Source: Marsupella aquatica
Lineage: Eukaryota; Plantae; Marchantiophyta
Direction of reading: 5' to 3'
Length of the DNA: 64,000 bases
Assembly (NCBI GenBank): GCA_973895155.1
Contig: OZ316899.1
Coordinates: 13,395,934 to 13,459,933 of the forward strand
Part shown: positions 1 to 64,000 of the stretch, piece by piece
Layout of the letters: every line of letters begins with the position of its first letter
Position numbering within the stretch: the first letter of the stretch is position 1
Translations under genes and position numbers: made by a program
The notes under the pieces: generated by a model
The model's database searches: none
What the model was told of the DNA's origin: nothing
Seen by the model: only the letters and a program-made list of their open reading frames with translations

Positions 1-707
1 TATTCAGTTCATAGTACCCAAAAAACCCTCAGATTGCATTTGCTATGGGTCTCTTACAAGAAGCTGCAATCGTTTCTTGGAGTTCGAGCACTTGGGAGGA
101 AGAACAAGGGATTCAGTTGTACTACTGGACCGTGGAGGTGTTTCTCCTGCTTCAGTTTGAACAAGGCTCAACAGTTGCCTGAATGAAACACGAGACACAA
201 ACTCAGGAGTAAAGGGTAAGGTGCCAAGCTCAAGAGGTGTCAATGGGGTACTGGTCACCTTGCTAGCTAATTCACTCTCCTGCTTCTGTTTCTTCCTCAC
301 ATGCAGTTCATTGGTCAATGTGGGATCCAACGCTGGCATTTCAGGAGAGTCATCCTCATGAGCACCCTGTTCATGCACATAAATAGTGTGGTTCACATTG
401 CACAACCGCACAACTTGGACTTGGGCTTCTTCCTGCACACACAAATGAAGACATAATGTACTACATGGCCCAAAACCGGAACCTTAGAAACCAAATACCA
501 ATGAAAACATGACAGTGTGCCTCTACATACCAGAGCTTGCGTGGACTGCATTTGTTGCACAAGGTGACGACGTCTGCCCAAGCAGGCACTGTTTACCCTG
601 TATGTTCCCTTCATCTCTTGAATATAGCCCACCTTCACCCGATGGCAACTTGTCCTGCCCTATGTTTGGAAGACCGCAACTTCAAACCCAATCTTCCAAA
701 AAGGGTT

Positions 708-1554
708 TCAATTCCCACATGCAAAGCAACAGGGTGCTCTTGTTTTATCCCCCAACAATGTAAATAAACAATGTGGATGATACATGTGGCCACAACTTGC
801 TGAAACCCTTGCTGGAACCCAGTTGAAACAATGGTACCCGTGGCAACAAATTGGACAATTACTCACAAGCACTTATGTTCCCACTATTGCAGTTGATGTG
901 GGAACAAAGCGAGGTTGCATCATTGGACATGGATTGGACAAAAGAGACTCCAAAATAACCAGTTCAGACTTTTGAGCTGCTACAGACAACTCAAGGGGCT
1001 TCAAATCTGCTTCCAACTGTGACTCCACAACTTTTAGACGAGCAACCTTCTCTGGTACCCGTTCAAAGCGCTTGTTGTTGGTATCTATGAGCTTGTCAAA
1101 TGTTGCCATCCCCTTCGAAATAGACGATTCATTGTTCTTCAACGCCTCCATGTCCTTGTTACCATCCTCCAACTTCTGCCGTAAGATAACAATGTAGCTA
1201 TCCTGCCCCCCAGAAAAGAAAACAGCACATGGCAACATTATTTTGCAGTTCATTGTGCATCAATGCCTCGTCCTGCCAAACCGAATCCAACCACCCAACA
1301 AAACATACATAGCCTACAGGTATTTTGAGCAGCACAAGGACAGGCCTATGGTCTGACAAGCAATATACCTCCTTGTCTTGCTCTCCCTTCAACTCCTTGA
1401 GCTCCATTTCTATTGACAAGTCATCATGTAGGGTGTCCCTTGCCTGCATTTTGCTTCTCACCTCACCCAAGTCTTCCTCTAGTTTGTTACATTGCTCTTG
1501 AATGACAGAGATGACTGCTGGATGATCCCATTTTGACCCCTCCAAGCTTTCCAC
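708..1554 (-). pseudogene. Degenerate coiled-coil + RING-H2 zinc-finger coding sequence, probably a TE accessory gene
   Basis: ORFs 1198-1554 and 873-1253 are heptad/charge-rich. Reading through the in-frame TAA at 873-875 gives VLVSN-CPICCHGYHCFNWVPARVSAS-CGHMYHPHC-LFTLLGDKTRAP-CCFAC-GN*, a C3H2C3 RING-H2 pattern not present in the ORF track. Confidence 0.6.
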
Positions 1555-2097
1555 AGTCTTCTGAACCGCACTGATGCGCTACGAGTCTCTTTTAGACTAC
1601 ATTCAATCGTGACAATTTGCCCATCCAGAATGGACAACAAAAGACTTCTTGGCAATGCAGGGAGAACAGGAGCCTCTTAGTAGGGAGAAGCTTTATATGG
1701 GGGACACAAAGGGCCGCAGCTTCCAATGGTTTGGGATGTGGGCTCCCCTTGCTACAAGAATCCACTATCCCTGGGCAAGCTTTGTCCCTCGCCATTTCAT
1801 TCTTGGTAGAAATCCGTGGGACGGGCTGTGGGAGATGCATTGAAGGGTCATCCACAAGCCACTTGTGGAATGGCAAAAAGGAGCATTGGAGTGAAAATGG
1901 CAGATTTTCAAACATTTAAACCTTACTTGAAGCTTCTTTTGGTCTATCTGTCACCCCTTAATCCATTTTAAGCCTCAAAGAAATGTTTTGGAGAAAGTTA
2001 AGAAGTTTGAGTTTTGACGGAAGAATCGCTTCGGACAAACAATCTCTTTGGACACTGCAGAATCGGTTTAGACTTTCGGCAACAACTTTGACGGAAC

Positions 2098-2447
2098 GAG
2101 GTGTTTACAAACGACAGGAAACAGAAAACAGGATTTAATAATAGAAACTGGTAACAGGGAAAAAAAGTGGTAATAGGAAAATGGGTGGAATTTTTTTTTT
2201 AAAAAAAAAATCAATTTAATTTAATTTTTTTATAACATTTTTTTGAGAAACAAAAAGGGTTTTTTTCGGTCGACCAGTTTTTTTTGCTAGCGCCCAAAGC
2301 TAGCCAAAAATGTTGCATTGTTAATTTTTTTTGGAAATAACATGTTTTAGGAGACATTTTTAAATTGTCATTTTTCCTGGTAACAGCATATTAAAAACAG
2401 GAAAAAAAATTCTTGTTTACATGTTTCCTGTCTCCGTCGCTATACCC
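2098..2447 (-). mobile_element. 350-bp non-autonomous (MITE-like) relative of the Mutator-like element at 29242-55347
   Basis: Flanked by the 8-bp TSD GACGGAAC (2090-2097 and 2448-2455). The right end reverse-complements to GGGTATAGCGACGGAGACAGGAAACA, matching 29242 GGGTATAGCAGTGGAGACAGGAAACA. The left end GAGGTGTTTACAAACGACA matches the reverse complement of the 55347 end, GGGGTATTTACAAACGACA. Confidence 0.85.
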
Positions 2448-2574
2448 GACGGAACAAAGATTACATAGTTTTGGCCCTTTACTCATAAATCATTTTACCT
2501 CTTACTTGAGCTTTATTTTAGTTAATTAGGATCAGATTTAGAATGACATCACATGTCACACAACTACAATTTTT

Positions 2575-3360
2575 AACGTTGCGTGCCCTATGAACGTCTT
2601 CAATGTAGACGTTCAATTGGATCATGTCGGACAAGATGTTGTTCCATATAGCTGAAGACGTTAGGCCAACGTCGTAGAATATGGCGCGACAATCGGAACT
2701 ATTTTTACGTCGTGTGATACGACGTAAGATTTACGTCTCCTCATCCGGGTAATTATACGTTGTCTAGAAAGAGGTAAAATTAATTGCGTCGTCCAAAGCG
2801 TCATAATATACACTTTGTTGGACGACGTGTAAAAGTATGTAGGAATCTGAGAGGTTAAATCCATTCTGGAGCTCTCATGGACGTTTGAGAGTTACTCTGC
2901 CACATGATACGTGCAAGACATCATTTTGGTCGACGTAAATGACAGAAATTCCTTGCTGACTCGGGTTTTCTACCCGTGGCTTTTGGTTCATAGCTGCTAA
3001 GACCTTCCAAGACTGCATTCAAGAGTTTTTGAGTGAGCTCTCGTCTTGAGTAGGGAGAAATTTCTGTGGGGGATAGAAAGTGCTAAGCTATGGTGCGCAA
3101 GCTATTCAAGGATGTGCATTGTTGCTTCCTTCCTCTTGGTGAAGAGGACAAGACTGTGCGTGGGTTCTTTTGTCGTGGAGGTGTTCTTACGTCCTTTAGG
3201 GATACGTTTATTTACGTCACAATTTAGTATCACGTCGTGTAGGGCTACGTAAGAATGATGTTAAGTTAGTGGTTTACATCGTTTTTGGTGGGGTTTCGTG
3301 ACGACATACGGGTTTTCTACGTCGTTTTGGGTGTTACAAATGGGACGTTTAATTATATAA
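2575..3360. repeat. Left subterminal ACGT-core motif array of the CACTA element
   Basis: Dense GACGT/ACGTC/TACGTC/ACGTCGT motifs in both orientations next to the TIR; subterminal repeats are typical of CACTA elements. Confidence 0.7.
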
Positions 3361-3463
3361 CCGACTTAAATGAGGACTGTCCAACCAGATCTGTATATAT
3401 GTAAAGGATGGCTACGGCCAATATACATGCATCCAAAGCATCATGACAGTGGTGATGGTCATA

Positions 3464-6400
3464 TCAATCAGCATCGTCTACAATTGCTGATTGCATCCTC
3501 GATTGCATCAAACCCTTCCTCTGCCGTGGGAAGATGGGAATGACAATGGACCACCCTCTCATAGTCTGCATGGGCACCATAATACACTGATCCACTTGGC
3601 TAGGAAAAACTATGGTATCACTAACCTCAGTCCCGCTTGGTGCTGCACGAGTCGTGTCCACCCGGTAAAATCCACACTCATCTTTCACCATGGTGGCTCT
3701 CACAAGAGGTGACATGATGGACTTGTGCCACCGCACCTCTAACACAGTAGTGGTAAATGACCAAAAGTCAACATCTAAAATGTCCAATATAGTGCCGCAA
3801 TAAGGAACCTCAACATCACCTTGGTCTGTCAACATGAACACTCGTGAGTTACATGTTGTCTTTTTCATATGGTCTGTCCTCCAAGTCCGAAAGTGGTGCC
3901 CCGACTCATACATGTGTGTATGAGTTGTTGCCCACATCGATGGCCCCCTAATGATGTTCTGAACATCAATCAGGATGGATGTGGGCCCATGCTCTGTCGG
4001 GCCCCTCTCCATGTGCTCCAATGCCCATACGCGGAATGATGCAATTGTGCGTACATGTCTTGCAATAACCAGCTGTCACTCCCTCCATGCCCTGGCATTT
4101 GTATACACAAATATTGTTAGAAATTTGCAGTATCCTATGGACAAAAAAGTACTCCCCAACTACAAGTCTAACTTCACAATCTAAATGCCTCATACCTGTA
4201 CAACTCCCTCCAAGCTGACATGTCAGGGCGGTTTTCCAACACATAATTGTGGATTTGTCGTCAAAAAATGTTGTCATGTAGTGACCGCTTCTTCGACGCA
4301 CCCATCAAGCGCAACCCACCATTGTCCTCATCCTGTGCCTCTTCCCAAGTTGTGGGAGCTGTAGGGTCCAAACTCCCTATCATCTCCCCTGAATAGAAGA
4401 GGCACTCAAACATAATGTACCCTGCTGCCATGCTTCCCTCTGGTCGAGCTGGTTGACGCACCATGGACTTGAGCACTTTCATGAAGCGCTCAACCCAATA
4501 CATCCATCGCGCATGAACTGGACCAGCAATAGCTACCTCATCCACGAGGTGACATAGCAAATGCAATTGCATGTCAAAGAGACAAGGAGGGGACACCTTC
4601 TCCATATTGCACATCACACGTGCTGACCTCTCCCTCATCAAAGGAATCTCACACTCCTTTATCTCCTTAGCGCATACCCACCTATATTCCACCTCATACA
4701 ATCCAATTGATTTAATATCACAATCACACCAAGCAGTTGCCAAAATTACCAACTTAATTAATTATAATACTGGTAATGATAAAAATTAAGCCCAAAACAA
4801 CAAGTCTCTAGTTTTAAACTTAGGGTTTAGGGTTTTAAACCCTAAACTTGTTTTAAAACATACCTGAAAATAGAGCACAAGTTGTAAATGGTGAGTCAAA
4901 GTAGGCGTCTCTCTCGCGAGTCATCGCAACAATGCAAGACAGCAGACAGCACATGTTGAATCAACTTGTGATAATCATGAGACTTTAGTCCTATTGGGGG
5001 GCATGTGGTCATTTCTGCTAGTGCACCCACGAAAGCCGGCTCCATAGTGGCTAGGGAATTTCATCTCACAAATCATCCCATTAATTTGCTTTAATGTCTC
5101 CTTTGGCAATACCCAAGGAGCAGGTGGTTTCCCCCCAGTACTTGTTATCCAGCAAGACTTCACAACTCCTACATTCTCAGCATCCTCTCGGACTTTACGA
5201 GTATCATTCCGTCCATAAATGTGCTTCAACAAATTCTTAGCAACATTCACTTCAATGTGCATGGGGTCCAACAACCACCGGACCTGGAGGATCTGGAGCA
5301 TGAAAAAACAATAATGTTGGAGTTCACTAATAAATTTCTCAATAGCAATAGTTTTCAGTGAAGACTCCAATTTGCAATTAGAAAAATTAACCATTTGCTT
5401 TGTCTCACTTACCCTCCAATAAGGCAAGTCCCACAAAGCTGAGCGGCGATTTACTCCACAATCTTTGGGTTTGAGTAACTTTGCCTCCACCATCTCTGCC
5501 ATTTGGATTTGCCCTTCAGCTGAAGGGCCATTGAGACATGGTCTTAACTCACTTTCTGCCCAATGAGTTGTGTTTCGCTGCAAGTGATCATCCATTGGCA
5601 AGCAGACCCTACTTCCCTCATATGTGGTTTTGTGCAATAGTGATGAGTACCTCCCACGCAACTCAGGACCACATGAAGGGCAAGTTGAATAACCTGCCAC
5701 CTTCAAACCAGATATTGTTCCCATACCTGCACATGATATTTTGGGTCCATAGAATATGTCATTATCTCTATTACATTGTACAATATAATGCAATTAGAAA
5801 AATGCTCTAGGTTGTCTTGTGAATTACCTGGACCATTGGTGGTGCAATGGGTGATCATCACTCTCATCTGGAATATCCTGCCATTTCTCGGAGCCCGAGT
5901 GATATTTGTGGTAGGTGCCCCAACCTCCCACGGGTTTTGTAGCTCTTCATAAGTTGGTGCCAAGCAGACATCTGGATTCTTGCAGGCCTCAGGACCAGGT
6001 ATGATAGCAAGGAGGAGGACATGGCCCTTTTTCATTGCCAACCATGGAGGGATGTTCTGATTAATCAAGAGAACCGGCCAAATGGACTTAGGCTTCCGCT
6101 GTTGCTTGTACGGGTTTACACTGTCTATTGCCAACCCCAACCGGACATTTCTTGGCTCCTGGGAAAACTGAGGCCAAGTCATATCAATGTGTTTCCATGC
6201 TGGACTATCTTGGTGGTACCTCATAATCCCTGGTGGGGATTTGTTCTCCGCATGCCAAGTCTGTAGTGTGGATAAGCATTTCTGTCAATACAGGTGTTGC
6301 AGTTGGGGTGTGATAGGGAAATACCTCAACACCTATAATAACAACAGTGAAACCATTCAAATTGACGATATTAGAACCCTAATGTCGTTTATGAAGACGT

Positions 6401-7455
6401 AATCTTATTTTAACCACGTCTTCTATGACGTAAACAAAGAAGAGACGTTACTTTACGTCAGAGTAAGAGACATAAAATGGGTTTACATCGCCTGAAAAGA
6501 CGTATTCAATTCACATTGACGTTACAATGTACGTTACGTCGTGTAATAAGTCATACATATGACGTTAATACAACGTTAATAAACAAATCAACGAATTTGA
6601 AGACGTATGATGTGAATGTGCATCGTTGAGTTGGATGTTAAGTTTGCACCTGAGTATGTGGACGCTAATCACATGAGTTTGCATCAGTAATTTACCTTCT
6701 CTGGAATTTTGTCCCCAATGGTGTCTGGTCGATATCGTGGAAGGCCACACCATTCCTTTGGGCAATGAGTGTGCTCAACATACTCCTTTCTATACAAGAT
6801 GCAACCAGCGGGGCACATATGGATAGTCTCCAAAGCCAATCCAATGGAGACAAGTAACTTCTTAGCCTCCCTCACACATCTAGGAAGAGTGTTTGGTTGG
6901 GGCAAGAATTTCTTGTGGAACAACTGCAATAGTGCATCTGTATGGACATCCGAACCATTGAAAACTCCTTGCAAATTTAAAATCAAGAGAGTGGCACCCA
7001 ACCTGCATTTGCAACACCACAATTAGTTCATCAAAATGGAACATGAGGTACTACCTGCAATTACACTCTCACAATTAGAGAAGTCATAGGCTTCTCTACC
7101 TCGAGGTTGGAGAACCCTTGAATAGTGGAGTTCTGGCTTCTGATTCGAGCTGGTCCCAATCCTCCTGGTCTACTTCCATAGTCGGGTGATCATTGTCAGG
7201 TGCATGTGGTCCAAAGTGAATGTCAACCAGGTGGGCAAAAGCTTCCTCTTCAAGAATAGGTGCAGGCCCCTCATCCTCTACATCATCATCAAACTTGACA
7301 TCATATGCATCATGGTACTCATCATCATCATTGTCCACATCATCATCATCATCATCATCCAGATCATCATCCACATCATGGACATCATCATCATCGTCGT
7401 CACTGAAATGTAATGTAGCTCGAGCATGGAAGGCACGGGCTGATGTAGTCATCAT
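3464..7455 (-). pseudogene. CACTA TnpD-type transposase (Transposase_21, DUF4218 and DUF4216-like regions), spliced and disrupted
   Basis: N-terminal Cys motif IHMCPAGCILYRKEY..HCPK (6684-7022). Transposase_21-like DSPAWKHID..EPRNVRLGLAIDSVNPY..SIWPV (5703-6224) and LDPMHIEVNVAKNL (4975-5793). DUF4218-like PPCLFDMQLHLLCHL..GPVHARWMYWVERFMKVLK..RPEGSM (4261-4752). DUF4216-like 3464-4021. Stops and frameshifts are present. Confidence 0.92.
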
Positions 7456-7500
7456 GGATGGGTGCAGTGTAGGAGTAATATTGGCACCATCCTACATATA

Positions 7501-8986
7501 AGTGGTGGACCTTGCCACCCAGCGCCCTCACCAATCCCAGCACTCGCGCCTAAGTGCCCTTGGTGCCCGAACGCCTCCACGGAATACCTCGAGCAAGCAT
7601 CCAAGTGCCTCTTGCACCACCTGCAGCCACTCCCATATGAAGCCGCACTTGCTCACCTACAAGACCGCTACTCAATGGTCCTCACTGTCTGCACAAACAA
7701 GCAAGCACCTTGGTAAGTAACCCCTCCGGATCTAGAACTCGCCCAGTCTAGCATCCTAACTCAAGCTCAATAGACATTGGTAAATAGGTCAGTGATAGGT
7801 ACTCCCGATGCCATAAGCCGGAACCAGAACCCACGCCCACTGTCCGTCCAGGACAGCTCCTTCCCTGGGCGTGGCCCGGGTTCCCCCTCGTACCTATCCA
7901 TCACCAATTGACCGCCCTGACCTCAGGACATGCTCATGGCCCAATTAGCATAGCTTGTCCTCAAGCTTGTCCCAAGCTTGTCTCAACACGCCGGGACCAG
8001 AATGGCCCCGACTCTAACAACCGCTCCCGGTTCGCCCCACTGATGGTCTAGGGACCGAGCGCCCTTGGGACTCACCCTCCATACCTACTTGGCCTTGCCT
8101 CCCCAACGCAAGCTCCCTTGGGAGGCTGAACGCGGCTTGGCTGCTGTTCGGCAGGATTTGGCAAACGGGCGAGCTAACACCCACAAACCACGAGAACCCA
8201 TGGCACCCCCAGACCCAGCTGAGCTCAGGTAGCCCTCCTCAAGAGCTTTCCAACACACCTAAGAAGTCCTCCAACGGACTTCCCATTGGGAAGATATCAC
8301 CATTTCCGTTTGGCGGTTTCCCTTAGTGTCGCGACCGCCGCGGCTCACGACTTCGGCTTGCCCTTAGCCCCCAGGAAGACACCACTCCCCTCATATATGC
8401 TTCTGGAGACCTGCCACCCCCGGACCAGCTTTGGTCCCTAAACATTTGGCCCCCAACCCGGATCTCATCGCGCATAATGGGCACGCCACCAACTGGCAAC
8501 GCCCATAAATTTCTTGATAGGCATCCGCAAGCGGAGTGCGTAGGCCCGTTGTGACCGGGCCGACCAGTGCTCATGCCTAGGCCCTCAGGTCTGATCGCCG
8601 CTTGGGGCCCCCGACCGGCCCAACCCGGATCGGGCCACAACTTGCACCCCAGCGTCCGTTGCCAATGACGTCAACTCCATTGACCTTGGGCCCAAGAGGA
8701 GCTCACTCCCAAGCCCTCAAAATTCAAAGCCCATTTGATGGTCCGGATGGCCATCCTTGAGCCCGGCCCATTTCCCCTTGACCCGACCAGCCATAGGCTA
8801 GTCCAAGTCCTTAGTTTGTGTCCCCAGCTTGGCCCCTTGCCTCGCCAGTGCGACGTCTCATTGGCCACAAGTCTCCCCATGCTAAGTCCTCCCCGGATGG
8901 CCTATCCAGGCCTGGACCATAAGGGAGCTCGGCGTTGGAGTCAGCGACACCGGAGCTAAGTGTTAAGGTAGTCAAGTTCCGCAACT
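7501..8986 (-). repeat. 3' LTR of the chromovirus (1486 bp)
   Basis: Direct repeat of 14662-15939 with an extra ~210 bp at about 8221-8430; termini AGT...ACT. Confidence 0.93.
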
Positions 8987-9416
8987 TGCTTAAAAATGGT
9001 CACATCCGCGTGACCTAAGTAAACGTTCCAACATGCCTAGACCACTTTGGGCCTTACAAATTTTATGAGGTAACAAATGGTTTGCCCATAAGGCTGATGC
9101 AAACCAGGTTGGTATGCGCATTCCAAACTTAGGAAATTCCAACCTATCCCACTTATCCAAGTAGGATGCCAGTCCAAACGGGTAAGCTAACTCCAAACTT
9201 GTTGGACCCATTGTCCTCCCCTTGGGGCGCTCCCCTTTGGTTCAAACTAGCCCGCCCACAGATGTAGGGCGGGCACCATCAACTTCCACTCCCAAAAAGC
9301 AAATCGGCCGCCCAACACCCTCTAGCACCAACGCAATCCAACTTTATCCTTAAGAGGCCGAGAGGAGTGAAACTAGGATACAACTCACAAAGGTAGCTAT
9401 AGTTGCCTGTACCAGT

Positions 9417-12400
9417 TCACAACGACGGTAGGCTGCTTTGCTTACGATAGTTTCCAAGGATCTCTGAGGCATTACCCAAATTTTCCTCCGGTTCCCAAGT
9501 ACTCTCGACCTGGTCGTAGCCAGCCCACTTCACCAAATACTCTAAAATTTTTCTTCCCAACTTGCGTTTGTAACGGTGGTCCAGAATTGCCTCCACCTCA
9601 AACTCCTCTGCGTCCTCCACCAGCATGGCGTCCGGACGCAAGACCTGATCCCGATTGGGATCATCGTCTTTGACAAACTTCTTGAGCTGGCTAACATGGT
9701 AGCTTTTGCCCACGCCCATTTCCTTGGGTGTCTCCAACACCACCAAAACCGGATTATCCTTGTGGGCCCATCATATGATGCGATAGGGCCCCGCATATCT
9801 GGGTGCTAGCTTCCTACTTATGTTCCGTGGTATTGCTCAGGTCTCAACTGCAACCAGACGCTCTCCCCAATTTCAAAGCTTACCTGGCGTCGATGTTTAT
9901 CCCCTTGCTCCTTGTACCGACTTTGGGCAAGGGTCATACCCTTGGTAGCCGCTTCCACAACTAGGCGCCGCTCTCAAATAAAATCATCCGCAGAAGGAAC
10001 CTTGCTTTCCATCCGCCAAGTTTCCGGATTTATAAACCAGGAGGGCGCCCTTGGCGTCCTCCCTGTGGCCAACACAAACGGCGCAAACCCCGTCGCCAAA
10101 TGCTTGGTCGAGTTATACCTAAACTCGACCATTGTTAAATGCTTTGCCCAATCCTTCTGATTGGCTGTCACAAAGTGACGCAAGTAGTCCTCCACGATAC
10201 CGTTAACCCGTTCTGTTTGGCCATCTATCTCATGATGATACGCTGATCCCCTGGTCAGGTCCGTTCCGGATAACCGGAACAACGCCTTCCAGAAATGGCC
10301 TGTGAACTTGGTATCGCGATCGGACAGGATATGCAACGGCAATCCCCACTGTCGGAAGACATTGTCAAATACTAGACCGGCAACCTCTCGGGCCGAAACC
10401 ATCTTTGTAGTAGGCAAGAAATATGCCATCTTGGAAAAACGATCCACGATTGTTAAGATGGAGTTACTGTCGTGGGACTCAAGTAATCCAACAATGAAGT
10501 CCATGGAGATAGACTCCCATGGAGCCGCAGCTACTGGTAAGGGTTGCAGTAGTCCTCCTTTTGCCCTATAGGCTGTTCGGTTCTTTTGGCATGAGTAACA
10601 ACTTTGCACGTGTTGAAGGACCGATTGCTTCATGTCCGGCCAATACACATCTCGCGACATGCTGCGATATGTGGCGGCTTGTCCTCCGTGTCCTCCCCAG
10701 GGCGAGTCGTGGTACTTTTGCAGAACCTCTAGCCTTAGAGACTCTGGTATGTACACACGCCTTGTCTTGTATCGCCATAACTGGACATTATGCGCCGTAT
10801 CCAATCCCAACAATACGTGCCTTACCTTGCCCCGACTACCCCCATTGCTTTGCCAATCCTTAGCTAACCTGTCATCCCCGTACGTCGCAGCCAGAACCTT
10901 TGGCCACTCGGATTCGAGCATCGTGATCCCATTGACACGATGTTGGTCCTTACGCGATAACGCGTTCGCTGCCGTATTTGTCTTCCCTGGAACGTGGTGG
11001 ACTTCAAAATCAAAATCCGCCAAGAACATCTACCAGCGCATTTCCTTGGGGTTCAGCCTTGGCTTAGAACTGAAGTACCCGGCCGGCGAGCTATCTGTGT
11101 GGATTACCACTTTGGGACCGTTCTTAAGGTAAATCTCCCACTTCTTCAATGCATAGATCACAACATACATTTCCCTTTCCGGCGTGATCCAGTGATTTTC
11201 CAACTTACATGACTCGAAGGCCACAGGACGCCCATCTTGGTGAAGACAGGCGCCGATGGCATAATCACTTGCGTCTGTCCAAATCTCGAACGGCTTCCCC
11301 ATCTCAGGTAACTTTAGAACCGCTTAAGTTCTAGGAATGCTAACTCGCAATCCTGTGTCCACACAAACACTTTGTTTTTCAATGTTAGCGCATTGAGGGG
11401 CCTCGCAATCCTTGCATAGTCTTTCATGTATCTTCAATAGAAACCCGTAAATCCTAAGAAGGCTCTAACTTGCCTTACATTGGACGGACACTCCCATTCT
11501 TTGATCTCCTTAAGCTTGTCCTGACTAGGCCCAATCCCTTCCGGGGTAAAGGTATGGCCAAGGAACTGAATCTCGTTCATTGCAAACTTGCACTTGCTAG
11601 GTTTAGCAAAGAGATGAGCCTTACGAAGGCAAGAGAACACTTCTCTAAGCAACTGCGCATGCTTCTCCAATGTTTTTGAGTAGATTAGGATGTCGTCAAT
11701 AAAGATGACCACTCCTTGGTCCAACAAGTCATGAAAGATGGTATTCATCATCTTCATGAACGTTGCAGTTGCATTACACAACCCGAACGGCATGACCAAA
11801 AACTCATAGGATCCAAACCTTGTGCACATCGCGATCTTATACTTGTCTCCCTTAGCCATGCGGATCTGGTAATACCTAGACCGCAAGTCCACCTTTGAAA
11901 ACTTCTTAGCCCCTAAGAGGCAATCGAAGAGGTCATCCATATGAGGTAACGGGTACTTGTTCTTTACCATCTGCTTATTGAGGGCCCGGTAATCTGCGCA
12001 CAATCTCAAAGTACCATCCTTTTTGGACACAAACAGCGCGGGCGCCCCGTAAGGACTCTTACTAGGGCGATGAACCCTTGGTTGATCAATTCTTCCAAGG
12101 CATTCTTCAACATCATTTGCTCGTTCAGGTTCAGACGATAAGGGGCTTTAGCCTGAGGAGCCAATCCCGGCTCCAACTCAACTTGGTGATCCACTTCTCT
12201 CCGCGGGGTAAACCTTTAGGTAGCTTCTGCGAGAGCATGTCGTTGAATTCCTCTAAAATTTCAGGAATTCGACCGCAGTCGGGCCCGACCTTAGCTGACT
12301 TGACCTTTGGCTGCGACGCAGCCTCCTTGGTTGGGTGGAGATGAAAGAAGAAACATTCATGTCCACCCTTGAAGTCTTTCCACCATTGCTTCGCCGATAC

Positions 12401-14582
12401 ACACGGAGACATCCACGACACTTTACTTACTTTAAGAAATTTTTCTTTATTTTTGGTAATTTTGTATACAACGATGGGCTCACCGCCCTTTTTGGGAAAA
12501 TGGAGCACCTCACCCCCCGGTTTCAAGGTAACATTGTGCTTTCTGAGATAACCTACCGACAAAATGAAGTCTACAGCTAGACCGTCTAGAACGTAGAACA
12601 TCTCCTGACTAACAAAATTTTGTTGTTCGCCTATGACCTCTACCCGAAGTCTATGCACTACTCTCGACACTATCCCCTTCGTGTCGTTGGCAAACTTGCA
12701 CACTAATGGTTGTAACAACTCTTGCACGTCCACCCCAAGACGAGCTGCCGCCTGCCCACTTATGAAGCAGGCGGTCACGCCTGTATCCACCAAAGCAACA
12801 CCCAGATTACCGTTAGAAGTGACATTCACAAAAATCAGTTTTTCAGGATCCATTGTCTTAACTTTAGGTATCTTCTCTCGCAACAACACCCTCTCTCCGT
12901 CAGGGACATCCCCTACAGGGACCTTGTCAGCTACAAAGGGTTCGGTTAGAGCAATACTTACCTTAATGCTCTTCTGCCCTCCACCATCTCCGTTTGGTTT
13001 GCCACCTTTCATGGAACAATCCCTACTTTGATGGCCCATGGCACGACATGTGAAGCACAAACCTTCAGCCCGCCTCTGCTCCATGGTTGCCTACTTCTTT
13101 GCTTTCTGTGCCGATGAGGCTCCTTTCTTAAAGTTGCCGGCCTTCCGGTTTCGCTTAGCTTCTCCATTCTGGGGCTGGGGATCCGAACCACCGGCCCCCG
13201 CCCCCTCAGGTTGCTTACGCTTATTCCTGGGACCTTTTGCTTTCCCAGCTTCCCCCTCGGATCCCTTGCCACCCACCTTCGCCAAGTCCGGTCGGTTATT
13301 CACCAACGTAGTGGCCTTGTCGAAGGCGTCAGAAAGCGTTTTGAACTCATGATGCTTTTCCTGCAACTTTTCCATGAGCAACGGTGGGAGCTTCACGATA
13401 AAGTTGTGAAGCTGTGTATGTAGGGTCTCTTGTCCCGCCGGGATACACGCCAACTGATTTTGGTAATAAGTGATGAACTTTTGATATCACCCCTGAAACT
13501 CATCTCCGTTACGCATTTCTGAGCGTGCTGCTCCGGGTACTTAGTGGTGACATGAGCACGGAGACCCTCAACCAGGTTTTCCCAAGTTAACGGCAAGGAG
13601 GAGTCCTCTCACGACTTCTTCCATGACTTGTACCAAGTCAAGGCATAGTCCTTCAGCTAAGGAGCGGCTGCGGTAGCCCAAGTGGCACGCTCAACGCACG
13701 CTTGGAGATGAATCTCCATCGTGGAGAGCCAACTCAGGACTTTTGTCCACTTTGTTCGTAGGCCCCGTCGTAAGTTGGAGGAGTCGATAGCTGGTTCACT
13801 TGGAACATACTCCGTCCAACTACCATTCCCCCCTCGGGACGCGACGCACTCTGACTTCCCAGACTAAGTAAGTACTTAATTTGGGCCCCCTTGTTGTGTT
13901 CCAACTGCTCATAGATGAGTTGTTGGTCTTGAGTCAACAGACCCAGACCGTTGTCAGCTGTCGGGCCCTTACGGGTTGTATGAGGACGGTCCTCCAACCA
14001 TCTTTCCTTTGCGGGTCGCCTGTCCTTAGGTTCTCTTGTGGATTTTGGTGAAACCCCCCGCGTCTTGCGAGCACCATGACCTCCCGGGACTGAGGTATCA
14101 CCCGCGTCATCCTGGTTCTGCTTGGTCAAATTATCCACGATGATGTTCAGCTCGGCATCATCCTCTGGTTCCGCATTCAACCCTCTCAAGGCTAGGATCA
14201 GTTCCTCTTCCGGGTCCCGACCCTCTTCCTCTGTCTCAGCTTCAGCGTTGTCGTCGCTTGCGGTTGCGTCGGAGTCGTCATCATCCGACCCATCCTTTGA
14301 AGGATCAGCCGCCTCCTTCCCTTTAAGTTGACGGCGTTCTGCACTTGACTTGTTTGCCACAGCGGTCGACGGTTTGGCTGTTGCGTCTTCTTCGTCTGGC
14401 TTGTAACGTTTGTCTAGGGAAGTCCACCCGTCCTCCTTCTGTTCATCGTGAACTTGGGCTCTCCCCTTGGTGGGGGGAGCCTGCTTGCCACTCTTTGCAC
14501 GAGTGTTTTTTGCCATGTTCCCTGCGACCGAATCTGGCCGCAGTCGACCCGTCGGGCACGTTGAAGCACTAAGTCCCCGCAA
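9417..14582 (-). pseudogene. gag-pol of the chromovirus (gag, CCHC knuckle, aspartic protease, RT, RNase H, integrase, chromodomain), disrupted
   Basis: CFTCRAMGHQSRDC knuckle and ALVDTG protease (12131-13084). RT KKDGTLRLCADYRALN..MPFGL..FIDD (11434-12030). RNase H WTDASDYAIGACL (11030-11302). Integrase HDSPWGGH..CYSC..ISMDF..SDRD..DGQTERVN (9974-11029). Chromodomain FEVEAILDHR..EYLVKWAGY..STWEPEENL (9417-9746). Confidence 0.95.
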
Positions 14583-14647
14583 AAATCCCTTTAGATTTTT
14601 TGATTCCGACTTAGCACGACCCCGGCCCGGTGTCTATGCCGGCAATC

Positions 14648-14659
14648 GCTCTGATACCA
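14648..14659 (-). other. Primer-binding site (tRNA-iMet type)
   Basis: Minus strand reads TGGTATCAGAGC 2 nt after the 5' LTR, the canonical plant initiator-Met PBS. Confidence 0.92.
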
Positions 14660-14661
14660 CA

Positions 14662-15939
14662 AGTGGTGGACGTCACCACCCAGCGCCCTCACCAATCCCA
14701 GCACTCGCGCTTAAGTGCCCTTGGTGCCCGAACACCTCCACGGAATACCTCGAGCAAGCATCTAAGTGCCTCTTGCACCACCTATAGCCACTCCCATATG
14801 AAGCCGCACTTGCTCACCTACACGACCACTACTCAACGGTCCTCACTGTTTGCACAAACAAGCAAGCACCTCGGTAAGTAACCCCTCCGGATCTAGAACT
14901 CGCCCAATCTAGCATCCTAACTCAAGATCAACAGACGTTGGTAAATAGGTCAGTGATAGGTACTCCCGATGCCATAAGCCGGAACCAAAACCCACGCCCA
15001 CTGTTCATCCAGGACAGCTCCTTCCTTGGGCGCGGCCCGGGTTCCCCCTCGTACCTATCCATCACCAATTGACCGCCTTGACCTTAGGATATGCTCATGG
15101 CCCAATTAGCGTAGCTTGTCCTAAAGCTTGTCCCAAGCTTGTCTCAACACGTCGGGACCAGAATGGCCACAACTCTAACAACCGCTCCCGATTTTCCCCA
15201 CTGATGGTCTAGGGACCAAGCGCCCTTGGGACTCAGCCTCCATACCTACTTGGCCTTGCCTCCCCAACGCAAGCTCCCTTGGGAGGCTGAACACGGCTTG
15301 GCTGCTGTTCGGCAGGATTTGGCAAACAAGCGAGCTAACACCCACAAACCACGAGAACCCATGGCACCCCATGACCCAGCTTTGGTCCCTAAACATTTGG
15401 CCCCCAACCCGGATCCCATCGCGCATAATGGGCACGCCACCAACTGACAACGCCCATAACTTTCTTGATAGGCATCCGCAAGTGGAGTGCGTAGGCCCGT
15501 TGTGACCGGGCCGACCCAGTGCTCATGCCTAGGCCCTCAGGTCTGATCGCCGCTTGGGGCCCCCGATCGGCCCAACCCGGATCGGGCCACAAGTTGCACC
15601 CCAAGCGTCTGTTGCCAATGGCGTCAACTCCATTGGCCTTGGGCCCAAGAGGAGCTCGCTCCCAAGCCCTCAGAACTCAAAGCCCATCCGACGATCTGGA
15701 CGGCCATCCTTGAGCCTGGCCCATTTCCCCTTGACTCGACCAGCCATAGGCTAGTCCAAGTCCTTAGTTTGTGTCCCCAGCTTGGCCCCTTGCCTCGCGA
15801 GTGCGACGTCTCATTGCCCACAAGTCTCCCCATGCTAAGTCCTCCCCGGATGGCCTATCCGGGCCTGGACCATAAGGGAGCTCGGCGTTGGAGTCAGCGA
15901 CGCCGGAGCTAAGTGTTAAGGTAGTCAAGTTCCGCGACT
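14662..15939 (-). repeat. 5' LTR of the chromovirus (1278 bp)
   Basis: Direct repeat of 7501-8986, immediately followed on the minus strand by the PBS. Confidence 0.93.
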
Positions 15940-16074
15940 ATATATAAGTAAGCAATTTCCAATGCAAACTCATAATTAGACAAAGAGTTCCATGAAGGGT
16001 ACAATGAAGCTCAAATAATGATATGTGCAAGGAATGTCATGTATTGAATAGGTGATGTACATATAAAGTTGTGA

Positions 16075-17640
16075 TCAATGCCAATCATAATCTACAAAAA
16101 TCTCATCTCCTGCTCTAATGGTGTGGGTGGGATGCATCAAGACATAATGTGTGCATGCCATGGGCAAACGTGGGTGACATGCATCATGGTACTCGTGCCA
16201 CTCAGCGTTTGGCCTAAACCCTAAACGCCGACACCCAACAGTGCTATTCATGTAGCCCGCCAAGTTTCCTGTGCGAGGTAGATAACCATCCATCTGAGAA
16301 TACCTAGGGTCCATCTTCAGTGACATGCCATATCGACCAAAGGTCGGACACTGTCAAGACAAGATTTGCCATCTCTGGGCCAAATACTTCGGCCCATAGA
16401 ATGGGAACAATTGAGGTAAATCGTCAGGGGCACACCCATGAGGGACCACTATATCCACAAGTGCAAAAACGCCAAGGCCAACGTCAGGTCCCAATGTGGA
16501 TGGGAGGAGGGCCCACGGCCGACCCCAGACTATGATAGGTTCCCTGACTGGAAGGTCGTCTGGGAGTCCAAACTGGGCAGGGAAGGAGTCCTTTATGATA
16601 TCCAAGGCTCTCCCTCGCAACTGTCTTGCGACTCTCAAAGAAGGTGCATCAAGAAAAGGACAATGTGGCGGCACTATCCTAGGTGGACGAGACTCCATCA
16701 ACCTCAGTCTAGTGGTCACCACTACTCCCCTCTCAATAGGGTGCACTTGCGCCACTCTCCCATCAAAAACACGGTCTATAGCCCTCAATGTGGCAGACAA
16801 TGTTGATGGGGGTACTAGAGGGGTGATTGCACGCCTTGCAATCTCTCTCATGCTGTCCACGGCCGAAGGCACTACAATAGGAATCTGTCCACATGTGACC
16901 AGCAAGGCAACTTCAGAATTTGCGTATGAAAGCATGAACAATTGCAGCCTAGACAACTTCTAGTTAGGTAAAAAATGAAAGCAACTAAATAATTGAAATG
17001 TTTAAACCTTATATTTACCTCTTGTGTGGGCGGTATATAACGACCGTGGATCCCTAAATGGCTAAGGACAGTGGTCCCCTGTTGTGAGATACAACTCCCT
17101 TGCACCGCCTACATGGGCAAGGCATCTTACGGATAGGTCCAATCCCCTGAATGGCAGCCATAGCATCTCCAAATCCCTCCTCAGCCGTGGATGGGTTGTG
17201 ATACTAGTGTGAGGGACTGAAGGATCTAGTATCTCTCCTTCTGTCCCGCCGATGTCTGCGTCGGTGATGCCTGGACCAATGGCGCCTAGATGGTGAGTCA
17301 TCCCTCCTCCTGCCCCGGGAGTGATCCCTCCTCTCCTGGGAGTCATGGCTCGTCATCCCTGGGGACACATCCCTCCTCCCTGGCGACTCATCCCTCCTCC
17401 TCCTCCCTGGCGACTCATCCCTCCTCCTCCTCCTTCATCGTGACCCATCCCTCCTCCTATCCGTGGATCCATGGCTCCTCCTCTCCTCGGACTCATCACT
17501 AGTCCTCCCCATGACTGATCTCTCCTCCTCCCCAACGACTCATCCCTCTCCCTACTATGATGACCATGTCTGCGTCGGTGACAAGTACCTCCATCACGAT
17601 GGACATTGTATGATGAGGAAGACCCATACGTCGCCATATG
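16075..17640 (-). pseudogene. SET-domain (lysine methyltransferase-like) gene carried inside the CACTA element; one in-frame stop; Gly/Arg-rich 5' exon
   Basis: ORFs 16354-16956 and 16075-16326 are in the same frame, separated by one TGA. Together they give PSTLGPDVGLGVFA...GNLAGYMNS..PNA...IRAGDEIFVDYDW, the SET motifs GxG-VFA, (R)xxN(H)S..PN and GxExxxDY. A 59-nt GT-AG intron at 16960-17018 links to upstream low-complexity coding sequence. The 5' limit is approximate. Confidence 0.85.
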
Positions 17641-19494
17641 GTCCTGCAACAACATACATGCCAGATACCAATTAGTACCATTCAAATAATGGCCACAAAC
17701 CCTAAAAACTTATGGAGTTTTAAACGTTGTATAAACCCCACACGTTTTCCTACCCTATGTAAACCCCAAATGTAACGTCGTTTATATAAACCCCGGACAT
17801 CGTAACCCCCTATTTTACGACGTACTGTGATGTTTACGTCGTCCCCCAGAACATTCTATTTAGGGTTTATGAAAAGAACATTGTTAAAAACGACGTTACA
17901 TTGGGAGAACGAGGGTTCTTCGTGGTTTCGTGCGTAGCTTGGCGTTTTCCAAAGGAAAACATCGGGGTAATAGTCAAATGTGAGACACATTCGACGTCTC
18001 GGACCCCAACTCCCCTCCTCTCTCTTTCTCTCATTCAATTTTGACCTCTACGTTTGACAGTTGCCCTTCCAATGTCGAGACCAGCCTATCTTCCTTTCAG
18101 TGTGAACTTTGATGCAGACAAGGTGGCCATGGACAATTCAGAGGAGTTGGAGAAGGTGCGTCGAACTTTGCTTTCCACCCACCCATTGATCAACGCTTTC
18201 AATCAAAGGTTGAGATACTTGGGAGGAGTGGGAAGCAAAGAGTCCCAGTTTTTGGAGTACCTAGGCAATATCGAGGCCAATGCTCCTGCCGTGGATGAGG
18301 ATGAACAGATTCCCACTGCAAAGTGCTTGGGGGAGCTTGGTGAGGCTTCAGTGAATCCTCTACCTTTGTTCCCTTCGCTACCAGATGATGGTTGGGATGA
18401 TCTAGCTTTCTTAGGAATGGCGCGTGATTCTCAGGTTCATTCTGGGACTCCTATCAAAAGCCAGGTCAGGATCCCACATGATAGATATGAGCCAAAGGAT
18501 GGGGGGCGGGATTATCAAAGGAAGAGAAAGCATTGATCCCCTTCTAGGAGCAAAAGCAATAGCATTGACAGGAGAAGACAAAAAGAGAAGGGAAAGGAGC
18601 GCAGACGTGTAGATGTAGACCCAAAGGCGGACAGGGGAAGGAGGCAATTACCTCCACAGTCACATTCATCTTGTCCTCAGGCACCAGATTTTGCCCAGCG
18701 AGCTACAACAAAATCCAGCAATAGAGAGGAGCTCCCGACCATAACTTTGGCAGCTTTTGATGCAAAACCGGATGTCCTTGATGAGAAGGCACTCACCAAT
18801 CGAGTGCAGACCTGCTGTGCAAAACACTGCCTGGGTTGGACAACCTAGAAGGATTTGTCACATAACACCAAGAAATTTCAGACACTCCTCAATGATGTGC
18901 AAACTGGGTTCCGCAATGGGAGAGAAATTGACTTCCGTCACATGAGGCAAAAGATTGTAAACCACTTGGCGGATAGAAGGTTTAGGTGGAAAAACAAGGT
19001 TCGAAAATCAAAATCTTTGCAGACAAGGGAGTACCACAAACCTGAAGGGATGACTAAGGCTAATTTCAATCTGATCGTCAGCAAGTTGGAGGCAGACCCA
19101 GACACGGCAGTAGGAAAGCGAGTGCGCATGGGGGACAAAGCAACAGCAGCTCGAAAGCAGACTGGCCGGCTTGTAGTGACCAATTTCTGGGGGCAAGGAG
19201 GATGGCGAGGCTTCCTTGCAACCTATGTAAGTGCCCATCCTGATTTCCTTGTTGTTTGTGCGTACCGGAGCCTTGCGATGAACTCCTGCTGCAAACGTCT
19301 ATGTTGCCAATTTTACGTTGCAATCCACTAGTAACGTCGTCCCTCACATCATAGACTCCTTCTTACGTACATCCTAACGATGTTATGTTAGTGAAACGTC
19401 TTCTCATCGATGTTACAACTATGCAGTCCGTCTTTACGTTGCAAAAAACAACGTTATTGAATGTACGTCCCATTCCGCGTCGTACATTACAATG

Positions 19495-22236
19495 TGTGAC
19501 GCCGGTGACATGGTCCTTATTCAATAATACAATGGAATTGGTATGCTGTGCACAGTATGTAACTGTCAGACTATAGAACGATCAGCAAGATGGCAAGAAT
19601 AAGGGCAATCATGGCGTTGAGAGCAGGACTAGGGCAGTTTAGCTTGAAGAGCGCACAGCCGAGACAGACATAACGGCCACAGTCATTGTCAGGGCCACAA
19701 ATAAGTAGCTAAAGGACAAGAGGATTCACCTCCTCTACCATACTACCATGCTAACGGGCACAATGGAGCATGGAGGCTCTCCAAGACGTAGGGGCAAGGG
19801 GAAGTGAGTCTCCACAATTGAGAAAACGGTTGTGTGGTATGGTGATTGTTATCATGATGAAATCTGAATGTCTTGGGTGTGTATCTTCATTTCGTTACTT
19901 AGGTTAGTGATTCATAGTCTAGTTTTAGTGTGATAGGGAAATAAAAAGCTATGTCGCGGGTGGTCGGCGACCGTATCTCTTTCAATGTGTCGCCAAATCC
20001 GGATCTGTAAAGAGCATTGGAAAGATCTGGTCAAGGCGAGTAAAATCGATATAAAACACTCGGGAAACGGAGGTGTATTAAGAAAGATACAGCTTGATTA
20101 GTGTGTCGGGTTAACGTGTGACCGGAATTAGCGAGTTTGGCTTCAGTTTCGGGTTAACCTAAGCTTGGCCACGGCTTAGCTTAGGTCAGCCCGGTTTCAG
20201 CTTAGGCTTAGCCCAAGTTTGGGTTAGCCTGACCTCGGGCCCGGGTTAGCATAATTATAGGTCAGCTTGGGTTTGGGCTCAGACTAGCGGCTAGCAGACT
20301 AGCAGACTAGCGGATAGTAGACTAGCGGCTAGCAGACTAGCGGATAAGCGGCTAGCAGACTAGCAGACTAGCGGATAGTAGCTAGCGGCTAGCAGACTAG
20401 CAGACTAGCGGATTAGCCAGAGGCCACGGGTTAGCTCTACTCGGGCTAGATAGGATAGCTTGGTTAGCCAAACTCGGGTTAGCTATGTAACTCGGGTTAG
20501 CGCAACAGTGTGTACCCCCTCTCGGTTGTGGGGGCATAATTTTCTCTGTATTTGCCCAAATTGGCTATAATTGACCTCGTTGGAAAGAGGAGCTCAAGCC
20601 GCTTCCAACGCTGCTATCCACGCAGCAAATGGTTGAATAGAGAAATCTGGAGATGAGGCGCAAGCTCGCAAAAATTGTGGAGGAGGGCCAAATCCGAAAT
20701 ACATAGTCAGTTTGAGGTAGAAATAAAGTTGCGAGTTAGGGTTTAGTAGTTAGATATAGTGGCGGCTCTGTTAGGGCTAGGATGGGGCGCCAATAACGTA
20801 GCATCCACCCATTTGGGCTTAGTGTGAGAGTATATAGGGCAGCCCCCTAGTAGAGGCAGGGGGGACTTCAGTTGTGTGATCTCACGTAGACTGAGCATCA
20901 GGGAGGAGCTCTGTGCAAGCAAGGCTGGACTTGGACGTCGTGTGTTGGGGAGAGCTGGGTTGTGCTATTACTCAGGGAGTAATCAGCCAAGCTTCACAGC
21001 AACGGTTTGCCAAGTTTGCGAGCTGGATTGTGGCTCTTTCTAGTGGGCAGCACAACTGGTTTCTTTTCCCCCGATACATAGCCTTGGTGATAGGTGATGT
21101 ATTGGTGATTGTACACTATGGGGAGGATTTTGATTGCATTTACGATGAGCACAGTAGGGAGGCTGAGACACTGATCAAGGTGCAACAGGAGGAGGATTTA
21201 CAGTCAGTTTGGCAAGGCTACGTGATCCATGGGGAGTCCCGACCGTCGTCTGGTAGAGAGCACTAAGGGATTTATGGCCAAAGCTGAGCTTGCAGGGCAA
21301 GCATGAGGCCGGGCCTCATTGTAGTCTGGGGTAGATCGCCATTAGGCCTGGTACCAACTTTGAAGTCAAGTCAACTGTGCATGCGTAACTTGACATTCTG
21401 AAATGGAGGTGTGAGATCTGTATGTGCCCCCAAGAATGAAGTGCAGTGAAGGAGGTTGAGTTTAGGATTGAGTTTGCAAGGCAAGTACGGGATTGGTTTG
21501 AGTCCAATCTGCCGTCGCAATCTGGAGTGAGCCGGGCTCAGGTTCAGGATTGAGCTTGCATGGCAAGCATGGGGCTTGCAGGGCAAGCACGTCGCAATCT
21601 GGAGTAGACAGCCTTCGGGACTATTGGTCGAATCAAGTGTTCTCAGTGAACTATTGTGCACATCATTGAATCTAATTGAGTTTTCCTCTCAGGCCTCATT
21701 TCTCTCATGGATATGTGTGTGTGTGAGGCAATCTGAGTGTATGATGGGACTAGCAACGCCACTGAGAGGTGTACCAGGTGCATTGAAGTGGGTTGGTGAG
21801 GGCTACAGTCATAACTCTGATTGTTGGGAGTGGAATGGCAGAGTGATGGGGCAATGGCTTAGAAGTCCCTAAGCCGGGAATCAGTCAGAGTCACTGGTTT
21901 ATGGGTACATTTCGGCGGCGGAATAGAAACATACCTATGGCAGTAAGCATACGTATAGACATATGCGCACTGTAGCGCTAGGCCCGGGCCCAACATGAAG
22001 ACCCCTTCTCACCAGAACTATCATGAGTGCAAGAGCTAATTCCCAACCTTGGTCCTTTGGGATTGAGCTTGGGTGATGTGTGACAGAGTCTTGCTATGAT
22101 AGTCTGGCGTTAAGGGGATAAACCGGTGTATACCAGCCTTCACAACATCCCTCCGTGATCCTCAGGTACAAGGAGATAGTTTTGGCACCCAATAGTGACA
22201 GCTTTGTTGTCAAGACCCAATGTCAACCGCTTGACA
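19495..22236. mobile_element. Solo LTR (~2.74 kb), same family as 31656-34371
   Basis: TG...CA termini (TGTGACGCC...TTGACA) and collinear similarity with 31656-34371 along its length. Flanks CAATG/AAATT do not form a clean TSD. Confidence 0.85.
20280..20415. repeat. Short tandem array (AGACTAGC/GGCTAGC units) within the solo LTR
   Basis: Repeated agactagcggctagc / agactagcggatagt units. Confidence 0.85.
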
Positions 22237-22618
22237 AAATTACCTGTACGACGTTACGCTGCAGAAGCGCAAGTATGGACGAGAGGCTGAGCCTAGCGAG
22301 GAGGAACGGCTGTACTCCAAGCGGTATGGCCCTGCGGCATTGTGGGCCAAGTTGGATTCCACCCCAGAAGAGTTCCTTGTAAGTAGGAATCCAACAACAT
22401 TCCTTGGCAGTGCTAGTTGTATAAGCTCTATTGTGTCAGCATGTATTGATACATAGAATATGTCATGTGCAGGTGGATTGGACCCCTCCGGAGGGGTTAG
22501 TGGCACGCCCCATCATAGAGGATGAGCAGGTGGACATTGTACCTGATGAGGAGGGTACCCAGGAGGAGGCACCTCTAGCTTGCAAACAGCAGGGCAGTGC
22601 AGGCACATAGGCTCGTGA

Positions 22619-22800
22619 TAGAGAGAGAGGCAAAGGAGGGAGAGATAGAGGGAGGGAGAGAGAGGGAGGTGAGGGAGGGAGAGATAGAGGGAGGGAGATA
22701 AGGGAGAGAGGGAGGGAGAGAGGGAGAGATAGATGGAGGGAGAGAGAGAGGGAGGGAGAGAGAGAGGGACGAGGGAAGGAGAGAGAGAGGGAGGACGAGG
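22619..22800. repeat. GA-rich (GGGA/GAGA) simple repeat
   Basis: Almost pure purine tract. Confidence 0.9.
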
Positions 22801-23006
22801 AGCCATGTCCACAGGGACACCACCAGGAGATCCCGCAACACTAGAGGCAAGGGTGCGGAACAGACAGATCCTTTGTCCTCCAGTAGTAGTAGCTCAGATG
22901 AGGATGAGCAAAGGATTGAGTTGCGTTGTCGAGGCGAACAGTCAGGAGGTGCGCAAGAGAGTTCCGTCCGTAGGTCTGGATGGAACATGAGCCACTCTCA
23001 GTGACA

Positions 23007-23029
23007 TTAGGGTTTAGGGTTTAGGGTTT
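23007..23029 (+). repeat. Short interstitial plant telomere-like repeat (TTTAGGG x ~3)
   Basis: ttagggtttagggtttagggttt; a similar motif occurs at 4820-4847. Confidence 0.7.
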
Positions 23030-23214
23030 GCACGACTTCCTCCTGAATTTTGTAAATTTCCCAATTCTATTTTGATCTCACCCATATGTAGTGGTGCCAC
23101 ATTCCAGGATTGAACTGTGTACAATGGGCATGTATTGATCTTGAACACTTGATTGTGTATTTTGTATGTATTCCCTATCCCCTAAACCCGCCCACATAAC
23201 CATGGAGCCCTAAA

Positions 23215-23680
23215 CAACATCATACGTCGGAATTAACATCCCCACAAAAGTCAGATAATTTTAGTATACCTCGTCTATGGGAAGAATCCAACATCTTATT
23301 TGCCGTTGTCAAGTTAATTACGTCATTCCATATGACCAACATAATGTCATGAACAACGACACACACTCACATATACGTCGTTTATAAGGCCTCGTGTAAA
23401 CACGTAATGTATGACGTAATTCACTCTGACGTCGTATTAAAGGACGTAAACAACTGTAATTATCTTAGTAAACTCTTCCCCTTGGAACGTCGTACTCAAC
23501 TATGTTAAGAATGTTATGTCACTTAAAACGTGGTAATAAACGTCGTTGTGGACGACGTAAATGAGGTCATCTAGGTCTGGGCTCTTTACATGCCCAATTT
23601 CACATCGCTGTAATCGACTTTGCTTTGGGGCAAGTTCACATCGTGTTTAGCGTCAACTCAGATTACGTTAAACCCTCCAG
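23215..23680. repeat. Right subterminal ACGT-core motif array of the CACTA element
   Basis: Many TACGTC/GACGT/ACGTCGT motifs leading up to the TIR. Confidence 0.7.
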
Positions 23681-24467
23681 AATTGTAGTTGTGTCACTTA
23701 TGGAGTCTCAGATTTAGATTTGTAAGGGTCTTACCTTTACCTTGTCTCTTAGAGTCTAGAATTCCTTTTAGATAGGAATAGATTTCTCACCTTAGGAGAA
23801 AACACTTTGGTTTCTCCCATGTTATGAGGGAGCCCCCTACATTTGGACACCCAAGCAAATGCTTATGTCTTTTCCTTGAAAATCGATTCTTGACCAATTT
23901 TGGGTCTTTCTCTCATGCCAAATTGGGCTTAGGAGAGAGAATTGAAATAAGAGGATTTGCACCAATTGTGTTGAGATCATGAATTCAATTAGTAATCCAT
24001 TGATGAAATGTTGAAATCTATGAGTTACTTATAAGAAGTGTAAAATTCTTAAGGGGAACCTTCAAATCTAGGGAAATGAGAATTGTAATGAGTCATTTGT
24101 TGTAAAACCGATCTCAAACCTGAGTATATGGAATTCAATGATAAGTGAAAATCAAAATACCTATTGATAGTAAGTGAACACTTGAGAATTTACTAATCTA
24201 GTAATCTATGAAAGAATCGTATTGAATTATGATATGAAGAAAGCTCTGAAATCACTTTAAGATTTCGAATTATACAAAACCTGAATAAATCGCTTTCCTT
24301 ATTCCTTACGGGACCGAATCCTGGTTGTTTTGAGCAAGATCTTAGACATTTGGTGTTGTTCTACTTACCACACCACTTCAACAAATTTTCTTCATCAAAT
24401 TCCGCAGGCACTGATGGTGAATATAGACATAGACTCCCTTACGCAAGGAGGATCGTCTGGCTTACCC

Positions 24468-25097
24468 TTACCATCTCGCTCCCATTGGGCAATTTGCCCC
24501 TTTGGCTTGGACACTGCATACACACACCAGTGCACCTTTTGCCTTTGGATCCTCTCTACATAGGCCCCTTTGATGAAGAAATGACAAAAATCCATTCACT
24601 GGTGAGTTGTAACCATCCACAACTTGGGATAGCTGCAAAGCCTCCTCAATTGGAAGGCCAACACAGAGACTCAGCTTATACCCGTTCCTATCTTTCTCTC
24701 CAAACACCTCGGCCAATTGTTCCTTGGAAATGTCTTTGATCTTATGAGGATTAATACCTTCATTTGGAAGACCAAATGTGGTGTGGAAATACTTTGCATC
24801 CTTAACGTAATCTTTAGGATCCCATGACTCTACAGGCACCTCCACCTTAGCCTTTCCTTTTAACACTTTGGTACTCTCAGATAGGGGAGCAGGAGAGTCA
24901 GTTGTAGCATGGTCCGTAGCTAGGGAAGCAGAAACTTTGGGTTTGCTAGTAGTTTGCGCTCTGTCGCTACAAGGGATAATAGGGTGTGGGACAACTATCT
25001 CCTTTTCTCCTAACTGAATGGTAGAAGTTGGAGGAGCTTCTGGCTGATTAGTTGATGCATCCATGACTGCATTCAAACAAAGCATAGAAGGTATCAC
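24468..25097 (-). CDS. Hypothetical protein fragment, probably a retrotransposon accessory ORF
   Basis: 209-aa ORF with a low-complexity N-terminus and a globular-looking FGLPNEG..GYKLSLC segment; no family recognised. Confidence 0.3.
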   Translation of the reverse strand: MIPSMLCLNAVMDASTNQPEAPPTSTIQLGEKEIVVPHPIIPCSDRAQTTSKPKVSASLATDHATTDSPAPLSESTKVLKGKAKVEVPVESWDPKDYVKDAKYFHTTFGLPNEGINPHKIKDISKEQLAEVFGEKDRNGYKLSLCVGLPIEEALQLSQVVDGYNSPVNGFLSFLHQRGLCREDPKAKGALVCVCSVQAKGANCPMGARW

Positions 25098-26356
25098 TGA
25101 GGAAAGCTAGTGTTCAATGGTGAAAACTTCAACTACCATCGGGCGCACGCACACCTACAGTAATTACCTCAGGGCTGTTGCAGATTGAAAATGGATGTTC
25201 AATCACCAATGACTTGCAGGTAAAGTTTCCTCCACTGGCTTCAGGCCAACCGCGCACCCTGCATCCAATTTAAACAAATGACAAGTCCCTTTAAAAGGTT
25301 TGATTACTGAGAAGACTTGTACTCAATCTGTGATTCATTGGTATAGTTGTTTGAAAACTACAAACAGGGCGCTATGACCTATCGGAAGTTAGCTAAGGAA
25401 CCAAAACAAAACTAGCCATTGTTTCAAGAGTTTCATGATTGCGCAAACCAAACCTAAGGCGATCGGTGGAAGCTTAAGACACCATCTGAAGAATAGATTT
25501 ATGATATAGCTGTTCAATTCAAACTTAATCCAGAATTTGCAAATGACGTTTAACATACCAAGCTATTGTACAGTTTGATTGTCAAAAAAGCTCCCCTCAA
25601 TTTGAACTTCCTTGACCTTGCCTGTGTTGCCAACAAAGCTCCTTTCAAACGCCTCTTCCACTGATTGCCGATGTCTAGCTTCAAGCTAATGCAAAGAAAG
25701 CTCCCAATGTCTAGCTTCAAGCTATTTTGCAATGAAAGCTCCCCTGTATTCTCAATGGTTTGAACGAGAGTCCTCTAAATCAATTGCAATCAATGTGAGT
25801 CAATGCGTCCATGGAGGTAGACCTCTTATCTTGCTAACCATTGTCGCTCTCCCTTCCTCACCCGACACTAAAATGTTCACTACTTTCTGATTTTGGCAAC
25901 TATGGTTTTCAAGCTCGGTTTTCACCATCAAAAAGTTCAAGAAATTGTGGAATGTTGATAAAACTTGCCGCATCCGCAAGTCCTTACCACTATTGTCATT
26001 GTCGCGGCTAGGATGGAAGGACTTGGAGTCCTTGTTTTCAAATAGTCCTTGACGGCGTGGGACAATAGGACATAATTATCATCCACTTTCCAAAGTCAAT
26101 TCATGCAGGCTACTTCCCCGAGGACATTTATTAAACACGTCTCGCATGTAAGTACTTTATGACTTAAATTAGAGTTAGGCTACTAAATCCAAATATGGAC
26201 CTTATAATGGAATCATTTCTTGATCATTTAATTCTAGCCTTTGATCTGTGAATTTTCAATCTTGGCCATTGAGGGATATGTTGCACATTTAATGCAACAT
26301 GGAACGGACTTGGGTCCTTTTTTAGGAGAAAAAAGGGGAAAAATGGTAGTCCTCAA

Positions 26357-27012
26357 TCATGCAATCCACCTTATGCCAACCTTAGCCAAAATCTGCATAA
26401 GAATGGATCTTTTGGTGTAACAAGTACTAAACAACCCATATTCATCCATCAATTTATCACCTAGATCACTGTGAATATCAGAATTGACGACAGCAGGAAG
26501 TTGCTCCACCAAATTTGGCAGCGCAAACACTGGACTCAGCCTCAGTTTGCCTATTATGTAATCAGGTTTGACCATTAACTCAGGCGCATCCTCCAATGTT
26601 TCTTTCAATCCAACTTTAGGTCCATTTCTCCAAATGGAATGAGTTGCATGACGGACTGTCTTCATATATCTTGTTCTGCCTATCTCAGATCTAGACTTTT
26701 GAGACAAGCATAATATTATGGGGCTTTCGGTTGACATCCTTGTGAAGACCAATTTATTCCTTGATAAACAAAATTGAGACACGGAACAAGTTGAAGCACC
26801 TGCCTCTTCAGCTTCAACATTTGTTGTCTCTCCAAGTGGAAGGTTGTCTTCATTTGCTTGCACAATATCAAGTGTGGGTCCGTGGCGGGTGTAGTGGCTG
26901 CATATTCTACCAAAAATGTGGACAATACCTGTGGTCTCTCGGGATGCAATTTTGAAACTTTAGGGTTGAGAGGATCTGTTGGAGGGTTGCTCTCGGGGCG
27001 ATCCGGCATCAC
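26357..27012 (-). pseudogene. Hypothetical, frameshifted ORF pair of unknown function
   Basis: Overlapping ORFs 26716-27012 and 26357-26863 with protein-like composition; no motif recognised. Confidence 0.25.
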
Positions 27013-29867
27013 TACGTCGAGTGGAGGTAGCCTTCACCACCGTAGGTAGTAATGCCTACCATTTCTGTTGCTCAAGCATCCCAATTTCTGCCACAATCCT
27101 CCTCTAATAGAGGACTTGAACCTCCATCATCATCCTGCAACTCACCATCCTCAAGGTCCAGCTGGGGTTGTCCATAGGCCCACAAAGATTACTAGATGAG
27201 CTCTCCTAGGACCATGTACTCCCATCCGCTCTTTCATAAGGGAGGGAATCACGTTGCACAAAACCCTTGCATATGCTTGGGTGAAATGGTGTTCTTTGCA
27301 AAGTGTCTCAATAGACAAAACAATCTCGGTATGCTAACAAGGCCACCTTCAAAACCTGTCCTGAAAAAAATTGAGGACAGTCTCCCCCTCACTGGAAAAA
27401 AATCAAATAATGTTATGAGGTAAACACTAACCCTAGTTAAGAGACTAAAGGTCAATTGCAAGATTGAGGGGGGCAAAAGGACGCAAAAAGGATTAGCTCA
27501 AAAAGGAGAGAAAAAGGACTCAAAGATCATAAAGATTTAGTTGAACACCACTTCCATAAAGGTTTGACACACTTCCAAGAAGATTGGGACTTCCTAAAAA
27601 CCTGGACACACTTCCAAAGACTTGACATGCAAGATCTCACCATCCAATCTCAACAAACTAATCCTCGCCATTTGGTGTAACACCTTGTCCACCCCTTGTA
27701 AATTGGGAAGGACTAGAATCCTTTTGGTGGAGAAATTGGATATCCTTTTTGCCCCCCTCAAGCTTGCAATTGACCTAAACATAACCTTAGTTACCTGAAC
27801 CAGAGACACTTAGAGGTAGTTACATAACTGTCAACACTCTATCTACTTAGATAGAGAATCATGTACCTCCTATTTGATTCTCATTCTATGAAGTGTGTGG
27901 TGATTGAAGTATTACTCTGATCTATGATATGATTTATCATATAATACGTTATCAGCACAAGCTTACTGAATTTTTTGGGGTGCTATGGCAGAGATTTTAA
28001 CTCTAGGTCTCAATTCCCCAATATGGTTTCTTGAAGGATGCACCCTTTCATGGAGATGTAAAAGTCCATTAGATTTTTTATCTACAAAGCAATTTGATTG
28101 AAGAGGATTTCTAATATTTAGAAATGACAAAATGTCAATGAGTCAAGGGCGGAATGTTGGTGACAAGCGTTTGTGAGCATAGACTATTCAACAACAATTT
28201 TGTCTTTCATGCATTTATACTCATGAAAAAAACAGTCAAGACAAGCAGAACAACTAATGAAATAGATGGCCCAACTTTGGAATCAATTGGAAATGAATTT
28301 GAGCAAAGTGGGGGATCAATTGTAGAATCCATCAATTGGAGGAAAGAGACCTTCATCCCCAAAGGCCAACAGAGAAGTCAAACTTCTCCTCACATACTTT
28401 CTATTTATTTCTACTCACAAACTAGCATGATCTAACTCCAGCAATTGACCATCCAACATCTATTATCTTCTCCCCTGCACCAAATAGTACACAAAACAAC
28501 AAGTCATACTCTATCAATCTTGAAGAATAGAGGATGAATCACTCAATTTCAAAGCATTTTGCATCGATGGGTCAAATTACCTCACGTGGTCATTGGACGT
28601 TGAGGCTCACCTAGCACCCAAAATCCTACACGATGCAATCCTTATAGATGTTGGAGAAAATCTACAAGGTAAGGCAAAAGCGTTAGTCTTAATTTTCCAC
28701 CATCTAGCATGACCATTGAAAACCCAATACTTGAACTAACTTAATCCTCGGGTCCTATGGGAAGAGCTAAAATTAAGATATGACCACATGAGAACAATAT
28801 CACTACCTATAGCATGCCATGACTGGATCAACTTGCAAGTTCAAGACCATATGACAATTGCAAATTATAATAATGAACTGTTCCAAATTGTATCACAATT
28901 GGCTGTCTGCAGCCACCCGGTTGGAGATGATGAACAGATAGAGAAAACTTTATCTCTAACTAACTCCAACTAACTTGATACTATCATCACAATACCGCAA
29001 TATGAATTTCACAAAGTACTCTAAATTGATAGTGCATATGCTCTTGGCCAAAAAAACACTAAATCTTATTGCAGGAGAACTCAAAGCTGAGACCCCCTGG
29101 GACTGCACCACCACCACAACCGATTGAAATAAACTTTAACAGCTTTGATGATAAAAGGCAAGGAAACTATAAAGGACGTGGAAACAGGGGGCATAGAGAG
29201 CATTCATCTTATAGAGGATGTCCCCAAAACATGGTTGGAAGGGGTATAGCAGTGGAGACAGGAAACAGTTTTCCTGTTACTAGGTAATTTCTCCTGGTAG
29301 CAAGAAATTGTTATTGTAAAGGTGTACTCTTTGGCAAAGTTTTTCAAAAATTCACGTAAGGAACAACCACATACTGAAGCTGAAAATATTCCTACTGGCA
29401 TAAGACACGACGTCAGATATAAGTGAAAGGTGTGCTCACAGTTGCTCGGAGAGGTTCCAATCCCTTGTCACTTGCTCAGATTATAGATTAAAAAGGGTTG
29501 TCATTCAATTCACTGTTATTTAGATACAACATCATATCTAAACAGTCCACTTTAGAATACTTCATTTAGTTCTTATACTTCATTAGTGTGTTTTTTAAAA
29601 AGCCAAACCATAAAACCCATGGAGGAATGGAGTATGCTCAGGCGGGACCCACCACAAAGCCAATTATAGTCTGAATTAAGTCATCGGAAACATAGGGTTC
29701 TGTCAGGCAAAGAGAGAAACTAGCGCCAGGCGCTAACAAAGGATAAAGTACGCAGAATATAGCAACGATAATCAAAGCTTACGGGACCATCCAATGACAC
29801 TAACCAAATAAAATCAAATTTTTATAAATAAGTTATTGACCAGCGCCCGACGCTAACCAAAACCACA

Positions 29868-32800
29868 TTAAAAACTAGAGTAATATCTGTTGACTAAAGA
29901 CAAAACAACATAGTATCCGTTATGGAATACGACAATTAAGGAAAAATCGCGTCCCTCTAAGTATAAACCATTTGCATTCTGCCTCTCCAACACAAGTCTG
30001 ACTTCCCCAACTGCCAAAATGGGCTGGCTACACAGGGTAGACTCCTCTACATGAAACTTGAAGACATTTATGAACACCCAATACAAATGTTTACAAGGCA
30101 TATACGGCTTGCCGCGGGAATGACGACGGAAGAAATCCTCACAGGAACAAGTAGGGAAGGTGCACATCTGGACAAAGTAAGTGTTTAGGGATCGAAGGTT
30201 CTCATGAGTCCGTATTCTGAATTGTTTTCCAAAAGCAATTCCACTAATCACATCCCACTCTCCATCCAGAGTCATAGCTTCTTTTCAAGCCGACTCCATT
30301 CGTTTACTGTGACCCACAGTTAGATTAGAGCGAGGTCTGGAGTTCCTCCCATTCCTGCTACAAAGGCGCACGTTGGGCTCCGCAAAATTGATTTTCTCTG
30401 GAAATGCGTTTACATTGATTCTCAAGTCGAATGCAACAGGTGCAGTTTGAGTTCGAGAGGTCGCAACTGTTTGGACCATAGAGACTCCCTGCGCTTGAAG
30501 GTACTCTATCTCGCTAGGCAAGAGGTTTGTTCCTTTCACAACTGGCAGGATGTCCGGTACATGAGGAAGGCGTTCAACACCATGACGCGGGCGGCTCTTG
30601 TAGCATGTGCTGTTTGGGCAGAACCATATCATTTTGGCAATGGGTGTTCCTCTAAAAATGTGATGTCCGCTAACAACAATGCCGACAACACCAGCAGCAG
30701 AATGGAACCCTACTTTCTTGACACGATTTCGACACTCATCTCTGTCAGAATTTCCATACAAGGTCCCATTACACTGTGGCCCTACCCCATATTTGGCCGT
30801 CCGTCTCAAATGCCAGCTCCCTCTAGGAACGTCCATTTCCAAAGGAGTTGATTCTGTCGGCAAATGTTGAAGCACAACAGGGGCACTGCGTGGTGGTTGA
30901 GATGATGTTGTTTCCCTCGTGGCTTCAGGGGTGTTCGCAAGGGAATCACTTTCACTTGTTGAAGTGTCACTCTTGCAGAGGTCTACTACAGGATCTACTA
31001 CATTGGTGGGAATGGAAGTGAACTCAATGTTGTTGAGATTCTTCCGTTTGAATCCTCGAGTATTTGGGGTAGTGATGAGAATGGTGTCATGCCAATGGGA
31101 GTCTTGTGGCGAGACAATCCTAGTTGCAAGTCCCTTCCTCTTAACCAATTTGGTGATGATATCTCCATTCAGAGGAGAATTCCTACCCAGATCAAAATCA
31201 GCAGAGTTGGAAAGAATCATGTTAGTGGCTTCTTCAAATAACTTGGGTGAACCTGCTTGGTCTGCCGAACGGAATGCTAATTCCCAGATAGTTGGCCCCT
31301 TCCCTCTATTGAGTCCTTTCCGATATGCACTATAACCCGCAACTTGAGATATAGCTCGATTTTGATCAACTTTGCATGCTTCGAAGAGACCACCATTTTT
31401 TGGTTGCCCATGCTTTCATTGAAGCGTGCCTTGACTCAGAATCTGTACAGTTTGGAATGAGGCCACCTTCTTCTGCGCTTTTGCTCTACAATGAAGTCAA
31501 TCCAGACCAACTTTAGTCAATTTGTTTAAGCAGCGCCAGGCGCTAGCAATGTATATGATATGTTAATATAATTTGGTATTATCAAGTGTTCCTAAGCCAT
31601 CAATGTGGCAAAGTTATCTGTACAGTTTAAAGCAGTGCCAGGCGCTAGCAATGTGTGTGACGCCGATGACATGATCCTTATTCTATAATCCGATTAACTA
31701 GGCTGTTGTATGCAAGGAGTAGCTATTGATACCGCATAACAATTAGCAAGCTGGCAAGAATAAGGCCAATCATGGCGTTAAGAGTAGGGATAAAGGTATT
31801 TCAGCTTGAAGACTGCACAACCAAGGCCGACATAGTTGAGGTAGTCACTGTCAAGGCCACAAAGGAGAAATTAGGGAAGAGAGGATTCAGCTCTTCAAGC
31901 ATACCATCTTCTTGACAAGCAAGATGGAGCATGGAGGCTCTTCAAGACGCCGGTACGGAGGTAGGCGTGGTAATTCAAGGAAGCGAGTCTCCATAGTTGA
32001 ATATGAAGTCGTGGGGTATGGTGATTGTGCTCAGGATGAAATCTAAATATCTTGGGTGTGAAGCTTCATTTTGTTATTTGGGTTAGTGGTTCATAGTCTA
32101 GTCTTAGAATGTTAGGGAAATAAAAGCTATGTTGTGGGTGGTCGGCGACCATATTTCTTTCAATACGTCACCAAATCCGGATCTGTAAAGAGTATTGGAA
32201 AGATCTGGTCAAGGCGAGTAAAATCAATATAAAACACTCAGGAAACGGAGGTGTATTAAGAAAGATACGACCTGATTAGTGTGATGGGTTAACTTGTGGC
32301 CGGAATGAACGGATTCGGCTTCGGTTTCGGGTTACCTTAAGCTAAGGCCACGGCTTAGCTTATGTGAGCTCGGATTCAGCTTAGCTCAGGTCAGCACGGC
32401 TTGAGCTTATCGCATGTCAGCACGGCTTGAGCTTATCGCATGTCAGCACGGCTTCAGCTTAGCTCAGGTCAAGCATAGCTTCAGCTTAGCTCAGGTTAAC
32501 ACGGCTTCAACTTAGGCTTAACCCAAACCCGGGTTAGATTGAGCCCGGGTTAGACAGAACTTCGGTTAGCCTAAGCTCGGGTTCGGGCTCAGCTTAGCCT
32601 AGGTTAGCGGATAGCGGGTAGCGGCCTAACCCAAGACCACGGGTTAGCTCTAGTCGTGTTAGATAGGATCGCTAGGTTAGCCAAACTCGGATTAGCTATG
32701 TAACTCGGGTTAACATAGTGGTGAGTACCCCCTCTCGATTACGGGGGCATAACTTTCTGTGTATTTGACCAAATTGGCTATAATTGACCTCATTGGAAAG

Positions 32801-35800
32801 GGGAGCTCAAGCCGCTTTCAATGCTGCTATCCACGCAGCAAATGGTTAAATAGAGAAATCGGGAGAGGAGGCGCAAGCTCGCAAAAACCATGGAGGAGGG
32901 CCAAATCCGAAGTACATAGCCAATTCAATATAGAAATAAAGTTGCGAGTTAGGGTTCAGTAGTTAGAGATAGTGGCGGCTCTGTTAGGGCTGGGATGGGG
33001 CTCTAGCAACGTAGTATCCACCCATTTGGGCTCAGTAGGAGAGTATATAGAGCAACCCCCCGGTAGAGGGGGAACTTCAGTTGTGTGATCTCACGTGGAT
33101 TGAGCAGCACGGAGGAGCTCTGTGCAAGGAAGGTTGGGCTTGGAAGCTGTGTGTTGGGGAGAGCTTGGTTGTGCTATTACTCAAGGAGTAATCAGCCACG
33201 CTTCACAACAACAGTTGGCCAGGTTTGCAAGCTGGATTGTGGCTCTTTCTAGTAGGGCAACACAACTGGGTTCTTTTCCCCCGATACAGAGCCTTGGTGA
33301 TAGGTGATGTGTTGGTGATTGTAAACTGTGGGGAGGATTTCAATTCAATTTGCGGTGAGCACATTAGGAAGGCTGAGACACTGATTGAGGGGCAGCAGGA
33401 GGAACATTTACAGTTCAGTCTAGCAAGGCTACGTGATCCATGGGGAGTCCCGGCCTTTGTCTGGTAGAGAGCACTAAGGGATTTATGGGCAGGGCTGAGC
33501 TTGCAGGGCAAGCATGAGGCCGGGCCTCATTATAGTCTGGGGTAGATCGCAGTTAGGCCTGGTACCAACTTTGAAGTTGAGTCAACTGTGCATGCGTAAC
33601 TTGACATTCTGAAATGGAGGTGTGAGATCTGTACGTGTCCCCAAGAATGAAGTGCAGTGAAGGAGGTTGAGTTCAGGATTGAGCTTGCATGGCAAGCACG
33701 AGGCTTGTAGGGCAAGCACGTTGCAATCTGGAGGAGACAGCCTTCGGGCCTATTGTTCGGATCAAGTGTTCTCAGTGAACTGTTGTGCACATCTTTGAAT
33801 CTAATTGAGTTTTCCTCTCAGGCCTCATTTCTCTCATGGATGTGTGTGTGTGTGAGGCAATCTGAGTGTATGATGGGACTAGCAGCGCCACTGACAGCTG
33901 TACCGGGTGCATTGAAGTGGGTTGGGTGAGGGCTGTCACAGCTCTGATTGCTGAGAGTGGAATGGCAGAGTGGTGGGGCAATGGCTTAGAAGTCCCTAAG
34001 CCGAGAATCAGTCAGGAGTCACTGGTTTATGGGTACATTCCGGTGGCGGAATAGAAATATACCTATGATCGTAAGCATACGTATAGACATATGCGCACCA
34101 TAGCGCTAGGCCCTGTGTGTACGGGCCCGATATGAAGACCCCTTCTCACCAGAACTATCATGAGCATATGATCTGATTCTCAACCTTGGTTCTTAGGGAT
34201 TGAGCTTGGGTGATGTGTGACGGAGTCTTGCTATGATAGTCTGGTGTTAAGGGCATAAATTGGTGTTTACCGGCCTTCACAACATCCCTTCGTGATCCTC
34301 AGGTACAAGGAGATGGTTTTGGCACCCATAGTGACGTTTTTGGTGTTAAGATCCATGTCAATCGCGTGACAATGTGTATGATATAATAATATAATGTTGG
34401 TAACTGTACAGTTTAAAGCAACGCCAGATGCTAGTATAAACACACTGAGAAGTGACTATTGTACACATTGATAAAACTTACCACGCGAATGAAATTCCCC
34501 CACTGACGCCATCAAACGACCCACCATGATATCCAACTCTGCAACATCATCAGTTTTCCTGGTACACAGTTGCCTACTTGCCACCACAACACAATCTCCC
34601 TAGAAACTGGGTACGCCGCAACAAACAATGGAGCATTTTGCAATTTCTCCCAGAGTCTTTGATGTTCAGGTTGCCTACCCTCCAGTACTCCCTCAGTGGA
34701 ATGTCGATGGAAAGACTGGTAAAAGTGGAATGCATCGGAGCGTTCACGTTCAGGGTTTGGGTGACCTCCAAAAAAGACATTACGAATGGCGATCCATCCA
34801 GCCTGAGCGTTGTCGGCCATAAAACCTTGAATGACAACCTCATGTAACCCATTTTCCTTACAAACCTCAATCATAATTCTCCATGCCTTCTCAAAGGACT
34901 CTGTGTCTTCAGCTTTTAGTTCGCATGTGAATATTGTACAAAGAGCTCAAAAGTTGTGATCGTAAACGTGTGCACTGAAAGTAAACCAGGCGGTTGTCAC
35001 TCGCTTCATGACATCAAAATCACCCAAGCCCCTTCTAGTCTTCCGCCCGGTTGCATCTGCCGTAGAAGATCTACACCAGATCCATGACCCTTGACTGACA
35101 TTTTGAATATGTGGGGCCGATCTGCTAAACAACCCTGACCCGACAGAAGATACCTTTGGAGGAAAGAAATATTATTTGACCTTTGCATTTGAGCTAGGAA
35201 ATCTAACTCACCACGACCAGCCTGGTCCATCCGAACGCTACGACAAAGCGATGCAAATTTCTGCGGAGTAGATAGAACCATGAGAGACTTCCAAATTTGT
35301 GTTTCTTCAATATCTACAATGTTGTCAACGTTCTCGCGAAGAGCTTTCACAAGCAAACCAATCGCGGAATTCAAATCCCAACCGGTTTTGCAAGAGGATT
35401 GGCTTCATGATTTCTTTTTATTAAATCCTCAGCCATCTTTTCAGCGCTCCTCGAGAAAACGTTTCTACTCGGATGGTTATGTTCACCTATATGAACCGCA
35501 AGCCGAGACATGTGACTACAGGTTTCTGTATCAAGTAGGACCTATGGATACATATAGAACAAGCAAGCAGGGCAAGAGTCCACACAAAAAGGAATCTGTT
35601 CACAGTAGTGACATACTATACCACCCTCTTCAATGAACGAACCCACCACATGCTGGCCACTAAGCTTAGGGGTACCAGCCCAGGATTTTGCATTGCATCT
35701 CTTCTTTCGCTGAAAGTACTCACAGGACTTGTTCCTGCACTCGATGAACCCAATACAAGTGACCTTACCAAACTCCCAGTGTTTCTTTGGTTGCACGTTT

Positions 35801-36505
35801 GCGGTTGTCGGAAAAATCCTGGTCCAAATGTAACAATCTTTGGCACGGTCCATGTCACGAAGTCTAGATCCCTTGGACTGCATTCCCTCAATGGGAGGCA
35901 ACTCAAATACAACATTTCCGTTACATTGTACTGTTTGGCAAACAAGGAACTTGCTCGTGTCGGAAGTCCCCTGCCAAGATAAATCTTGACAGTTCACTAT
36001 GTCCCGTGGCCTTGAGTAAGGCGTCCATTGCACTCCGCCGGTAAACCTTATGGACACCTCCGGAGGTGGCCACCGGTTCACTCTTAAGGCAACTAGAGTC
36101 TGGAACTTTGTACTTTGCAGGAGGATTGGGTGCAACATCCTCATCTTCACTCTCAGATATTTCAACAACCTGGGTCGGAATGTTCTCAACAACCCATTGA
36201 AGAGGAGTAAGTCTGACATGAAGCGTGTAACGAAGTCCGACATTCATGTGCCAAAAACGTATTCCCTCATCCACATCAAATGCCGCAGCACGTTCAAGTC
36301 CTCCACTCGTTGACTCCTAAGGAACAATCGACTCAATGTCATTGATTCTCAAATTGAATCTCCCGCACAGGTAGGTTTTGCTTACTTGCTTGTAAGTATC
36401 AGAAACTTGCACGGGAACCTTGACGACGTCCCCGGTACAAGCACGTGTAATAACAATTGAGCGCAACATTGTAGATGAATGAAGTGAAAGCCAAAGGAAA
36501 TTCAT
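29868..36505 (-). pseudogene. MULE-type DDE transposase with GCM-like N-terminal Cys motif and C-terminal SWIM zinc finger; intron ~31486-34481; disrupted
   Basis: CIGFIECRNKSC..CHYC (35542-36243). First-D region FDVMKRV..HVYD (~34960-35015). Second D and FH motif in FMADNAQAGWIAIRNVF..DAFHFYQS (34512-34874). Catalytic-E region CTDSESRHASMK (~31415-31450). SWIM CSCEDF..PCKHLYWV (29868-30275). Confidence 0.8.
31656..34371. mobile_element. Solo LTR (~2.72 kb) in the MULE transposase intron
   Basis: TGTGACGCC...GTGACA termini, 5-bp TSD ATGTG (31651-31655 and 34372-34376), homologous to 19495-22236. Confidence 0.92.
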
Positions 36506-39326
36506 GCACTAAGCCAATCCCGACCGTATGGGTTGCTTATACCAACCCTTCAAAGACCACCGGCCGTTAAAAGAGTCGTTTCAATACGACAGAGAACACG
36601 CACAACTTTGCGTCCGTTGAAATCATAAATGAAACATTTGTCCTTTTTTCCCAGCAAGTGCAGGTGTCAGGAATATTTATTACATGAATACGACTAGATA
36701 ATAGCCTATACAAGTGCGTCCATTTCATTAGCGTCGGGCGCTACCTAAAAAGCATTTGAATAACAATGACTTAATTTGAAAAGTCTTGTGACTAGCGCTT
36801 GGCACTAGCATAATCATACACGCAATATTCATGAATTTGTTTTGCAAAATATTCCATCACAAGCATTTTTAAGTTCAAATACAGTAAATTGGTACTAGCA
36901 CCTGACGCTAGTATTGATACAATATACTTAATACCTTAATATCAAGTAAAGTTTAGTTACTACGGTTGAAACAAGTACATTTGGAAGTTTGTTAACAATA
37001 TCTGGTACTAAAATAGAACGTTAATCAAACTATTCACATGGCTAGCGCCCGGCGCTAGCATTTGTTCACCAATAAGTTTTTGAATTTAGTGGTCACTTCT
37101 TCGTTAGCGCCCGGCGTTGGCATTGCATGTATGTCTGAAAGGTGTTGAGACAATGGTAACATTTAATGGTAACTATTGTTTAGCGTGATGATCACGCCAA
37201 CATTTTAGCGTAATTCACATTAATACTTATTGCAATTTCTAAATTGTCGCTTTCTGTCACGGATAAGTAATATTGAATCTTGTCATTCACAATGAGTAAC
37301 GTCTCTCCAACCGATTACAAAGAGGGAAATAGCGCTCATTGATCGGATGTAATACGGACGCAACTGTTAATATGGTACGGAGAACTGGTAATCGGTCGTG
37401 AGAATTCCGTTCGTACACCTTTCATCGTAAAGACGATGGATGTAGTCCCCTCCTTGTCGAGGGGGTATAGTGTGGTTGGGGATTGGGATCGTGGGTATTG
37501 TGAGTCTTCTGAGTCTTCATTCTCTGGTTCAGTGTATACACGTTGAGTAACAAGGTCCACCGCATCGCTTGTTTCAATCTCTGGTATTTTGTTTTCCAAG
37601 CCAGCAAGAAAGAAGATGGAGAATCTTGACACATTTGCAATTCAAGATGTTTCGTTTTTGGAGACCGATCTTATTTCAAAACACGTCATGTCTTTTGGGA
37701 AAGATTTCAGAGGTTTTGACAAAGAGCCTCCACGAATTCTACTATGTTGGTTGGTGCATATGGAGGTTGTCCAAACTCTACAGAAAGATAGCTCTTCCAT
37801 CGACAAGTTGAAAGACTCTTTCCGTAACATGGGATACAATTCTTTGATTGGAATGAGGTTTTATGTTCAGCCTACCGATGCTGAGGGAGTGCTTCTCACC
37901 TGTACTCAGGAAATTTGTGATAGTTGGGATCCAATATGGACATCTGAGAATGAGAAATTCGAGGAAGAATGTGCTGCCGATCCAAATTTTCTGGTTTTGA
38001 AGGATAGAATGTTCTTCGTTTTTTACGGGAACCATAGGCTTTACTCATGGACACTTGTCACTCAGGAGAATCCCCAAAACCCAAAGTACCACCTGCGAGT
38101 GCTTTGTACTATTTTCAATGGGGACAAGGGTTTGCTAATAGAAATCGAAGCGGCTATGCACACCGTTAACCAATAAGATTCTCTTTTGTGCATAACTTTG
38201 TGAGTCATTGTGAATTGTTAATTCTTTCTAGCAGAACTTTCTGAGGCCATGTTTTACAAGCGCCCAACACTACTTATATGTTCTTCTCATTTCATTCTTT
38301 TATTTCAGGCTTGGACAAGCCGTTGTGGAACCCTCCTGGATCCTAGATGCCAATCAAATTAAGCGGATCTTGATGCACGACCTGGAGTACTATAGTAAGC
38401 TCATCGACCCTGCAAATTACAAGAAGTTTGAGCAGATCAGGATGAAGACGCAGAAAGGATCCTGGTACACAAAGAAGATGCCTCAGGAGGCTCTTGTGTA
38501 CATTCTATGTCAGGATAAGATTAAGTCGTATTCGAACCAGTTCAAGATTGACATGGAGTCCGTTGCGGCCCTCGGTACCCCTTGGTTGGTCGAGGAGGTT
38601 TCCAAAAGGCATGCCGTTATGATGAAGGAAGCAACCAAGGAATGGGCAGTGAAAACCTCAAAAATCACTCCTTTGTTGAGTCCAAAGTTTGAAGACTTTT
38701 TGTCTACGTGCGCAGAAATGTATGCTATCACGGAGAGGAATAAGCGGGAGAAGAAGCCAGATACCGTGTTGTGTACCATGGACCGAGCCAGGCTTTTTAC
38801 AGTTGTTTTGGCTCTTGATCCCAAGCTACGAAGTACTTTGCTTGTAGCACATTGCAATCAGGAGCTTTGGAGACAATCCTTCCATCCGAATAGCGTCAAC
38901 GATGATCCAGTAAAACAGTGGTGTCACACCTGGATTACATGGAATAATGTAGAAGTTTTTTAATACAATGTGGCCCTCAAAGTATCCTGACAAAGAGGAT
39001 TACTCTTTGAAGAACCAGAAGCAAGCAAAAAGGTACCTCTACCGTTTTTACATCCACATGGAAGCTACAAAACTTGATTACTTTTGGGCGTATCCCGCCG
39101 CCTTCCTCAAGTGGACTGTAATACCGGAGAGTGATTCTTTAGCTGAATTGTATTCTATGTATCTTGCCAAGGGAATTTTCCCAGCAAGACCTTTGAGTGA
39201 ATGGGAGAGAACCCATTGTCCATGGTACCTAGATACAGATAGATGGGACTCGCCTTTTGATCATAGAGAAAAGGATGCTTTCCATAAGCTGTCTAAGTCC
39301 CAGATCCCAGTCAACGTTGTTTTTGA

Positions 39327-39730
39327 CATGAAGCAGGGGCTTCCGGATGATGTGGATCAATCCACAATAGAATTGCAAACAATATGTGAGACAACAATTG
39401 TTCATGTTGACCAAAGCAGGAAGCCTCGCGCCAAAGCAAAAGCAGATACTACGGCCCCAAGTGAATCAACAAGATCTGGGAAAAAATGTAAGTATAATTT
39501 GTATCTCATTGGTTAGCGCTCGACGCTACTATGGCAGTCAATATCTGTCACATTGTTAGCGCCCGGCGCTGCTATGGCAGTCAATATCTGTTACATTGTT
39601 AGCGCCCGACGCTGCTATGAGTGTCAATATTTCAGAAACTGAATTAGTATCATTAGTCAAAAAAGTGTATATTTATGGCCAAGTCTTAGAGATAGTTTGG
39701 CTTGCGCTGGGCGTTAGCCTTGTCGTTGCC
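39327..39730 (+). repeat. First copy of a 404-bp direct duplication
   Basis: Ungapped match to 51116-51519 with about 14 substitutions by eye, mostly transitions. Confidence 0.95.
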
Positions 39731-40512
39731 CCTGGGCCCCCAGCCTTTGTATAGTTAAGGGGTATACGTGCGTACAACCCCTTAACATATACCCCTTATT
39801 ATCTTTGGACACCCATAAAAATACCTCTTGTTATTCTTAAAAAGTTAATTTCAGAGAATTTATTTGCCCCTTGCCAGAATTATAAATAGACAATTAGTCA
39901 AATTTATAAAGGTCTTGAAATTTTATAAATTTTTGCGTTAATACAAAAGTGCTGAAAAATATACCATTAAATAATAGGTAATTATAGATAGAGACTTTTT
40001 AAATGGAGTAACATAATTAGATTAACTAGAAGATTCACTATATTTTAGCACATGTAATAGTGTAGTCTCTCTGTTTTAGCACATGTGATAGTGCTTGCAA
40101 ATGTACCTATTGTTCAACTATAAGAGCATATATGGTTGCACAACTGCTCTCTTACAAACGTACCTATCTATAGAAAACATTATGTTGCACGCATGTCAGT
40201 TCAATGTTTACAGAACTCCTATTTCAACTAAGAGAACCCTCCCGTTGTCTTTCATCTTCAAGTGATCCTGAGTGAACACAATCCAAAAATTTACATCAGA
40301 ACAGTAATGATTTAGCTGTCCAACTAAACTCCTATTTGAAGAATGTAAACCTAATGAACACATGTTCTATTGTATTTCATATCAAATGGGATATCAAATT
40401 GTTCACAAAAACAAATAGAATGTGAAGTACTTGCCTGCAAGAAAATCTTGTCACCCTGTATGGTTGAATTCTCAGAACTTCACCATCTCTGTCTACATCT
40501 CTGTCGTACCAA

Positions 40513-43500
40513 TCACTTATGTGCTTTAGCAAAATCATCCAACAGATTTGCATCACAGGGATGCAAATGAAAAACATTTGGAGTTGTGGGATTCACTGAT
40601 AGTGTCACGTTTGATATGACACAGTCCAAATCAATCCACTGAGGATCACAAACATTGTAAGCAAATTTGTGCTTACTATTTCCAATCCTTGAAAACCATT
40701 CAAAACGAACTCTTACAGCTTCTTCACCGCCAGGCCTATCAAGTAAATCCACTGATTGTCTTGTTCTACCCATCACCCGACCCTGATACTTTCGTTGGAT
40801 GCACTGTACCCTCCCTATCCACCAAGTGTACTTAAGGCCATCAGGGACTATGGTAACATTCACAGATTCTCCCCTTGGCCTTTTTGGATTGGGGGCAGAA
40901 GATCCACTTGTCCCACGTTCCTTCCTTGCTCTTTTCCCTTTCATAGCTTTTTGTATAGCCTCAGTGGCTCTTGTGCCCCGAATCTGTATTGTTGTATCAG
41001 CAAAGAGAACTCCACAATCACTACCCACAGTCATGAACATGGTGACTGCTCCTGCTCGATCTTTGGGTGCATCAACTAAATTGTTGAAGGACAAGCTCTA
41101 TTTCACTCTAGTCAAACGATCCTTACTTACATTGGGGTTGCCAACTAGTTGGCTCACCAATGTGCTCTTATACATTGTTCGACCATCAAAACTCATAGTT
41201 GGTCTAATGTCAAGAACAGGTTGTCCATACACCAAGTCTGAATGCATTTCAGACATAACAGCTGAACAATGATCTCCTACTATTGCAATGCTTGGCCTGT
41301 CACTATCTTCAATGATTTCACTACCTTCTGCCATTGCAATATCTGTTGGGATTTCAGTATCGGTTGGAAGTGTGGGGATGGTTACATTAGCTACAGCTTG
41401 CCTGACCTCCCTACCTGATTCTTCATCATCACTATCAACAGGAGCAAGATCCTCCACTTGAACATCACACCATCCTCCAAACTTGGACCCTTTCTTTTCA
41501 GTAACCCAAGGTGAGTCCCACCATACTTTATCCCTACAAGATGTAGATGGATTCATCTGTAGCTCGATTCCTACAGTCTGGGCTAAACTAACCCTTCTTT
41601 CAAGGCTACCACAATTTCTTCATTAGTTTCAACACGTGTATAGTCTACAGGATTAACAGAAGTACTAACTTGTACTGGTACTGGATGAAGTTTCATCCAA
41701 ATATTGCAATGCTTCTTGTGACTTTTCCCAGCCCCTCTAATCCCTTTGCTGAGATCCATTGCTGCCAACCTATTCAAAGATGTTGCACAGTCAATCAACT
41801 CAGAGAAATCATAGCTGCGCTCATTCCCTTTCATTCCTCCTACTTTGGAGAAAAACTATTCACAAGCATCAGATCCTGTCAAATGCAATGGCACATTTGG
41901 CAAATGTCAAAAATTATCCCTGAATTGGATAATTAGAAGTACCACAAAATGCACAGACATCTGAATATCAAGAAATGTCTGCATAGGGACACAACTCACA
42001 GTAAAATTGATTGCTGTTGTGTTACCCCCAACACTATGATTTCCATGAAAACACCATAATCGCCAAAGGCGGAAAAAGAAACTAACTTTGCCACAGAGCA
42101 CAACCCGTTCTCTCAAGGTGAGACAAGGATTCATAAAGATATCCAAGTAATCACCACATATTGTGAGATACATCTCAGTCCCCAGAGTTCGCTCAACTCT
42201 TGCATCTTTCCTTTCACGAAGCATTCTTAGTACCTTCACAACTTTCCTACTACATAGTCATTGTGCACTAGCCCAATTCTGTCTATCATTCCGTGTAACA
42301 TCACCTTTGTTCAACCCATGATCCAAGTTGCTATATAAATGTTGGAGAGTGTCCAAGTTACTGATTCCAGCCACCTCTGTTCCCAACTTCAAAGTTCTGG
42401 CAGCAGAATCAAGTGGGTTTATTAACTTCTTTCTATTATGAATGTAATCCTGATCATGTAACCCAACACCATGTGTATGACATCCATTGGTAGTGAATGA
42501 GTGGCTTAATAGCCAACCTTCCCATCTCAGATTTTGTCTTTGCCCTTGATATGAGCTTTGACCAGTGTAGTCTTCTAGCATGAGCTTCCTCCTTCGTGCA
42601 TCTCCATCACTGGCATGACCCAAGAGAGGACCAACTGAGTCTAGACAATATTTAGCCCACATAGTGTCTGTGGACTTCCATTGCTGACTGACAAAATTTG
42701 TAGTAAACTTACCGCATGTACTCATGGCTACCATGCAAAACTTAGGAAATCTTTCTGCAAGAGGATTTACTACTATGCATCTGGCCTGGTTTCCAATTTT
42801 GTAATTCTCAAAGGTATAAGTGATTTTGCTGAAACCCTCCTCTCCTGCTCCAACCTTTATTGTCAAGCCAACCACACACTGGTGATCCTCTTTCAACCCA
42901 CAAAACCCCAATAATGTGTCATGTTTTGGTTGCCATCTGCAACACAGCCATCCACAGTAGTGGTCAGCCACAGACCTCTTGAGGAGAGGGATAATAGACA
43001 AAAATTTGCTTCTGTAGGATGTTGTCAGGGAAATGAAATCACCTGACTGTCCGCTTAAGACAAGTCTCATCTTCTGCCAAATAGCATGGCACGGGACCTG
43101 TGATCCCCATCCTCTGCTTTAGCTGAGAGTATACAGCGGCAACAAACTTGAACTGGTCAGCATGCAAACCAGGCCTAAATACAGCCATGGCTCTCCTATC
43201 CCGTTGAAGGGTGTTCAGGCTAGGGCCTAATGCATTACTTTGCAAGCAGTCCACCACACGCCTGCCACCGTGTTGGAACAATATCTGGGAAAGAAGTTTA
43301 GTGTCGGGCCGAAAGGTGTTTCCTTCTTTCTTCCTATTAAGGTTTGCAGCTACATCTTGCAACAAGTCCCATAGGGCCTCTCTCCCACCAAATGCACCAC
43401 GTTGGTGAGCCAAGACTATGTCATTGCAGAACTTGTATAGGTCTTTCCTAATTCCAGACTCTTTGCAAAGATCTCTCAAAGTGGGGACTCAAGCCCCCAG

Positions 43501-45251
43501 CATGCACAGGCGGTGCTGCTAAGCTCTGAGACGTTTTCTGAGAGACAAAATGTTTCTCTTGTAAGTTTTGGCTTGTTCTTGAATCTCAAGAATTGTGAGA
43601 TATGCCAACCGTCTACCCTTACCGATTCCTCGAGTACCTCTTTTCTCTACTGCAATGTCCTCTCTAAAGGCTCTTAACCGGAAGTCACCCATCCTTGCAA
43701 TACTGTAACATTCTTCACAAGTCAGATCCTGGAAACCACCAAGAAGCTGTGATGCTCTACTACAATTCACATGCCTGAACAGTCCTTCTATCAAACAAGA
43801 TTCTTGGCCTAGAAGACACCACACCTCTGCCCTTACCCCTGGCTCCGCGTACCATGCTCCGTCAACCTTTGGCTGATCTAATAGGATATCCTTGATAGGT
43901 ATTGAACTGAGTTCCGCCACAATCCCCAACACAACAATGACCAAGGGTGGGGTTTACCTGGATCTCCTATCACATCCCCTGAATGGCCTGAACCTCCACT
44001 GTAACCACTCCCTCCTGAACCACTCCCTCCAGCTGTCCCTCCTGACCGGCTGCTGGAAGCAATATCTTTGGCCTGCCGGGTTAAGAACCCATTAATGGTT
44101 CTTTGGCAAACATCCCTCTTATCATCCTTAGGAGGTCTGCCTGATCTTCCTGACAGTACTGGTGCACCAGGTGGTGGCTTTAAACTCCTAGCCACTACTG
44201 ATAGATGATTTGCATAGATGCAATGGGATTTCAGATTAACCTCCAGATTACGTTGCTTGGGTACCAAAGTGAACACGTCGGAGCAAAAATGGCACCCCAC
44301 TTTGAACCGCTCTAACTTCACCACAGGCTCCTTTTGAACATCACCTATAATGTAGAAGGTAGGTTTGGACACAGGCTCAGATTCATTGAGCCTTTCAACA
44401 ATCTGAACGTGCATGTCAAGAGTTGCACGATCATTCAAGGAGGAAGCTGCAGCCCTTCGACTGATCTCAGCAGAGTCTACTCTCTGCCCCCTATTATGTG
44501 CCACATTTTTGGCATGCTTTGGGGTGATCAAATGCTTCTGTTTGAAATTTGTGAAACAATTAGTGACAGACACCCTATCCATAACATACTTAGACGATCC
44601 AGATATATTAGTGTTGCACTCGCAACACTCTATCTTACCACATGGAACACCACCACTGTCCCAAGTTTTGACGCTCCACTTGTGGTCCTCACACTTTATG
44701 AAGACCATATGCTCCTTCAGCTTGTCAACACTGGACACCCAGAGCTTGGCCAGATCATTTGACATAGTTGTTGACTGGAAACTCACATGTGGATCATCAT
44801 CCACAGTTACATGCAAATGGTCATTAGGGAGAGCTGAAGTTGGGGGCGAAACAGGCAGAGACAAGTCCTGTTGTCACCACTGTATCTCAGGCTCTACCCT
44901 AACTTCAGTGTGCCACTCTCCGTCACTAACACTCTTACTCAGAGCCTCAGCATTGGAGGCATTGCTGCTTCCAACATCAACCCCCACTTTTTGGATGGGC
45001 ACAGACTGTATTTTGGGGATGATGACAATCTTTCCATCACAATCATCAATGAGGTTGCCTTTTTCCCAAGCAGCACGCAATCTACAACCTCCCACGCTAT
45101 CAATAAAATCAAAATCAAAGTCCCAAAGTTCCAAATCCACCATTTTCTGCCTAGCATCCGCCAAGGTCCATCTAGGGAGACAACTAATGGTCCCTGAGTG
45201 TTTTCTGGTCCCTGACTCATGGTCAACGAGAAATACAAGCACAGGCGGCAT
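40513..45251 (-). pseudogene. P-element/THAP9-like DDE transposase with N-terminal zinc fingers and a possible C-terminal BAH-like domain; disrupted
   Basis: Ordered motifs LAEDET (~43070), GHASDGD (~42605), DQDYIHNRKKLIN (DxxH, ~42440), DRQN (~42285) and GSDACE*FFS (~41865) parallel the P transposase FDEM / SDxG / DxxHxxK / DKQ / QDxLExFF motifs. Intron 42937-43042. Zinc fingers CCEC..H..H and CHFC..H..H in 43878-44864. C-terminus WWIGRVQCI..VRFEWF..IDLDCVISNVTL. Confidence 0.75.
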
Positions 45252-45622
45252 GAAAAAATCACAGATTCAGACCTGCAAGCAATACATTGGACATGTCACA
45301 TTCAAGCATTTCCCCACAATATACACATGTCAATTACACAATCAACACTACCAAAAGAACCACCATTCTGATATAGAAGTCTGTAAACTTTACAGTCCAT
45401 TTCTTGAGATTGCAAAACCTATCTCAAAAGTTTCAGATTGATCCAAGTATATACAATAGAACTACAAAAAATAATCTGGGTGGTGCACTAACTCTTGGAA
45501 ATGAGTAACGCTTCAAAATCAAGTACTGAGGTTCAAAATCGCCTACGTCTGTCAGTCTCCTCATCACTATCACTACCCCAACCTCCCCAATGTGGTTGTT
45601 CTCTCCAAACATTTAATTTTGG

Positions 45623-46288
45623 CTAATGTGGAATAGTCTTCACGGTGTGGGGATAAGCCCACAACCAATGGAATTCCACTTGGTTCAAGTCAGGATGAAC
45701 CACTGCCACTGAAACCCTGCGTGATGGAATGTCACAACAGACTAACATGCAACATCCACATAAGCTTCCATCTGCCATTTTAGCAGTTGGTAGACCACAG
45801 ACATTTACGGTTCTTGAATATGTACAGAGAGGTTGAGGAGGGAGTTGTCTATTTCGGTAGGGATACAGTTTCCAAAATACGTCAACCAAAAACTCTGTGG
45901 CCAGAGGATTTTCCAGACCATCAATGACGTCCTGGATTTCATCAAAACATTCCTTTCTATTTTCCTTGTAGAAGTTTGCTTCATACAACAGAAGCCCCTT
46001 CACCACATGACAACAGTGAAGAATGAAGGTCTTCACTGCACTAGATTTGATGAGGAGAAATATAACATTTCTATTGTACTTGACATATTTGTCCCATCTG
46101 ATGTAAATCATTCTATCGCCTTGATCCACGAAGAAATGGTGCACATTCAGGTAATATTCTCTGCAGAGTAGCCCTGCAATATGCATAGTTAATTCTGAAT
46201 TCAACCTCTTCAAGTGTAACAGAAGATCCCCTCTGCCATAATCAGGCTCGGGTAGTATCCACTTCAGGTATGGATAAATCTCCAACAT
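45623..46288 (-). CDS. Hypothetical protein, last exon of a probable multi-exon cargo gene in the P-like element
   Basis: Uninterrupted 221-aa ORF preceded by an AG acceptor at ~46293. Further GT-AG-bounded exon-like segments lie upstream to ~50450. Confidence 0.5.
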   Translation of the reverse strand: MLEIYPYLKWILPEPDYGRGDLLLHLKRLNSELTMHIAGLLCREYYLNVHHFFVDQGDRMIYIRWDKYVKYNRNVIFLLIKSSAVKTFILHCCHVVKGLLLYEANFYKENRKECFDEIQDVIDGLENPLATEFLVDVFWKLYPYRNRQLPPQPLCTYSRTVNVCGLPTAKMADGSLCGCCMLVCCDIPSRRVSVAVVHPDLNQVEFHWLWAYPHTVKTIPH

Positions 46289-49200
46289 TGCCTGTTAAAA
46301 CCAGGCAGAATGTAGTGAGTTATTAAATCTAAACTGTGACCTCCCCAATCAAATACCCTAGTACACACCTACAACAGCCCACTGCTTGGGAGACCACATC
46401 CATTGGACCAACCCCCAAGAGAGCCTTGCCCCATCCCGGCCATTGCGCTTGGTGATTGGCTTCTACAAATCCAAGTCAGTTTTCTCCGAGAAATCTCGGG
46501 TGGGAAGGGTGGACCCTTTGCTGACAAGGATTCCAATGTCAATGTAAGCACTGGAGGGATTGGGATCTGTAACATGCTCATGTGTGCTTGGCATGTATAG
46601 TCGGGTTTCCCACACTCCAATTCCCTCCACTCGAACACAGTGGACTTGGACTCAGTACCTATTGACCCTAAGTGCCCCAAGAAATTGGATTCCTTGACAA
46701 TCCCGGACCAACCAAACCCTAACACTTTGGGCTCTAATCAGGAATGCCATTGGCGATCAACTCCAAGGCCCCCCTCCCAGGCAACCTGCTCTCTCATTCA
46801 AGGGGCGCTAGACTGCTGGGTCATCACTTCCAACAAGTCTCCTCCGGGGGCATTAGTTCCCCGGGGTCCCAATGAACTTGAGGAACCTGCAAACCAACAC
46901 TTGCAATAGCAGGAAAGGAAATTGCAAAAAGGACCTAGAAAATAAAAACTTGCAAACTTACCTAAGCAACACACAATGCCTGTCAGTTAGCATCTGTGGA
47001 AACATTACAGATACAGTAATCCAGAAGGAAATAGTACAAAATTCAAAATTGATTGGATACCTTGTGATGGTGGAACCCAACACTTGGGGGCGTCTGTCCT
47101 TCCTGACTTCAGAGGTGTATGAATCTGCATAAATGACAACAAAAATTGAGTTGAAGGAATATCTTTAAAAATAGTTTGCAGTGGGACTATTTAGAAGGGT
47201 AATGCCAGGAAAAGGAAGGTATTGCCATATACCGTCACATCAATGATCCCCCAAATCTTACCTTACAGCATCCCACACACTGAGTATGCTTTTGGAGGTG
47301 GGGCGTAGGGGCAGAATACTATCGCAATGATCACTCCCTCCTATAAAAAGTGAGAAGCAAAGAGAAGGCATTAAGTGAATAGCAATTCAAATTTGTCTTA
47401 TTAGTAATGCAACACAATTAGCATGGGCAATTGAAATTGTTACCATTTCAGCCCACATTTCAGTAATCACCTATTGAGCAAATTACTAAATTTTGTGATC
47501 AAATAAAGTTACGCAATACTGTTGTAGTGAACAAATGAAGTGGTTTTTGTAATATTGCAATCTGTTTAGGATATTTCAATGGGTGAATATGGTTATTTGA
47601 ATAATGCAACCCATTGCAAAGGTTTGAATTAGCAAAAAAACTTCAGGTCAATCTGTAAATCCGAGATAGATTGGCAAAGAGATTGGCTAGGACACAACTA
47701 GGATGCCCCCAGGGATGTTCAAAATAAATTTGAACATTGATTTTGTGGACCAGGTCAGAATTCAGCTGGAGGCCAAAAGAGATCATTTGCGACAACAACT
47801 CCATTCATAGACAATCATGTTGAAGGAGTGCATGGGCTTGGGAAAAATACTCCTTGCAAAATTAGAGGGATAATAGAGGGGCCCAAGGCTTTAAGGCAGA
47901 TTTTGTAGAATACTTTAGGGTGTGTTAGGCTTCAGTTGTGTTAATTATCCAATTGTACATAGTTTCTTACGTACGTTTAGTCTCCTATTTCACAGTCAAA
48001 TTCAAAATGCCATGAAATCACATTTGATATTGTAGACGCCCCACTAAATGATCCTCTGCTCGGGGGCAAACAGTCTCAACTCCTGGACCTAAGACCCGCT
48101 CATCATGATTCCAAATTACAAAAGCGCCCACCTTCTGATTCTGTTTTGACCAGCCTAGTTATAAAAATTGCCTAGGCGTACCAGACAATTTGGACAAGAC
48201 ATCTCACAGCTGTGGATACATCCAGAGTATAGAGTATACTCTAATTGTGCCATGCCATTGACAAGTGGGACAATGCGAATACCTTTGGGCAACACATGAA
48301 TGCCCTCAGATATTGGCCGACTATAGGTGTTCCTATGTACAATTGGATATTCCCAGACCACAGTGGAACTGGCAGGAACCAACCTCATGGAAACAAGCTT
48401 GAGACGAAATCTTTCTCCTCTGCCGTCAAGGTCTGCTCCAAGATGGCTGCGTGTCCTAGGCATCTCAACCTTCTAGAGAGCTTGAAGATTTACACCTGAG
48501 GCAGTACAGAATGACATATGGTCAGAGTAAATTCACAAAGCACCAAGCCAAAATGAGAATGTATAAGCAAATAACTAATTCATAAGCTTCTTTTCGATCA
48601 AACAACGACATTTCTACCCCTTAGTACACAATTATTCCTAGACTAGTACAATCAACACAGAGGAGAACTGAGATAGAGGATGTTGGATTACCTACAGAAC
48701 CAATTAGTCCAAGCACAGCCCAAGCACATTTGTGGCACCTCCCTTCCAAGAAAATGGCAAACTACCCAAAAGTAGACACTTTCCACCTAGCCCGTGGTAG
48801 ACACCTTCCATAGGGACTTCTGCAGCACTAGCCGCACACGGGGCCGCACATTCGACAGATAAAATGCCGGGACAGCAAGAGCAACAGCTCCTGCACACAT
48901 TTGAAGCACAAATTTAACCGCGATGGAGCAACAAATAGGAGTTCACCATGCTCCGCTACTCTGAACAAGAGCAAATGATATACCAACAGATTTGAAAATC
49001 ACTATGTGCAGGAAGAACGATTATATTTGAAAATAACCTGTTTGCTTGCAATTCCCTCTGCCAGCAGCGCTTCCCGTAGACAAGCTTGGCAAACTCAGGC
49101 TCGGGCTGACGCTCTTCAACAGTCCAAAACTAAACCTCCCGGGCTGCAATCGCTTGCAGTCTTTTGAGGTGGATAGCGCTCACCCAAACAAAAACTCTGC

Positions 49201-50559
49201 TATCACAAAAAATATTAGCTAAAGGAAACCAACACTCCACAACTGCACAAGCATTGGCGCCCACAGGAAGCCCTACACAGGAAGCCCTACACCCACATTA
49301 ACAAGACGACAACAATGAGCACGACAATGTGCAAATCGCAGAGAGCACCGTAACTATCCAACAAACTGATAAGAGATAATTGCTTCTTCGTCCTCAACCT
49401 TGGTCCGATCCTACGTTCCTTTGTTTTGATCCTATGAGGAGCTCACATCGGTGTTCAAATATTCCAAACGACAGCGGAAACAAACATAGTCGGGCCCTGC
49501 CAACATTCAATTAACACGGGATTGCCAAAACGCCACAACCAGACTCAACATAAAAGCTTGTACAGCTTCAGCATACAATGAAAGACTAAAATTTCATAGA
49601 CAATGACAATGAGCAGAGGGTGTGCAGGGTGGTGAAAAGGCAAGACACTGATTCGGACCTTTTTGCATTGCACCATCCTAGGATTTGTGGGCCTCTACGG
49701 ATAGCTTGAGACACCGTCTGCAGCTGCACTTGGGGCAACGGTACTAGACCTTACATAGACAATGCCGCCTCCACAACACCCAAGGCACGCCACCTTACAT
49801 TTTCTACAACATTTCCCGGAACATTTGAGCCCTACTGTGAGCCGCAATTTCAAAACAAGAGGAGTTGACCATAGTCGAAAGTGGAGCGAGAAGTGCAATG
49901 CATACCCAAATATTTGAATCTTGTACTATGCGGAGTAAGGTAGTGAGCCTAGTAAGATAGTGAGCACAAAGTTTACTTAGCATGCAAAAAGCAAAGATGT
50001 TGGACCTCTTTCAGATGCCTGGGCTTCCCGCTGGGCTTTCGACAAACGACCAGCAGACAAATGACACTGAGCGCAGATCAACAATAGCCACAGCAACACC
50101 TCAGCCTGCGCCTCACCCTTCTTGCTGATCAACGGTAGCTCGGGCAATAGCTGGCAGTAGGTTTCGAGCTTGCATAGTTAATAAAGTGTATGCATGCAGC
50201 ATAAACAATGGAAAGTATGATCATTCTACATAAACAGTGGGTAGTGTAAAGAAAGTTACCCCTAAACAATGCTCTGAAAAAGGTGCGCCTCCCGCAGTCG
50301 GTCCCGCCAGTGCATGCCTCCCAGCCTTGCAATGTCCCGCTTTGCATCTAACGCCACTTTCGCAAGCATCAAGCGCCGGCCTGACACCACAGCATTTCAT
50401 GTAGGCCCCATAGCTTCCTTCATCCAAGGTCCGTCGCCAACCTGCAAGCCTCCACTTCCTTCAGCCTAAATCAAACCTCTCGACTTGGCAGCACTACATG
50501 AAATCCGGCGGCTCGAAGTTGAGCCCTAATTCCCTTCGACCCCGACTTTGACACTCCCT

Positions 50560-50800
50560 TGGACGCTTTGACCTTGGGCCTTCAACTCCCGCTTCAACTC
50601 ATTCCCTTCAGGATTGAGTTCTCCACCCCTACCTTGGGCCTTCGACTCAAGTACTCCCCTGCCCCGGGCCTTTGACTCACTCCCTTGAGGATTGAGTACT
50701 CCGCCCCTGCCTCGGGCCTTCGACTGATTCCCTTGGGGATTGAGTACTCCCCTGCCCCGGGCCTTTGACTCACTCCCTTGGGGATTGAGTACTCCCCCTG
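50560..50800. repeat. Tandem array of ~40-47-bp units near the 5' end of the P-like element
   Basis: Repeated ggattgagtactcccctgccccgggcctttgactcactccctt-type units. Confidence 0.85.
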
Positions 50801-51115
50801 AACTTTTGCCCCGCAAACACCCAAAACCCCCCATAAATGTACCCCCCAAAAACCTTTCACCTCAAACCCCAAAAGCCAAAATACATTTCATAACTCCTTA
50901 TCCTATTCACCACAAGTATTGGTTAAACTTAACTCAACTCAGGGTGTGCCACGTGGACCAATCTCATTGTGACGCGTGGCGTGCCAAATTCCTGGCCCCC
51001 TTCAAGCAAATTATTTTCGCCGGCATTTTGGATGCCCAGGAATAGTTATAAAGAGATTGTCGTATAAAAGTTGGTCTTGTTGCTTATAATTCAATTATAA
51101 AAATTAATTCAGAAG

Positions 51116-51519
51116 CATGAAGCAGGGGCTTCCGGACGATGTGGATCAATCCACAATAGAATTGCAAACAATATGTGAGACAACAATTGTTCATGTTGAC
51201 CAAAGCAGGAAGCCTCGCGCCAAAGCAAAAGTAGATACTACGGCCCCAAGTGAATCAACAAGATCTGGGAAAAAACATAAGTATAATTTGTATCTCATTG
51301 GTTAGCGCCCCGTGCTGCTATGGCAGTCAATATCTGTCACATTGTTAGCGCCCGGCGTTGCTATGGCAGTCAATATCTGTTACATTGTTAGCGCCCGATG
51401 CTGCTATGAGTGTCAATATTTCAGAAACTGAATTAGTATTTTTAGTCAAAAAAGTGTATATTTATGGCCAAGTCTTAGAGATAGTTTGGCTTGCGCTGGG
51501 CATTAGCCTTGTCGTTGCC
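51116..51519 (+). repeat. Second copy of the 404-bp direct duplication
   Basis: Matches 39327-39730; the host intron and exon continue directly after it (acceptor AACAG at ~51559). Confidence 0.95.
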
Positions 51520-53695
51520 TCAATATTGACGGATATCACATCGACATCCATTTGAACAGGGAGAAATCCAGACGCCGTGGGGAGTGGAGATACAAAGATA
51601 GATGCCACCCCAGAGGCTTCTGAAGACAATACCAGAGCACCATCCGATCCAATTAGTCCCGCCGAGAAAGGGAAGGCGATCGGTCCAGTGGATGCAACCA
51701 GTACAAGGAAGAAGAGGAAAAGGACCATTGAAGGTGGATCTTCCTCTCAAGAAAGTGCATTGCCTTGTTGAATCTAGCATCTCAGAATTCTATGACTCAA
51801 CGTTTAACAAAGGGGAGAAGCCTGACTGGGTGAATGGTGTAGAGAAATGGGGAAAGGATCTCATGAAGTCTAGTTTTTGAGAGAAGGGCGTTGTGCGTGG
51901 GGGAAAGGAGAGATAGTTTGGAGTCCACGCGGGTTTTATCAACCTTTTGACAGGACTTAAAACCATCTCTGCTAGACAGAAAAGTCCCGAAATGGAATGT
52001 CCCCGACCACACATTGGCCACCTCTTTCTTTCATGGAATGGATCCATTTTTATCTGATGACGGAATGTTGGCCATTTTACATAACCGGGAGTACGATCCA
52101 ATGTCTCAGGTTATATCGGCTTGTTAGAAATCAAAGAAGTTTCATTGCATCTCGACACACAATGTTGTCATGTTAGTTCCAATGACGTACGCGCTGAAGA
52201 TTGATCGACGGGTAAATTTCTCATTGTGACATCTGGTTTGCAGTTCAAAGAATGTTTATGAATGCATCCATTGACATACCATTCTTGGGTTATATTTCAG
52301 ATCTTCACCCTCAGGCTGGACGTCTTCTGTCGAGTGTCTGAAAAAGGGAAGGTGCCAAAAGACTCAAGGTTTAGACCTCTATTTGTCACGGAAGATCCCT
52401 CCATAACGAATTTAATTGGACTTCCCTCTCTCAAAGTCGATCCAATACCTAAGATGGAATTTTCTGGGAATGCCCGTTTGTTGATTGGATTCATGCAATC
52501 TGTGATTGAGCTCATCACTCGGCCTAGGGATATTTTCATGGATTGGACAGTGGGGTCGGGTAGCTCTTTTGTAGTTGGAGACTATTCTGGGAGGTTTGTA
52601 ATTGGAGTGGAGAATAGGAAAGATTTTGTTGAAACTGGTTCCAAGGTGTTCTTAGATCTACTTTCTCCAAAGGAAGTCAAAACTTTGCTACCCCCAATTC
52701 AACCACCCGAAAAGAAAAGGAGAGAAAGCTCCGTTCTGTACTTAATTTTGACTCTGACAATGAGTCAAGTGGTGCGACAACAGACAAAGATGAGGATGGC
52801 ACACCTGAGGGGAAGGGTCAGGAACAATCCGCTGGCCAGAGTGACAACGATGACTCTTCCGAGTAATGTTCTGAAACTCGTAAGCTTCTTTCTCCTTTCC
52901 AGTTCCTTCATGCTTTTGTGCTATACAATCGGTTGACAAACTTCTATTCTCACCCAGGTCCAAATGAAATATGAGAAGGCGCTTCAAACTCATAAGAAAA
53001 GTAGCTCGTTTTGAAATTGTCACTCCGGAGAAACCATTTGTTTTACCCTCTTATGCTGAGAACGCTACAAGAATGGAAGATAATCAGAGGACTCTTTTTT
53101 GGAAAAATAAAGGTCTTCGGCTATGGAGAGGAGTTGATAGATTTTTTTTCTAAAATCCTTATGTAGACGATGTTTGTAGAAGCAAGTATGTAGATGATGA
53201 GGCAGTCTCAACCGAGAGGTCACAGAGCTCCGAATCGGAATCGTCCGATTCATGAAACATTTTTGCGGCTAAGATTTTACCAGCGCCAGGCGCTGTTATC
53301 AAAATACATGTATTTATTATCCCAGTTATGATTGGTTTACGTTACATTGATAATAAAATGTATTAAATTCCTCATTTCCCTTACTAGCATCGGGCGCTCC
53401 CCAAATGTCTACTTTTCTAATTACAAATTTTGAATCTTCTGTCCGTTCCATGGCCCCGCATATTTTGTCATTACCGGAAATAGTTGTCTCTTTCTCACAT
53501 GTTGCGGTCGGTCTTTCTCAACGGTCCTTTTTCCGTTGAACCTTGTTGTGTTACATTTTTGCTGATCTATGACCCTAAACTCTCCATTAGGTCACTCTTG
53601 TGAGTCATTTCAGGCACAACCTCTCTCGAAGTCAGGTCATTTCAACAACACCGGTCTTGTCATTAGCCTCAATTTTGTTTAACAGTTCCCACCAG

Positions 53696-54097
53696 ATGGA
53701 GAAGAAGGAACTCATGTCTTTGGAGGAAATGCTTGCCTTCTTTGCTCCTTCCAGAGTTTGACTGGAGGAGAGTCACTTTAGCTCCTTCGAGTCCGTTCAT
53801 GGTGACACTTCCACCGAGACCTCAACTTTCCAAAATCATTTTTCGCTTCCTTATGATGAGGCGATTAGTCTTGGGGAGAGAAACATACCTTGGACTAACG
53901 ACCGGGACACTTTGTGTGCAGTTGCTGATCAGTTTTTGTTTCATGAAGTCATTCCTGCTGATGGTATTCAGCCTATTGAGCATCGAGTGCAAGAGCGATT
54001 GGGACGTGTTGACTTGATACAAATGTTCCAGACCCTGGGAATCAGTATGCAGAGTTTTGGCGCCCCTCGTTGTCTTATGTGCGGCTCAGGGGTCTAG
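53696..54097 (+). pseudogene. Small third ORF of the MULE (unknown function), one internal stop
   Basis: MEKKELMSLEEMLAFF..*..DTLCAVADQFLFHEVIPADGIQPIEHRVQERLGRVDLIQMFQ..; protein-like, no family recognised. Confidence 0.3.
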
Positions 54098-55654
54098 GGT
54101 TCAAGCAAAACCATAGACGGGCCAGGGCAAGCATCGACGATGACTGCCAATCGCAGAGCTAAAGTTGTTCAGGACGGAGGTGGTTTGAGTGACACAAGCT
54201 TTAGTGGCCATAGGCTTGCATACGATTTGCTATTCCTTAATCGCCATTTAAGCTAGCGTCGAGCGCTGCTTTTGTCCGTCTTGGACCATGGGATTTCTTC
54301 TATGGTTGATTCGGAGTTCGTGTATTTTTGGCTACATCTTTAGGCCCATTTTGGATCAACGTCCCAATTATGTGCGGCTCAGGTCAAGAAAAAGCACAGA
54401 CGGGCCAGGGCAGGCTTCGACGACGACTGGAAATCATAGGGATTCTGGTGCTCAGGCCGGAGGTGCTTTCAATGACAGAAGGTCCAGTTTTAGTGTGTTG
54501 GTGACGATTTCCTTTTTAGAGAGCTAGATTTAAGCTAGTGCCAAGCGCTGCTTATGTTCATGTTATGCCGTGGGTTGATTTGGGGATGATCTGCGGTTGG
54601 TGTAATACCGGTTATATGTTTTGACCCATTTTGGAAGTAAAGATTGCAGTTTTGGATCGGCTCTCTTGTTCTTTCATGGTCATTCATTGATTCCATAATG
54701 AGATAGCGCCGAGCGTTGCTTATGTTCATTGTGTTCCGTGTTTAGGCGCAGATGTTGAATTGTATGTTGCAACTATTGATTTCTAGGAGTCCGACATTTA
54801 AGGTAGCGCCCATCGCTGCAAATATTCAACGTCTGTCGTGGCCTCTCTTGGTTGGAAATGCTTGAAATCGAGTTTTTTGTTCACTTCTCGATTGATGTCA
54901 CGTACAATCTCTATCTTTTGCCCTGAAATTCCCCCTTCCCTTCCGGCATACTAGCGCTAGGCGTTGCTAATCTTTGCAAATTTTGGCAACGCCTTTGTTC
55001 TAATGGCCGTTAAGTTTCTTGTTCTCTTCTCGATTGACGGTACGTAGAATCTCCATCTTTTTCATTATTTTAGGAATACCTAAAATTGGCCTTTCCCTGC
55101 CGGCATACTAGCGCTGGGCGTTGGTAATCTTCAGAAATTTTGGCAACGCCTTTTTTCTAATGGCCCTTACTTTCCTTCACAATTGGATGGTGTTATTGAA
55201 AACGACTGAAAATGGGGTTTATATATGGTGTTTTTTTAAACTTTTGACCAAATAATGGAGCTCAATCACATTTTTTTTCCATTTCTCCTGGTAACAATAT
55301 CTGTTTGCTATTACTGTTTCTTGGTTCATGTCGTTTGTAAATACCCCGTTGGAAGGGGAGCAAGCCAAACTTCCAAATTTGGCAACTCTACAACAAATAC
55401 ATGGCAAGATACACCAACCTGGAGTCATAATAACAGTTGGGGTCATGGTAGAGGACGCGGCCTACGTCAAACTAACTTCAATACTCAGAGAGATAAGAAC
55501 CCTGATGCGCCCCAATGTTTTTGCTGTGGCACCAGAGGGCACTTGCAAAATGAATGTAGGGCACCCAGCCATTTAGTCAATTATACCAAGAAAGCTTGAA
55601 TAAACCCCTTACATCATTACAAGGCAACTTCTTAGAAATGAACAATAACATTAC

Positions 55655-58600
55655 TGTTCAATCTCACAAATCATACTCCAGTCTTTACTCATCCAAAGGT
55701 TTATGTACATCAGGTTGTTGCTAAGGCGGTTGGTGGTATAACCGCCTTATATGCCCTAACTTTAGGTAGACTTCTCTTAGGGGTTATAACACTCCCCCTT
55801 GGATGCAACTTTTATAGGGGTAAAGTTGCAGACATTTAAAGTCTACTTATGATAAAGTAAGTTATGTTCTATATCCTATTGTTTGGTATGGTGGTTTGTA
55901 TTGAAGGTGGGGTGTAACCTCATCAAAACCTCCCCTCCTTTCTTGTGGGAGGAAAGAGTATTACCACCCCTATCTTCATTTGTAAAGGAATTTAAACTAT
56001 GTAAGAAAATAATATGGTATTCTAAAGTATTTTGAAGTTGCTAAGACTAATTATGTTATATGTAAGAGAACTAGGCAATTCATAATTGTTCGATAGTTGA
56101 GAGTATTCAGTATTGTGTTGGCGTGGGTTCGGGAAGATTAGGTTGCCGGTTCCTGTGTTTTGTGTTCGAGGAGTATGCTTGGTAATGTTTGAATGATCGG
56201 TATGTGTGCAATGTCGATCAACTTTTGATTGCTGCATTGGGTGAATCGTTGTTTTGGTCCCCGTCTGCTAGTTGTGGAGTTGTCTGCATTGAAGTCGTGT
56301 TTGATCAGTGGTGATTTGCGCATATGTTCATGGTTGCAGGGAAGTTCATCCTCCGCCTCATCTTCTAATTCTTTTGTTGTCCATTTTCTTGTGTCAGTTC
56401 AAGTAAACTACGCATGCTGATAGATTTAGTAAGTGCAGTATGGAGAACCGGGGGTAAGGATTTAGTGAATAGGTCTGCGTTGTTTTCAGAGTTGGGGATC
56501 CATTGGACATCGATTGTATCTCCCTGCTGTTCATGTGCAAAGAAAAATTTGGGAGCAATGTGCTTTGTCCTATCGCCTTTAATGAATCTAGCTGAAATCT
56601 GCTCTATGCATGGTCGATTATCTTCGTAAATGACTGTGGGTGGTAGTAGCTTGGGCATACCTGTCGTGTCTTGAATATATTGGATTATGTTTTGTAGCCA
56701 GATACATTCACGGCTGGCTTCATACAGTGCTATGATCTCGGAGTGATTCGAAGAAGTTGTTGTGAGGGTCTGTTTTGTGCTTCGCCAAGAAATAGCAGTA
56801 GGTCCGAGCATAAAAACGTACCCTGTTTGTGATTTTGCATCAGCCGGGTCGGACAGGTAGCCAGCATCCGTGTAGCTGCTAATGTGATGTCCATTGTGTA
56901 GGGATAAAATAATCCGAGGTTGACCATGCCGCTTAGGTAGCAAAGTATCCGTTTGATGTTGTTCCAATGCCTGATTGTTGGTTGTGCGCTATGACGAGCT
57001 AGTAGATTAACTGCAAATGCAATGTTAGGGCGTGTCTGGGAGGCAAGGAATAATAATGCTCCTATGGTTGACAAATATGGCTTTTCCGAGCCAAGTAGTG
57101 GCTCTCCCTCAGTTCTTTTTTGAAAGATGTCTTTGTCTCTATCCAGTGAACGTAAATCCATTGGTGATTTGACTGGTTTTGTTGTATGCATGTTGAATTG
57201 TTTTAGCATCCTGCGAGTATAAGTGGCTTGGTGGAGGAGTATGCCTGCTGATAGGTGTTCGAACTGTAGTCCGAGGAAGAATGTAGTTCTCCCCAAATCT
57301 CTGATTTTGAATATCTTGTTTAGCTGACGAATCGTTTTGTGCAGGATATTTGGTGTCCCAAATAAGTTGAGATCATCCACATAGATGGCCACTATTATTA
57401 TCTCCTGCTTTTTGTATTTGATAAATAAGCAGGGGGTAAATCAGAGGTTTTGAAGCCCATAGCTAGCATTTCGTTTTTGAAATGTCTATACCAGGTGTGC
57501 CCACTCTGTTTTAACCCGTACATTGAACGAAGGACCTGTACAGCGAAGCGGGTTTGGGCAGTAAGTGCCATTTGTTCTTGTGTTGGCTTAGTAGAAGCCT
57601 ACCATCCTATTGCTTTTGCTGTAGTGTGTAGCACTGCCTTATTGGTGTGGCCAAAAGGGCCGTCACTTTTTGTTGTAATGCCTGTTTGCATGTGCTCCCC
57701 CTGAATGTGGTAATTAACTCTTGTTAATAACTCGAAGGAGCTTCCATGTAGATGGTGGTGTCAAGGTGGCCGTATAGATAAGCAGTAACAATGTCCAGTT
57801 GGTGCATTGTTAGTTTGTGGTGAACTGCGAATGCTATTAGGTATCTGTATGTGATGACGTCCATGACCGGTGAGTAGGTTAGGTCAGAGTCTCTGCCAGG
57901 GATTTGAGTAAATCCCTTAACTACTAAATGGGCCTTGTATCTGACAATCTTGCCTTGTGCATCCCGTTTTTTTATGAAGGTCCATTTATAGCCAGTGAGG
58001 TGGGTATGGGTTGGGGCCGGCCTGATTGGTCCAAAGACTTGTCGGGAAATCAATGAGTCCAGCTTCGAGTTAATGGCTGTCTGCCATTCTGGCCAATCTT
58101 GTTGCTTCTGGGCTTCTGTTATCGTTGTCGGATCAGGTGAGTCCTCCATGATCTCTTGTGATATCTGGAATGCGAATGTGCTATCTGGGATTGATGTATC
58201 TCTGTTCCAGATATTGCCTGTGGAGTTGTAATTGATGGCTATTTCTTCATTTTTGGGTGGAGGGATGTTGTGTGGTGCTCTCCTCTGTCGTGGTTGTTTG
58301 TCGGTGGCCCCAAGTGGGCGCCCCCGTTTCCTCCATGGCTCAGCATTGTTTACTGGTTGGTTATCTATGTCGATTTTGGAGGGTGTTGGCTGTAGGTATG
58401 TGGAATCTGGTGACTTTTGCAGCATCAGCAAATGCATCGGGAAGCTCCTCCATTATTCTGTTGAGGTGTAAGATCCGTTGGACTTCCATATCGGTTTGTG
58501 TGGTCCTAGGGTCATTCCAGAATTTAGAATTGAGTTGCCATGCTAGTTTTGGCAATGGGGTGGTTTTTTGACCGGTGCTGAGTGTTGGAAATATATTTTC

Positions 58601-61432
58601 ATAAAAATGGCAGTCGACAAAGCGGGCTTTGTATACGTTTGCGGTAGTAGGTTCTAGGTAGCGTATGATTGATGTGGAGTCAAACCCAATGTAAATTCAT
58701 TTCTGTCGTTGGGGGCGTAGTTTGGTCCTCTTGGGTCCCATAATTGGGACCAGAACCTGGCACCTGAATGTCCTTAGGTTTGCCAGGTTTGGTATTGTCC
58801 CGAATGCCAAGTGGTGGGGGGAGCTGGTGTTAAAAGCGGATGGTCTATATTGGAGTAGAGATGCAACATGTAGGATAGCGTGCCCCCAAGCTGTGGGGGG
58901 AAGCTGTGTTTGCATCAATAGGGGCCTCGCTATGAATTGTAGTCTCTTAATCAGGGATTCAGCGATTCCATTCTGGAAGTGCGCATATGCTACTGGGTAT
59001 TCGACCTCTATTCCTGCGGCTAGGCAAAAGTCATCAAATGTCTTTGATGTGAATTCTCCGGCATTGTCTACTCGTAAAGTCTGGATGGGGTGATCAGGGA
59101 ATTGTGCTTTCAGGTGTAGGATGTGAGCTAATAGGCGTGAGAAGACTAGGTTCCATGTGGATAAGAGAGATACTTGAGACCATTTTGATGAAGCATCTAT
59201 TGTAGCCAGAAAGTATCTAAAGGGGCCGCTTGGTGGGTCTATAGGGCCGCAGACGTTGGCGTGAATGCGTTCTAAGAATTGAGGTATGTTCTTGTCTATG
59301 GTTGAGGGTGATGGTCTAATAGTAAGTTTTCCCTACGAGCAAGCCAAGCAGGGGGCTTTTATTGAGGTTGGACGCACTATGTGTGGTATTCCCTGGGTAT
59401 CTTTGATAATTTTGTGGAACATTTGTGTGCCAGGGTGACCCAAACGGCGGTGCCATATTTTGGTGGGTGTGAGTGTAGGGGTGTCAGTATGGAAGGTGTT
59501 GATCCAAATGGGGTAGAACCCCATTGGGAAGGCCATCAATGTTTCTTTGATTTCTATGCCTTTTGGGATATTTGCTATGATGTGTAATACTTCTCGGGAG
59601 TCCTGAATGCTCGTATGGATATGTAGGCCATTGTCTCAAATATCCTTGAAGCTTAGGAGATTGCGCGTGGCCTTGGGGGCGTAGATGGCTGACTGTATAT
59701 AAATGGGTGTTACTTGTGGGAGTAGTAGTTTTGCAGGGCAGTGCCCCTCCTCCAGTTGGTGGTGGCCCATTATCGTGGTCACTCTACGTTGTGATGGGGT
59801 GATATAGGTGAAATAAGTTTTAATGCTGAGTATCAAATGTGAAGTTCCACTATCCACTATACAGAAGGCAGGGTCATCGGGAGCCATTTGCATCTCAGAC
59901 TGGAAAGCAAGGTGCATTTTAGGTAAGATATTTGGCATTTCCAAGAATGCTCTGTGCGTTTCATATTCATCACTTTGTTGTTGCTTTTGGTATAATGCGA
60001 CTAAGTGTGCCGGTGCTCGGCATGTTTTCTTCATGTGTCCTTTAGTCCCACACCAATGGCAAATGATTGGGTTGTCTGACTTATCTATATTCGCGTTGTT
60101 TCTCGTCCAGTTGTTTTGGGCTCTTCCAGGTTGAGATCTGCCACGACCCCTGCCTCCTCTGAATGGACTTTGTCCGCCACGTCGTGAAGAATTGCCACGA
60201 CCACGGAAGGTGTTCCTTCCTCTATTGCCCCCTCAGCCCCTGTATGTCATGGATGAACCATGTCTCCAAGTGTTGAAGTGAGTTTTGGGGTTCGGTTGAG
60301 GAGGTAGAGTGTCGGGGGGTCTTTGCTTGGTGTTCTGTAGTAGGAGGATTTGGTATTTCTCTGCTAACAACATATGAGAAATCAGGTCTGAGTATGTAGT
60401 GAACCGCATGTTGCGATATTGTGTAGATAGTACCAGATTTGTTGAATGAAATGTTGAGAGGGTTTTTCCGATTTGCTCTTCATTGCCGACTGGGTGGTCA
60501 CAAATCGCCAGTTGGGAGACGATGCGGAACAATTCACTATTGTATTCGACAATCATCTTGTGGTCCTCCACACGTAGATTAATCCAATCATGTCTTGCCG
60601 CAGGTGAAAATATTGTGCATGTATGGTCAAACCTAGCATGGGGCTCGTACCAAAGTACTCGGGGGTTATATGCGTTCATGTATTTGACGCTTCAAGGAGT
60701 CTGCTAGGTGATGTCGGATCAGAATCAATGCCTTCGCCTTCTCTTGAAGGGTTGGGCCGTTATCAGTGATAATAGTATCCTCAAGGTTCTTGGATGCCAG
60801 ATGAGCCTCGACGTCCAATGTCCAGGATAGGAAATTGGAGCCATCAATGCACAGAGCTTGAAAATATAATTTCTCAATGGTATTCGTAGCCATTGTTTCT
60901 GGTAGGGTAGATTCACACTGTATGTGGAGGGGGATCCTTGCTCAGCCGTATTCAGTCTTGTGTGGTGAACATTAGGTGGCTTCGGCTGCCTCACATCTAT
61001 ATAAGTTATGCAGGATTTTGCATTGTAATTGGGTGACGGCAATCCATTTTTGATGATGAATTTGATGAATTGCTATTTTGGTGAACTTATAGATTGTCAA
61101 TGCATGGAGGTCTAAAGGAAATTGTGATTGCCGATTGTTCCACTGTTTTTTTTTGTGGACTGCGATTGAGGGATGGGGCTAATGATGGGAGAAAGAAAAT
61201 TAAATTGAATCCTCCCGAACGATCCGATAGTCCAATGTTGTGGCGAAGTCCGATCACTCTCTAAAAAACTGATGAGCACCTTCGTGCTGATAACGTGTTC
61301 AATCTCACAAATCATACTCTAGTCTTTACTCATCCAAAGGTTTATGTACATCAGGTTGTTGCTAAGGCGGTTGGTGGTATAACCGCCTTATATGCCCTAA
61401 CTTTAGGTAGACTTCTCTTAGGGGTTATAACA
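55655..61432 (-). mobile_element. Full-length Bianca-like Ty1/copia element B
   Basis: 137-bp LTRs (55655-55791 and 61296-61432; TG...CA; one mismatch seen). TSD ATTAC (55650-55654 and 61433-61437). PBS CGTTATCAGCACG after the 5' LTR and PPT AAGGGGGAG before the 3' LTR. Confidence 0.96.
56365..60893 (-). pseudogene. gag-pol of copia element B (gag, PR, IN, RT, RNase H), with frameshifts and stops
   Basis: Bianca-type gag LYFQALCIDGSNFLSWTLDVEAHL, protease IVDSGTSH, WHRRLGHPG, integrase core, RT LDIVTAYLYG..IYVDDLN, RNase H YTDAGY..SQTGY..IYEDN..NNADLFTK. Confidence 0.93.
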
Positions 61433-63149
61433 ATTACAGAATTCATGCACGCCCCTGCATCACCTAAGACACACACTATAACAATCTCTACAAATGCTAA
61501 AACATTGGAGACACCCATTAATTGTATAGTAGATAGTGGAACTTCCCACTCCATCCTTCGTGAGAAAAAATACTTCACTGAGATTACTCCTTCAAATAGA
61601 GTAATGACAACAATTACTGGCCAAAACCAGATAGAGGAGGGACATGGCCCGGCTACTATAATGTTCCCAAGAGGAACAATTATTAATATAGCATTAGCTA
61701 TATATGCACCAAAAGCAACCCGGAATCTAATAAGCTTTAGAGACATGCATCCTAGATAATCACCTACGCATACATACAAGTAAAAGTGAGAAACATGAAG
61801 CCCTCCACATCATCCAGAAACTACACTTGGATTTGTAATAAAGGAGATACTTCTGGTATACCCCCCGGGTATATACATCACACAGAATGATATATAGTCT
61901 CCACACAGAAATGACATCCCAAAACTTAACTGTTACATGGCATAACAGACTCGGCCACCCCGGCACTAACATGTACCACAAAATTGTGAAAAACACAGTA
62001 GCCATACCTGCAAGCGTCCATCCGTCCTCCTTCACAACACCATGTACAGCTTGCTCACAAGGCAACTTGTGATCAGACATCCAATATCAAAAACCATTCA
62101 CTCCATTCCGGCATTCCTTGAGAGATTAAATACTGATGTTTGCGGCCCTATAGACCCACCTTGTGGACCTTTCCATTTTTTCTTAGCTATTATAGATTCC
62201 TCAACCAAGTGGTCACAAATCTCCCTCCTTGAGCCTACCACTAGGGATTCAAAACAAGATTCCAGGACTGTCACTTCTATGAGAATATTTTCCCTAGCTA
62301 AACTCAGAGAACAATCCCATTGACCCTACTGAAGTGCCCAAGTACACTGGCAAATGAAGCAGCTTTTTCTAAATGACCTAAGAACTAGACAAACAGATGA
62401 TGAAATACAATGAATACTTTACCTTACTAAGATGATGGAAAAACTCCCTGATGTAGCTAATGTTACCCACTCCCACGTTGAAGCTGCGAATATAACTAAC
62501 AGACAATATAGCATACTCAGCCAAGGCAGAGACGTACCTTGACAACAAGGATGGTTGAAATCCATCCAGATGTACCACCTACATCAAACCCACCACTACA
62601 AGGTGAAAATAACAAAATCTCCATCCACTACATGCACACGGGCACAATCTGGTCACGAGAAAGCACTGAAATTAATGAACTCTTTGCATTTAATATATCC
62701 CAAGAGATTACAAATGAAACCCCAGACCCAATAGCAGTTCTAGAGGCACAAAGAAGACCAGACTGGACCCAATGGGAGAATGCTATCAATTTTGAACTGG
62801 ACTCTCTTATACCATATACAAAATTACGGGATACAAGTTTGTATTCATCAAGAACCGGAACGGACAAGGCGTTGTTGTTCGTTACAAAGCAAGACTAGTC
62901 GCCAAGGGCTAGACCCAAATACCAGGCAGGGACTATGACCTGACATATGCTCCGATGATGGATGGTGTAACATACAAATATCTAATTGCATTTGCTCTTC
63001 TACACAAATTAGCAATGCATCTAATGGACGTAGTCACAACATATTTGTATGGCATCTTGGACATAGAGATTTACATGAAAGCACCTCCAGAATTACTACA
63101 GAGAATAGCACTCCATGTTCAGGGGCAGAAAGCACAATGTCTAGACCCA

Positions 63150-64000
63150 TGTGACGCCGCCGGTACGGCGGGAAATGAGTGCTTCGGCCTAATCGTGCTT
63201 AGCATGTGCGTTAGGGGTATCTTAGGCCGTAATTATTAGAGCAACGATAGTATTTAGGTAGCTATTATGAGTAGAAAATCATTAGTCAATAAGGGGCATT
63301 TGTGTTCGGGCCGGCGACGGGTCGCCATTTGCACGCTCGGGTTGCGAGCATGTAATGGGCCCCTTCCTCGGGTCCGTATAACAAACTCCGAGAGGCAGCC
63401 ACTGACACACACTAACCCGGACTGGCGGAGTGGCCGGTACACTGCAAGTGTGAAAGGCTCGGCCTATAAGTGACGAGGAGGCGTCGGGCAACCGACGAGC
63501 TCTCAGGGTATACAACGGGGGCCAATCCTTTGCAGGGCACCAGTTCTTCAGTTCACGTGCCAGCTTCGACCCTAGTTCTCTCGCTTAGCCTTAGTCGCCT
63601 TCTATCTCCTCTGAATGTCGCACACAATCCTTTCCAGTTTGGCCATACAATTTTGGACGCAGTTCCTATCTATCGGAGGGCACTTGGCCGACTCATTGAA
63701 ACACGCCAACCCGCACCGATACAAAATTGAACGCGAATACAAGAGAGCCATCCGCCTAGCAGGCCGCCACCACTATCTCCTTAACTTTGACTACCCATCC
63801 CAGAGCGAGCTTTACCAACCCAAAGAGATATCAGGGTACTTCTTCGACGGAGGCAAATATATCGGCTTCTGGGAGGCACTGCTTCGGCTTCCGGACAAGG
63901 TCTTCAATATCCCAGGCACGATCAACTTACAGCGACACCACTTTGATCACATCCCCGCTCGGGTCCAGGCTATCATCAACAGCAAGTTCAACACTACCCG
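63150..64000. mobile_element. Start of another probable LTR element inserted in the RT of copia element A (runs off the window)
   Basis: Copia RT homology stops abruptly at TGTGACGCC (63150), the same 9-mer that starts both solo LTRs; composition changes to GC-rich. Confidence 0.6.

Follow-up and report, generated by a model that had tools for sequence, protein, structure and literature searches.

The window analysed here, 64,000 nucleotides of contig OZ316899.1 of the liverwort Marsupella aquatica, contains a ParB/methylase-like gene, itself part of a DNA transposon, which is split by a decayed P-superfamily-like DNA transposon, with the same stretch of host DNA found on both sides of the insert (R on the left and R' on the right; Table 1). 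BLASTN aligns the two copies over 404 bp at 96.5% identity with 14 mismatches and zero gaps, which bears out the ungapped direct copies, ~96-97% identical, that an earlier note on this DNA had described as flanking the insertion. They are the sole such repeat pair found in 36-55 kb, and their likeness ends abruptly at both edges. R comprises about 160 bp of exon and 244 bp of intron of the host gene, and the intron portion holds a 43-bp x 2.9 array, which is the palindrome of the host family.

Table 1. Features at the interrupted host gene (window coordinates)
Feature	Position	Strand	Remarks
U, upstream exons of host ParB/methylase-like gene	37547..39326	+	ORFs; unbroken into R
R, left copy	39327..39730	+	exon 39327-39487, donor GT 39488-39489, then intron
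P-superfamily-like DNA transposon, decayed	39731..51040	gene on -	11,310 bp; 3' end well supported, 5' end probable
P-like transposase gene, decayed	40516..45251	-	in-frame stops and frame changes
Upstream conserved block	46391..46568	-	72% DNA identity over 179 bp to Calypogeia element
Nested MITE-like insertion	47947..48348		roughly 400 bp; 16-bp TIR, 3-bp TSD (ATT)
Tandem array	50572..50798		unit about 45 bp; 5' subterminal
F, AT-rich filler	51041..51115		75 bp; between probable 5' terminus and R'
R', right copy	51116..51519	+	donor mutated to CATAAGT
D, native host-gene continuation	51520..52933	+	last 40 bp of intron, acceptor, exon, methylase-like ORF

Protein P0035, a homologue from another species (57% identity), aligns uninterrupted over the left boundary of R (...VVFD|MKQG...), and a relative locus without the insertion (L011) aligns from U through into R and gives no alignment with the DNA left of R'. 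On the right side, the 40 bp of intron beyond R' lead to an acceptor CAG at 51557-51559 and to the next exon from 51560, which is in the correct phase and open for 69 codons, and the methylase-like ORF of D follows at 52262-52933. Since both the protein homologue and the uninterrupted relative locus run through, R and R' are host DNA, of exon and intron origin as the earlier note had it, and U to R and R' to D are each continuous native host DNA. Most of the differences between the two copies are CpG transitions, one dinucleotide being TG in one copy and CA in the other, each derived separately from CG; the differences also include a cluster of 5 within 9 bp. This independent CpG decay indicates that the duplication is old and real, and not an assembly duplicate.

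An 8-bp target duplication (TSD) is absent around the window copy, the left sequence TCGTTGCC differing from the right sequence AATAGTTA, in agreement with the previous statement that no short TSD is visible. R and R' were considered as LTRs and this was ruled out because the left edge of the repeat lies inside a conserved host exon, as seen in the P0035 and L011 alignments; Pfam and ORF screens of the insert found no RT, IN or gag domains between them. A LINE origin by target-primed reverse transcription was likewise rejected, as neither the long minus-strand ORFs nor, between 45.2 and 51.1 kb, any ORF of at least 55 aa gave an RT or EN domain, and a poly-A or microsatellite tail is seen at neither junction of the insert.

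The end of the inserted element that lies 3' of its gene adjoins R, with its start at 39731 (±1 nt). It aligns with a relative from Calypogeia fissa (L092) as far as ...GGGCCCAGG and then diverges, and the two elements have in common a subterminal AATAAGGGGTA... motif as well as the terminal ...GGGCCCAGG. The 5' terminus is probably at 51040. The inverted repeat of the element is CCTGGGC (7 bp perfect, 10/14 overall), and the window has just 2 minus-strand CCTGGGC sites, of which GCCCAGG at 51034-51040 alone lies in 45-52 kb; the Calypogeia element, for which no recognisable TSD of its own was found, carries CCTGGGCACC at the corresponding position. A site of this kind would fall by chance no farther than 100 bp from the junction in about 0.7% of cases. 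Were 51040 not the 5' terminus, the right end of the element would be a mere arbitrary breakpoint. The verdict of no convincing inverted repeat (TIR) in the earlier note thus stands in part: searches of the window with seeds, BLAST and 14-16-mers with mismatches found no long TIR, but the 3' terminus at 39731 was verified and a probable 5' terminus carries the 7-bp repeat. Similarly, the 11.4-kb P-like insert of that note is not flush with the right copy; the element measures 11,310 bp and is followed by 75 bp of filler, which is unmatched anywhere else in the window and unrelated to U.

Among 91 related loci, nothing matched the 5.8 kb at the 5' end of the element as protein or DNA, and the 179-bp conserved block came to light later with L092; this homology to the Calypogeia element means that the window element reaches at least as far as the block. 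An alternative candidate for the 5' terminus at 46412-46419 (CCCCCAAG) was discarded as the Calypogeia DNA homology runs past it to 46568. The window element exceeds its relatives in length by ~4.3 kb, of which the nested insertion accounts for only 0.4 kb.

The decayed gene of the element has in-frame stops at 42258-42260, at 41098-41100 and immediately past the putative catalytic E (GSDACE*FFS). Its ORFs align with the family of P0044, a homologous member for which a structure model was obtained (pLDDT 88, pTM 0.88); a first AlphaFold model from 20 sequences had been set aside as too poor (pLDDT 50). The best Foldseek match of the P0044 model is the Drosophila P element transposase (6p5a_A, E 3e-10), on which it superimposes with a Z of 27.1 and an rmsd of 5.0 over 410/442 residues (VIA-align), the runner-up being Transib with a Z of 11.9. 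The earlier label of P-like is thereby upheld at the level of the fold, the model predicting a P-type transposase with an RNase H-like core and a large insertion domain. In alignment A3 the positions D133/E134, S252-D253-G254-D255 and E525 show little or no variation, and the corresponding motifs of the window copy are AEDET, GHASDGD and GSDACE, consistent with conserved acidic D, D, E residues that are probably catalytic. Pfam searches gave no match for the window ORFs even at E<=10, THAP and TNP-like domains included, or for 8 full-length relatives at E<=0.01, and profile searches against PDB sequences gave no real match. Some N-termini are cysteine-rich, but no Pfam match to a THAP domain was found. 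The family numbers 2,448 cluster representatives and is present in mosses, liverworts and marine eukaryote metagenomes.

Two relatives are complete and independent of each other, viz., L015 (6,096 bp), with a 27-bp perfect TIR and an 8/8 TSD (GTTTTCAT), and L003 (6,870 bp), with a 15-bp TIR (13/15) and an 8/8 TSD (CGCTTAGT). An 11-bp TIR is present at the moss locus L028, and the architecture of the ends is common to L015, L018-20, the moss copies and the 3' terminus of the window element. In L018-20 no upstream repeat of the right flank is seen; the contigs of L017-20 and of the moss family stop inside the element, so that its left terminus lies beyond them. No clear termini were found at the Riccia and ENA loci (L093, L094). 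Thus, the family is normally canonical, with TIRs and 8-bp target duplications, a rule drawn from relatives that share 45-50% protein identity with the window element and stand outside its subfamily.

The two junctions of the window element are unlike each other: that between R and the element coincides with the 3' terminus within 1 nt, whereas 75 bp separates the probable 5' terminus from R'. We therefore hypothesize, with a probability of roughly 60%, that one junction was made by the transposase and the other by repair, and that the 404-bp duplication is no TSD of staggered transfer but arose on a single occasion, through a break at the 5' end. An isolated event, whether of repair or of aberrant transposition, was among the alternatives proposed earlier; it fits the locus, and the 75-bp filler on the 5' side strengthens it. 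We infer the following order of events and repair pathway. A P-superfamily cut-and-paste transposon would have inserted in the intron of the host gene, at what is now the R|D boundary, yielding the precise junction 39730|39731. The transposase would later have cleaved the 5' end only, and the host-side end of the break may have invaded a homologous template, either another copy of the host element or R itself by way of the 8-bp TSD. Some 400 bp copied leftwards would have given rise to R', after which the copied end would have dissociated and been end-joined to the intact 5' terminus, gaining the 75 bp of F. P transposase is known to cut its two ends asynchronously (PMC7776569), and flanking rearrangements through aberrant events are known for P and Ac elements (PMC3744419).

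The structure of the window alone is compatible both with such repair synthesis at a resident element and with one-ended transposition carrying donor flank. In the latter, which we consider unlikely, the 3' terminus alone would have been cleaved and transferred; the other break would lie 75 bp outside the element, F being donor flank, and would have been joined to a target break 404 bp off on the other strand, with fill-in generating R and R'. A precise junction at R opposite an imprecise one, and 75 bp of foreign DNA next to a seemingly intact 5' terminus, are what this event would leave, and alternative transposition is documented for P and Ac (PMC3744419). However, it requires two target breaks 404 bp apart, a spacing with no known cause. 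It is also conceivable, if rather improbable, that two adjacent host copies in the same orientation are present, one running from its start to R and carrying the P-like insert and the other 5'-truncated from R', with a flanking deletion from the 5' end of the P-like element and a merely coincidental overlap. The region is very rich in transposons, F is unrelated to U, and 3.5% divergence with 5 differences in 9 bp suits paralogues. Against this, the retained parts would have to rebuild exactly one element by chance with only a small overlap, no further duplication of the host element occurs in 36-55 kb, and a palindrome of the same type lies on either side.

Insertion of a hybrid element of the sister-chromatid type seen with Drosophila P, in which the two ends that insert close by come from sister copies and the element ends up flanked by a direct duplication of any length, would suit a P-superfamily enzyme, and flanking duplications result from it according to works cited in PMC3744419; it should place both termini flush on host DNA, which the 75-bp filler contradicts, and we think it very improbable. 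Equally doubtful is the notion that the liverwort subfamily of the window copy, in contrast to the relatives analysed, can insert its two ends into target strands at points separated by hundreds of bases, with long duplications recurring; if true, this would be the first case of IS1634-like long target duplications in a eukaryotic DDE element of the cut-and-paste kind. The other proposal of the earlier note, a DDE family with a long-TSD insertion mechanism, would mean widely staggered integration with long and variable target duplications as the rule, and its sole support is the flanking repeat of 404 bp; in eukaryotes, long TSDs are on record for retroelements (PMC9977147), and the insert has no RT or endonuclease domain. 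Ordinary short TSDs at other copies had been named as the finding that would speak against it, and because L015 and L003 show TIRs and perfect 8-bp TSDs, and given the filler at one junction, this mechanism is unsupported and scarcely credible. An assembly artefact or misjoin, for which only the repeat-rich nature of the region speaks, is the least credible of all given the 14 differing sites with their independent decay, and a misjoin within a shared repeat would leave it collapsed into one copy, not doubled.

A long-TSD mechanism in a eukaryotic DDE family would have been a remarkable finding, and the evidence is against it. On the repair reading, the locus is a clean natural scar left by repair or aberrant transposition at an element of the P type in a genome of the plant lineage, and it shows a route by which such events duplicate exon sequence. 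The element also belongs to a very large transposase family that is unannotated in Pfam, structurally resembles the P element transposase, and has canonical TIRs and 8-bp TSDs.

The window family shares with Drosophila P and the vertebrate Pdre/THAP9 the same transposase fold (Z 27.1, 6p5a), and the acidic motifs DE..., SDGD and ...E..FFS together with D-x-x-H are conserved in it; like P and Pdre, its complete members have TIRs and 8-bp TSDs (PMC7776569). Unlike them, its proteins are far larger, at ~1,000-1,500 aa, some with Tudor or SAP tails, its elements are 6-12 kb, it has no Pfam THAP or TNP-like match, and the window copy has no 8-bp TSD and a perfect TIR of only 7 bp. P-2_cRei of Chlamydomonas, an active P element of the green lineage, shows that members of the P superfamily are present and mobile in green organisms (PMC9977147).

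The bacterial insertion sequences IS1634 and IS1549 make long, variable target duplications. Among LINEs, long TSDs are seen in Dualen of Chlamydomonas (median 900 bp) and in R9 (126 bp) (PMC9977147). All of these resemble the window copy in that duplicated DNA of 100-1,000 bp brackets an insertion, but in them it is a regular property of the family, whereas the relatives of the window element make 8-bp TSDs; moreover, Dualen and R9 depend on target-primed reverse transcription and the window insert has no reverse transcriptase. In the products of P hybrid-element insertion and of Ac/Ds alternative transposition, both termini are flush with host DNA. These are likewise rare aberrant events, in which an element comes to be bracketed by a direct host duplication of arbitrary length (PMC3744419). 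The window copy differs from them in the 75 bp of filler that parts one terminus from the duplicated copy, a sign of end-joining and repair synthesis.

The 404-bp direct copies that an earlier note had described on either side of the P-like element, R (39327-39730) and R' (51116-51519), do align without gaps at 96.5% identity (14 mismatches), and their similarity ends sharply at both edges; a second long repeat pair was not found within 36-55 kb. Both copies contain a 43-bp x 2.9 tandem array, which includes a TAGCGCC.GGCGCTA-type palindrome. CpG-type transitions account for most of the 14 differences, and the TG of R at 39487-39488 corresponds to CA in R', the two being products of one CG deaminated on opposite strands. 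Thus, R and R' decayed independently from one sequence, which argues against an assembly duplicate. Their divergence of 3.5% is intermediate among the LTR pairs of the window (88-99% identical).

The reading of the repeat as host exon and intron is upheld, the host exon pieces having been searched one by one; alignments show that it is host sequence and not part of the insert. An ORF (38953-39513) spans the left boundary of R, and the protein P0035 from another organism (57% identity) aligns through this boundary, which falls between ...VVFD and MKQG.... The contig encoding P0035 (L011), an uninterrupted relative, likewise aligns with the upstream host exons and R across the boundary, and gave no alignment with the sequence preceding R'. 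In L011, the exon gives way to an intron of ~190 bp that contains two palindromes; an acceptor comes next, and the exon beyond it reads ...EGGTDDTK. In the window, 40 bp of intron follow R', then CAG at 51557-51559 and, in the correct phase, an exon open for 69 codons that reads ...VGSGDTKID.... The host gene therefore continues natively both from its upstream exons into R and from R' into its downstream part; of the duplicated segment, 161 bp are exonic and 243 bp intronic. The long repeat pair abutting the left side of the host element may have truncated it there.

The end of the element on the 3' side of its gene is precise in all relatives, with a conserved subterminal architecture. The closest relative with DNA, from Calypogeia fissa (L092; protein identity 55-78% in the best-matching segments), aligns with the left end of the window copy in gene-strand orientation, from AATAAGGGGTA... 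to ...GGGCCCAGG, and diverges immediately beyond, which makes 39731 (±1 nt) the start of the element, directly adjoining R. The earlier statement that no convincing TIR is visible stands as far as a long TIR is concerned, none being found in the window copy, but needs amending at the probable 5' terminus, where the terminal heptamer CCTGGGC recurs inverted (51034-51040, minus strand). This is one of two such sites in the whole window, and the probability of one lying <=100 bp from the junction is ~0.7%. Read inwards, the candidate end is CCTGGGCATCC, with 10 of 14 positions equal to the other terminus. In L092, CCTGGGCACC is the sole such site upstream of the gene and, taken as terminus, would give an element of 6,982 bp, comparable in size to two complete relatives (L003 and L015). 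Sequence comparison thus makes 51040 the probable 5' terminus, with an element length of 11,310 bp; another candidate, 46419, was dismissed, as homology to L092 DNA runs on to 46568. A nested 400-bp MITE explains only part of the excess length over relatives, and the tandem array in the 5' subterminal region possibly represents transposase-binding or regulatory repeats. From 51040 to R' lies a filler of 75 AT-rich bases (51041-51115), which has no match in the rest of the window. The flanking octamers at the two termini do not match, and the window copy therefore lacks an ordinary TSD.

On the minus strand, the ORFs between 45251 and 40516 represent a single decayed gene with in-frame stops at 42258 and 41098; a stop directly follows the presumed catalytic glutamate, between GSDACE and FFS. 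A Pfam search with this gene gave no match even at E<=10. Word search retrieved 34 relatives, which lack Pfam domains and of which those with a species name come from the liverworts Calypogeia fissa and Riccia fluitans, and an exhaustive profile search retrieved 2,448 cluster representatives (50% clustering), many of 1,000-1,500 residues. The family is distributed in mosses, liverworts and marine or coral-type metagenomes, and has the motifs AEDET, GHxSDGDxRRR, DQDxxHNxKKLxNP and GSDxCExFFS; THAP and Pfam TNP-like models were not detected in it, and eight full-length relatives have no Pfam core domain. Some members carry a C-terminal PTM/DIR17 Tudor or SAP domain (one of the eight each). A first structure model (pLDDT 50) was discarded. 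The second, of the family member P0044, used 50 sequences and reached a pLDDT of 88 and a pTM of 0.88; its best Foldseek match is the Drosophila P element transposase (E 3e-10), which VIA-align superimposes with a Z-score of 27.1 over 410/442 residues and an rmsd of 5.0, far ahead of Transib and RAG1 (Z 10-12) and hAT (~8). Thus, the label 'P-like' is right at the level of the fold. The shorter of two upstream ORFs overlaps a block conserved with Calypogeia and is thus a candidate for a conserved 5' exon or for a second gene.

A TIR-plus-TSD scan of 80 related metagenome loci and the loci around P0019, another related protein, identified two independent complete elements, L015 and L003 (the latter representing one locus seen in L001-L010), whose proteins are colinear with the window gene (45-48% identity, ~760-780 residues). 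No retrieved contig resembled human DNA. A moss P-like family has 11-bp TIRs (GGGGGACATTT); a non-autonomous derivative of it (L028) combines this sequence as left TIR with a diverged version of the final 250 bp of its autonomous counterpart, and its flanks, CACCTTAA and CACCCTCC, are a possible decayed 8-bp TSD. Four metagenome contigs (L017-L020) carry compact P-like copies that are 99% identical and differ in their right flanks, which shows recent activity; a (CACAA/CATAA)n microsatellite terminates their left parts, and the point of divergence of L018 is an apparent intron end. As judged from these relatives, which belong to other genomes and subfamilies, the family is a canonical P-type TIR element with 8-bp TSDs. 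A family-wide long-TSD mechanism, one of two alternatives in the earlier note, is accordingly not supported: the TSDs of L015 and L003 are of the ordinary kind that the note itself had set against it, in relatives from other genomes and subfamilies.

Features of the window and of related loci (window positions unless a locus is named)
Feature	Location	Strand	Size	TIR	TSD	Remarks
TAGCGCC.GGCGCTA palindrome type	36730-36813					upstream of host gene
TAGCGCC.GGCGCTA palindrome type	39507-39630					in host gene intron
TAGCGCC.GGCGCTA palindrome type	54251-54840					downstream of host gene
Long direct repeat pair	7500-15900					94% identical; typical of nested LTR retrotransposons
Long direct repeat pair	19493-34372					78-94% identical; typical of nested LTR retrotransposons; abuts left side of host element
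Long direct repeat pair	55655-61432					99% identical; typical of nested LTR retrotransposons
ORF	45626-46294	-	223 codons			upstream of transposase gene; no Pfam match
ORF	46372-46737	-	122 codons			upstream of transposase gene; no Pfam match; overlaps 179-bp block conserved with Calypogeia
MITE-like element	47947-48348		~400 bp	16 bp (ATCCAATTGTACATAG)	3 bp (ATT)	within 5' part of P-like element
Tandem array	50572-50798		~45-bp unit, 3-5 units			5' subterminal region of P-like element
Complete relative	L015:192-6287		6,096 bp	27 bp, perfect	GTTTTCAT, 8/8
Complete relative	L003:6683-13552		6,870 bp	15 bp, 13/15	CGCTTAGT, 8/8
Non-autonomous moss P-like derivative, MITE-like	L028:450-1132		~680 bp			moss-associated metagenome contig

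The final arrangement is upstream host exons, R, P-like element, filler, R' and downstream host gene, with one junction exactly at a transposon terminus and the other parted from its terminus by the filler. This asymmetry favors the second alternative of the earlier note, a one-off aberrant transposition or repair event, as the best explanation of the duplication. In the account that fits best, whose order of events we infer, the element would have inserted canonically at the boundary between R and the downstream host sequence and would then have been cleaved at its 5' end only. The host-side end would have invaded a homologous template, a role for which the many further copies of the host element are ideally suited and which the 8-bp TSD might fill as well, and after synthesis of ~400 bp would have been end-joined, with filler, to the intact terminus. 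P transposase is known to cleave its ends asynchronously (PMC7776569). The filler ends in GAAG, which recurs three bases into R' and so hints weakly at synthesis-dependent end joining. One-ended transposition carrying 75 bp of donor flank would leave an identical final structure, though we consider it unlikely, and the joining of two adjacent truncated host copies via a flanking deletion is less parsimonious; each of these, like insertion followed by repair, is a one-off event. Neither a simple long TSD, with two strand transfers 404 bp apart, nor hybrid-element insertion fits well, since both predict flush termini on either side and a filler is present at one.

Long flanking duplications are known for eukaryotic retroelements, with a median of 900 bp in Dualen of Chlamydomonas and 126 bp in R9 (PMC9977147). 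Unlike these, the insert in the window has no reverse transcriptase. Work by Gray and by Preston, both from 1996, reportedly covers flanking duplications and deletions arising by alternative transposition. Both P and Ac/Ds generate flanking duplications and deletions via alternative transposition (PMC3744419), and P element activity in the green lineage is already known from P-2_cRei (PMC9977147). To these, the present analysis adds a very large transposase family that has no Pfam core domain and structurally corresponds to the P element transposase (Z 27).
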